Shown here piece by piece: positions 1-64,000 of a stretch of DNA of 64,000 nt. A model generated the notes under the pieces. The model did no database searches and was not told the origin of the DNA. It saw only the letters and a list, made by a program, of their open reading frames with translations. This DNA comes from Phoronis australis. Taxonomy: Eukaryota > Animalia > Phoronida. The first letter of the stretch is position 1. Each line of letters opens with the position of its first letter. The stretch is taken from positions 436,318-500,317 of the forward strand of contig NMRA01000170.1 in NCBI GenBank assembly GCA_002633005.1. The letters are read 5' to 3'. The translations under genes and the position numbers were made by a program.

Positions 1-2135
1 TTTCTTCAGTAACGCACAAGCGTTGGTTGCTGACATGTGAAAATAAAGTTCAGCAGGCACTAGCACTAGTCAAATCATATCTACATTTACGTAAACAACT
101 TCATCTTACAAGTTCCAGCTGTGGTGATTATGGCTAATAACTAACGTGACCCACAGGTCACTTGACCATATCCCTCGGGCATTTATAACTGAACGTGGCA
201 ATGCACACACATATAAGCTTATGATAACCGGTTGTGTAGTGAATCTTAACTGCCAAATAAAAAAATCTCCTGAAATTCAATTACACGCTTAGCATGACTT
301 CAGTACCTAGAGCAGACTACAATGCAAAATAGTGCTTCAAGCTTTTTCAATAGTAGAAATTTCATTCACAACAAACAACAGGTTCAACAAAACGTTTGTA
401 CGTGAAATGCTCTCAACAAATAGAATACCAGTTTGAAAATTTGCATCAATTGTACAGTTTGAGCATTTCAAGTCGGGAGGAGAGTGGCTCACACATTTTA
501 AATGTATAACCAAAAATCTCCAAGTTGCTCGTTTTAGGAAAGCACTGTATTAAAAAACTGCATTTACTGTCAAACTTATAAATAAATAGAAATCTGCTTT
601 TAATGAAAATGCTGCGGGTGAAGAAAAACTAGTACTTGGTTACAAATTTTGAAACAGGCAAAGTGGTTTAGCTGATTGGCAAAGAGACTTAAGTTTTCAA
701 ACTCTTTTATACATAGATTGTCATTACACCATTTTTAAAAATCTCAGAAAAATAACACCAACTTTAGGTAGACTTAAACAGCAGATAGTGATGTTACACA
801 ATGTAACTGAACAATTACACATGAGAAATTTACCACCTGGGAAAATGACGGCTAGATAAGGCCAAAGGGCCAAGTGACACTGCAAGATTGAACAAACGAC
901 TGCAATCATCCTCACACCAGATATACAATCAGTGAAAAACTGCTTTTTAATTTAAAATGAAGCTTATTTTCAGCACCATAGTATTTTTCTACAAAGGATT
1001 TACCTAAAGTGTAATAGCCCAAATTCAAAATTACCTGTAACAGAGTAAAAGAAAATGCAACCAAATGCTGACTGAAGTTGGTTAATTTTCTGAATGTTTT
1101 GAAGAAATTTCTACTGTATCAAATTTTTGTCTTCTGTTTCCATAGTTATGTCTGATGATGTCAAAGCAATTAACAAAATCTTATTATATTTCACAGCAGC
1201 AGGACACGACAGGACTGAGTGGCAAAAACTTCACAAATGACTTTTAACAGCAGTTTGGATTGTTTCGAGTTCCATTTTAGTCCGTACATTTTTTTCCAAC
1301 AACTGCATCTCTAAAGCAATGCGCATCCCCATAAGTCACCAATTCCAAGTTCGGGTGCTTCCTGCAGCTAGGAGGCCTCGGCACTTAGTCTATAGCTAGT
1401 ATAAACATTCATAGCTAATGCAGTAATCGGCACTTTGAAAATTGGCAGTTTGACATTTGCAACCTAGTCAAAATCTCAGGTCCCATGGTCCCATTTATGG
1501 AAATCAGGACGCACTTATGAGTTCCAGCTTGAGTAATATTGTGGAATAACAAAGGGTGGTCCTTGACCTTCATTATGCAAATGCCAAGAGAATCTGCACG
1601 CAAATGTACAGAAAGCGTTCATTGTTCACCCCAGAGTATCCAACGAATTCCTCGGGATATCAAAGGCTTGGATGGGCTGCCACAGATTGAACTGAGCCAG
1701 TCACTATTCATGAGCTTGGTTGATTGTGTATTGATGAAGATAATTACAGTCCTAAACAACCTGCACCTTGAGTACTAGTTCCAAAGTCAAAAACAAACAA
1801 TAAGTAAGGCAAACGACTAACATGTTTGTTTTTAAAATTGAAGAGTAAATACTAACCATCTTCAAATTTTTAAAATCCGATACATCGTAAGAAAAATTAG
1901 CGAATAGAATTTCTTCAGTAACATGGCTCAGCCACGAAGCATTAGTCTGTGAATCAATTAAAACACGTTAGTCATAATTTGGATGGAGCTTGAATGTATA
2001 GCAGAGGAATTGCCTCATGTTTGACTTTGTAACTTTAGTTATCCGCCAGGGCATTTTTAAAATGCTGTAGACTAAGTACGCAATAAGACCAGTAATTTAG
2101 TCAGCTTACATGGTCCAACCTCATAAATTGAGTTA

Positions 2136-2173
2136 GGCAATGACCATCACCAACAGAGGTGATGGTCATTGCC
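2136..2173. other. Perfect 16-bp-stem hairpin (second copy 3995-4032)
   Basis: GGCAATGACCATCACC-aacaga-GGTGATGGTCATTGCC. Confidence 0.85.
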
Positions 2174-2182
2174 CAAGATTAA

Positions 2183-3265
2183 AGGCGAAGGCAACCTTTT
2201 TTCATGTCATTTTTAGCACAAATTGGGTTCATTGATTATCCCCGATACATTTTTCACTTATTTACAGCTTTTCGTAATTTAATTAATTACTCATCGTCTA
2301 CTCCGGAAGTGATGTTTTGGGAGGCAAGAATTTCGCGCCAATTTCTTTTCATACAGTCTGACTGTGAGAGCAGTCGAGTCAGTCATTGTTCTACCTCGGT
2401 TGTGATAAGTTCGGTCGTCGTTTGCTTTTGTTTACGAGTCAGTCAACATGCCACGCTGTTGCTGCCTACCGAGATGTACTTATTATCGTCTCACGTACAG
2501 AGGAAGAACTGTCCCACTTGCCCGAGTGTCCTGTGACACACTCCCAGTGGATGGTGACTTGAGCACCCAAACTGCTTACATCCCGCCATGCAACTCCCTC
2601 GTCACACACGTGGCACCTTCTAAATAGCTCCAATACAAACTTAGGCTCACCGATCTGTTCACTGGATGACGAACTGTCCTTTTCACTGGGTGTCAAACTG
2701 GGCCTGTATTCACTCCCACTACTCAACATCGCTGCAGGGCTGCTTACAGGCTCTGGGTTAGAGACAACAGCACACGGGGAATCACTGCTAGATCCTGGAA
2801 TTGCACGCCATGTGTTACGTTCGGAGGCATGGGAGACAGTAGATGAAGTGCCTCCAGTCACTGTATATAGTGGCAACAGCTCACAAGGCTTCTCGCTTCA
2901 AAAACGCACTTCTCGGGGGTGGCGACGGGGCACTGCGGGGAATCAACAGCGACGGTATGGAACCCTTCTTCAGGCGTTGTTTCGCAGGGACCTTCATCAA
3001 TTCAGCGTACATATCTCAGTCGTAATCTGACGGCTGAAATGCATGCCACTGCTTTGTACGTTGTGTGAACAGGTAGCGCTGCGTTCTTCACACCAACGAG
3101 CTAGCCAAGTACGGCGAAGTGTGTCATCCTTCGGAAAGCGATGCAAGGTACCCAAAGCGCGTGTGAGACGATAATGAGTACATCCTGGTACGCAGCAACA
3201 GCGTGGCATGTTGACTGACTTGTAAACAAAAGCAAATGACGACCGAACTTATCAAATCCGAGGTA
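2183..3265 (-). mobile_element. First (truncated at n) copy of the Kolobok-like THAP foldback element
   Basis: TTAA|AGGCGAAGGCAACC start; THAP-like ORF 2997-3209(-) and CxxC...WECxxGHxxxW segment in ORF 2466-2876(-). Confidence 0.7.
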
Positions 3266-4041
3266 NGCTAGTATAAATTTTCATAGCTAATGCAGTAATC
3301 GGCACTATGAAAATTGGCAGTTTGACATTTGCAACCTAGTCAAAATCTCAGGTCCCATGGTCCCATTTATGGAAATCAGGATGCACTTATGAGTTCCAGC
3401 TTGCGTAATATTGTGGAATAACAAAGGGTGGTCCTTGACCTTCATTACGCAAATGCCAAGAGAATCTGCACGCAAATGGACAGAAAGCGTTCACTGTTCA
3501 CCCCAGAGTATCCAACGAATTCCTCGGGATATCAAAGGCTTGGATGGGCTGTCACAGATTGAACTGAGCCAGTCACTATTCATGAGCTTGGCTGAATGTG
3601 TATTGATGAAGATAATTACAGTCCTAAACAACCTGCACCTTGAGTACTAGTTCCAAAGTCAAAAACAAACAATAAGTAAGGCAAACGACTAACATGTTTG
3701 TTTTTAAAATTGAAGAGTAAATAATAACCATCTTCAAATTTTTAAAATCGATACATCGTAAGAAAAATTAGCGAATAGAATTTCTTCAGTAACATGGCTC
3801 AGCCAAGAAGCATTAGTCTGTGAATCAATTAAAACATGTTAGTCATAGTTTGGATGAAGCTCGAATGTTAGCAGAGGAATTGGCTTTGTAACTTTAGTTA
3901 CCTGCCAGGGCATTTTTAAAATGCTGTAGACTAAGTACGCCACAAGACCCGTAATTTAGTCAGCTTACATGGTCCAACCTCATAGATTGAGTTAGGCAAT
4001 GACCATCGCCAACAGAGGCGATGGTCATTGCCCAAGATTAA

Positions 4042-5333
4042 AGGCGAAGGCAACCTTTTTTCATGTCATTTTTAGCAAAAATAGGGTTCATTGATTATCC
4101 CAGACATATTTTTCACTTATTTACAGCTTTTCGTAATTTAATTAATTACTCGTCGTCTACTCCGGAAGTGACGTTTTGGGAGGCAAGAATTTTGCGCCAA
4201 TTTCTTTTCATACAGTCTGACTGTGAGAGCAGTCGAGTCAGTCATTGATCTACCTCGGTTGTGATAAGTTCGGTCGTCGTTTGCTTTTGTTTACGAGTCA
4301 GTCAACATGCCACGCTGTTGCTGCCTACCGAGATGTACTTATTATCGTCTCACGTACAGAGGAAGAACTGTCCCACTTGCCCGAGTGTCCTGCGACACAC
4401 TCCCAGTGGATGGTGACTTGAGCACCCAAACTGCTTACATCCCGCCGTGCGACTCCCTCGTCACACACGTGGCACCTTCTACATAGCTCCAATACAAGTC
4501 CACAATAAACTTATCAAACTTAGGCTCACCGATCTGTTCACTGGATGATGAACTGTCCTTTTCACTGGGTGTCAAACTGGACCTGTATTCACTCCCACTG
4601 CTCAACATCGCTGCAGGGCTGCTTACAGGCTCTGGGTTAGAGACAACAGCACACGGGGAATCACTGCTAGTTCTTGGAATTGCACGCTATGGGGTACGTT
4701 CGGAGGCATGGGTGACAGTAGATGAAGTGCCTCCAGTCACTGTATATAGTGGCAACAGCTCGCGAGGCTTCTCGCTTCAACAATGCACTTCTCGGGGGTG
4801 GCGACGGGCACTGCGGGGAATCAACAGCGACAGTATGGAACCCTTCTTCAGGCGTTGTTTCGCAGGGACCTTCATCAATTCAGCGTACATATCTCAGTCG
4901 TAATCTGACGGCTGAAAATGCATGCCACTGCTTTGTACGTTGCGTGAACAGGTAGCGCTGTGTTCTTCACACCAACAAGCTAGCCAAGTACGGCGAAGTG
5001 TGTCATCCTTCGGAAAGCGATGCAAGGCACTCAAAGCGCGTGTGAGACGATAATGAGTACATCCTGGTACGCAGCAACAGCGTGGCATGTTGACTGACTT
5101 GTAAACAAAAGCAAATGACGACCGAACTTATCAAATCCGAGGTAGAACAATGACTGACTTGACAGCTCTCACAGTCTGACTGTATGAAAAGAAATTGGCA
5201 CGAAATTCTTGCCTTCCAAAACGTCACTTTCGGAGTAGAGGACGAGAAATTAATTAAATTACGAAAACCTGTAATTAAGTGAAAAGTATGTCTGGTATAA
5301 TCAACGGACCTTGAAAAAAGGTTGCCTTCACCT
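4042..5333 (-). mobile_element. Non-autonomous Kolobok-like DNA transposon with ~290-bp TIRs and a degenerate THAP-domain transposase 5' fragment
   Basis: TTAA at 4038-4041 and 5334-5337; termini AGGCGAAGGCAACC...GGTTGCCTTCACCT; minus-strand MPRCCCVPGC..LHRFPKD..RRTW..HF (THAP signature) followed by an in-frame stop; TTAA target, purine-rich termini and N-terminal THAP fit Kolobok. Confidence 0.75.
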
Positions 5334-5687
5334 TTAAGTGAACTTACGTCCGAGTTGCAGTCTACCACTGAAATCTAAACATAACAATTTTGACATGGTG
5401 ATTAGTCAGTGACCATGTCTTCCACTAAAGACCGTGTCGCAGACTTTTTAACACGTGTGTGGATTTAGGGGTCACAGGGGGCCGCCTGCTACCCCAAAAC
5501 GAAAACAATGTTTTTGAAGTCATCGCTTTGTGATTTTTTCATAATAATAGATGGCGTCATTCGACAGATCTATCGATTTACACTGACTCACTTTCGCAAG
5601 TCTGTGTGCTACAGTAGTTGAAATTATTATGTTGGTTAACAGATAAAAGACGAGTAATAAATTTACTGAAGGAAGTTGAATCCTTAC

Positions 5688-5843
5688 AAAATTCACATCA
5701 GCAGCTGGTCCGGTGATATCTGCAATTCCGGTACCTATCAAGTAATTAGTTTGAGCAGCTAGCGAAACAGAACCCAGAGTCAAAGCGACAGCCACCACTA
5801 ACCCAACCGACATGACGGCTGTTTGGTAACTGAATGAACTCAT
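5688..5843 (-). CDS. ASAH2: Neutral ceramidase, first coding exon (signal peptide/anchor + YLIGTGIADITGPAADVNF); remainder lies left of the window
   Basis: Hydrophobic N-terminus followed by the neutral ceramidase N-terminal motif YxIGxGxADITGPxAxVN(M)MGY; GTAAGG donor directly after the NF codons. Confidence 0.88.
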
Positions 5844-6283
5844 GACCTCTCGTTTGCTCTTTGACCTAACGAGACTGAATAATAGGTCAAGTCTGTCGAA
5901 AGGGAGAGTTGTTGGCCGCGGTGTGGGAGATTCTCTCGATCATTCGGGGACATTTTGCTTTCCTACATTGCTTGACTGTGAGTCAGTTGATATTTAATTT
6001 CCGAAATAACGTACGAGTTGTATGTTTTTGGTTTTTGAAATCTCTGTTATTTCTGTGTGAATTTTCTGACGCTGGAACTGGGAGGAAGTCGAGCTGGCAC
6101 GTTGTCGTTGGTGTGCTGGCTGTATAATTTGATTATCGTTGCCCAACGTTCTACGGTTTATTCTGCACGTAGGCCAAGAATCGGGCTAAGCGTCTTGGTC
6201 ATAGTAATCATTTTACTTATGTCGAAATTTTGTTTCAGAGACACCTAGAAGACTCCACAGCGTTCAGCTGTCCACTGCTAAGA
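5844..6283. promoter_or_regulatory. Putative bidirectional promoter and P4HA 5' UTR; possible non-coding exon ending 5977 with intron 5978-6238
   Basis: Divergent ATGs at 5843(-) and 6284(+); GTGAGT at 5978 and TTTTGTTTCAG acceptor ending 6238. Confidence 0.5.
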
Positions 6284-6471
6284 ATGAAGAATCTCCATGG
6301 ACGTTTGTTTTTGTGCTGTGTGTGTTCCGTTTTGTTAGTAAACAATGTAAAGACAGAACTATTTACAGCGTTGATGGAACTAGAGAAAGTATTACGGGCT
6401 GAAGCTTTGATAGCTGACGACATTGAGAATTATATTGCTCTTGAACAGGACAGGCTAAATAAATTAAAAAG
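6284..6471 (+). CDS. P4HA: P4HA copy 1 coding exon 1 (signal peptide, ELFTALMELEK...)
   Basis: ATG 6284; donor AG|GTAAGT, phase 2. Confidence 0.92.
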
Positions 6472-9400
6472 GTAAGTTTTTTAATTGCAAACATGAAACT
6501 GTATATTTTGCTTCAGTTAACTTGTGTTACTTAATTTTTGATCATTCAATCAATGAAACCTTATTGTAATCAAGACCAGGGACCTTAAGCACAAATTATT
6601 TACACAACATCAATGCTTTAGGGGTTCACCATACTTGACAAAACACCATACCTTTTTGGACTTCTTTACTTATTGTTGGAACAGAGACTTGTTCCAACAC
6701 TTAACTCTCTCTGGTGGTAAGTCTCCGTTTAGACGTTCAAACACATAAACATAAAATATTCATCTTGTTCATCTCCAGCCCTAAAATCAAAAGTTGAATT
6801 TGGCTTGTTACCTCCAGGAGATCAGTATCATAATATTCCGCACTATGATAGGATTCTATTGCTGTGACAAACAAGAACACCAAAACTCAGCAACTTAAGA
6901 AAACATTTCACAGTTGATTACCGTTGGGCAAACGTAAAGTTACGAATTCAAAAATGGCACACACGCATTGCATGTACACTTGAGTTGGTAAGAGAAATAG
7001 CATCCTATATCTCCTTCAGAAATATGCAGCTGATTTTATAAGAGAATACGACCTGTTAATAATTTGATTATTTTTGTGTTTAGCTAGTTAAACTGGGTAA
7101 AATGCAACTTTAAGCTACAACATTTTTGTGAAACTGTCTCCAGAAGTTTGCATAGGCTTTGGGGTACTTATTTTTGACGGGGGTGTCAGCTGGAATAGCA
7201 GCTTACCATCTTGTCACAAACTGTAAGACGAAAAATTTGGTTTCCTTTACCGGCTCATCTTGTTATCCAACGAGATTGAGTTTTGATCGAGCCGGAAACA
7301 TTTTGTACGCCAATAAAGAGATCTACATCAAATGTTTGCAATTCCTCTCTATACAGACAAATTATATGGGATTGCCTTTCAAATTTGTCGCTGGGGTTGA
7401 AAGTGAAGTATGTACAGGATTGCACTGCTGTGCGTGAACTTGGAATTGAATATTCTTTAAGGCAAAAAGGTGAAATTTTTGTTCGGTGAAAAGAATTTTT
7501 GTAATTATTTGCCTCTAATTTGTGTCACTGAACCGGAGGAATATGTGAATGACTAAATCGATTGTTGTTTGGTGAAACTGGTCGCCCGTAGTTGAAAAGG
7601 TTGGTTAAATGATTGACATTACTTTATTCAAGTGTAACTTGATTTAGTGCAGTGCAAATTTTTATGGCCGTGAATGTGATTACGTTGTCAAGTTGCCTCG
7701 CGTATTCCAAGTTCACGCAACACTCACTACCACTTAATCTTGAGATTAAGCAGGATTCCCAGTTCACCTACAGCAGCACTACATCCAAAATGTGAATATG
7801 TAATCAGTTTATTCTCTGATCGCTCATGGTTAATGTTGACACAAGTGCTGCTGTTATTTAGTGTTTTTTGATAATTTCTCTAAATGTGCGTAATGTATTT
7901 TTGGTAAATTGCACCACGTACAGGGTTCTTGAGCTCATGAGGTGGTTTTCTGGACAATTCCTACTGTGTGCTGAGGTGGCAGTCTTGTGCTGTCTGTGAG
8001 GTGTAAGTATCAGGTTACATTGCCAACTCAGCAGTGCCACAGATATGTTCCACACAGACAACCTGGTTTCACATGTGTTTCTTCTATTTCTGAAACACTT
8101 TGTTTTGGTCTCCGTGATTTTTAGCATGTATTAGAAATCCAGAGTGTGTGTGTCACTTTGGGGCATTCACCATGGGTTCTACTTTTATGAAATGACCTTT
8201 ATTGTAGCAGTGGTTTTGGTAATTCTGGTATTTCCTCCATTTATGTAGGAGTATCGATAGCATAGGGTATTTCCTTTTCTGTGCAGTGTAAAAGCATGGA
8301 TTGATTAGGTGTTAGTTTGATGTTGTTGGTGGCATTACAGCTATTACGTACAAACTAATTTGATGTGTTAATAGTTCAAACGATGTTCATATGATACATA
8401 CGTTTATTATCAGATGACTTAGCAAGACCTAACTCAAGTGACATCTATTGTAGGCCACTTGCTTTAGGTCATCATGAATTTATGTTAGCCTTAATACGGT
8501 AATTAAAACTTTTAAGCACTTGTTAGGCACCCACATCAGAAAGGTAACTCTTACATTTGGTGTTCTTTATGCATTTGGTCCCAGCTTGAGGTGGCTGATT
8601 TCACGACAGGGAAGTTGGCTTGTTCACAAGTTATTTTATGTGCTGAGTATGCTCTCATCTAGTACCGAAAAAGAGAGGATTTCTCAGAGACCTGGTTTAA
8701 TAGGGCGAAGTGTCAACAGTAATCATAAGTTATAAATTTCTTAGATGGAAAATAGGATTATAGTGAGCAGTTTTAATTCCTACGGCATATCATTTTGATA
8801 TTCCTGTTCATTTGACCCAAACCATAGGTTGGCAAGTGCAAAAATTAAAAACATGATCAGAGTTCTGTTTTTAGGGGCTTGAAGTTGTGGTTGGTCCCAA
8901 AAATGTAATATCCATCCTAGAACTGCCTGTTGCTTCCCCTCATGGTACCTGGGTAAGAACTACCTATATTGCAAATTGTGATCATGATCTCATGATTCTT
9001 GGGATGTTGCGTTATTCTTGAAGAGTTTAGAGATGTTAACTGCTCAGTGTTGTAAGTAAATGGAGCACACAGTCCATGATCTTATTTTGGTTGTGTTGAA
9101 GACAGACCTCATTGTATTCCGAGGATATGTTCCCTCCACCCAGTTTCACTAACATAGGTGTGCCCTACTAAAAAGTCTTGATTGTGTTCAAAGACTGAGT
9201 CAAGCTATTACATAATCATATTTACAATGCACAGCTTGGCAGACCTGAGGGTTGGGGTTACATAATAAATCTGCTTTCATGCCTTTCTTGGTGATCCCTA
9301 TCAAGTGTAGATAGGGAAACAGTGTCCCAGGTATTGTTAGTGGGTGTGTTGAAAAATGGTCCCAAATCAGCTGAAGAATTAGAAGAGACAAAACATTACT

Positions 9401-12400
9401 ACGCAATACTTGTTCAATTGATTCTCGTTTCAATACGTCTTAAAACTGAAGTCATGCCAATTTACTGAAGTTGATCCTGATATCTATGTATATTTACCCA
9501 TGTGTGCTTGATAAGCACTGGGACCATATAAATTTTACCAATTCCAATACCAACATTGCCCAAAAAACTGAACCATGTTGACAGTGTGTATCTACTTAAC
9601 AACTGGAGAAGCCCTCTGACGGGCGTATTTTGGTATTTTAGATTGTTCTGCGGTTTAACCTGTTACACCTTGGAAACATCATATTCAGCTAATTATCTCA
9701 AAATTATTCAGCTTGCATAGTAAGGTTCATGTTAAGTCTCCACACCAAAAACTCCCAGATAGTCTACTAAGTTCAATTAAATTGAGTGGAGCAAATGTCC
9801 CAGTGAAAACAGCAGAAACTATGGTGAACATTCTCCGGTTTGGGACAGTGAATAAATTAATTATTCTTATACCAAATTTTAGAAATAGCCAATACAAACA
9901 ATAGGCAATATAAACAGTCTCAAATTCAAGAAATAAGTTCAACGACATGTGATCACTCTCCTTGATGTTACACTGGCCTGAAGTGTCACATCTGTGGCCA
10001 TTTTGAACGATTTTATCAATCCTGTTGATTCAAAGTGATGTGTCTGATATTTCAGAAATATGGTTTTGAATTCCAAAGTCAACCTAATTTCCCAATCTTC
10101 AGAATTAAGAAAATTCATTTTCGATATGAATTTGGATGAAACAAATTTTATACTGTCTACGTTGGAGAATTTATACCTGTCTACCACATTATTATGTGAT
10201 ATGTATGATGTTTGTAGTTGTTGTTGATATCACTTGGGCATTTGTGGTAGTAGTGTTTACTTATTATGTAGATATATTTGTTTTAAAAGAATGCGTAGAA
10301 AGAAATAAGCTCCCATATATTGAGATTCGATTAAGGTGAAGATTTCGTACTCCCGCAGTTAAAACATCACCGATTTAGGACACATTTTATTCGCTCATGT
10401 TTAAAAAAGCGTGCTACACCAAATTCATGAATGCATTTTACCTTGTTCAAATCCTGTGCCATGGCTGCAATTGGACAATATTTTGAAAAATTGTGAGCAC
10501 TCGCTACAATGATAGATGACTTTGAAAGATGAGTAAGGTACGTAATTTTGACTTGGATGTTTATCTGAAATTGGTGAGATTTTACCTAGGACCAATATGT
10601 ACATATTACTCCCAGGATTTTACTGTATCTTAGTTTATAGTTGAATTTGGCTTATACTTGTATATCCAGACACGGATTCCAACCGTTACTACTAACTTCA
10701 ATATCCCTGCCACCTGTTAGACTGTAAAAAACAGTTTATCACTTTTCCAAGTGGCCGATTAACCGCTGGCTTTCTCATGCCATACAAGTTTTCTGCTTAC
10801 ATACGAGATCATTAAGTCTGTTAAAATGCTTGATTTGTGTTGAGGGTCACCTTTAGGAGTTACACATTTTGGAAAATTGCAGTCCAGATAAATGGCTCTT
10901 GTTGACGCAAATAATATGAATCCTGTTCTTGAAAAAATCTGACACATATCGGAACAGCAAGAAGAAAAAAATTGATGATAACTAATTTAAACAGTCGTTT
11001 TTCCAATTTTCAGAAGCTTAACGTTTTGCAGAAAAAATTCCAGTTGCTGATGACAGCAGTGGAACATAATCATGATAGCAGTGAAAAAACGTCATGTTTA
11101 TTTTTGAAAATTACCATACATGGGAATTCTTTGTTTTGATTTGGCTACTACAAGGAATGAGGAGGTAATACACATTAGTTTGTGGTAAACAAGAAAAAGG
11201 GAGGTTAATTTTCTATCACACCTCATGGTTCCAATTAAGTTACTGTAAGAATAGTGAATTGTTCATACTAGATCTCAGAGCTTTTTTGGGCATGAAAAGG
11301 TAACCAATAGTTTTGGTGCCACAGTGCTCTATGGATATCCTGATGCTTGGAAATGGCCGTCTGGCAGGCTCGCTTATGTGGGTGTGGTCAGGGGAGCCAA
11401 GAAAATGACACTCAAAAATTGAGCTAGATCAACTTTTCTGGTAACCACTACAAACTGCCTTGGATATCTACTCCGTAATCCACTGTATCAAAATTGATCG
11501 CTGCCAGACAATTTCAGTGGTGGGGAATATCAGCCAGACGGTTATAAACAAGGTAAAAAATTGAGCCAGATCAATCCAAGAGGTAACCTCTTGAAACCAG
11601 TTCCAAAATATTCACCGTGAATCCAGGTATCACGAATGAACACTGCCAGACAAATCTAGTGGTGGGTTAGCCCCGCCAGACACGCCCAAATACCCGAGTT
11701 GAGCTAGATCAACCCACCAGGTAACCATTTGAAACCAACTGCACGATGTTCAGCATCACTATACATGGCACAACTGTTAGATGCCAGACAATTTCAGTGG
11801 TGGAGTGCCCCTGCTAGAGGATTTTCAAAAAGGTTTACCCAAGAGGTATCCGCTTAAAACCAGTTCCAAATTATTCACCGTAAGCTCAGGTATCATAAAT
11901 AAACACTGCCAGACTGTGGGTTAGCCCGCCAGACACGCCCAAATACCTGAATTGAGCTAGATCAACCCACGAGGAAACCAACTGCACGATGCTCAGCATC
12001 ACTGCACATCGCACAACAGTAAGGTGCCAGACAATTTCAGCGGCGGGTTGTCCCTGCCAGACGACTAAAGAAGGGCTAAAATTTGAGGTAAATCAACCCA
12101 AGAGGTAATCGCATGAAACCAGTTGCAAAATATTCCACGTAAGCTCTTGTATCATGAATAAACACTGCGAGACAAGTCTAGTTGTGGATAAGCCCCGCCA
12201 TGTGACAGGATCAAATATCTAAGTTTGACCAGATTTACCTGCAAGGTAACCGTTTGAAACCATTTGCATAATGTTGAGCAACATTCTACATGTAACAAAA
12301 GATACTTTACAGACATTTTTAGTGGTGGAGCAGTAGCATGCAGAGGTTTGGTCGATGTAGGGGCGACTTTTTTTAGATGCCCCTATCTCTCTACTCAAGT

Positions 12401-15400
12401 GCACATATCCTATTCAGGCCCGTAGCCAGCATTGAGCGGGGAATGGTTCGAATTTCAAGAATGGTGGACCTTTTAATATTTTGCAAATGTCGACACTGTA
12501 GAAATTTCAGTAAGGCCTTTGACTCAGCTTAATTAGGGGGAAGAGAACATTGTCGCATTATCTCCTGACAAAGTTTCAAATCAGCCATGCTTAAATGAGT
12601 GATTACACCTCATTGCATACTCAAGCGGAAATATGAAGTTTAGTCGGCAAATGACTTAACAAAATTGTTTATCTGGTTGTATTTTAGCGTGCTATTTAAG
12701 TTGCTTACATCGCTAGAAATGGGAACATTCCTCTATTTTGAAGGTTTACTACTCGGAAGCTTCACTATTCCGAAGGTTCACTACTTAGACAATTCACCAC
12801 TCCGAAGATTCACCGCTCCAAAAATATCCAAACATTCAAACTCAGATGTGATTTTTAAACTTTTACATGCAAAAATAAACGATATTTCGGTAAGTAGATG
12901 CATCTACACCGAAAACAACACCCGGGCATTAAAACACCTTGGGTTTTATGTAGACAGTGACCACCGTCTCCAGCTGGCCAGCACAACTAGAAACGGTAGT
13001 CAGATTTCATGTGCATGCGAAATTGCCCACATGTCTTAAAATGAGTATGTACTTGCATTTTAAAATGATATGAAATACGAATACTGATGAATTATTAACC
13101 ATTACACAATTCATCAAATCCATGTCAAGATGGAATCGCAGCGCGACGCACATGGCCAGGTCGAAACTAAACGAAGTTAGTAGGCCACCCTATCCCTGCC
13201 ACTTCTCACGAAATCAGGGAGTGCCATTTAGTCTTCTTAAATTTGAAAACAGCGTTGGTCGCCGACTTCATTGTTCTTGACGCATCTCTGGAGTTCTCTG
13301 TGGGCTCGGTTTATGATAAAGATGGAGAATGCCCAAAACTGATCAGTTTTGCCAAATTTGCCATTAATCACTGTGTGAAATGATGGTAGTTGGCGCGCAT
13401 ACATAACGGAGATGACAGCAAAAGACGTCATCTGATATCGATTGTTATTCATTTTAACAGTTGCATTAAATGACTCGTCCGAAAACAGAGGGACGCAGCT
13501 TAGACTGGTAAAACAGGACAACGATAAATCGAAATTCGTGCAAACACAATATGCTATCCGTCTTGGAAAGGTTTTTATGTTTTGTTTTTAGTAGTGAATC
13601 ATGTGGAGTATTCTGCTGTTTTCTCGTGGAGGTCGTGAGGTCGTTACAACATCAGGTGCGATGTTTCTGGTTTTCATGCCCTGAGGTAAACTTACAGACA
13701 AAAATCATTCACCTTGTGTGGTAACCTATGTCATGTGGTCTAAGTGGCTTTATTAAAAATCAAATTGCCTGGTTCCTCAATGTGATGCATATTCGTTGTG
13801 AATGGGACTCTTTATTTGTCTGATTGGGGCATCTTACTGCGGTGCCACGTGCAGTGATGCTGAACATCAGATGATTGGTTTCAAACGGTTACCTGGTGCC
13901 GGTGGGTTGATTTAACTCAACTCAGGTACTTGGACGTGTCTGGCGGGGATAACCCACCACTAGATTTGTCTGGCAGTATTTATTCTTGATACCTGGGTTT
14001 ACGGCGTATATTTTTCAACTGGTTTCATGCGGTTACCTCTTGGGTTGATCTAGCTCAACATAGGTGTGTGGGCGTGTCTGACAGGGATAACCCACCACTA
14101 CATTTGTCTGGCAGTATTTATTCTTGATACCTGGGATTACGGCGTATATTTTTCAACTGGTTTCATGCGGTTACCTCTTGGGTTGATCTAGCTCAACTCG
14201 GGTATTTGGGCGTGTCTGGCGGGGCTAACCCATGACTAAATTTGTTTGGCAGTGTTCATTCGTGACACTTGTGCTCACGGTGAATATTTTGCAACTGGTT
14301 TCACGCGGTTACCTCTTGGATTGATCTAGCTCAATTTTTTACCATGTTTATAACCGTCTCGCTAATACTCCCCACCACTGAAATTGTCTGGCAGTGATCA
14401 ATTTTGATACAGTAGATTACGTGGTAGGTATCCAAGGCAGTTTGAAGTGGTTACCAGAAAAATTGATCTAGCTCAATTTTTGAGTGCCATTCTCTTGGCT
14501 CCCCTGATCACACCCACCAGAGCGAACCTACCAGACAGCCATTTCCAAGCATCAGGATACCCATAGAGCACTGTGGTACCAAAGAAAATAGGTTACCTTT
14601 TCATGCCCAAAAAAGCTCTGGGATCCCAGTCTATACAGGACTACGTTTTGTTGCCTGGCAATGTTTTTATTTGTCGTCAGTTGATATGTCATGTGGTTTA
14701 TTAAATCTGTCTCAAAAGCAAATGAATGAGATTTTACCTCATTGCCATTTGCTTGTACTGAAGCTGAAAAGGCATGTTATTTGATGAAAGAGGATATTTT
14801 GGGATGCTGGTATAATTTGTAACTTCTCAGCATTGCTGTCATATTAATGATTACATGTTCAATTTGACTGCATTTTTGCAACATTGGCACAGTTTTATTG
14901 TGATGGTCATATATTCCACTGTACATGAACTTTTTCCCGTTAGTAACAAATTTTTTCTCAGACTACCATTTTGATATCAATTAGTAAAATATATATTCAA
15001 GTCATATTTTACATATAAAGAATAAAATGCCTATTTCAAAATAGATCATGTCTTTATTTTGGCAGATGGCCCCTACATTTTTCTTGAAGGTCATACATTT
15101 TTTCTTGAAGGTCAAATACACTCTCCAATCCTGTGGGAACCTTGGGTACTGTATTTTCTTTTGAAGATAGTATTCATTCAAGTGCAACAGTTTGGGTGTA
15201 TAAAATAAAGTTTTCAGTGAACTAAATGATTTCAGACAGAATAAAACAATGCACTTGACATTTTAGTGGCAAAATGTCATTATTTAAATTGCCTAGCTGA
15301 TCAGCACACAACCTCTACCAACTCATTTCAGTATAGCGGAGGACTTCCACAATCACAGCCAGAGTGCACTTGCTGACCTGGACCATCACCTTGGCAACCC

Positions 15401-18400
15401 AGTAAATTCCTACCTCCTTATCAAAAGATTTACGCGGGACTGGGCTCAAGTAGAAAGTCTCATTCGCGATGGTCCAGTTGTTGGTAATGTATAGTATTCT
15501 TTTACTATCATATCAATACTTTTAGTATCGTACTCTTTCACTTTCGCATTACAAGAGGTTTCAGGAACTTAAATATCCAAAACATCCGAGATTTGAGTCC
15601 CACTTGTTCATATTCTTTATTGACACAAAACTGCACTACGTCATCATGATGTGCTGAAATTGACGATGCTCACACCTACTCTTAGCCAGTCACCTAGCTG
15701 TAGACTAACTTCAAAATATACCTAAGGAACGATGCCTGTCAATTTTAAGTTTGTTTCAGATTTCATTCTGCCTCCCACATTGTTCCAATGTGTGTGTGTG
15801 TGTGCGTGCGTGCGTGTTAGTCGTACAGTTTGGCTTCAAGACTAACCTGTTCCGAGTCATATCTTGGTACGCCGTAGGCGAATACGTAGTTGTCTCTTCA
15901 GTTCAGTAATTGAGATGTAGCCCAAGGTTGTGTTCCATAGGCCCACTGAATATGTTTGCAGCACTTGTGATAAAAGTTCTTGATTTATACCACAGCAATA
16001 GTGAGTTCTGTCTCATAATTTATGAATTCTTTCATTTCCCATAATTCAACATTCCAGCTTGACCAGCCAATCATTTCATCGGCCACCATTTGGTTAGGAT
16101 AGGCCAGGAAGCATGCTACTGAAACACACTTGATATTGAGGTCTTGAGACAGCTTGTTTTTTTCAATACATACTTGGTCTAAAAATGCTAACCAGGTCTC
16201 TCCCGTATGAACCCTTCGGTACCCTTTAACTCTGTTACTACTTAGTCCAAAAATGCACCTTATCTTTCCTAATTAACCCAAAAACACTCATCTCATTTGT
16301 ATTCATTATTCAGTACTATGCACAGCTTAGTATCATAATTATTTATTATGAACATTGTGTATTCACCAAATTTTGTTACATCTTTGTATGCGTACAGATT
16401 GATCTGAAATCTGCATGTAGAATTTCATAAATTGCAGAAATACAGTGGCTCACAATGTTTAATGAGCTCATTCATGATAATTTTTGAACAAATGAAAATG
16501 TTTGAATATTGAACTGTATCGGCCATCTCCAGATCTGTTGACCACCATCGACCAGAGGCGTAAGAACTTCCCCACTGAAGATGACTTAAAGGGTGCTGCC
16601 GCTGCCCTACTACGGCTCCAAGATACGTACCAATTACCAGCAGAGAAGATTGCCAATGGTGACCTACAGGGGGTCCAGATACACACGAAGCTATCTGGTA
16701 TGTGTACTTGTGGTCTCTTGAAAATGACATGTATGTAATAAGCAACGCTTTCGCCGAAGCATTCTTTAGTTGATTGCACTTGTTTTATTCTACCATGCTC
16801 AATGTTTGATTGTTAATTAAAGTTTTAGCACTAATGGAAATGTTATTGTCTGTTTTAAATAGATTTTGCTGCTGGCCAGTATTTACAATTTACGTCATCT
16901 TAGTATTGCCCGAAATCCAGAGTGCCATGCTACGTAGCAACTCTGTAATATGTGCCACAACAGCGCCATCTTTTGAAACGGTTAACTGTATCTCAAGAGA
17001 CATGTTGCCTGAGGCCCACTGCCATAAACCTGTAGCCAAAAGTGGGCCTTCCATCAAAAAATGTAAGACCACTTACTGCTTTGAAATTTGCCTCATTTCT
17101 TTCCTTGCTAAAAGTGCAACTGTACTGTTTTCTGGGCTTTTGATAACACTTGCTGTATAAGTTGGCTTATCATGGCATGTGCCGAGCATGGTCTCAACCA
17201 AACTTAATAATTTCAGATTTGTTTTTACGGCTTGTAAAATAATGACTTGTTAAGGACTAGGTTTTATTTTACTTGAACTTTCCGTATTTTTTTCCTGCAT
17301 TTAATGATCATATATATTTAATGTCGCAATGCATGTGGAGTGCATGCAGTCATTAACAATAGATTAAATGTCTAACACTTGTGCATGACCAAGTGTACTT
17401 TTGGTTTTGCACTGTTCAGTAGATACAGAGTGTGAGAGTAGTTGGGTCGCCCTTAATGTTGAGAACGACTGACGAACTACAAAGTATGTCTTTGGATTAA
17501 TAAAGATTACAGCGTTTTTATTAAGGAACATGACTATTGTAATGTCGCTTGATTAAATGTAACCACCTGTTCAGTACACTGTTGTCAGCTTAAATTATAA
17601 ACAGGGCGAGTGCGATGGGAGGGGCTCATTTCTGTGAGCACGCGTGTTATGTGAACCCTGGGTAACTGCATACCCTGGAAGATTTGTAGTCTAAGGGTTT
17701 GGTGAGCTTTCAAATTAGAATCAACATTACTGGATATATCTACAAGAGATAACTCCTGCAGGTCTACTGAGGTTCACCCTGATGCGGAATTTTTCGAGAT
17801 TGTTTTGAATGTATGGCTCATGTATGGAAAACGTGTTCAAGATGTAATTATTTTCACAATTTTTGTTGCTTAAAATGAGTCTTGAAATATGTGAAGTTGG
17901 TTTCTTGCCAACAGAGGCATTGTTCAAGGTCTCTTACAGCAACTTTGTTATCATCAGAGTGAATCTTCACTTATGCAACATGTTTTAAAGTTCACGGCTA
18001 AATGAGCCGCTGCAGTCAGAAATACATGTTTCCAAAATAACCCCCCTCTTTTTATGTGGAAACAACTTTCTAAAAGTGGTTTGTGTTTTCCCAGCAATAG
18101 TCATGAGTGATGCGCAATATATTTCACGTGTCTAACCGATCTGTGAACCAGTGATTTATACCCCAAAATTAAGCTGACTGTTGAAACACCATTACTCTTG
18201 TCGTGATTTCTTTTCAAACTCTGCTTTAAGGCTTTTATACCAAAATGGCGGAATGGCATACTTGGTTCTAGTGTGTACCTCACTCATTTTGGGACCTGCC
18301 CCTAACTGTTTAAATAATAAATAAGCATCTGCTTACATCACTTTTTTCAAAGTTACACATGGCTTGACAACTTAACGATAACCCAACCTCCGTGGTCAAC

Positions 18401-21400
18401 TGCTCCCCACCCGTTGACGTTGGTAAGCACTGCCAATCGCTTGTCACTGGACCACTGAAAATGGAAATAAAATCACGCACCACTTCAGTTGTTGTTGGGT
18501 GACCTTCCTTGAGAAAATGTATGAGTAAAAAAGACCGTATCACCTCATCAATTCCCCAAGAAACACAAACCAAAACCAGTTGTTATTTGGCCAAGGCATT
18601 AACTCACATCTTGTAGGCTTTAATCTGTTAACAGCTATGTCTGTTGCATGCTTTAGCTGTGGAGTGTTACGAGATAGGCAGGTCAGCATACATTACCGGC
18701 GACTACTATCATACAATACTGTGGATGGAAGAATCGCTCGACCGCATCCGGGATGAGGTGAATCGTACTGTTGACGAGGCAGACATTCTTGATCATCTGT
18801 CCTACTCAAATTTCCAGGTGAGACATTGGTGATTGTCAAGGTATGGTAGAAGTAAGACACGGATTCAATACGATGACTATATGCGACCACGTGGATGGTG
18901 TCATGTTGTGAACTGTTGTGTTTATGCACTCGGGTTCATAGGGGCATGGAGTAAATGTCAAAAACAACAGATACTCTACTTTTTTCAGTGAAATGCTATC
19001 TTGTTATTATTTTTGGTGCAAGTTGTTAGGTACTGAAAAGGTTTCCGACAGTTGTCTGGTGACAAATTTTTAATACTGCTTAAGACACACAGATTCCATG
19101 GCTGTTGCTTCGTGATTTCGTATCCTGGCTAATTTTTCAAGATATCTATGACTTTTTGGTTGTACCCAATAGGATTTTTTGTCAGGTGTAGTCAAAACGA
19201 TGCCAGGCCGTGAAGCTGTGACGTTGTAGTAAAACATCCCCATAAATTTTTTTGTTGTTTACTCATGTTAATCCTGCTGCTTTTGTGGTTGGAATGAATT
19301 TTCCTGCTCGTTGGACTGGCAAGGTAGGTCAGTGTGTTTAGATAAGTCTAGTCTCTCTGTCAAATCTTACTCTATTGTTGATAACGGTCAAACTCTGTCA
19401 GTGATTGGCTAAGGTAAGTTGCATGAGCATGGATCCTGGATGCGCAGCACTTCATAACGCCTGGACGCTTGAGAACAGACCCTGATGTTCTTGGAAAACT
19501 AGGTTTGCCTATGTCGGACTACTTTTATAGCGGAGGAGTGTTACGAGCTTGGACGGTTCGCCTATACGAATAAAGACTACTATCATACCATATTGTGGAT
19601 GGAAGAGGCGCTGGATAAATTCGAGAAGGAGGTCAACAAAACAGCAAATAAAGGCAACATTGTTGATCATCTGGCCTATGCGCATTCAGTGGTAAGCACA
19701 ATAAAGGTCCTTAGGCATTCACGGATGATAGGGTCAAAAGATGCAGTACGATGGCTGGCATTTTTCAGCAGGTGACGGAACAGATCTCTAGGATGCTTAA
19801 GTCTCGGTATTTGCTGCACGATATAAGCTGAGTGTGGTTTTTCAGTTTGGATTATTTTTACTTCTTTTTCACCTCCTTATCTTTCCCTAAGTGAGCTCCT
19901 CAAAACACAACACAATTATTCTACCTGTGGTTGTTGTCTATGTGCTCTGTTTATCTTTAAAATATTGTTCAAGACTGAAACTATTTCGGTAGTAATAGTA
20001 ACTTAGTTAACTAGCGGTAGTCATGGTTCACCTCAGTGCGTAGTGTTGATGTTAGGTCACCAGATCCGTTCACACCCTCCACGCACTCGTGTATAACAAA
20101 AAATACACATTGGTTTGCTTACTATATTGCATTTATGCTGAATTTGTGCTTGTGTAATTTTCATCATCAGGGCGCTTTGTTTTGAATTAAGGACTAATGT
20201 ACTAGGTATATAATTGTTATGCACCCACATATTTATATGTGGTCGCATTATGCCATCATCTTTGTCCCTCCATCCGGGCGGCGTCTGTCCAGCGTCCGTC
20301 GTCCGCTGCTCTATCTCCAAAACCGGTTGACGTATGTTTATGAAATTTTGCACGTGTTCCTTTCATGGATGGGACAGCATGAGCAAAGTTTCAGACGGAT
20401 CCAACTACCAGTGTGCCCCCTTGTGGCAATTTTAGTTTTTTACGTTTACCTCTGTATCTTCAAGGTCCTCAACATATTTTCACAAAATTTGGTATATAGG
20501 CATTTGTTGGTGAATGTGACTTCAGCTACCTACAACTATTGGACTGTTCTGACTACTGTTGCACCCCCTAGAGGCAATTTTAGTTTTTAAGTTAATTTGC
20601 ATCTGTAACTTTACAGTTCTTTGACAGTTTTTATTGAAATGTGACAAACAAGTTTATGTTATGATGGTGATCTATTCATTTTGGAATGGATTTGACGTAT
20701 TCTGTGCCACTTAGTATCCATTTTTGATACTAAGAAACACCCTTGAAGCAAACTGTTTGTATTGCTGTCGTGCGCGCATTTCAGCACTCTGCATTGCTCT
20801 TGTGTTTTGTTTTTCTTGCGTCCACGGCTGTATCTCGTTAACTCCTTGAAAGGTCTTGTGTGAAATGTGGTAGATATGTCCTTATAGAGATGATAATGGA
20901 TGAGAACGAGTTTCAGACCACAGGTGTACCCCTAGTGGCAGTTTTAGTTTTTTACGTTTGCCTCTGTATGTTCTTTGATGTATGTTTCTGAAATTTGGCA
21001 AATAGGTCTCTAGTAAGGCGACAAATATGCCTTTCTATTTTTGGACAGGTCCAACGTCACCTAGTGGTCATTTTTATAGTCTTTAGTTTGTTTTTGAGCG
21101 TCTGCCAAACTGCTCAAAAGATCATTATGAATCGTAGCAGTTGTGTTCTTGGTGAGAAGACCATGGCTGACATTGATTTTTGGACGGATCTGACACCCGT
21201 GGCGTGCTCTTGGGGTGATTTTTCATTTTTTGAGACCATGGCTATAGCTCCTTGATTCCTTTACATGATGTTTGTGAGCTTTTGTATGTGTTTTCCTGTA
21301 GATGTGACAGTGGATCTCCATGACGTTTTGGAGGGCTCTAGCTGACTACCACTATGCCCCCCCCCCCGGTAGCAATTTCATTTTACCTTTACCTCTATGT

Positions 21401-24400
21401 CTCTTCTGAGTTCCTTGATGTTTTTAATGAAATTTGGAGACAGGTGTCTATTATAACAATGGCAGCATCTTTACAATTTGTTGAATTTGACATATTCTGC
21501 GCCACCTAATGGCCATGTTAATTATTTCTGAGTCTGCTTTTTGCCGCTTGCTTCTGTATCTGCCAAACCGCTCAGAGGACCATTATGAAAATTTGCAGAT
21601 ATGTTACTGCTGACATGGGAATGACTTGCATAGATTTTTAGATGGGTCCAACGTAACTTTGGTGCTACCTAGTGACATTATTTTGGCATCTGCGTCCCTT
21701 GCAAGATCGCAATTTGTCAGGTCTATTCGTATTGACATCAGATGGATGGATTTGACTCCTGCTATTCCCTATAATGGCAATTTGTTTTTTTACGTCTGCC
21801 TCAGTCTGTATATCTGGAGTTCCTTGGTAGATTTTCATGAAATTTGACAAACAGTTTTGTAATAGAAAGATGACAAGCTTTTTCCCCGTGTATTCTCCAC
21901 GAAAGTTGCAGGTCAGCTAACCAAAACCCACAGGACACCTGACCGTGAAAGTCAACAATACGGGTGTTATGTGTCGCTAGTCAACAAATGTGACATCCCT
22001 CTACTGCTAAAGTGAACCTTGACTGGTATTTCAAGTCAACAAAAGTCAAAATTTAGGTGGAAGCAAGTCTAATTCCTAATAGTCACTTGCACTCATAACA
22101 CTTCTAAAGCCCACAGCTCCTCTACTTTTTTCCAAAGAGCTCCCTTGGGGCTTTTTGTAAATGCAAAACACTTCGGAGAAAATTAGAATTTCCAAATTTT
22201 GGGAAATCCCTGGCAATAGTTGCCAGTTCCCTCCAATCTGTTGCTTTAAATAAACATACTGTCATTTGAAATGCGGGTACTGAAAGTAATTGCCTTCTTT
22301 AATATTCAGCTGTTCATATATTAATTAAGATGTTGGTATTATAAAATAAATTTTCGAATGTTGTAATAAAGCTTTCATAGAAGATGGTGGTAATAAAGAA
22401 GTCATGATATGAAATTGCTTAGTAAATTAATTTTTCTGATTTAAATGGAACGCAATTGCTTTGGATGCTATGTTTATTGATATGAATGGTCCAGTGAAAA
22501 GTCTGCATTCACTTGTATTGAGCAAACACAATGTCCTACAAGTTACTGAACACAGTCTGTGTTGGGTAATTTGTATTTGTTCCATGAATTAGTGAATGCA
22601 GAACTAAGATGCTGGTATTTAGCTGAGCAGCAGGAGTTCATCGGGGATTTCAAAAGTAGAGTTTCCAAAATGGGTTTCCCAATTTTCAGGGCATCTATCA
22701 CCAATGACCAGTGACTATTAAGCTTTTATGATGTCGAGTCAAACTGCTGTTATAGTGTAGTATCTTACTGTGGTGACATGGTTGGGCACTGAAAGTTTTT
22801 GTGTCTTACATTACTTCTATTCTCGACTGGCCAATGAGTCCTCAGAGCTGGTGCTAGCGTGTTCAGAGACACTCGTGCTTTTGCTGACTTTACTTGGGTG
22901 TCCAAATGCTGAACAGGATGTCCTAGCTTAGATGTCTGAATTTGAACCAAGGTGTGTATTTGGGTCCCCTAGACACTCTGTAGCTGAAGGCTTCATTGCT
23001 GAGCAGTTGGTGTGTTTTATTTTTTGTTCATTGAGTAGCAAGTACATACCAATGGAACTATTAAACGGACAATTTCCGTCCGAGAAAACAAATAATTTTT
23101 ATTTTGTTCCCTTTAATGATCAGTATTTCGTAAAGAGTATTTTTTCTTTACAGCAAGGAAATGTTAGAAAGGCTCTGGTTTTGACCGATGAGCTCCTAAC
23201 TCTTGGTAAGTGGCACTGTTCATGTTATGACAACATCGAATAGTTTATTTAAGGTTATGTGGGACCTAATCGACAAAACTACATGTGCCCAAAGAACTAT
23301 AGACTTTTACTCAGTAAGAGTATACGTTCTATGCTAGTAGAAATTCCATAGAATTTGATTTCTGGCTTCATAACTTTTTGCCATTGAGTCATTTGATCTT
23401 ACTTTTTAGTGAAATTTAGTAAAAAAATTAATGGTTCATTCTTAGCATAACAACAGGATCGATAACATTTACCAAATTTTGTGTGAATTGCTATTAATGT
23501 TCAAGATAAAATTATGAAAGCACTGCTACTAGAAGTTTTCTAAGTGATTGTTTCATTTTCATTTTATGCAACTTTAAAGTTTTTTTTCTGTTTTCATAAA
23601 AGTCATACAAGTCCTTTTTTGATAGCCCTTCATGCAAAAGTGGAACATTTAAAGACAATTGCTAACAGCTTTTTAGAGAACTGTGCATAAAGCATAGTAC
23701 TTGAATGTTTGTTCTTGATCCAATAAACAATTTTGAGATATAATGTTCCAATATTTGGTAAAAAATTGGAATTTTTCTAGGGTCCTACATAACGTTAATA
23801 ACCTGTATGTTGTCCAATTGCTCACGCTAATTAATAAATGTATTATGTTCTCACTCAATGTAAGGCACTTTTATCTTGGATTTGATTATCAGTGACAGTT
23901 TTGTGTTTGTATAATTTGTTATATTGCAATGATGGTGACTATGAATGTTTGTGTTGTAATAATTGCTGCTAAGAAAGCATCTTTTGTGTGGGCCCCATAA
24001 TGCAATATTGACTGAATTGTATATAGGGCTTCAGGGAGTATACACTAGACATTTACACATAAGCCGTTATCACTGATCTGAATGGACTTTTCCAAGTGTG
24101 GGTCATGAAACAAGGCAATTAGGTCTGATCAGTTTGTGGAACTGCCGACAGACAATCAAATCAGCTGATATAAATTACTGCTATCTCCCACAAAACTTGG
24201 CCAATTTTTGTGGGGAAAAAGCTCTTTTCCCAAACTTTTTGAGGAATTCAAATGGGGGCTTTGTTTCCATCCACAAATAAGGCGAAAAAAGAATTCAAAC
24301 ATTTTAATTGTTTGTTCTACTCATATCTTAATGTTGTCGTATGAAAGTACAATATAGTGTAATCTAAGGGAAGGACTTGTGGTTTTCTGACCATCCAGAG

Positions 24401-27400
24401 TTGCTTGCCTGCCAACTCCAGACCGACCATCAGTGCAATGTAATGCTATGCAATTTCTAAATTTGCGTGTGGATGATAGGTAGAGTTGTAATTTTTCTGT
24501 CATTCGTGGATAGCTAGCGACGTTGGAATTCTTGTGTGAATCACTTGGATTTCCCACTGCACAACAGTGGCAATTTAACGACCGGACATGGCAGTTGAAC
24601 AAAAAATCATAAAAATGGTGGGAATTTTACAGAGTTAGGAGCGCAGAATGCTGTCCACCGACTATTCTGCCACCATCGAGTGACAAGACATTTATCATAA
24701 CATTGCTGCTGGATCATGAAGTGTCTATTGAGGACAGTTTGGCTGTGGATTTTGTTTGCTTTGTACCCAGTTTTGACGCAACTGACTTGGCCTTGTATAT
24801 GCACTTCTTAATTTTTAGTATTTTCTGTGTGTCTTTTGATTACTAAAAGCAGGAAGAGATAACCAGGAAGGGACAACTAGCTAAACCGCCGTTTTTGGCC
24901 TCCTTCCCCGGACTAATTTCAGGACTTAAGTTTCGTTTAAAAGGAAACAGATGATTTTATCAGAGAGATTTAAGCTTTTTCTATAGAAGGATATCAAAAA
25001 ACTCGCTTTTCAACCTTAAACAGTGGTGTAATTGTACTTTGAAAATATCGACTTCAGCGCACGCAATCGCAATTTCCCACACGCAGTCACGGGTATTTAA
25101 GCTTTTCCGTCGATGTATAGATGGCGCAGTAGTCAAGTACTACCTCATTTGCATATCAAATTTGGATGTGGGAGTTCTGTAACCTGGTTCCCGGGCCTCA
25201 CAAGATGACGTCACGGATAACTCGTGGGTCTGTGTAGGAGACTAGGAGTTCTGAGACTCCCGTCAGTTTAGTTGTTGTCGACCGCTTGAGTGCATAAAGC
25301 GGTGACCTCCCGCTGAGAGCACGCGCTGATGAAGATACCACAGCTAACTCGATCGCTTCGCAATCAGGAGGTGAAAACACTCTCATGACCGCAGTTCTGA
25401 ATTCCAGCTAAGCAAGCCCTATTTCGAGGAGCGGATTTGAATTGTTTTCGTCCCCAGACTGTGGATTGCAGAGAAGATTAGAATGAGGTCAACATTGAAC
25501 TTTCTGCGGCTACCTATCGTGTTGANATTTGACAAACAGTTTTGTTATAGAAAGACGACGAGCTTTTTCCACGTGTATTCTCCACGAAAGTTGCAGGTCA
25601 AGTAACCGAAACCCACTCGACACCTGACCGTGAAAGTCAACAATACAGGTGTTATGTGTCGCTAGTCAACAAATGTGACATGCCTCTACTGCTAAAGTGA
25701 ATCTTGACTGGTATTTCAAGTCAACAAAAGTCAACATTTAGGTGGAAGCAAGTCTAATTCCTAATAGTCACTTGCACTCATAACACTTCTAAAGCCCACA
25801 GCTCCGCTACTTTTTTCCCAAAGAGCTCCCTTGGGGCTTTTTGTGAATGCAAAACACTTCGGGGAAAATTAGAATTTCCAAATTTTGGGAAATCCCCGGC
25901 AATAGTTGCCAGTTCCCTCCAATTTGTTGCTTTAAGTAAACATACTGTCATTTGAAATGCGGGTACTGAAGGTAATTGACCTTTTTTAATATTCAGCAGT
26001 TCATATATTAATTAAGATGTTGGTATTATAAAATAAATTGTCGACTGTTGTAATAAACCTTTCACAGAAGATGGTGGTAATAAAGAAATCGTGATATGAA
26101 ATTGCTTAGTAAATTAATTTTTCTGATTTAAATGGAATGCAATTGCTTTTGATACTACGTGTATTGATATGAATGGTCCAGTGAAAAGTCTGCGAACACA
26201 ATGTCCTACAGGTTACTGAACAGTCTGTGTTGGGTAATTTGTGAATTAGTGAATGCAGAACTAAGATGCTGCTATTTAGCTGAGCAGCAGGAGTTCATCG
26301 AGGATTTCAAAAGTAGAGTTTCCAAAATGGGTTTCCCAATTTTTCAGGGCATCTATCACCAATGACCAGTGACTAGTAAGCTTTTATGACTTCGAGTCAA
26401 ACTGCTGTTACAGTGTAGTATCTAACTGTGGCGACATGGTTGGGCACTGAAAGTTTTTGGGTCTTACATTACTTCTATTCTCGACTGGCCAATGAGTCCT
26501 CAGAGCTGGTGCAAGCATGTTCAGAGACACTCGTGCTTTTGCTGACTTTACTTGGGTGTCCAAATGCTGAACAGGATGTCCTAGCTTAGATGTCTAAATT
26601 TGAACCAGGGTGTGTATGTGGCTTCCCTATACACTCTGTAGCTGAAGGCCTCATTGCTGAGCGGTTTGCGTGTTTTATTTTTTGTTCGTTGAGTAGCAAG
26701 TACATACCAATGGAACTATTAAACGGAGAATTTCCGTCCAAGAAAACCAATAATCTTTATTTTGTTCCCTTTAATTATGAGTATTCTGTATAGAGTGTTT
26801 TTTCTTTACAGCAAGGAAATGTTAGAAAGGCTCTCGTTTTGACTGATGAGCTCCTAGCTATTGGTAAGTGGCTCTATTCATGTTATGACAACATTGAATA
26901 GTTTATTTAAGGTTTTGTGAGACCTGATCGACAAAACTATATGTGCCCAAAGAACTATAGAATTTACTCAGTAAGAGTATACGTTCTATGCTAGTAGAAA
27001 TTCCGTAGAATTTAATTTTTTGCTTCATACCTTTTTGCCATTGGGTCATTTGATCTTACTTTTTAGTGAAATTTAGTAAAAAATGAATGGTTCATTCTTA
27101 GCATAACAACAGGATCGATAACATAACCAAATTTTGTGTGAATTTCCATTAATGTTCAAGATAAAATTACGAAAGCACTGCTACTAGAAGTTTTCTAAGT
27201 GATTGTTTCATTTTCATTTTATGCAACTTTCAAGTTTTTTTCTGTTTTTGATAGCCCTTCATGCAGAAGTGGAACATTTTAATGGCAATTGCTAACAGCT
27301 TTTTAGAGAACGGTGCATAAAGCATAGTACTTGAATTTTGAGTTATAATGTTCCAATATTTGGAAAAAAATTGGAATTTTTCTAGGGTCCTACATAACGT

Positions 27401-30400
27401 TAATAACCTGTATGTTGTCTAATTGCACACGCTAATTAATAAATGTATTATGTTCTCACTCAATGTAAGGCACTTTTATCTTGGATTTGATTATCAGTGA
27501 CAGTTTTGTGTTTGTATTATTTATTATATTGCAATGATGGTGACTATGAATGTTCGTGTTGTAATAATTAATGCTAAGAAAGCATCTTTTGCTTGGGCCC
27601 CATAATGCAATATTGACTGTGAATTGTATATAAGGCTTCAGGGAGTATACACTAGACACTTACACACAAGCTGTTGTCACTGATCTGAATGGACTCTTCC
27701 AAGTGTGGGTCATAAAACAAGGCAATTAGGTCTGATCAGTTTGTGGAACTGCCGACAGACAATCAAATCAGCTGTTATGAATTACTGCTATCTCCCACAA
27801 AACTTGGCCAATTTTTGTGGGGAAAAAGCTCTTTTCCCAAACTTTTTGAGGAATTCAAATGGGGGCTTTGTTTCCATCCACAAATAAGGCGAAAAAAAGA
27901 ATTCAAACATTTTAATTGTTTGTTCTACTCATATCTTAATGTTTTCGTATGAAAATACAATATAGTGTAACCTAAGGGAAGGATTTGTGGTTTTCTGACC
28001 ATCCAGAGTTGCTTGCCTGCCAACTCCAGACCGACCTTCAGTGTAATGTAACGCTATGCAATTTCTAAATTTGGGTGTGGATGATAGGTAGAGTTGTAAT
28101 CTTTCTGTCATTCGTGGACAGCTAGCGACGTTGGAATTCTTGTGTGAATCACTTGGATTTTCCACTGCACAACAGTGGCAATTTAACGACCGGACATGGC
28201 AGTTGAAAAAAATCATAAAAATGGTGGGAATTTTACAGAGTTAGGAGCGCAGAATGCTGTCTACCGACTATTCTGCCACCATCGAGTGACAAGACATTTA
28301 TCATAACATTGCTGCTGTATCATGAAGTGTCTATTGAGGACAGTTTGGCTGTGGATTTTGTTTGCTTTGTACCCAGTTTTGACGCAACTGACTTTGCCTT
28401 GTATATGCACTTCTTAATTTTTAGTATTTTCTGTGTGACTTTTAATTACTAAAAGTTATTGTCTCCGTCTCCATGAAAATTGAATGTGGAGAAGGAATAC
28501 ACCACGGAACCTTGTTGATCTCGAATTGTGATATTACATGAAATATTTACCGGGACATCATTGCGTATAATTTATTTATTTTGAGCTTGGTAAATTCTCA
28601 CCAAATTAGGACACAAGATGGCAGTTAAGTGGAGCATTTCTTTATTTTATTCATTACAAGATGTGCCAAATAAATGCTTCTAGTGCTAAGAGTTCATTGC
28701 CATATCTACATTAAAATGACGATGTCTTGAAAAATATTGTAGACGTTCACATCTGTTACAATGTTAGAAACCTTTGAAAAGTGAATGACTGTATGCTTCT
28801 AGTTCTTGAATATCGAGGTCATATTTATTATTTTTTCTACGATAGTATAAAATACTCTTGGTGTGGTGAATGCATTTACTACATAAGTGACTGGAAGAAA
28901 AACTGAGTGTGCAATGATCGTTATAATCTGCTATGACTGATGTCACAATTTCGGTACGAAAGCCATAATTCTTTCAGTTCCCGACCATGAAAGGGCATTG
29001 GGAAACAAACGTTACTACGAAACAGTCATTGCACAGCAGGAGGCACAAGCGGAAAAGAAAGGAGATGACCTTCCAGTGGAGACAAACCAAAACAAACGGC
29101 AACTGGACGAGTACAGGAACTCGCAGGAGTTTTTCAACTATGAATCGTTGTGCCGAGGGGAAGATGTTATTGTGAGTCTTTGAAACTGCTGAGTGTTTTT
29201 TATATGTTTTTTGGTCTTCATCTGCCATAATTTTCATGTTTAGACTCCTGAGTACTGTAGTCCTCAATTTTACACAAAATAATGCTGAAATCGCTACCAT
29301 TTTGCTAAGACCAAAGTTTTACCAATTGAAAGCGAATGCTTCTCTTTATAACAGTGTGCAGTACAACTGATGCTCATAATCATGTAAAAAATCAGTGTTT
29401 CTTTTTGAATTTGTCAAATTAAAATTACAGTTCTTTGCCTAATTGTCTGCTAAGTTGTAGAGCATTTCCATTGGAAAGGAGTTAAACACTTTTGATATCT
29501 GTACTGAATTGTATCACTGTGACTGTCTCCATCAGCCCAACCCAGACGTTCACAAGCTGAAGTGTTTCTACACACACAAGAACAATCCCCGACGCTACCT
29601 GAAGCCGTTCAAGGAGGAGGAAGCTTACCTCAACCCACGAATTGTTGTTTTCCATGATGTCATCACTGATGCTGAGATAGACCTGGTGAAGAAAATGGCG
29701 GGACCCCGGGTAAGCAGACGTCACGTGACATAGCTGTTGTAGACGTGCTGTCAGTTGTTAGCAGTTGATAGACGTAAACGTTGTTTTCATATTCCTGGTT
29801 TTAAGGCTTCTGCAGAATTCATCTGTTGCTGACTCTATAAACTGTATATTAACTGTCTGTATTTTGTATCCTAAAAGCTCAGACTTGCTGTATTTTATCC
29901 ATTGCTAAAGAGTAACTATTAGACCTCACAAAAGCAATTCTAACTAGACAGCACTGAGTCATAACTTGTAATGTTAGACTGTTTACACATACACGCATGT
30001 CAGGCTTATGATCGAAAATAAAACAAGACTTGTTTGCCTTTGAAGCTTCACTTTAAACCAATGACGTGTTGACCTGTAGTTGGGTGTGCAGTCTAACTTT
30101 TGACAGTTGTGGTTTTCACAACTATTAGTTTGACAATGTTTCATTTTCCTAAATATAAGTTCAATTATTTACATCCCTTATGACGTATTTGCAAAAACAA
30201 ATGTTTTATCTTCAGGACATCCATTGTTTGATAAAAGTAGTGTAATCTCATTGATTAACATTGACGGACTTGTTTTTTCTTTGTTTTGAAGGTCATAATC
30301 TATAAAAAATTGTCATTTCCTGGCTTTTAAAGTTCACCAACAATCATATACGTATAACATGTAATATGACATTTGAAACAAAAAGTTGTAGATTGTAATA

Positions 30401-33400
30401 GTTTGATATTTCCCTCTGGATACAGTGATGTAGTAATGTTTAGTGGTTATTATTCTCAAAGATAAGTTGTAACCTACTTTGTCTTGACACTTCTTGCACC
30501 AAGCTTTAAAACATTTTTTCAGCTTAAACTATGCACAGACGATGAGTCACTAGTCTAGGTATCTGCGTCAAGTGAAAGGTGGTTACCTGCAAACAGCCAG
30601 AAAAAATACTCAGTGAAACACGCCAATTTGGCTAGTTCTTTCAGTTGTTTTCTAATTTTCGCTCCTTGGATACATTTTGCCATGTGCCTCCTGTTTACTA
30701 CATAACCTCCTCTGAATGGTGTCGTGATAATTTCGCATGAGTGAATGGTCATATTTCATCGGTCAGTGAAGCTTATCAACCAAGCTCTGTGCAGCTCATC
30801 TCACCCGCCCACTGTGAGGATTTGGACGCACTTGTTAAGAAATCAAGCACATAGTCTACTTTCCTCACCGCCTTGTGAGGAAAGATGCTCCCAGTTCACT
30901 TAGGGGCAGGCATGAGTTATTACCTGGTACACACATTTGAGGTGGATGACTCTCTGTCTGAGCCTAGCTTTACAGACTCTCTGTCATTTTTCATCTATTA
31001 TTCATTATAAGTATTCTTCCAGCTGAACCGTGCCACGATTCAAAATCCAACTACAGGAAAACTGGAGTTTGCGCCGTATCGAATCAGTAAGAGGTAAGAA
31101 CAAAGTATGAGTTAAGGAACCCTTGCGTGTAGACTTATAGGTGCTTGAGGTCCCTAAGTGAAATATTGGAAGTATGTATACTCATTTGATTTCATAACTT
31201 GGACGGTTTTTCTTACCTCAACCTCTTACCTCAACATAAAATTTTTGACACACTGTGTGATGCTGCCTGACTAAAAATAGATAGCAGGCAGTCATTAGAC
31301 ATACACAGGCCTCATAGGTCGGGCCTATTGTACAAAACACCTGATTTGGATCTCACGAGAACCCTCATGTGTATATTGTGACAAGGTTGTTCTTCCTGAG
31401 AGCAGTTGCAAAATCTGTAGACGGGTAGGTCACATTCATCTGCTATTGGTGGTTGGAATTTGAACCGAGTTACTGTTTACAGATAGAATCCACAACCAAT
31501 ATCGTTTCTGCTTGTCTGGTCATCTGACTTGACTACCTGAATGTTTCCATGTATGCAGTTGTTACATTATTTCTCAGGCACCACAGTGAGAAACTTGCTG
31601 TAAATAATCCCATTGTGGATTCAAACAGATTTTTACTATGAACAATTTTGCACTGGGATACAAATTGTGGTGGGATTGTCAGTCCCAGCATCTATACCAG
31701 GATTATTCTGGAAACATTTATTCATTAGTTTGCTGGGTTTGATTGTTTAATCCACTGTCGGAGCATGCGTGATATTACTCTGCCTTTTGTGTTTATTGTC
31801 TTTCTGATATTATCATGTCTTGGCCACTTAATTATCTGTTCTGACACTGGGTACATTTGTTCTGATAACAGGGTGCAACATAACTTGCTGGGATTTTTTA
31901 ATAGCACGGGACACAACCGATTAAGGAAAATAGTTCCGGTAAGAGATTCATGCAAAATGACTAGGATTTTGAAATATTGGGAACACAGCTTTTGTGAATT
32001 TTGAACTAGCCTTTGTCTTTGGTTCTCCAGTTTATGTAAGAGTGGGTTATTTTTCCCTGACTTGGGTTCTTGCATTTTGTGTTGTCAGTGCCTGGTTGAA
32101 GACTTATGAGGCACCGTTCCTTGAAACTCTAGAACAGCGTGTTGCCGACTTCACACAACTCAACATGGAGGTGGCTGAAGAACTCCAGGTATGGCGATGA
32201 CTGGTTTCAACTTAATTTGCCCCCGTATTTTCATCAATAAATAAGGTGGACAATTATAGATATTAAGCAAATTTTAAACACTTTTTCATAATCATCATAT
32301 AAAACATGGTTCATTACATTAAAATCTCAATTATTTGGCAAAAAAGCCAAAATAGCTTTGTCATTTTTCAAAATTTTTAACCTTGTTATGAATGCCTGCA
32401 ATTTTTCAAAATATTGTCTTATGATAGTTTAATGGAAACAGAAAAGTAAAGCAATTTAGTTTTTTGCTAACTTATCAATTAATGAAAAAATGAGACCATT
32501 AAGCTCATATATCTTTCCATGTTGCATCCAAAATTGGGGAGATTTTACCCCATTCCCAAAATATGAAATTAATGTATTTTCTTTAATTGTATTGCAATTG
32601 AGTGAAAAATTCATTCAATACATTTTCTTCCCTGATACAGACAAAAATTCTTAATTGTGTACAGTGTGTCTTTAAAAGCCATGTTATTGATACCTTTAAC
32701 TTTGTGATTCAAGCTGCTTGTACCATGTACACTTTTAGGTTGTCAATTATGGGATTGGTGGCCATTATGAACCGCACTATGACTTTGCAAGGGTAAGTGA
32801 CTTGTGTGTTTAGTTTTGGGGGGCATGTCCGTGCTCCATATGTTAACCATTGCGTGAATATGAACCTGGGGTAGACTCGCTCCAGTTTGTGTCACAGAAA
32901 CTTGAAAATGTCATCCTTTTTACTTCTAAAATGTCATGGCGTCATTGTATTTGTTTGAAAAATTCATGGTTCACCTGAATCAAATTTTTGAAACGTAGTC
33001 AAAGTGAACTATATATGAGCTGGAATACCCCTTGTAAATGATTCATGTTTTGGTTGACATGAGCCAGGCCACTGCCCTTTAAGTGCATAGAACCTCTATA
33101 AACATGTCTCAGTGTTTTGTAGGTAGCCAATTATGGAATTGGCGGCCATTATGAGCCTCATTTTGATCACGCACGGGTAAGTCGGAGAATGCTTGATGAT
33201 TTTGGTGGTCATGAAGTGTCCATGTGCTGCCTGCAACTTTTCGGTTCCATTCTGGTTTCAAAGCTCACATAATCCTTGAGGCCTTGTCTGTGACCACACA
33301 CAGTGGAAGTTACGGGGTAATGGTTCGCACAGAACTTGAAAGTTTGGGTATTTATAAGGCTTGAAAAGTTGTGTATTTTTTACACAAAACGTTGTCTAGT

Positions 33401-36400
33401 TTTCAAAAATCTGAAATATAACGATATTAATTTTGGGAATGATTTTTGTTTCTTTCCTATCGGTCTCATGATTGTCACAAAAATCACGTGGGAAATTAAA
33501 CTCTTCTCAGTCATTATGATTCCACCTAGTTATCACGGTCAAACAGGCCTACTCATACCAGCCCTACCAGTCACTGCCCTCAGGGTTGACATACTTGTCT
33601 TGTAGGGTGTTGAAAAATCCTTGAATTATGTCCAAGAAGTTCCGAAAAAGATCGTGCATTTCGTCACCAGAATACTGTGTGAACCACGAGTATTGCTAAG
33701 CTGCTTTCGCACTGACCTCATTTCTCTTTGCATGATGAAGTCATGTAAACCTGTTGCGTCAATTTCTGCTTCTGATCACCTGGCTGAGCATTTTTAAATT
33801 AGCTTGCAGCTACAATGAAGTCAAGTTTCAAGTTGCTAACTTGAAAACTTAATTTAAAGAAGCATGTGAGCCACTTGGTCAGAATGTTGACCTAAAGACC
33901 TTTTTAACAACTTTACTGTTATCTGCTGTGAATCTTAAAATGTTGGTTTGTCAATCTTAAAATGTCTATATTTTACTATATTATACTTTGCAAGATAATT
34001 GGAGATTTGAAATTTAATGTGCTCGGTTTTTATGTGCCCACATATTTATATGTGGATAAATATTGTTGTCATCTCCGTTCTGGCGTCCGCGGCTATATCT
34101 CCTAAGCCCCATGCAGGACCTTGTTGAAATTTGACTGCTGTGTTCTTATGTGGCTGATAACAGATTACGACAAGTTTCACCCACTAGTGGCAATTTTATC
34201 TTTTTGCGATTGCCGTGACGGTTTTTCATAAAATTCGGCTAATAGGTTTTCAATACAGAGGCGATGATATCATTCCATTTTTGGACTCGTTCAACGAATT
34301 TTACGCCACCTTGTGGACATTTTTGTTATTTTTGCATCCATTTTCTGGCGTCCGCCTCTGTATCTGCCGTACTGCTCAAAGGATCATTATAAAAATTTAC
34401 AGATGTGTTGCTGATAAGAAGGCTACGACTGACATTGTCTTTCAGATGGGTCCATCTACTGTGTTGCCTCCTGGTGGCGATTTTGTTTTTTTTTTGCATC
34501 TACGGCCGAATCTCCTTAACCCTTTGAAGTAGCTTAATGAAATTTGAAAGGCATATTCCTATGAACCCTTCGACAAATGGTAATGTGTGTCGAACTGATC
34601 CAGATACCACTGTGCCCCCTAGTGGCAAAATTTTACATTATCTGTGCCACCTAGTGGCCATTTTTGCATCCATTTTCTGACATCTGCCTCTCTGTCTGCA
34701 ATACCACTTAAAGGACCATTATGAAAAAGTACAGAGATGTGTTCCTGATGAGAAGGCCACAACTGATATTGACTTTCAGATGGGTTCTACTACAGTGTGT
34801 CTGTCACCCCCTAGTGAGTGACATTTTGTTTTGCGTCTGCAGTGGAGTCTCCTTTAGTCTTTGAAGGAACTTTGTGTAATTTGAAAGATGTGTTCCTGTG
34901 GAGCCATCGACAAATGGCTTCCCATTTTCAGACAGACTTGGTGTTTTCTGTGCCAACTTGTGGCCATTTAAAAATGTTTGCCTAGATGTTTTTGACGTCT
35001 GCCACTCAATCTGCCAAACCACTCAAAGGATCATTTCGAAACTTTATGGTTTTGTTCCTGATGCGAAGACTCGGACTGACGTTGATTTTTGGATGTATTC
35101 GATTATGCTCGCTCCCCCTAGGGGCAATATTGCTTTTTTGCATTACGCGGTTGTATCTCCTTAACCCTTTGAAGGATCTTTGCTGCGAAATTTGGCAGAT
35201 AGGTCCTGTAGAGATGACAACAGATGACAATGAGCTTCAGACCAATCTGACTATAGTTGTGCCCCGTAGTGTCAATTGTTTTTTCTATGTCTTAAGAGTT
35301 CTTTCGATTATTTTCATGAAATTTGGCAAAGTTGTACATTACAAAGACAGTGCCACTTTCTCACTTCAGATGGCTTTGACATATTCTGTGCCATCTAAGG
35401 ACTAGTGTTATGATACTAAAAGCACCCGTAGAAGCACATCGTTAGCGGAGCTGTCGTGGGTACATGTCAAGGCTCTGCGTTGCTCTTGTAAGGTTGTCAG
35501 TGAGCCTGACCTCCTTCGCTCCTTCCGTAAAGTGTGCATTTTGTACACTTGTCATGTGAAAATGGTGATAATTGTCCTTACGTAGTCTAAAGATGTTACA
35601 GGAAAGAAATATTAATTCCTCCGGTAGCTCTGCAGTTGCGTTGCAGCAGTGCAAGATCGTGTCAACACCATGCGCTGCTCTTGTTTATTAAACTCAATTC
35701 ACGTCCAGTTCCTGTACATTCACCATTACCCATCTTCAAAGTTCTCGGCCACTAAATAGTTTCCACAGTTTCCTGACACATCCTGCCAGTAAGTGTCTTT
35801 GCTGAATTTTGTTGCAGAGAACGTATGAAAACATGACACCCATTGAACGTAGAGATGGTAATCGCATAGCCACAGTGTTGTTCTACGTAAGTGTGTCTGC
35901 TGTGATCAGACTAAGGATGCTACTGCAGCAGTAAATGCAAGAATTATCACTTGGTGGGTCAGCTGACTCTGGCTCGAATGTGACGTTCAAGTTGGATGGG
36001 GGGCTCCAGTAATGGGGATGGGGAGGGATGTGCCGCCAACTTGGGAAGGTAGTTTGCCCATTCAGATATTGCCTTTGGCTGGTAATTTGAGTCTCATTGA
36101 GGGTGGGCTATTTGGCTTTGGTATTGTTTTGTGTGGGTTATCTGGATAATATGGATTTGTGGTAAGGTATGAATGGGATAATTATTTACTTGATAATATC
36201 TGAGGTCACCGTTGTCTTTATTATTCAGATATTATGTCGAGTTGGATTTTTTAAAAATTAAAATGTGTGGCTGCACCTCCTTTCCATATACCCATTATTT
36301 GGACGAGAGCGCTTTAGTGAATTCTTTGCATTTACGATCGCACAGCATGGATGTGATGGAATTAGCCATTGGCCAGATTCTGAATGATTTTTGACTCTAT

Positions 36401-39400
36401 ATATCTGAAATTCCTTCAGAATCTGGTGTGCTACATGCAATGTCTAATTCTCGACTATTTGTTTCTTATGGCCTCATCAGAAAGAAGAAGTAAACGCATT
36501 CAAAAGTCTTGGTACAGGCAATAGGATTGCAACCGTCCTATTCTATGTAAGTTTATAAGTCTTGGTACATGCAATCAGATAGCAGCAGTCCAGTGGTAAA
36601 ATGTCACCAATTTTGTACACAATATGATGGACATGTGGAATTTTATTTTCTCATTTTTGTATAATTAACCTACAAGCAGTGCTTAAACAATGCTTTGCCA
36701 TTTTAATCTTCTGCATCGTGACTACTACGAGACAGTATTTTGAAAATTGTGGACATACACAATATTGCTCAAAGCTTTCGAACAATTAAGTGGGTCAATT
36801 CTGGCATTTTTTGTCCAAAATTGGTGAAGTTTACCTCTGTTCTCTGCATATTTAGAAATATTGGTTCAAGCGATTGGGTTGCAGAGCAGATGCGTAGTCA
36901 TCCACAAAGGACACTCAAATGCATGCTTTTAACCTTAATCTATGAATATAAATATTGATTGAGGAAGTTACTGTTTATTTTAAAATTTGACAAAGCTTAG
37001 TTAACGTCTTGTATTTGTTTAATGACATATGAGCTTATTCATCAACTGTGAACTACATGCCTGAATAAACTATAAATACAACTCCAAACATGTTGAAAAT
37101 GAAATACAAGAGCCTGGGAGTACTTTCATATTGAACTTGTGTTCGTATTGGATCTTAAATTTTATCTCACGAGCATATTTCGCTTCGTGCTTTGAAATTT
37201 GAAGCAAAGTCTAGAAACCATGGACATTTTGCCCAGACTTTAGCTTGTGCTAAATTCGAACCCTGTGTGTTTAGGAAGTTTCAGTGAATCGATAAACTTC
37301 AAAGAAAAAGACTCCACTTTGGTTTGTTTGTGTTCAAAGAAAGCTATTGTATGTTCAGATTCATCCAGTCTCTACCGATGGTAGAGACTGTGTAACTCCA
37401 GTTTGCTTGCCATTTCCCTCAAATCTTTCAACACTTTTGACCCATAACAGTGCCTTCCCATTGCCTGTAATGTAAGCTTGGACTTTTTACCTAGCGGTCT
37501 CACGCGTAGACGTAGTGGTCTCACTTAGTGAGATTTAAGATTGCGTATCACTAAGCCACACCCTGTAACAAAGATTTTAGAACTGAGTGGAATTTACCCG
37601 AGATGTCCTGACATCTGGTGTTTAGGCAGGGAACCAGCCAAGTTGTCTTGTGCCCAGAAATAGTGGTGTCGCGCATTCATGTGTTACTAACCCTCGCCCC
37701 TGCAATAAAAATGTTACAAAATCCAGGTCACGTGTATTAAGCATGTAGATGTCAGGACATCTAGTGCTGGAGCTGGGAGCTTGCTAGACAGTTCATGTCC
37801 TGGAAAAATCTGTGAGATAGAGCACTCCCGTAGGATGACATATTGCTGACCAGGACCAGGATGATGAAAGTCGTTGACAGGAAAGTACATGTCGGAAAGT
37901 ATTCAAAGAAAATTACCCAGAATTCCCTGGCATCACAGCTTGAAGCAGAATTCATCATCACCGTAGTTTTTCCTCATGACCAAGAATGATGAAATAAACG
38001 GGAACGTTGTCACGGTGGCTAAGCCATTCTGTATTAGAATTTTGCCACTACAGCAATAATTACCTATTTTTTTGCTGTTCACATAATTAACCCACATTAC
38101 GGATAAATAGTATTTTGTCTGATTTCTTTGTGCTGTTAGTGAATATATTTTAAAGTTTCTGCTCACTCATAGATATTAGATTCAACAATGAGTACCTGGC
38201 AAAAGAAGGCATTGATGTCTGTTTAGCACAGTTTTAAGATTTAAAATTTGTATAGAATCATGTGACCAACAAACCTCCACTTGGTTTGCCTATTTGGGTT
38301 TTTACGTGTAGGACTGGTGTAATTCAAGTGCCTGTTTCCACATTTTGTTGTGTTCATTTGAATGCCTCTTGGTTTAAAGGTTTCACGACACGTATCACAT
38401 GCATTTTGTTGCGTTACAGATGAGCGACGTGGAAGCTGGAGGGGCCACCGTATTCACTAATATTGGCGTGAAGGTTTTCCCCAAGAAGGTAAGAATAACA
38501 ATTAGACGATAAGCAACGATGTACTGTAGCTGCCAGTTGAATAAAGAATGCACAGTCATGTCCTGCAGTACATTGATGAGATTTATTTTTGGCTTCTGTT
38601 CGATACTCTTCTTTTTTCCATGGTGCAAAATTCTGCGTAGTATGGTCCATTCAGTTCAGAAAAATGATGGAAGTTTTGGCCACGTGACTTTTTCAAATGA
38701 AAGCATTGATCCCTTCAGTTAGCTGATAACAATCTTGCTATGTTTCAAGGGCATCATAGACATGACTCCAAACATGTAGGAAAATAATTATTTTTTTCAG
38801 TCTGTATTGTTTTTATACAAAAATGAGTATTTCCAAACTTCTCTGTGATGTTCTTACTTGGTATTAGTCTCTGATCTTACCAAGGCCTCCATGAGAAGTT
38901 GATGAAAACTATGATGGGTTTAAATCGGCTTGACATGTTTCGGAGTTGAGGCTCTACAATATCAACTGGCGTAATCCTAGTCTCAATAGACAACTGGCAC
39001 ACCATAGGTTGTTATTGTTAGTCTAGTCTGTTGTTACTCCCCTGTAACTGACTGTCTATGTATCATTGCTGTTTGTTGGGCCTAGCAAGGTGGCCACTGT
39101 TTTTCCTTCTGAGGATGGTGTTTTAATAAATGCCGAAATATGTCCAGCGGGCTTAAATCTATCGTTTTTATCAACGCATGCTGCTACTTGGTGTGATGGA
39201 GATCTCCACCAGAAGTGGTGCACAATGTTCAGAAGGAGATTAAACTCCGGTCAGACGTTGTTGTGTAGGTTGAGTGTCGTGGCAATACAGCAATACCTTG
39301 GTGCACTCTAGGTTAAGTTTATGTAAGACCCTAGAAGAATATCCAGAACATCATATCTCAGAAATGGTTCATCAGATTTATACGAAACTTGCCAATATTA

Positions 39401-40876
39401 CGTTTTATGCTCTGTTCTTCAAAACGCTATTAGGAATTGTTTTGTTATCAATCAATGCATTGATATCGCTTGAGTTAATTAGTATTCGTGTACGCCACAT
39501 GTTGATCACATCACCTCGGTCAGGGCAGAGATCTTTTCAGACTTAAATATAGGTCACGTGATGTGGCCAAAGTATAGCATGTATGAAGACTAATAATTCG
39601 TACTTATGCAGTTAGGAGTCCTTCTAAAGTCTTCCACTTTTGCATGAGATGAAAAATTAGTCACATCTTGTTCCATACTTAGACGAGAAGTGATTTCTAG
39701 GTTTGCATTGAACATTGAACTGACAGTTCGTTATTGTTTGAGACCAGGTACATAAAGTGACCAGGTACATAAAGTGACCAGGTACATAAAGTGACCAGGT
39801 AGTACATAAAGTGACCAGGTAGTACATAAAGTGACCAGGTAGTACATAAAGTGACCAGGTACATAAAGTGACCAGGTAGTACATAAAGTGACCAGGTAGT
39901 ACATAAAGTGACCAGGTAGTACATAAAGAGACCAGTTGTAACAAGCCTGCTTGTAGAGCCTTATTGCAAGCGTGAAATAATCTCAAATTTGACTAAAGAA
40001 CAGCACCCTAGATTATTTTCTTCTAGCGAAACATCGCCATTTCTTTCTCTCTTTCTCCAGGGAACAGCTGCATTTTGGCATAACCTGTACAAGAATGGGC
40101 AGGGGAACTTTGATACCCGCCACGCGGCCTGTCCTGTTTTGACAGGATCAAAGTGGGGTGAGTGCTGGTGGCTATAATTTTCTAAGTTTCATAAAAGAAA
40201 GAGCAATCAGTGTTTTCACCCGTCCACAACTGCGGCGAAAATTTAAAGAACATTGCTGAGTCCCTATTTGGGACCACTGTTTCATGCGACCAGGCGCTGG
40301 AGCCATGGCTGAATGTCTGAAATATGTGGTCATTTTACATGTCTTACTTTACTTGAAGTGAAAATTTATGCCAAGGTGCCATAGACTTGGTATTTTGGAA
40401 TAAACGTCTCTGTTGACCATTGTATTATTTGACTAAGATTTGTACTTCATGTCTGGAGCCTGTTCCACAAAAATATCGTAGCTTAGCAATGTTTTATTCA
40501 GAGTTCAAAGGGAAACTTGTGCAAAAACCAGTGACTACTCACAAGTCTTTGCTTGGGCTCATGACCATTGTTAATAGTGAAAGAGGCCCTCCTGGATATA
40601 AAACATCCTTGGAAAACTCAACTTTTCTCAGAAGTTCTTTGTTCTTAAAAACTCAAAACAAAGCAAGACACCGTTTTATATAAATCTATGTCGAAACACA
40701 ACAGTCGCATGAACAGTGACTCCTTGATGGAGTGCTTTCAGGCAACATTTCTTGCTGAACAAACGCCGTTCAATGATTTAATAGTTGCTTTTTGTACTGT
40801 TTCAGTATCCAACAGGTGGATTCATGAGCGAGGCCAAGAGTTTACATATCCATGTTCGCTGAACCAGAATGAATAG
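6284..40876 (+). CDS. P4HA: Collagen prolyl 4-hydroxylase alpha subunit, copy 1 (whole gene span; spliced CDS 1614 nt with exon 11b, about 537 aa)
   Basis: All exons have AG/GT boundaries and join in frame; motifs NPxNxYLLIKR, RLQDTY, YESLCRG, YRISKSAWL, HxD, GNRIAT, GGATVF, RHAACPVLxGSKW, WIHERGQEF. Confidence 0.96.
7431..7719. repeat. 16-bp perfect inverted repeat, possible degraded MITE
   Basis: TGCGTGAACTTGGAAT (7431-7446) ... ATTCCAAGTTCACGCA (7704-7719). Confidence 0.4.
11269..14633. mobile_element. 3.4-kb non-autonomous foldback element with long TIRs built of ~140-bp subrepeats
   Basis: TAGA...TCTA termini flanked by TAC; arms ~11269-12250 and ~13850-14633 are inverted copies; GAGCTAGATCAA recurs at ~140-bp spacing; the paralog intron (~51040-51060) shows the empty site. 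Confidence 0.85.
15332..15483 (+). CDS. P4HA: P4HA copy 1 coding exon 2 (IAEDFHNHSQ...GNPVNSYLLIKRFTRDW)
   Basis: TTTCAG acceptor, GTAATG donor, in frame. Confidence 0.93.
15789..15816. repeat. (TG)n(TGCG)n microsatellite
   Basis: Direct reading. Confidence 0.8.
16533..16697 (+). CDS. P4HA: P4HA copy 1 coding exon 3 (FPTEDDLKGAAAALLRLQDTY)
   Basis: CTCCAG acceptor, GTATGT donor, conserved motif. Confidence 0.94.
18657..18817 (+). CDS. P4HA: P4HA copy 1 alternative exon 4a (peptide-substrate-binding/TPR domain), 161 nt
   Basis: AVECYEIGRSAY...DYYHTILWMEE...DHLSYSNFQ; TTTAG/GTGAGA. Confidence 0.92.
19531..19691 (+). CDS. P4HA: P4HA copy 1 alternative exon 4b, 161 nt
   Basis: AEECYELGRFAY...DYYHTILWMEE...DHLAYAHSV; TTTTATAG/GTAAGC; same length and phases as 4a. 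Confidence 0.9.
20215..21850 (+). mobile_element. Helentron/pearl(CvA)-like non-autonomous element(s) with internal degenerate tandem repeats
   Basis: Start TTATGCACCCACATATTTATATGTGG, CGTCCGTC-type microsatellite, recurring (AT)GAAATTTGGC and CCCCTAGTGGC units; related copies at ~34028, ~52573, ~62660. Confidence 0.6.
23154..23205 (+). CDS. P4HA: P4HA copy 1 coding exon 5 (QGNVRKALVLTDELLTL)
   Basis: TTTACAG acceptor, GTAAGT donor, 52 nt. Confidence 0.9.
23253..23794. mobile_element. TTAA-flanked MITE (also in the duplicate at ~26911-27400)
   Basis: TTAA|GGTTATGTGGGACCTA ... TAGGGTCCTACATAACG|TTAA. Confidence 0.6.
26812..26863 (+). CDS. P4HA: Second (probably allelic) copy of exon 5 (QGNVRKALVLTDELLAI)
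   Basis: Intact splice sites but lies inside the n-joined duplication. Confidence 0.55.
28978..29171 (+). CDS. P4HA: P4HA copy 1 coding exon 6 (PDHERALGNKRYY...YESLCRGE)
   Basis: TTTCAG/GTGAGT, conserved motifs. Confidence 0.94.
29536..29709 (+). CDS. P4HA: P4HA copy 1 coding exon 7 (KLKCFY...PRIVVFHDVITDAEI)
   Basis: CATCAG/GTAAGC. Confidence 0.94.
31023..31093 (+). CDS. P4HA: P4HA copy 1 coding exon 8 (LNRATIQNPTTGKLEFAPYRISK), 71 nt
   Basis: TTCCAG/GTAAGA; corresponds to the 71-nt RAT...YRISK exon of vertebrate P4HA1. Confidence 0.94.
32089..32188 (+). CDS. P4HA: P4HA copy 1 coding exon 9 (AWLK...AEELQ)
   Basis: TGTCAG/GTATGG. Confidence 0.94.
32739..32792 (+). CDS. P4HA: P4HA copy 1 alternative exon 10a (VVNYGIGGHYEPHYDFAR; catalytic HxD), 54 nt
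   Basis: TTTTAG/GTAAGT, phase 0-0. Confidence 0.93.
33123..33176 (+). CDS. P4HA: P4HA copy 1 alternative exon 10b (VANYGIGGHYEPHFDHAR; catalytic HxD), 54 nt
   Basis: TTTGTAG/GTAAGT, phase 0-0. Confidence 0.93.
34028..35490 (+). mobile_element. Helentron/pearl-like non-autonomous element, same family as 20215
   Basis: TTTTTATGTGCCCACATATTTATATGTGG start, same internal subrepeats, GCTCTTGT 3' end. Confidence 0.6.
35818..35886 (+). CDS. P4HA: P4HA copy 1 alternative exon 11a (RTYENMTPIERRDGNRIATVLFY), 69 nt
   Basis: TTGCAG/GTAAGT, phase 0-0, GNRIAT motif. Confidence 0.9.
36481..36546 (+). CDS. P4HA: P4HA copy 1 alternative exon 11b (KEEVNAFKSLGTGNRIATVLFY), 66 nt
   Basis: CATCAG/GTAAGT; resembles human P4HA1 KDEPDAFKELGTGNRIATWLFY (recalled). 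Confidence 0.93.
38420..38488 (+). CDS. P4HA: P4HA copy 1 coding exon 12 (MSDVEAGGATVFTNIGVKVFPKK)
   Basis: TTACAG/GTAAGA. Confidence 0.95.
39742..39935. repeat. Minisatellite, 10 units of GACCAGGT(AGT)ACATAAAGT (four 17-mers, six 20-mers)
   Basis: Direct reading. Confidence 0.95.
40061..40157 (+). CDS. P4HA: P4HA copy 1 coding exon 13 (GTAAFWHNL...RHAACPVLTGSKW; distal iron His and 2-oxoglutarate Lys)
   Basis: Long pyrimidine tract + CAG; GTGAGT donor. Confidence 0.95.
40806..40876 (+). CDS. P4HA: P4HA copy 1 last coding exon (SNRWIHERGQEFTYPCSLNQNE*)
   Basis: TTTCAG acceptor, TAG stop at 40874-40876; AATAAA at 40961. Confidence 0.94.
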
Positions 40877-41299
40877 TGCAAAACTTTTAAACATACGACT
40901 CGGAAGAAGGGCGACTCACTGTTTCAATAGACGAGCTATGAATGTATATTTCTCAGAAGTAATAAATATTTCTCGTCGGTGGCAGTAGCCAGTTTGTTTT
41001 CAAATTTGAGGGATATTCTTCAATTCCTTGAAAGTATGGTGCTAAAAGTGGTGATGGTCTTTTGACCTTTGTTCTATATTTTTATAATAATGTAAAGTCT
41101 TTAATGTTGCAGCAGGTGGCGTTGTCTCCAAGCAAATGAGGCACATTTTAGATCTGTAGGTTAGAAAAAGGTAGAGATTGTGTGTTAGTCCCATGATTCT
41201 TCTTAACATATTTAGTAATTAGTTATTGTTGTTTCTTACACTTTGAACTAGTCAGTTTTGAAAATGACTCAAATAAATGCAAATTTCTTTTCCACTTAA

Positions 41300-41853
41300 A
41301 GTGCTTAAAACCACCATTTACATTGTTTCGACAAGTAACTAGATTATCAGCATCATAAACACTGTATATCACAACCGTGAATTCAATATCCTAAAATGAG
41401 AAAGAAGAAAAATGACTTTAATTGAAAGTTTCTGTGCTCCGTGTACGTGATTGTGACTGATCATTCTGTCACATCCACCAACATGCGAGTTTCTGGGCCA
41501 AACTTATCCGTGCCTCAACCATGGCCCGCAAAAAGGTGAAGAGCTATAGCCAGCTGATCAAATACTGAGTTGTTTAAACCTCCATGAACACAACTCGCCA
41601 TGCCTTATTCTATAAGCAACGGGAAAACGAGCAGCAATGTCTGAGGACTTTTCACACTGAACACAATGGAGTATGACTAATGCTGTGATTGGTTATTCGA
41701 CTCTACGTAGTAGTATGTACCAACGAATGCTCGTATCTCGAGATCAGCTCATTAACATATTACCAGGTAATGTTTGCGGGTGTTCTAATTTGACGGCTAA
41801 TTGACTTGTATGGTTCTTGTGTTTTTGATATGGAATTGGTGGTTTTAAGCACT
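41300..41853. mobile_element. TTAA-flanked MITE downstream of copy 1
   Basis: TTAA|AGTGCTTAAAACCACCA ... TGGTGGTTTTAAGCACT|TTAA perfect TIR. Confidence 0.75.
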
Positions 41854-44069
41854 TTAAAAAGTAAAAGTATGACGAATCGAAGCAGCAGTGATGTCTTGCG
41901 TTGCCTGAAATGAACTTCTGGTTGACTAGTGTCGTGTGAGTTGAGGCAAGATTACACTGGCGTTATGCGCCATGTTAGTGTTTTGCTGGTGAGTTGCTGA
42001 TGTTAAGATCCAAATATGGATAATGTAGCCAGTTGGAGTGTTGAATTTTTGTAGTGGTGACTGGTGATGTTATTTCGGTGTCGTAATCCAATATATTGTG
42101 CTCTGCGTATCTCAAATGACTTTGGTATGTAAAGCATATTCGGGTTTCATGCTGCTTCCTATTTCCTGTGGAACAGCGCCACATGAGAAACACCCAGTCT
42201 AAGATAAGGGCAAAGCAAGGTCTAACCGCATGCACCTATAAGCGAAGCTTTGGGCATGTATCTAAATATGGGCATACATTTTAGGGTATTTAGGTTATAA
42301 CTCTTGTTGAACTTTTACCTTTCTGCATTAGTTGCTATTGTCAGAAATACATAATGACACTTTGGTTTCATCCTGTAATTGTAATGTCATGTCACTAACT
42401 GTTGCGGGGTATGTTCTTTCTGGCATTAAAAGTTGAATCGTGCATTGTGTTGTTAAATATTTGGTCATGTTTTGAGCATTCTACACGTCATCACATTCTG
42501 GCGCAAATCCAATTGAGAAACAAAAAACATTGAAATTTTGAATATCTAGGAATAATCTGGTCTCTAGAGCATTTATGAATGAAATACTGACCAATAGTTA
42601 ATATAGTATTAACAACTTCAAAATTTCATCCAAAATATGCTGTCAAAATGACATTTTTATCTAAATCGTGTCGTGCAGTTACATAAATTAAAAGTTTCTG
42701 AATTTCACACCACCAAGTTTTCACAGAACCACATTCCACAAACATGGTTAAAAGTTTCAGCAGTTCCACAACAGGTCAATAGCTGATTTTTGTCAAGTAG
42801 AAGCTAATCTTGCAAGAACTGATGATGTTTCAGTGAATTTAATTGCAGTCTGAATTTGGAAAAACTCTATAATCCGATCCCTAAATAGTAAAGTACTCTT
42901 ATACACGATTCTGCATATCTAAAATAACTCTCAAAGACATTGATGAAATTCGGACTCACAAACCTTAGATAGAAAAAACGTTTTAAAAATCCTAAAGTCA
43001 ATAAAATTACACTCATTGCTTGGAAAGGTTGTGTTTGCACTTCCTTGGTGTTTTTAGTTTCCAGTAGTATTGAGCAATGAATTTCTTTTCTTCAAAACTG
43101 AATTGATTGCTTGTCCTGATTCGCGCGTGCACGTCATGACTGACGTACCCACGTTAACAATAAGATGTAACCATGCAGTCGGCCCGCCCAGAATCTCACT
43201 GATCCACGGGAACTGAATTTGAACTCAAGGCGTTCAGGAAGTGTGTACATTTTTGGGACTCACTATCCTTTTCCCCAGCTACCAGAAACTGGACTACTGG
43301 TTGTGTTTCAACTAGGCATTTTGAAACAGCCCCAAAGACACTAATGGAGAGTGCTACACAGGACAAAATGGTGGAAAAGACTGGGAGCCCTACGGCATCA
43401 GTCAGGAAATGCGGGCGCTCGCAGTGTTATGCCTGCAGCCAAAGAGTAATTATTTTTTTGGTTCTGCCATTGAGTCATGAGTTTTTGGTGTGCTACAACT
43501 AGGTTTTTATGTTCTACCAACATATTTTTAGCGGAGCGACTTTAAATGGTGTTTCCACGTGACACCAGTCTTGGTGATTGAGACCATATAAGATCAATTA
43601 AAAAGATAATTATTGACCACCATATGCTGTTATCCAATGATGATGCTGTTTGCTAATTATATTTAAGTAAATATTTAGTATTAATGACAACCATATGTAT
43701 TTTTACGAGTGATCGGCACGTCTCCTGGATATAATGTCGATAATGTATTTGCATCGAGTGACACGAATTAAATGATAAATTTGCGCGATCTTAGTGGTTT
43801 CTCTTGAAAAAAAAAGAAAAAAATAAAACGCTCGCAGCGCATTGACAGTCATGCAGCCGCTCAGGCCACTCGAGAATCTGCCTCTGGTTGCGATCTTCTA
43901 ATAGTTTGTTATTTTCCCTCTCGACTGATTAACTCTAAAAAACGTATGCAAGTGTTACATCACATGTTCTTGTATGTTTCTGGAAAAATTACACTCTTCG
44001 GCCTCTTTATTTGTTAGATATCGCGCTTTGAAAAGGACAATTTACCCCGCTGGTTTACATGGCAATTAG

Positions 44070-44200
44070 CCGTGTCACGTGACTAGTAGCACTCTCCAAT
44101 ATGGCGTCAAGTTGTCAGCAACACTAGAGTAGCGCGTGCGCCCGGTCTATAGTGTTAATGTGTCTATATGTTCACGACAGTCATCGCGGTCATTGTGAGA
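44070..44200 (+). promoter_or_regulatory. Putative promoter of P4HA copy 2
   Basis: GTCACGTGAC E-box palindrome 44074-44083, YY1-like CCAATATGGCG 44096-44106, NRF1-like GCGCGTGCGC 44132-44141, all within 180 bp of the ATG. Confidence 0.5.
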
Positions 44201-44250
44201 GACACCTGGATGAGACTCCACAGCCGCGGTTTAGCTGTCCACTGCTAAAA

Positions 44251-44438
44251 ATGAAGAATCTCCATAGACGTTTGTTTTTGTGCTGTGTGTGTTCCGTTTT
44301 GTTAGTAAACAATGCAAAGACAGAACTATTTACAGCGATGATGGAACTAGAGAAAGTTTTACGAGCTGAAGCTTTGATAGCTGATGATATTCGGAATTAT
44401 ATTGCTCTTGAACAAGACAGACTAAATAAATTAAAAAG
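44251..44438 (+). CDS. P4HA: P4HA copy 2 (tandem paralog) coding exon 1
   Basis: 188 nt, near-identical to 6284-6471, intact ATG and donor. Confidence 0.88.
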
Positions 44439-45859
44439 GTAAGTTTTTTCATAACAAACATGAAACTGCATATTTGTTCCAGTTACCTTTTGTTATTACG
44501 TGGTATGTTGGTATGTGGTTATTACCAAGTAAGTTGCCGCTTTATGTTTGTTTTTACTTGGCGAAAAAATTTTGCCGGTCAGTATGTTGTTGTGATACTA
44601 AGCTTTTTTTCATGTGGAGAATTTCTGGCTTACACTGGTCACCACTCTGATTCCCTCATACCCCAGGCAATATGATTCTTATTCAGCACGCGGTTTTTGA
44701 TGTAGAACGGACGTGGAAAGTTAATACACCCAAATTGTTTTTCTCTGGCATTTGCACTGAGTTAAAGCCTGCAATGTGCAGAGCAGTTTTAACTTGGTGC
44801 TCTTCAAATATTACAAAAAGACTAAAAATTATTTTGCGTTGATCGTGATGAAGGATCACTTACCAAAGGAATGTTGGTATTATGTTTCATACCTGTTTTC
44901 ATTGCTTTATTTTTAATATTCCCGTCTGCTTTTTTACCGGTTAGGGTTGCTATCTTTTTATTTTGTTTTTAAACAAAGTATCAAAACAACATAGAAATCA
45001 GTTAATTGTGAACCCATCCTTGAATTTTCCAGATTACAGCTACACAAAACATGTCACAGCAAACAAAACTACGATTGCCTTTAGTTCAAATTCAATTTTG
45101 ATTAGAACTCAAATCATAAAATATATACAAAAGTGCAAATATGGTGATAGCCAAACTGAAGATTTGGGACCTCTGGACAATGTTGGTTGCTGTATACTAC
45201 ATAACTATTTTAGCTTTCCTCAGTCATAAAAAATGAAACCACAGCTCTTGCCCACCCACCAACCTCATCCACTGTTGCACTCTCTAGACGTTGACTACAT
45301 CTTGGTTGTCTTCACAGGTGTTCCATTACAACTACAAGCTATCGAAATTGGCGCATTTCCGCGAATAGCAGTTTTCCGGTTAGTGTACTTACTCCTGGAG
45401 TAAAGTAGTTCGGCATGCACTGGGTCATTAAGCGATGTTTTAAAATTTATTGACATCTAATTTATTCACTGTGTGTAATGTTGATAGATGTTTCAGTGTA
45501 GCTTAGTTGTGTGACATTGTTAACTCTGATCAGCGGTTGTAAATCACCGAGTTTATCAGTACGCAGAGTCGTTCATCTTCAACTGTACCCAATGTTTGTA
45601 GTTTTTAGCTTTTAATAATAGTTCATCGATTTTTAAAAATCGAAAAACAGAATTGGTGTTTTTTCCATCTGAATACTGCTGCGGTATTTGTTTTTAACGA
45701 AAACTGTTGATTAATGCCTTTTGAAAATTCGCCAATAGATACAGGCAGAGATGGTTACTACAGTTTATTGTCGGGTAATTACATTTAATTGGATCTTGCT
45801 CGTACCAGACAGTCATCGTAACTGAGTCCGCCTCTGGCGCCGCGATCTCTTTAATCCCG

Positions 45860-48800
45860 GTAAAAGCCGCGCAGAAGGACGAGCGGGCAAAAGTCACGCA
45901 TATCTTTAGAAATGCATGACTTTCGTGTAATCGTATTATTCATGGCATGTGCTTGGCAAAATAAATTTCGCCAAGTATGTTGCTTCGCCATCAAGTTTGT
46001 TTTTTTACTTGGCGAAATATATTGGTTTGCCATCAAGTTTGTTTTTTTGCTCGCACTGTATAGGTTGCATTTTTGTTCCGATATTTCCACGTACCCAAGT
46101 TCCGGAAGTTCTCGAAAACTAATTTGTTTTTCGTCAAGATCATGTCCAAGATGGTGGACATTTTGTTTTCAATTTCAGATTCAAATTCTCATAGAGGCCG
46201 GACTTTTGACGTACCAAACTGAAATTCGGCACTAATATCTAACTATACAGGTACTACAAGTATGCTTGAAATTGTGAACTTCCACTCAAAAATAGTGGGA
46301 ATATCGGCCAAAGCGCATGCGCACTTTGATTTCGAGTAAAAAAACATTTTGTCCTATACAGAATCAGTGCAATATAAGCTCGATTGCTTCGAAACTTCTC
46401 ATGCCTTAGCTATGATCGAGTACTGGTCAACTGGAAGTGGTTCTCAAAATGGAGGATTTGAGGCATTTCGACCCATTTTCAATCGTGCCTAGGGGCACCA
46501 TTTCAAACGGGAAGAGGAAATGACGTAATTTTTTCACATGTAGATTCTCTGGGGTATGCCGTTTCGAATAAAATGTAACATTTTTTTCAGACTTACCGTT
46601 CTTGAGTTGTTTGACTTCTGTAGCCTATTTCTTATGATTTCTTACATCTTCGCTAGTCATATGAATGTCATTGTGTTGTTCATACTCGCCACCTCCATCG
46701 TCATAACCATCATCGTCGTCATCATCTCCATTTAATTTCGCCAAGAGTGTCGCTCCTCCGAGCACTATGGTTTTTGTTTGTTCGCACTCTACAGGTCACA
46801 CAACCTCAAGTTCCGGAAGTCCTGGAAGCCTATTTTTTGTCATGATCGGATCCAAGATGGCGGCCATGGTGGCCATTTTGTTTCCAATGTCAGATTCAAA
46901 TGCTCATACAGAGTGCAATAGTTGAACTACACGACTGAAAATCAACACGTTTGCTGTACCATACGATTTCTACAAGTGTGCCGGAAATCATGTACTTCCA
47001 GTCAAAGATGGTGGAAATATCGGCAATTTTGCCTGCGCACCCGCGCCTCAATTTCGGGCTAAAAATGTTTTGTCCTGTAGGGGGAGCATAGGCCCATTGC
47101 TTCGAAATTTTTCATGTTTTAATTAGTTTTCTGTGACTAGCTAATATTAATCATTACTCAACCAGAGGTTGCTTTCAAAATGGCGGGTGTGGCTCATTTT
47201 GACCCATTTGGTTGTTTTTGCACAATTCTCATTTTGGTTCTTTTTATACAAACTTGATTATTTATTGTCCAAATTTTACCTGTTCTTTGCATTTAATAAC
47301 GAATGGTATTTAATGCACGCAGCCCACTCGGCTACTGAGGTCATTGTGTGGTACTATAGGTCAGAGCTTACAGTCACACAAACTATTTATGATTGACATA
47401 TGTCCCGAATGATAGTTCGTGCGTCACAAGTTCGTTACCAGAGATGAAACGTAGACCGAGGTAGGTAATATAAGGTCATTTATTATGACTAATACAATTA
47501 CAAGTAATAAGTAGTGACTAAACATAAGTAGGGTAAAAAAATACTTAATCTCTGGTAAGATGGGCAAATGAAAAATGCCGGCCACTTGGAGGTACGAGAG
47601 AATGCCGAAAAGGGGAATGGTAGGGTGTGGGAAAATTTAAGAAGTTTTAGACTACGTCGACGAGGCCAGAACAAAGGAGGTGAATTGAAAACGACATTAC
47701 AATAACAATGTGAATTCCTACGGCCGACAAGTGACAATCATCAGCCCATGAGAGCCCAGAGCTGACCAAACTCAACCATTTTTCTCCATTCAAAGTTTTT
47801 GGTGAAAGTATATTTCATACAAAGTCATCTCCTTCACGACATTTCTAGAAAGTCATTTGCAAATAGTATTTTTAAATATCGGTACTTATGGTGCTTATGT
47901 ATTTTTGCATGTTACATAAGTTGCTTATTTGCTGAAAATGGAAATATCCCACTAATTTGGAAGGTTCTTTATACTGAAGGGTCAAGATTGCGAAGGTTCT
48001 CAGTACTTCAAAGATTCACTACTTCGATTAAGGATCACTTTTCCAAAAATATCTAAACTTTCGAGTTCAGGGCCCGGTCTCCAATCTTTTTACTCGAAAT
48101 GGAACTCGAAATTAGGTTTGGCATTTTCTACTCTACTTTTGGGCGAACTCAAGATAAGTGTCTATTATTCTATGCTCGAGTACCCAATAACTTTCGTAGA
48201 TAATTTATTGCCCATAGTTCACAGTTTGTAAACCCAATGTTAAAGCAATAAGGTCGAGTTTGAACTCGAAATTTCGAGTTTTTACTCGAGTTTGTAGCAC
48301 GAATGTAAGGGTCATCAAGGGCAAACTTGAACTAGAAACTCCTATGCATAAACTATAATGTATTCGAGCACAGTCTGATACCCAATTATCTTAAGTTCGC
48401 ACAAAAGGAGCAGAGAAATTGCCAAAAATAGTTTCGAGTTCGTTTCGAGTACAAAGATTAGAGACCGGGCCCAGGTGTTATTCACTTTAACATGCAAAAT
48501 TAAACGATACTTCAGTTCATAAATGCACTGATTAGTGCAGATATACTGAAAACAAAGCCCAGGCACTGAAACACTTTGGATTTCATGAGCATGCGAAATT
48601 GCCTGCATGTCTTACGAATGCGGAGATGAGAATGCACTTGCATTTTTAAAGGAATATTAAGTAGGAATATTGATGAGTTATCAGCCACGATACATTCATC
48701 AAATGCATGTCAAGACTGTGCTATTTCACAATGCGTCACATTGATAGTTTAGGGCTGCTGCGCCTGAACTTCACCCACCAGAACCATGGACACGGCCGGG

Positions 48801-49985
48801 TCAAGGCCGGGTCAAAACTAAATGTAGTTAGTAATTAATCTACCTGTCCATGTTAGTCTTCACGAAGTCATATAGTTCGAAGAAGTAAACTTTCGAAGGT
48901 AACGAACCTTCAGGGCAGTGAAACTTCAAAATAGTGACAAATATTTCCGTCAAGTTTGTTGTTTTAAACGTTATGCACCCACGCTGGGGAATGAGTTTCC
49001 CCGATTAACTGATCGGCCAGTCAGGATACAGTTGTGTCGTTATCATAGTCCAGCTTTCTTAATGTCTGCTTTCATCTGATATTAGCTTGCGTAATCCAGC
49101 ACTTGTAAAATGTGTGCTAACTGATCTTTAAAAATACTATTTGAAACGACTTTTAACAGTTGTCGTGAAGGAGATGTGTTTTGTATGAAATACTCTCACC
49201 AAAAAACTTCGAATAGAGAAAAATGGTTGGCTTTCTGAGAAATGCACAATTTTTGGGAAACTAGTGTTGTTAAGAAGCACTAATTATTGCCCATCTTACC
49301 AGAGATTATCATTTTTTTATATTTACTATCTGTATTCACTATATTTACTTGTAATTCTATATCGCCTACAAGAGTCGGTCTCCTTTTCATCTCTGGTAAC
49401 GAACTTGCGACGCACGTATCATTTATCCATTATTCGGGACATATGTCAATCATAAATGGTATTTCACTAGTTAAATATATTTATGTGAGCATATGGACCC
49501 GTCTTACTCCTTCTCCCCCTCATTTCGGTCTATTCCATTATTCCTTGTGTAGGACTACACGTGGTTTTCCCAGCCTTCGTATTGGTCTGTTGTTATCACG
49601 TGCCTTGAGTTTGGTCTTGGCTCTCATAGGGTGATGATTGTCACGTGCCCTTAGGCGCTTTCTTTGCTATTGCAATTTCGTTTTCAGTTCACCTTTGTTG
49701 CGGTCACATTGTCGTACGTTCCAAAACTTATTAATGTTTTCCCACCCTCTACCACCCCGTTTTCGTTCTTTCGTACTTCCACGTGGCAGGCGCTTTTTAT
49801 TGCCCATCTTTCCAGAGATTTTGATTTTTTATATTTATTATCTGTATTCACTGTATTTACTTGTAATTCTATTCATCATAATAAATGACCTTATTTCGCC
49901 TACCTCGGTCTCGTTTTCATCTCTGGTAACGGGCTTGTGACGCACGTATCATTTATCCATTATTCGGGACATATGTCGATCATGA
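45860..49985. mobile_element. Cluster of nested non-autonomous repeats in copy 2 intron 1
   Basis: Internal repeats 46090-46350 / 46800-47120; ~47390-47750 is inverted at ~49630-49985 and partly at 49264-49457 and 56820-57010; 47940-48870 resembles 12720-13230. Confidence 0.6.
48071..48471. mobile_element. PIF/Harbinger-type MITE with CAG target duplication
   Basis: CAG|GGCCCGGTCTCCAATCTTT ... AAAGATTAGAGACCGGGCC|CAG; related sequence at ~12843 has a single CAG. Confidence 0.8.
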
Positions 49986-51600
49986 ATGGAGCATACAGTC
50001 CATAGACTTCTTTTTGTTTGTGTTGAAGACAGACCCATGCACATAATGTATTCCACCCCTTTTCACTAAAATAGGTGTGCCTTCAGTTACCAAAAAGTCT
50101 CAAGTGTGTTCAAAGACTGAGTCAAGCTGTTACGTAATCATTAGTTACATTAAAGCACAGCTTGGCAGAGCTCGGGGTTGGGTAATAAATCTGCATTCAT
50201 GCCTTTTTTGGTGATCTCTATCAAGTGTAGACAGGGAAGCAATGTCACAGGTATTGTTAGTGGGTGTGTTGACAAATGGTCCAAAATCAGCTGAAGAATT
50301 AGAAAAGACAAACCATCACCAAGCGAAACTTGTTCATTTGATTCTCGTTTCAATAGGTGTCAAGACTGAAGTCATGCCCGGCAATTTACTGAAGAGTGAT
50401 CCTTCTCCATGTTTCATCTGTGGTTATTTTTAACGATTTTATTGACAAATACTGACTGACTTCAATATCAGTACCACCTGTTGGACTTTAAAAAATGTTT
50501 ATCACTTTTCCAAGTCACCGATTAACCACTGGCTGATATATTTTCTCATGCCTTACAAGTTTTCTGCTTGAGTACCAGATCATTGAGTCAGTTAAAATGC
50601 TTGATTTGTGTTGAGGGTCACCTCTAGGACAATTTGGAAAGTGGCAGTCCAGATCAATGGCTCTTGTTGACGCCAATAATATGAATGCTGTTAATGAAAA
50701 AATCTGTTATTTATCGGATCAACTAGAAGATGCCAATTTTGAATGAACTTTATGATAACTAATTAGAACAGTCGATTTTCCAATTTTCAGAAGCTTAATG
50801 TTTTGTAGAAAAAAATCCAGTTGCTGATGATAGCAGTGAAACAGTATCATGCTAACAGCGAAAAAACATCAAGCTTAGTTTTTAAAAAATTACCATACAT
50901 AGGGAGTTTTAGTTTTAATTTGGCTACTACAAGGAATGAGGATGTAATACACATTAGTTCATGGTAAACAAGAAAAAGAGACGTTAATTTTTTTAATCAC
51001 AGTAACCTCATGGTTCCAATTAAGTTACTGTAAAAATAGTGAATTGTTCTTACAGGACTACTTTTTGTTGTCTGTCAATGTTTTTATTTGTTGTTGAGTG
51101 CTGTTATGACATTTCACCTCATTGCCAGTACTAGATGCTGAAAAGACACCACGTCTATTTAATGAAAGAAAAGGGATATTTTGGGATGCTCGTATAATTG
51201 ATAACTTTTTAGTATTGCTATGAGTCATATCAATGATTCTGTGTTCAAATTTAACTATATTTTTGCAACATTGGCGCAGTTTTATTGTGATGTACGTGAA
51301 GTTTTTCCCGTTTGGAACCAAAATAAACTCTCCAAAGCTACCATGTCGAAATCAATCTGCAAAGATATTTTCCAGTCACATTTTGCGTATTAATAATAAA
51401 AGTGCCTTCTTCGAACTAGGTCATGCCTCTTTTGTTTTTTGCAGATGTCCCCTACATTTCTCTTGAAGGTCACACATGAGTGAATTAATTGATTTCTGAC
51501 AGAATAATACAATGAACTTATTTGTGACATTTTATTTGTAAAATTTCATTATTTAAACTGCCCAGTTGATCAGCACACAATCTCTTTCAACTCATTTCAG

Positions 51601-51752
51601 TATTGCGGAGGACTTCCAGAGTCACAGCCAGAGTGCACTTGCTGACCTGGACCATCACCTAGGCAACCCGATCAATTCGTACCTCCTTATCAAAAGATTT
51701 ACGCGGGACTGGGCTCAAGTAGAAAGTCTCATTCGCTATGGTCCAGTTGTTG
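51601..51752 (+). CDS. P4HA: P4HA copy 2 coding exon 2
   Basis: Homologous to 15332-15483, intact sites and frame. Confidence 0.88.
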
Positions 51753-52823
51753 GTAATGTATGGAACTCTCTTACTATCGTATACTTTCCCTATTGTACAC
51801 TTTCACTATCGTATTCCAAGAGGTTTCAGGAACTTAATTATCCGAAACATCCGAGATTTGAGTCCCACTTGTTCCTATTCTTATTTAAACTAAGCTGTAC
51901 TACGTCATCATGATGTACTGACTAGCTTCAAAATATACCAAACGAATGGTGAATATCAATTTTAAGTTGCTGCAAAATCGTTGAACAGTGCGAAAACATA
52001 CACAATCTGCAAAACTTATCAACAAAAATCTCAAATTTGTTTCTTAGTGGCCATGTTCATGAATGTTACTGGTTTTTAGTGCAGCAAATTTGTGTTTTGG
52101 AGGCCTAAATTATCCGCAAGTCAAACCTATTGCGCTTTAACATTAGCCAGCCAGCAAGCTGTATGAAGACTAAGAGCTGGGAACCGCTGTGTGCTAACCT
52201 CACATACTGACCTCGAAATTTCACACTGCCTCGGTAGTTCTGCTTGTCACCTCATCACGAAACTCGGACGGGATGCGTGTCATTATGTACCATTCTTCTC
52301 GAGTGTAAAAATCAAGAAATTTCCATTATCATGATCTAATCTTGAATCAGGCTTGATAACACTTGTCAATCACGCTTTTTGTGTTTGTACACAATATTGT
52401 GGTTAAGCTAGTCAAAGCTTACAGTCACACAAAAGAATCAACAAGTGAAAGCTGAGTCAAATTTATCTGAAAGTCATCCGTTTTTCTCCATTTGAAGTTT
52501 TTTGGCAAAAGTATTTCATTCAAAACACATCCTACTTCTTGACATTTCTTGAAAGTCGTTTGCAAATAGTATTTTTATGCGCCCACATATTTATATGCGG
52601 TCACATATTGCCGTCATCTCTGTCATGCTTCCGTCGTCCTGCGGCTGCAACTGGATCTCCTAAACCCCTCAAAGGATCTTGATGAGATTTGGCAGATTTG
52701 TTCCTGTGTGTGGAGTTTCATAATTGCAGAAATTCACTGGTTTGCAATATTTAATGAGCTAATTAATAATTTTTAATAAATGATTTTTTTGTTTAAATCT
52801 TAATCTGTATGGGCCACCTCCAG

Positions 52824-52988
52824 ATCTGTTGACCACCATCGACCAGAGGCGTAAGAACTTCCCCTCTGAATACGACTTAAATGGTGCCATCGCTGGCCTA
52901 CTACAGCTCCAAGATACGTACCAATTACCAGCAAAGAAGATTGCCAACAGTGACCTACAGGGGGTCCAGATACACACGAAGCTATCTG
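52824..52988 (+). CDS. P4HA: P4HA copy 2 coding exon 3
   Basis: Homologous to 16533-16697, intact sites and frame. Confidence 0.88.
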
Positions 52989-53306
52989 GTATGTTTACTT
53001 GTACCCTATTGAATCCCTGGAATGACATGTATAAAATACGCAGTGTTTTCTTTGAAGCATTTTATAGTTGATTGTACTTGTTTTGTTCTACCATGCTCAT
53101 TGTTTGATTGGCGATTAAAGTTTTAGGACTGTACAAGTATGTTATTGTATGTTTTAAATAGATGTTACTGCTGGTCATTATTTATAATTTGTCATCATAT
53201 AATGTCCGTAATCGAGAGTGCTCTGCTACCTAGCAACTCTGTAATATGTGCCACAACAACGCAATCTTTTGAAATTGCATCTGAAGTCAGACACGTTGCT
53301 TGAGAC

Positions 53307-53528
53307 TGTTACGGCCCTGACACTGGCAAAGTCAGTTAAAACTTCATATAAAATGGTTAGAAATGGTTTATTAAACTGAATTCCGATATCAGAACTTACA
53401 AACTCAAAAAAGCAAAACCATAAAGACGCTCACGAGAGTTCAGAACAAGGCAGCTGTCACCAATTCGCGATACGTGTTGCGTCTCGCATGTCTAGAGTTG
53501 CCACAAAAGTAACACAACAATAGTAACA
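53307..53528 (-). mobile_element. Solo LTR (Gypsy-like), 222 bp
   Basis: AGAC|TGTTAC...GTAACA|AGAC 4-bp TSD; absent from the homologous copy 1 intron (~17015); AATAAA on minus strand. Confidence 0.7.
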
Positions 53529-56098
53529 AGACTGACACTAAAGCTGCGGCCAAAATTAACCTTCCGTCAAAAAATGTAATACCGCTAACTGATTTGAAAT
53601 TTGCTTCATTTTTCCTAGCTGAAATTGCAAAATGGTTTTTGGTCTTGGAAAAACTGAGGTTTTGTTAACACTTGTTCTATCAGTTGGCTTCATTACGGCG
53701 TTTTCCCGTTGGTCTGAACTTGTTCGATTCTATAGCCCAACAACAAGTTGGGAAGATGACTCCTGTAGCCAACATCTTACACGACTGATTAACTGCATTC
53801 TGGCATTGATGGTTGGAGGGCCAGCTTTGTTTTTTTCGATAATTGCTCTAATCTTCAATAAGATGGTATCAAGTATGACTGGGTGTGTTGTTAAAAATAA
53901 AAGTTAAGTTATAACATGTTTGAAATAAAGCAATAGCATTTCTGAAATCCTCGCAAAATGGTGATCATGTTTAGTTTTTGAATCGACAAAATCGCCCGAA
54001 CTACAACCGAAGTACCATTTTGCTCTGGGTTTGACTGTGATCACACGTGGTCTGTAATAAGCCTGGTAGATGATTGGCCTGTCTGTTGTCATACCAGACA
54101 AGAGACGGTGGTTGCCAGTTAACAAAGAAGCTAGTATGTTATCACGCGCTCACAACCCTCATCGTCTGGTAAAGTCACTGAACGGGAAAACACCGTCATG
54201 TATCACTTCATGTTATTTTATGTGCCTCGCAACGTCTCAAGCAAACGTAATGATTACATTTTTGTTTTTAAGGCTTGTAAAATAACGACTTGTTAAGGAA
54301 TAGGTTTCATTTTACTTGAACTTTCAATTTTTATTTTGAAGCATTTCATGTCGTAATGCATGTGAAGTGCATACAGTCATTAACAACAGATTAAATGTCC
54401 CTTAAACACTTGTGCATGACCAAGTGTACTTTTGTTCTAACACTGTTCAGTAGATATAGAGTGTGAGATTAGACATTTAATACATGGCCATACCACCAGG
54501 AGGGTGCCATGGGTGCAAACGCACCCCCGCTGGGAGTTTGGATTCGCCGATTGACAAGCGGAATTTAAGCCATTACCTGTACTTTTTTAATTAACTTCAA
54601 AAGAGTCATATACTATAAATACTTTTCGCTGAAAATGAAAAATTGTCAGCTGTCATTAAGGTACTCGAGAAAGGTTGTCATTTAATAGCAAACTGGGCAA
54701 ACCTATGATTATAGTACTGCGGGCAGCTTTGTGGTCAGCTCAACTTTAAAGATGGGGTCATTTCTGTGGGTCGTCCGATAAACAGCAGGTAGCTATAGTT
54801 GGTTTGCCCTGAGTGTTGAGAACATGAACTCGCTGCTATGACTGACGGAACTACAAAGTATGTCTTTGGATTAATAAAGCTTACAGTGTACATTCTTAAT
54901 GAACGCGACCATTGTAATATCAATTAATTAAATGTAACCATGCACCTGTCTACAGTACACTGTGGTCAGCTTAAATTATAAACAAGGAACGTGCGCTGGG
55001 AGGGGCTCATTTCTGTAGAAATGCGTGTTATATGAACAAGTGCATGTGCAGTCTCGTGGAAGACTTGTAATCTAAGGGTTTGGTTAGCCTTCAAGTTAGA
55101 ATCAACATCACTGGATATACCGGTAGCTACAAGAGCCTGCAGGTGTACTTTCAGAAATGAGGTTCAACCTGATGTGGAATTTTTCGAGATTGTTTTGACT
55201 ATATGGGTCATACATGGAAAACGTGATCAAGATGTAATTACGTTCTCAATTTTTGTTCCTTAAAATGAGTGTTAAAACATAGGAAGTTGATTTCTTGCAC
55301 ACAGGCATTATTAAACATCTCTTACAGTAGCTTTGTTATCGTCAAAGTAAACCTACCCTCATGCAATCTATTTTAAAGTTCATCGCTAAATGAGCTGCTG
55401 CAGTCAGCAATATATGTTTCCAAAATAACCTCACCTTTTTCCACTTCTTTTTAAATGGAAGCAACTTTGTAAAAGTGGTTTCTGTGTTTACCCTACAGGA
55501 TTGGTGAGTTATGCTCATCATAAATTATGCGTCTAACCGACCTGTGAACCATTGATTTATAACCCAAAATTAAGGTGACTTTTGAGACACCATACACTTT
55601 TTTATTTCTATTCTATTATAAACTCTGCTTTAAGACTTTTATCATATGCCAAAAATAGCGAAACAGCATACTTGATTATGTAGGGTGTGTACCTCACTCA
55701 TTTTGGGACCTGTGCCTCACTTTCAAAAGAATAAAGTAATAAGCATCTGCCCACATCACTTCTTTTCAAAAGTTACACGTGGCTTGGCAAGACTTAGCGA
55801 CAATCCAACCTGCGTGGTCATTTACTCACCATTCGTTGACTGAGCAGTACCAATCGCACCAATCGCTTGTCACTGGACTGCTGAAAATAGGAATAAAGTC
55901 ACACACCAGTTCACCTGTTGTTGGGTGACCTTCCTTGAGAAAATGAATGAGTAAAACAGACCGTATCACCTCATCAATTCCCCAAGAAACACAAACCAAA
56001 ACCAGTTGTTATTTGGCTTTGCCAAGGCATTAACTCACATCTGGTAGGCTTTTTAAAGATTAAAATCTGTTAACAGCTATGTCTGTTGCATGCTTTAG

Positions 56099-56259
56099 CT
56101 GTGGATTGTTACGAGATAGGCAGGTCAGCGCACATGTCTGGCGACTACTATCATACAATACTGTGGATGGAAGAAGCGCTTGACCGCATCAGGGATGAGG
56201 TGAATCGTACTGTTGCTGAGGCAGACATTCTAGATCATCTGTCCTACTCAAATTTCCAG
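56099..56259 (+). CDS. P4HA: P4HA copy 2 exon 4a; no further exons seen in the window
   Basis: Homologous to 18657-18817, intact. Confidence 0.88.
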
Positions 56260-57240
56260 GTGAGACATCGTGATTATCAAGGTATGGTACAGGTAATAAA
56301 TGGATTCAATACGATGACTTCGTGCCACCACGTGAATGGTGCCATGTCGAGAATTGTTGTGTTTATGCTCACCTAAGTTTCCGAAAATTGCCTGTACCTG
56401 TTTCATTAAAGGTCTTGTGAGCTGTTATATAGTCTTGGGGTCCAGGTTACAGGGCCAATAATTTTCTTTGAAACGTTTTACAGGATTTTCGATGGGTTCA
56501 TAAGGGGATGAAGTTAAGGTCAAAAGCAACTTTTTTCCGTGAAGTGCTATCTTGTTATCATTTTCGGCGCAAGTTATTAGGTACCGAAAAGATCCCCGAT
56601 AGTTATCAAATGACAACTTTTTAATACTGCGAAAGACACATAGATTCCATGGCTGTTGCTTCGTGATGTTCATGTCCCTATAAGATTGTTATCAACTATC
56701 CTGGCCAATTTTTCAAGGTATCTGTGACTTTTTGGTTGTACCTAATAGGATTTTTTGTCAGGTGTAGTCAAAACGATGTCAGATTGTGAAACTGTGACGT
56801 GTTAGTAATCATTTTTATGATCAACATATGTCCCGAATAATGGGTAAATGATACGTGCTTCGCAAGCTCGTTACCAGAGATGAAAAGGAGACCGAGGTAG
56901 GCGATATAAGGTCATTTATTATGACGAATAGAATTACAAGTAAATATAGTGAATACAGATAATAAAAATAAAAATGATAAACTCTGGTAAGATGGGCAAT
57001 AAAAAAGCGCCACAAGAGATGTTGTAAGACAGCTCATGCCCATCCGCAGGGGCCCAACAGTTTGTCTTGTAAGCGCCGGATAGGGAGAAGTGAGGAGGGG
57101 GTTTTCCCCATCCCGCCCTGGAGAAAATTTTGCTTTGTTTTTGTTTTTGTCTCCAAAAACGAACATTTCCTTGATTTCTGAAGTATTATCAAAGAATCGA
57201 AAAAACTGAAAAAAATAATGTGTAAACGTAAAAAACTTGT

Positions 57241-57304
57241 GCTAGTGATGGATTTAAACTCCAACCTGTCAGCAACAGCGCACGTGCTCTACCACTGGGC
57301 CACC
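57241..57304 (-). mobile_element. Degenerate tRNA-derived SINE head
   Basis: Minus strand GGTGGCCCAGTGGTAGAGC (A box) ... GAGTTTAAATCC (B-box-like). Confidence 0.4.
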
Positions 57305-58126
57305 ACGCTTGTGCTTAAAAAGTGGACTAAGAGACCACTTATTTATGGTCCAAAGCGTTTGCACGCCAACCTGGTACTTTTCGCAATACTTATTACACGC
57401 TTTATATTTTGAGCAACCAATTCGTAGCAAAAGTTGTGTTTAAAATAATCTTCTGTTGCTCAAAAGACCAAATCCGTTTTTCCTGTTAGCATTAACCATG
57501 CGATTGCTTTGCAAGTCATCGTCTTAATTTTAATGTTTGACAAAGAGAGAGTTATGAGTTTTTGAGAGGTTCACTAAGGCTTCGATTAAAATTTACATCT
57601 TATCAGCAGCTTGTGTTTCTTCATCATTACTCCGTTTTGTTTGAAAAAAATGAAGCAATTTTCTTCATAGCACAGTGAAGCAGACGACAGAAACGGCGTG
57701 GTAGTGGGCAGCGCCATTGGCGGTCGCCTAGGATATGACATACATATCGACCGGGATCGCCATTACCTAGCCATAGTTCCGGTACGATTGCACCGGTCTG
57801 AATACACGCGCACACAAACTACAACTGCACACATTGTTAAATTTTCTTTCAGCCGTATGTTATTTACCGGTGTTAATTAATAAACTCAATATTTCCTCAC
57901 GCTCTTGCTGTTTTATTTTTTTGCGGCAGCCAAGGGGGGGGGGCCTCCCATTAAATCCGCCTATGGACTGACAAGATAGGTCAGTGTCTTTAGGTAGAAG
58001 TCTACCCTGTCAAATCTTACTATGTTGCCAATAACGGTCAACCTCTTTCAGTGATTGGCTTGCCAGAGTTTGTAAACTAAAGTGAGTTGCATGAGCATCT
58101 TTGGATTATTCTTAACTCTTTTTTCA

Positions 58127-58853
58127 AAAACCGGACGATCGCCGCACAAATAAAAAAGTTCATGTTCAACTCAACGTTTCGTCTTTTCATCAGGATCATA
58201 TTTACAGCAATTTAGGACAACAAGTGCCAACATACAGCTCAGGTAACATCCATAGAGTAAAGTGAGAGATACATAGAATATGGTCAGTAGCTGGTTTCCG
58301 AAGGGGTTTGAAAACAACTATCAGTTTAACTGCTGGGTCTATGCCCCTTCGGAAACTTTCCAATATGCTGTGTAAACTGAAGTCACCCATCCCTTTATTG
58401 AACAAGAGCAATGTTGTCTATAAGGTTGAATGTGACAACTGTAAGGAATTCTATATAGGACCCAAACAGAGACGCCTCTGTGACAGGTTGAAAGAACGTC
58501 ACACCTCAGAGAAAAGTAACGTATATAGGCATTGTATTAGCTACAATCACCAAGCCAACTCTGTTAGTATTATCTGAAGAGAACCTAATAAGGAGTTAAT
58601 GTACATTAAAGAGTCATTGGCCATTCAGAACCAGCATGCCACTGATTCTCTGAATAACATACAGAGCTCAGTGACCCTGCAGCTATGGGGATGACCAGCT
58701 ACTGATCATATTCTATGTATCTCCCACTTCACTCTATGGATGTTACCTGAGCTGTATGTTGGCACTTGTTGTCTTAAATTGTTGAATTGAACATGAACTT
58801 TGTGCGGCGATCGTCCGGTTTTTGATCTTTATTGTGTCCAAAAACTGATTTAA
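58127..58853 (+). mobile_element. 5'-truncated Penelope-like retroelement: GIY-YIG endonuclease 3' fragment with an inverted pseudo-LTR (duplicate at ~60226-60962)
   Basis: KSNVVYKVECDNCKEFYIG..RRLCDRLKE (GIY-YIG); 58127-58297 is an inverted copy of the 3' UTR 58695-58824; 15-bp TSD TTAACTCTTTTTTCA at 58112-58126 and 58854-58868. Confidence 0.85.
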
Positions 58854-59103
58854 TTAACTCTTTTTTCATCTCATGTTTCCGTAAGTAAGCTCCTCTATAC
58901 GCAACACACTTATTGGAGATGCAGTTGCTGTCTACATGCTCAAGAGTGGAACTATTTTGGTAGTAATTATAGTAACTTAGTTAACTAGCAATAGACAGGT
59001 TCACTTCAGTGATCTTTGTTAGGTCACCAGATCCGTCACACCCTCCACTCACTCGTGTATAACAAATGTTATTCCACTATATTAGCCTCGAGTAGCAGAT
59101 ACA

Positions 59104-59460
59104 TATAGATTATTACATGGCGAAGTCGTTATCCCTCGTGTCGTGTGGTCGGGATCCTTTGACTTGAGCATTATAGTCAGTTTCTAGTGGTAGCCTACTT
59201 TAGCAGACGATATATTCCTGATCGAAGCTTAGCGTGATGAAATGTGTAGTAAGCTATAACAGTTGCTAAACCTTAACTTATAGATTCACTTTATTTCTAT
59301 TTTGTTTTATTTTTCAATTGGTTTTGAGTAAAAGCATTATTTTACAAAAACATCTCGGCTTTTCTTAAAAGGTCACGACCTCCCTCGGGCGATAATTCTC
59401 CAAAATCCACTCGGACTCTAGATAACGGGGGATAACGACTTCGCCATGTAATAATCTATA
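59104..59460. mobile_element. MITE with ~32-bp perfect TIR (duplicate ~61213-61569)
   Basis: TATAGATTATTACATGGCGAAGTCGTTATCCC ... GGGATAACGACTTCGCCATGTAATAATCTATA. Confidence 0.8.
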
Positions 59461-60267
59461 TACACACCTTGATCTGCCAAAGATGATATAACTTGCCATT
59501 GCAACATTGCACGTGGTCTACCGCATACAAAAAATCGTATTGTGACATCAGATCGGGAAAAGTCAAGTTTCCAAGCTTGTCAACACTGTGTAAGTTGTAT
59601 ACGACATTGGTATTGTGTTCTTGTGGCCAATTTTCAATGGTCTGGTAAACTTAGGCTATATTTGTCAAAAGCGCGAGCTGAACTTGTTTATTGATTAAAT
59701 GTGCTTTATGTATTTATGCAGGATTTGTGCTGGTATTTGTCATCTTAAACTAAGGGCGCCTTGTTTTAAATTAAACGCTAGATGCACTTGCTTATAATTG
59801 GTTTTTATGCACCCATGCATACCGGTAAATGCACAAAGCACAAACTGTGGTAAGTCAGTCACTCATAGAGGTTGACCGCTATTGGCAACATAGTAAGATT
59901 TGACAGGCTAGACTTTTAACNTACAACTGCACACATTGTTAAATTTTCTTTCAACCCTATGTTATTTACCGGTGTTAATTAATAAACTCAATATTTCCTC
60001 ATGCTCTTGCTGTTTTATTTTTTTTGCGGCAGCCAAGAGGGGCCTCCCATTAAATCCGCCTATGGACTGACAAGATAGGTCAGTGTGTTTAGGTAGAAGT
60101 CTAGCCTGTCAAATCTTACTATGTTGCCAATAACGGTAACCTCTTTCAGTGATTGGCTTGCCAGAGTTTGTAGACTAAAGTGAGTTGCACGAGCATCTTT
60201 GGATTATTCTTAACTCTTTTTTTCAAAAACCGGACGATCACCGCACAAATAAAAAAGTTCATGTTCA

Positions 60268-60308
60268 ACTCAACGTTTCGTCTTTTCATTAGACATCATC
60301 AGGATCAT
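60268..60308 (-). ncRNA. Minimal hammerhead-ribozyme-like motif in the Penelope pseudo-LTR
   Basis: Minus strand CUGAUGA-U-GUCU-aaugaaa-AGAC-GAAACGUU; helix I pairing weak. Confidence 0.55.
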
Positions 60309-62659
60309 ATTTACAGCAATTTAGGACAACAAGTGCCAACATACAGCTCAGGTAACATCCATAGAGTAAAGTGAGAGATACATAGAATATGGTCAGTAGC
60401 TGGTTTCCGTAGGGGTTTGAAAACAACTATCAGTTTAACTGCTGGGTCTATGCCCCTTCGGAAACTTTCCAATATGCTGTGTAAACTGAAGTCACCCATC
60501 CCTTTATTGAACAAGAGCAATGTTGTGTATAAGGTTGAATGTGACAACTGTAAGGAATTCTATATAGGACCCAAACAGAGACGCCTCTGTGACAGGTTGA
60601 AAGAACGTCACACCTCAGAGAAAAGTAACGTATATAGGCATTGTATTAGCTACAATCACCAAGCCAGCTCTGTTAGTATTATCTGAAGAGAACCTAATAA
60701 GGAGTTAATGTACATTAAAGAGTCATTGGCCATTCAGAACCAGCATGCCACTGATTCTCTGAATAACATACAGAGCTCAGTGACCCTGCAGCTATGGGGA
60801 TGACCAGCTACTGATCATATTCTATGTATCTCCCACTTCACTCTATGGATGTTACCTGAGCTGTATGTTGGCACTTGTTGTCTTAAATTGTTGAATTGAA
60901 CATGAACTTTGTGCGGCGATCGTCCGGTTTTTGATCTTTATTGTGTCCAAAAACTGATTTAATTAACTCTTTTTTCATCTCATGTTTCCGTAAGTAAGCT
61001 CCTCTATACGCAACACACTTATTGGAGATGCAGTTGCTGTCTACATGCTCAAGAGTGGAACTATTTTGGTAGTAATTATAGTAACTTAGTTAACTAGCAA
61101 TAGACAGGTTCACTTCAGTGATCTTTGTTAGGTCACCAGATCCGTCACACCCTCCACTCACTCGTGTATAACAAATGTTATTCCACTATATTAGCCTCGA
61201 GTAGCAGATACATATAGATTATTACATGGCGAAGTCGTTATCCCTCGTGTCGTGTGGTCGGGATCCTTTGACTTGAGCATTATAGTCAGTTTCTAGTGGT
61301 AGCCTACTTTAGCAGACGATATATTCCTGATCGAAGCTTAGCGTGATGAAATGTGTAGTAAGCTATAACAGTTGCTAAACCTTAACTTATAGATTCACTT
61401 TATTTCTATTTTGTTTTATTTTTCAATTGGTTTTGAGTAAAAGCATTATTTTACAAAAACATCTCGGCTTTTCTTAAAAGGTCACGACCTCCCTCGGGCG
61501 ATAATTCTCCAAAATCCACTCGGACTCTAGATAACGGGGGATAACGACTTCGCCATGTAATAATCTATATACACACCTTGATCTGCCAAAGATGATATAA
61601 CTTGCCATTGCAACATTGCACGTGGTCTACCGCATACAAAAAATCGTATTGTGACATCAGATCGGGAAAAGTCAAGTTTCCAAGCTTGTCAACACTGTGT
61701 AAGTTGTATACGACATTGGTATTGTGTTCTTGTGGCCAATTTTCAATGGTCTGGTAAACTTAGGCTATATTTGTCAAAAGCGCGAGCTGAACTTGTTTAT
61801 TGATTAAATGTGCTTTATGTATTTATGCAGGATTTGTGCTGGTATTTGTCATCTTAAACTAAGGGCGCCTTGTTTTAAATTAAACGCTAGATGCACTTGC
61901 TTATAATTGGTTTTTATGCACCCATGCATACCGGTAAATGCACAAAGCACAAACTGTGGTAAGTCAATCACTAACAGATGTTGACCGTTATTGGCAACAT
62001 AGTAAGATTTGACAGGCTAGACTTCTATCTAAACACACTGACCAATCTTGTCAGTCCATAGGTGGATTTAAGGGGAAGGCCCCCCTTGACGTCTGCAAAA
62101 AATAAAACAGCAAGAGCGTGAGGAAATATTGAGTTTATTAATTAACCCCGGTAATTAAAATACGGCTGAAAGAAAATTTAACAATGTGTGCAGTTTTAGT
62201 TTGTGTTTGCGTGTATGAGGGGGGGGGAGGCTCCGGCAAACCTCATTTCAAGTGTCCGATTCAGACAGGCGCAATCGTAACGGAACTATGGCTAGGTAAT
62301 GGCGATCCCGGTCGATATGAGTGTGATATTCTAGGCGACCGCCAATGGCGCTGCGCACTACAACTCCATTTCTGTCGTCTGCTTCACTGCGCTATGAAAC
62401 AATTGCTTCATTTTTTCAAACCAAAACGGAGTAATGATGAAGAAACACAAGCTGCTGATAAGATGTAAATTTTTGATCGAAGCCTTAGTGAACCTCTCAA
62501 AAACTCATAATTCTCTCTGTCACACATTAAAATTAAGACGATTTGCAAAGCAATCGCATGTTTAATGCCAACAGGAAAAACGGGTTTGGTTTTTAGAGCA
62601 ACTGACGACTATTTTAAACACAACTTTTGCTACTACTTGGTTGCGCAAAATATAAAGCG

Positions 62660-63630
62660 TGTGGCTAATATTGCTATCGTCTCTGTCTGGGCATACGTCG
62701 TCGGCGTCCGCAGCTTCATCTCCTAAGGGCCTTGCAGGATCTTGATCAGATATGGCATATTTGTTCCTGTGAATGTGGTAATGGATGACAATGACTTTGA
62801 CAGATCAAACTGACGTCTGCTGTTCCCCCTAGTGCCAATTTTAGTTTTTGCTGGTGCCTGATCTGTATCTGCGTAATTCTTGGGTGAATTTTCATAAAAT
62901 TTGGCACAAAGGCTTCTATTATGATGGCAATGCCATCTTTCACGAATAGCTGTTTTTCAAATTTTCGAGTCAGTTTTTTGGAGTCCGCCTTCCTATCAGC
63001 CAAAGCGCTTGAAGGATCATGAAAATTGGCAGGTGTGTTTCTGATGAAAAGACCACAGTTGACTTTGATTTTCCGGCATTTTTCGACTACTCTGGCACCC
63101 AATAACCCTTTTCAGAAATTTTATGAAATTTGGCAGATGTGTACCTATGGAGTTGACAACAGGTAATGACAATTTAGTTTCATCCCAATCCGACAATTGG
63201 TGTGTCCCCTAGTGGCAATTTTATTTTTTCACGTTTTCCTGTATATCTTCGGAATTCATCGATAGATTTTCATGAATCTTGACAAATAGGTTTCTATTAA
63301 GGTAACGGCAATGCCTTTCCATTTTCAAATAGATTTTATATCTTGTGTGTCTCCTATTAGGGAATTTTAACAGTTTTAGGTCCATTTTAGTGACTGCCTC
63401 TCTATCCGCCAAACTACTCGGAAGATCGTTGTGAAAATTGCCAGATGCGTGTTTCTGATGAGAGGCATTGATATTCGAACGGGTTCCGCTACTTAAGCGC
63501 ACTCTAGTGGCATTTTATCCATCTATGGTTGTGTCTCCTTATCCTTTATGAAGGATTTTGTAAAATTTGGCCGACATGCTGCTGCGGAGTTCATGGCATT
63601 TTATGACACGTTTCAGACCCATTTGACTAC
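62660..63630 (+). mobile_element. Helentron/pearl-like element, same family as 20215 and 34028
   Basis: Same GAAATTTGGC and CCCCTAGTG subrepeats. Confidence 0.55.
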
Positions 63631-63664
63631 TGACCACTGTAATACCTGTAATACCTGTAATACC

Positions 63665-64000
63665 TGTCACGGACAGGATCATTGAGGATATGCTGGTGCA
63701 TTAATTCCCTCCCCAGACCATGCCCGTGTCAGCAGAAGGCGCAGAACTCCAGGGCTGACGTTGCCTGTAAGCATTTGATTAGACAGCACTCGGGCACGGC
63801 CCTTCTTGTGACTCTTCGCAGCATGGCCATAAATAATACCGGCTTCGAGCAGGCGGCTGCCATCATTGAACTCAGCCAGCTGGGATGCAGTCTGCTCGAG
63901 GTTGCGTTTGCGAGCCAGCAGCTTAACGTCAGCCGAATATAAGTAGAGGGGTTGGTTGGTGGTGCATGAGCCAGCGAGGTAATCTGCACGCTCATTAATC
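63665..64000 (+). mobile_element. Possible start of an LTR running out of the window
   Basis: Abrupt GC-rich sequence starting TGTCACG, preceded by (TGTAATACC)x3; TATAA at ~63937. Confidence 0.3.

Follow-up and report, generated by a model that had tools for sequence, protein, structure and literature searches.

The genome of Phoronis australis contains, on contig NMRA01000170.1, a 64,000-nucleotide stretch (termed the window) in which a gene for a collagen prolyl 4-hydroxylase alpha subunit (P4HA), part of a collagen-stabilising enzyme, seems to hold three of its exons in two versions each. Are these exons genuine alternatives, how many protein forms do they yield, and which property of the enzyme would they change? 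Our analysis confirms three old tandem exon pairs in one P4HA gene. In the reading that we consider probable, 10a and 10b are spliced as alternatives, 4b and 11a likely serve as minor counterparts of 4a and 11b, and the swaps likely tune substrate preference.

A single P4HA gene with 14 exons

The paired exons belong to one collagen P4HA alpha-subunit gene, for which we built a 14-exon model on the + strand (6284 to 40876). Its features are listed below; positions are those of the window, and counts separated by slashes are reads in each of three RNA runs.

6284..6471, +, coding exon 1 (signal peptide, start of N-terminal domain); continuous ORF model
15332..15483, +, coding exon 2; ORF model
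16533..16697, +, coding exon 3; ORF model, junction 3>4a 29/50/3
18657..18817, +, exon 4a (first half of peptide-substrate-binding, PSB, domain; Phe199 in human PSB-I numbering; major); PF23558 E 2.8e-20, PDB PSB matches, junctions
19531..19691, +, exon 4b (alternative to 4a; Ser199; probably minor); PF23558 E 9.8e-19, dN/dS, sense depth
23154..23205, +, exon 5, copy 1 (within a 3-kb duplicate); identity to copy 2, junction use
26812..26863, +, exon 5, copy 2 (the copy in RNA); 4a>5 and 5>6 junctions 44/37/12
28978..29171, +, exon 6 (second half of PSB groove with equivalents of Arg223, Asn227 and Tyr230; linker; constitutive); ORF model, RNA
29536..29709, +, exon 7 (start of catalytic domain); ORF model, RNA
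31023..31093, +, exon 8 (71 nt, hairpin loop; unpaired here); pair scan, human comparison
32089..32188, +, exon 9; ORF model, RNA
32739..32792, +, exon 10a (catalytic loop, HxD as H-Y-D-F; major); 9>10a 48/32/11
33123..33176, +, exon 10b (alternative HxD exon, H-F-D-H); 9>10b 16/18/3, 10b>11b 14/9/3, contig of run X4
35818..35886, +, exon 11a (divergent betaII-betaIII substrate loop; probably minor); contig depth arithmetic, run X4
36481..36546, +, exon 11b (canonical betaII-betaIII loop; major); 10a>11b 42/26/12, 11b>12 42/24/8
38420..38488, +, exon 12; ORF model, RNA
40061..40157, +, exon 13 (RHAACP, GSKW); ORF model, RNA
40806..40876, +, last coding exon, through the stop codon; ORF model, RNA

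The open frame is kept in all eight combinations of the three pairs. The product, 538 or 537 amino acids long, has the full-length layout of N-terminal domain, PSB domain, linker and catalytic domain, and is 50–54% identical to named P4HA proteins over 520–545 residues. The iron triad HxD...H and the 2-oxoglutarate lysine are present: exon 10 encodes HYD or HFD, and exon 13 contains RHAACP and GSKW. We take the exon 13 histidine to be the third iron ligand and the lysine to be the 2-oxoglutarate contact; these residue roles follow established biochemistry together with bioRxiv 2023.06.28.546674. By sequence the protein is a collagen prolyl 4-hydroxylase alpha subunit, which is predicted to join PDI in an alpha2beta2 tetramer and to hydroxylate X-Pro-Gly.

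Exon 5 also occurs twice, and we rejected it as a cassette. The two copies, joined by a single N at position 25526, are 92.5% identical across 3 kb, intron included; using both shifts the frame, and the junctions listed use the second copy. The first copy thus likely represents the other haplotype.

The three exon pairs are old

The three tandem homologous pairs proposed in the initial annotation were borne out: all six coordinates are right, each exon is preceded by AG and followed by GT, and the phases match. In 3/3 pairs the neighbouring exons have the same phase, similar length and their own splice sites (4a and 4b, 161 nt each; 10a and 10b, 54 nt each; 11a, 69 nt; 11b, 66 nt). Between 4a and 4b dS is 2.07 and dN 0.31 (dN/dS about 0.15), between 10a and 10b pS is 0.77, which is saturated, and dN 0.10, and in the last 10 codons of 11a and 11b synonymous sites are saturated with a dN of 0.05. 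These rates show that, as judged by divergence, the three pairs are old and under purifying selection.

The window also carries three N-joined duplicates of 1.9–3 kb, and the pairs might likewise be assembly artefacts that place two haplotypes in tandem. However, pair members share no flanking intron, 10a and 10b each appear spliced in 3/3 runs, and synonymous sites of the pairs are saturated, compared with a dS of 0.17 for the exon 5 duplicate, a difference that the initial annotation had rightly pointed out. Junction reads and divergence together refute the artefact, whose probability we regard as negligible.

A partner scan of all AG..GT/GC segments of near-equal length between 6472 and 41000 recovered exon 4 (score 176), exon 10 (91), exon 11 (34) and the exon 5 duplicate (73). 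The top score of any other exon was 15, and a fourth pair is therefore absent from the scanned region. Exon 8 (71 nt), whose human P4HA1 counterpart has a partner, is likewise single here.

One form dominates in RNA

Use of the exons was surveyed in 151-nt reads from same-species runs X1–X3, with 18–19% of the reads of each run covered, and X4. Junctions were taken from the best 15 of 63 in one set and the best 15 of 36 in another, the weakest of the latter having 25 reads. All listed splice junctions are GT..AG on the sense strand, and neither joining of an a to a b exon nor joint skipping of both occurs among the 15 of either set. Junctions were found for 4a (3>4a, 82 reads; 4a>5, 55 reads), 10a, 10b and 11b. 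Over three runs 9>10a has 91 reads and 9>10b 37, so that 10b accounts for 37/128 junction reads. The 91 entries into 10a compare with 80 exits by 10a>11b, and 10b>11b is seen in 26 reads; 11b is thus spliced to both versions of exon 10.

Exon 11a has no junction, 10a>11a included, among the best 15 of 63 and the best 15 of 36. Its presence in RNA is suggested by a contig of run X4, the depth arithmetic of which fits the path 9-10b-11a-12, and we infer that 11a is used as a minor alternative. The set of 63 junctions had hinted at strict coupling of 10a to 11b and of 10b to 11a, which the 26 reads of 10b>11b reject. Hence 10a-11b and 10b-11b are seen, 10b-11a is probable and 10a-11a is absent among the junctions listed.

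For 4b, no junction is found among the best 15 of 36, the weakest of which has 25 reads. The bin containing it shows sense-strand depths of 1.41, 1.11 and 1.33 in the three runs, compared with 0–0.25 in two upstream intron bins; this bin also overlaps repeats with further copies in the window (19312–19410 and 19857 onward), and the next bin is repeat-rich. The depth suggests that 4b, too, is a minor alternative. Were 4b instead rarely used or decaying, only the two catalytic-domain pairs would be live, giving at most four forms. The missing junction fits this reading, as do the lack of a nearly invariant aromatic at position 199 and the loss of 4b from an incomplete second copy of the gene within the window. 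However, the 4b frame is open with intact splice sites and a dN/dS of about 0.15 at saturated dS, its depth is sense-only in 3/3 runs, a second snail copy likewise has a small residue at 199, and the second gene copy itself appears relaxed, with dN and dS roughly the same in its exon 3. We consider a rarely used or decaying 4b quite unlikely and prefer its use as a minor alternative to 4a.

The mapping of junction reads proposed in the initial annotation thus confirmed 9>10a, 9>10b, 10a>11b, 10b>11b and 3>4a>5, with a contig that fits the path 10b-11a-12 and no 4b junction listed. One P4HA gene with old alternative cassettes stands; eight isoenzymes are more than the RNA shows. Neither a 4b nor a 10a>11a junction is listed, and the form with 4a, 10a and 11b is dominant, so that eight is a ceiling; at 151 nt, reads do not phase the choice of exon 4 with exons 10–11.

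How exclusivity might be achieved

Exclusivity of 4a and 4b would likely be enforced after splicing, because inclusion of both or neither shifts the frame. Pairs 10 and 11 are frame-neutral, and their exclusivity therefore needs splicing control. An inverted-repeat scan, run without a shuffle control, yielded 43 and 48 pairs, and the 25 longest of each contained no convincing docking/selector set. The introns between pair members measure 713 (pair 4), 330 (pair 10) and 594 nt (pair 11), and words resembling branch points near their 5' ends are confined to +51 in pair 10 and +77 in pair 11, so that steric exclusion is at most a candidate mechanism. Moreover, in S. purpuratus and Acanthaster the RefSeq models contain both copies of exon 11, and exclusivity may therefore leak.

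The swaps likely affect substrate binding

We placed the nine pocket residues named for human PSB-I (PMC12433258, which describes the PSB pockets) by our own alignment. Five of the nine lie in exon 4, and only position 199 differs between the 4a and 4b forms (Phe versus Ser), so the claim that the substrate groove is swapped went too far. The same holds for the catalytic strand: 10a and 10b differ at 3/18 residues and keep the Tyr, His and Asp. In a redundant set of 316 homologues, mainly from insects and vertebrates, position 199 is Tyr or Phe in 312 and the residue after the HxD Asp is Phe in 310; 4b and 10b therefore carry rare residues.

With 8/9 pocket residues and 15 of the 18 exon 10 residues in common, all six exons might be used and yet yield nearly equivalent proteins, the copies persisting through tissue or stage control of splicing rather than substrate preference. 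In its favour, PMC11868403 states that the functional role of the human P4HA1 pair was unexplained until that study. Against this, 11a and 11b differ along the entire loop, and across 35 sets of isoforms, each set from one gene, the internal substitutions are confined to exons 8, 10 and 11 (13, 8 and 11 sets), which encode substrate-contacting loops (PMC9676403; bioRxiv 2023.06.28.546674). We hold near-equivalence to be unlikely and favour an effect on substrate preference. The choice of X-Pro-Gly triplets differs among vertebrate isoenzymes and has been credited to two flexible loops by docking and kinetics (bioRxiv 2023.06.28.546674). The 11a/11b swap would alter one of the two loops proposed for X-position preference, the betaII-betaIII loop, and has the largest predicted effect. 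Lacking the P5-pocket aromatic, 4b is predicted to lower peptide affinity, and the 10a/10b swap, by altering residues in and after HxD, to fine-tune the catalytic loop. The likely outcome of the swaps is a shift in substrate binding and in the sequences preferred, with the chemistry unchanged.

Exon pairs in other animals

The HxD- and PSB-exon pairs are not unique to P. australis: both also appear in publicly available gene models from other animals. That the same three positions are paired there we count as support for three old pairs of alternatives in P. australis; the models surveyed include no annelid, brachiopod or bivalve orthologues.

A pair of the 11a/11b type also occurs in human P4HA2, whose exons 12a and 12b were reportedly described by Nokelainen in 2001, in echinoderms and in Trichinella. 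The human sequences (supplements of PMC8373072 and PMC5740500) match pair 11 in exon and loop, in the 66-nt canonical copy and in the order divergent then canonical, whereas the divergent copy measures 60 nt in human P4HA2 and 69 nt in 11a. Published dating places the human event in 'Vertebrata'; the shared arrangement gives signs that the P4HA2-type pair may predate this. The 71-nt mutually exclusive exons 9a/9b of human P4HA1 (PMC11868403, PMC8373072) are likewise homologous, lie in the catalytic domain and change a substrate loop, but sit at another exon, the hairpin loop of exon 8. Both human pairs are as the initial annotation described them.

HxD-exon pairs occur in shark-to-bird P4HA1 and hemichordate models. 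In Cetorhinus, Engystomops and Gallus P4HA1 and in Ptychodera X1–X4 the same 18-residue exon has two versions. These combine 2x2 with another cassette, which is exon 8 in the shark and the frog and exon 11 in Ptychodera. The suggestion that the phoronid gene substitutes for the diversity of three vertebrate genes therefore fails, as shark and frog P4HA1 already combine two cassettes. Unlike the P. australis pair, the vertebrate pair has the vertebrate signature GGQY in each copy, and the vertebrate duplication is therefore likely independent; none of the vertebrate or hemichordate copies has the His that follows the Asp in 10b. These pairs are known from automatic annotations and were not found in the literature searched.

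Models of Biomphalaria glabrata and B. pfeifferi (KAI8794049.1, KAK7004431.1, KAI8766267.1, KAK0045450.1) contain two tandem exon 4 segments, as here, and in the second of them residue 199 is small (Ala), like Ser in 4b. There both copies stand in one annotated protein with a read-through stretch between them. 4a and 4b are 57% identical to each other and 42–51% to either snail copy, and share His193, which suggests a duplication separate from the snail's; an exon 4 tree did not sort the phoronid and snail copies into orthologous groups, and exon 4b, searched by itself for homologues, gave no match.

Implications for the P4HA family

Homologous mutually exclusive exons in P4HA have been known since 1989–2001, which limits the surprise. 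In the literature searched we found neither three cassettes in one P4HA gene, nor a duplicated PSB exon in which the second copy lacks the pocket aromatic, nor signs that the P4HA2-type pair is older than its published vertebrate date. Tentatively, and with somewhat less than even confidence, we propose that P4HA is an unrecognised bilaterian hotspot, in which four substrate-touching exons (PSB groove, hairpin, HxD and betaII-betaIII loops) were repeatedly duplicated to give splice-switchable specificity. The P4HA2-type pair would stem from the bilaterian ancestor, two lophotrochozoan-type lineages would independently have lost the P5-pocket aromatic, giving a low-affinity PSB, and three switches would be stacked in P. 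australis. The swaps are natural and leave the rest of the protein identical, so that PSB residue 199, the HxD loop and the betaII-betaIII loop can each be tested singly. Finally, the survey suggests that P4HA1 of non-human vertebrates has an HxD-exon switch and that the P4HA2 pair arose before its published date.

Three old exon pairs in one P4HA gene

The gene for the collagen prolyl 4-hydroxylase alpha subunit (P4HA) comprises 14 exons between 6284 and 40876, and its spliced protein is 50-54% identical to named P4HA proteins over the full length. Its neighbours in a 27-row tree are sequences of molluscs, brachiopods and bryozoans, at a support of 94/92 (not starred), and the highest score for exon 6 is against Biomphalaria. 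A lophotrochozoan source is probable. The initial annotation had placed six paired exons here, and their positions hold, with AG/GT ends and matching phases:

18657-18817, exon 4a (161 nt)
19531-19691, exon 4b (161 nt)
32739-32792, exon 10a (54 nt)
33123-33176, exon 10b (54 nt)
35818-35886, exon 11a (69 nt)
36481-36546, exon 11b (66 nt)

PF23558 is matched by both 4a and 4b, and solved peptide-substrate-binding (PSB) domains by 4a. Inclusion of both copies or none shifts the frame at exon 4 and keeps it at pairs 10 and 11. A scan of all AG..GT/GC segments of near-equal length found no further exon pair. Exon 8 (71 nt) is single, whereas human P4HA1 has a pair at this exon.

The copies 4a and 4b have diverged to a dS of 2.07 and a dN of 0.31. 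Synonymous sites are saturated between 10a and 10b (dN 0.10) and in the last 10 codons of 11a and 11b (dN 0.05). The three pairs are old and constrained, as had been proposed. The exon-5 duplicate, which lies at a single N, has a dS of 0.17. Because of this value and its location within a 3-kb repeat of 92.5% identity, the exon-5 duplicate is likely a second haplotype. Three tandem duplicates, 1.9-3 kb long and with 92.5-98% identity, each have a single N at the joint and are likely uncollapsed haplotypes:

1395-5144, tandem duplicate
21838-28455, tandem duplicate
57820-62027, tandem duplicate

Two further repeats lie in the gene region; for the first, no evidence of an effect on splicing was found:

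32350-32550 and 36595-37000, inverted repeat copies flanking the whole 10a-11b block
39742-39935, short tandem array in the intron upstream of exon 13, with a unit of 17-20 nt

RNA evidence for alternative splicing

Junctions were mapped in RNA of the same species label, namely three raw-read runs (X1-X3; 18-19% of each was read) and one contig set (X4). Exons 4a, 10a, 10b and 11b have junction reads, all GT..AG and on the sense strand; 4b and 11a have none among the junctions listed, which counts against the reading of three working cassettes.

Junction reads in runs X1/X2/X3
3>4a: 29/50/3
4a>5: 24/30/1
5>6: 44/37/12
9>10a: 48/32/11
9>10b: 16/18/3
10a>11b: 42/26/12
10b>11b: 14/9/3
11b>12: 42/24/8

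From the junction counts, therefore, 10b takes 37 of the 128 entries from exon 9, and 11b is joined from both 10a and 10b. Among the junctions listed, the weakest of which has 25 reads, there is no a>b or skip-both junction, nor is 10a>11a seen. In X4, exons 9 and 10b are joined in one contig (depth 52.9), and bin depths of 2.37, 4.49, 8.73 and 17.4 match the 2.37, 4.49, 8.73 and 17.46 predicted by the path 9-10b-11a-30 nt of exon 12. The 4b bin, which repeats touch, has a sense-only depth of 1.41/1.11/1.33 (X1/X2/X3). The 4a bin reaches 9.44/9.45/2.14, and the two upstream intron bins stay at 0-0.25. If this repeat-touched depth is exonic, 4b accounts for ~11-13% (X1, X2) or 38% (X3) of exon-4 use. 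These short reads do not reach from exon 4 to exons 10-11. Of the up to eight forms initially proposed, all eight keep an open frame (538 or 537 aa), but a single one, 4a + 10a + 11b, dominates the RNA. The three-cassette feature is real, in part confirmed by RNA, and of a known kind.

A partial second copy and neighbouring elements

44251-56259, partial second P4HA copy (exons 1, 2, 3 and 4a)
58120-58840 and 60230-60950, insertion at the site of the absent 4b, bounded by inverted ends of 91 nt
5637-5813, minus strand, ceramidase-like exon

The second copy (92.5-94% nucleotide identity, dS 0.15; dN ~ dS in exon 3) has no later exon within the window and is a recent duplicate, a pseudogene or a divergent haplotype. 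It lacks 4b between the homologous flanks 57964-58060 and 58854-59066, which counts against reading 4b as a cassette. The insertion contains a decayed reading frame that resembles the GIY-YIG type of endonuclease encoded by Penelope-like elements, although Pfam returned no GIY-YIG match for it. The ceramidase-like exon resembles positions 1-20 of PF04734, the start of a neutral ceramidase, with an E of 0.0012 that falls short of the cut-off. It lies head to head with P4HA, ~470 nt from the P4HA start codon, and the two likely share a promoter region.

Exon pairs in other animals

The initial annotation named no known pairs at the PSB and HxD (iron-binding motif) exons; both occur in models of other animals (Biomphalaria; P4HA1 of sharks to birds, and hemichordates). 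Among 308 proteins of at least 400 aa (301-302 with an exon-4 match), four have a tandem exon-4 segment, every one from Biomphalaria (two species). Identity between the two window copies is 57%, and identity to the Biomphalaria copies is 42-51%. Both window copies carry His193, a position at which the snail has Tyr. The pattern suggests separate duplications, which the exon-4 tree neither supports nor contradicts. The homologue set is nearly devoid of lophotrochozoan orthologues, so these counts do not bear on how common three cassettes are within that group. We also compared isoforms of single genes in 35 sets chosen by hand from deuterostomes and two insects, many of them related. Substitutions inside the protein are confined to exons 8 (13 sets), 10 (8) and 11 (11), with three further cases at terminal exons.

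Two exon-10 versions are found in P4HA1 models of sharks, frog, lizard, birds, alligator and tortoise, and in Ptychodera and Glandiceps models. The Ptychodera isoforms X1-X4 (unrelated to the runs) cover all four pairings of the exon-10 versions with the exon-11 versions, and in Cetorhinus and Engystomops exon 8 is the partner of exon 10. Among the rows examined of human catalogues, there are exon-8 and exon-11 events only. Eleven bird, tortoise and alligator P4HA1 models (P0317, P0318, P0324, P0336, P0346, P0351, P0362, P0388, P0482, P0483, P0485) contain two HxD exons, and in 10 of these models a spacer of 21-22 residues keeps the frame.

An exon-11 pair is present in human P4HA2 as in the window gene, and RefSeq isoforms of starfish, urchins, sea cucumber and crinoid differ at exactly this exon. 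The Trichinella papuae model consists of two fused genes, each with two exon-11 copies. Two sea urchins, Lytechinus variegatus (P0424, P0425, P0297) and Diadema antillarum (P0492, P0486, P0300), show three versions in their models rather than two, one divergent and two canonical. The order is shared too, as the divergent copy precedes the other one in the window, in human and in all six co-included cases (Trichinella twice, three S. purpuratus models, Acanthaster). This common position and order suggests that pair 11 may be of bilaterian origin; PMC8373072 dates the human P4HA2 event to Vertebrata. Some echinoderm models hold both exon-11 copies together, which counts against exclusive use.

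Novelty and consequences for the protein

In the full-text literature, which excludes most subscription journals, no paper was found (by title or abstract start) on cassettes at exon 4, 10 or 11 of an invertebrate P4HA gene, and none on the second P4HA1 pair, at the HxD exons. Term searches gave no match in the supplements of PMC7954323 or the main text of PMC9013439. Splice catalogues were covered in part (supplement rows of PMC8373072, PMC5740500 and PMC9741552), and their remainder could hold further P4HA events. Relative to the literature found, three features are new: three cassettes within one gene, a PSB-exon pair in which two lineages have lost a pocket aromatic, and, as a wider pattern, repeated duplication at substrate-contacting exons.

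PMC12433258 gives Tyr158, Asp192, Tyr193, Tyr196, Tyr199, Arg223, Asn227, Tyr230 and Phe231 as PSB pocket residues. Five of these fall in exon 4 in our alignment to the human sequence, and the only one that differs between the copies is 199, Phe in 4a and Ser in 4b. Of 316 homologues with a length of 480-640 aa (four snail models excluded), 312 have Tyr or Phe here; the second snail copy has Ala. Exon 10 encodes the catalytic loop and HxD, and 3 of its 18 residues are not the same in 10a and 10b. The His that follows the Asp in 10b recurs in 1 of the 316 homologues; HFDH is also found in vertebrate P4HA3 and nematode PHY proteins. Exon 11 covers the betaII-betaIII loop (PMC9676403). According to a proposal in bioRxiv 2023.06.28.546674, X-position preference is set by two loops, of which this is one. 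From these differences in pocket, HxD and loop we therefore infer that the exon swaps may tune substrate binding and sequence preference, most of all at 11a/11b.
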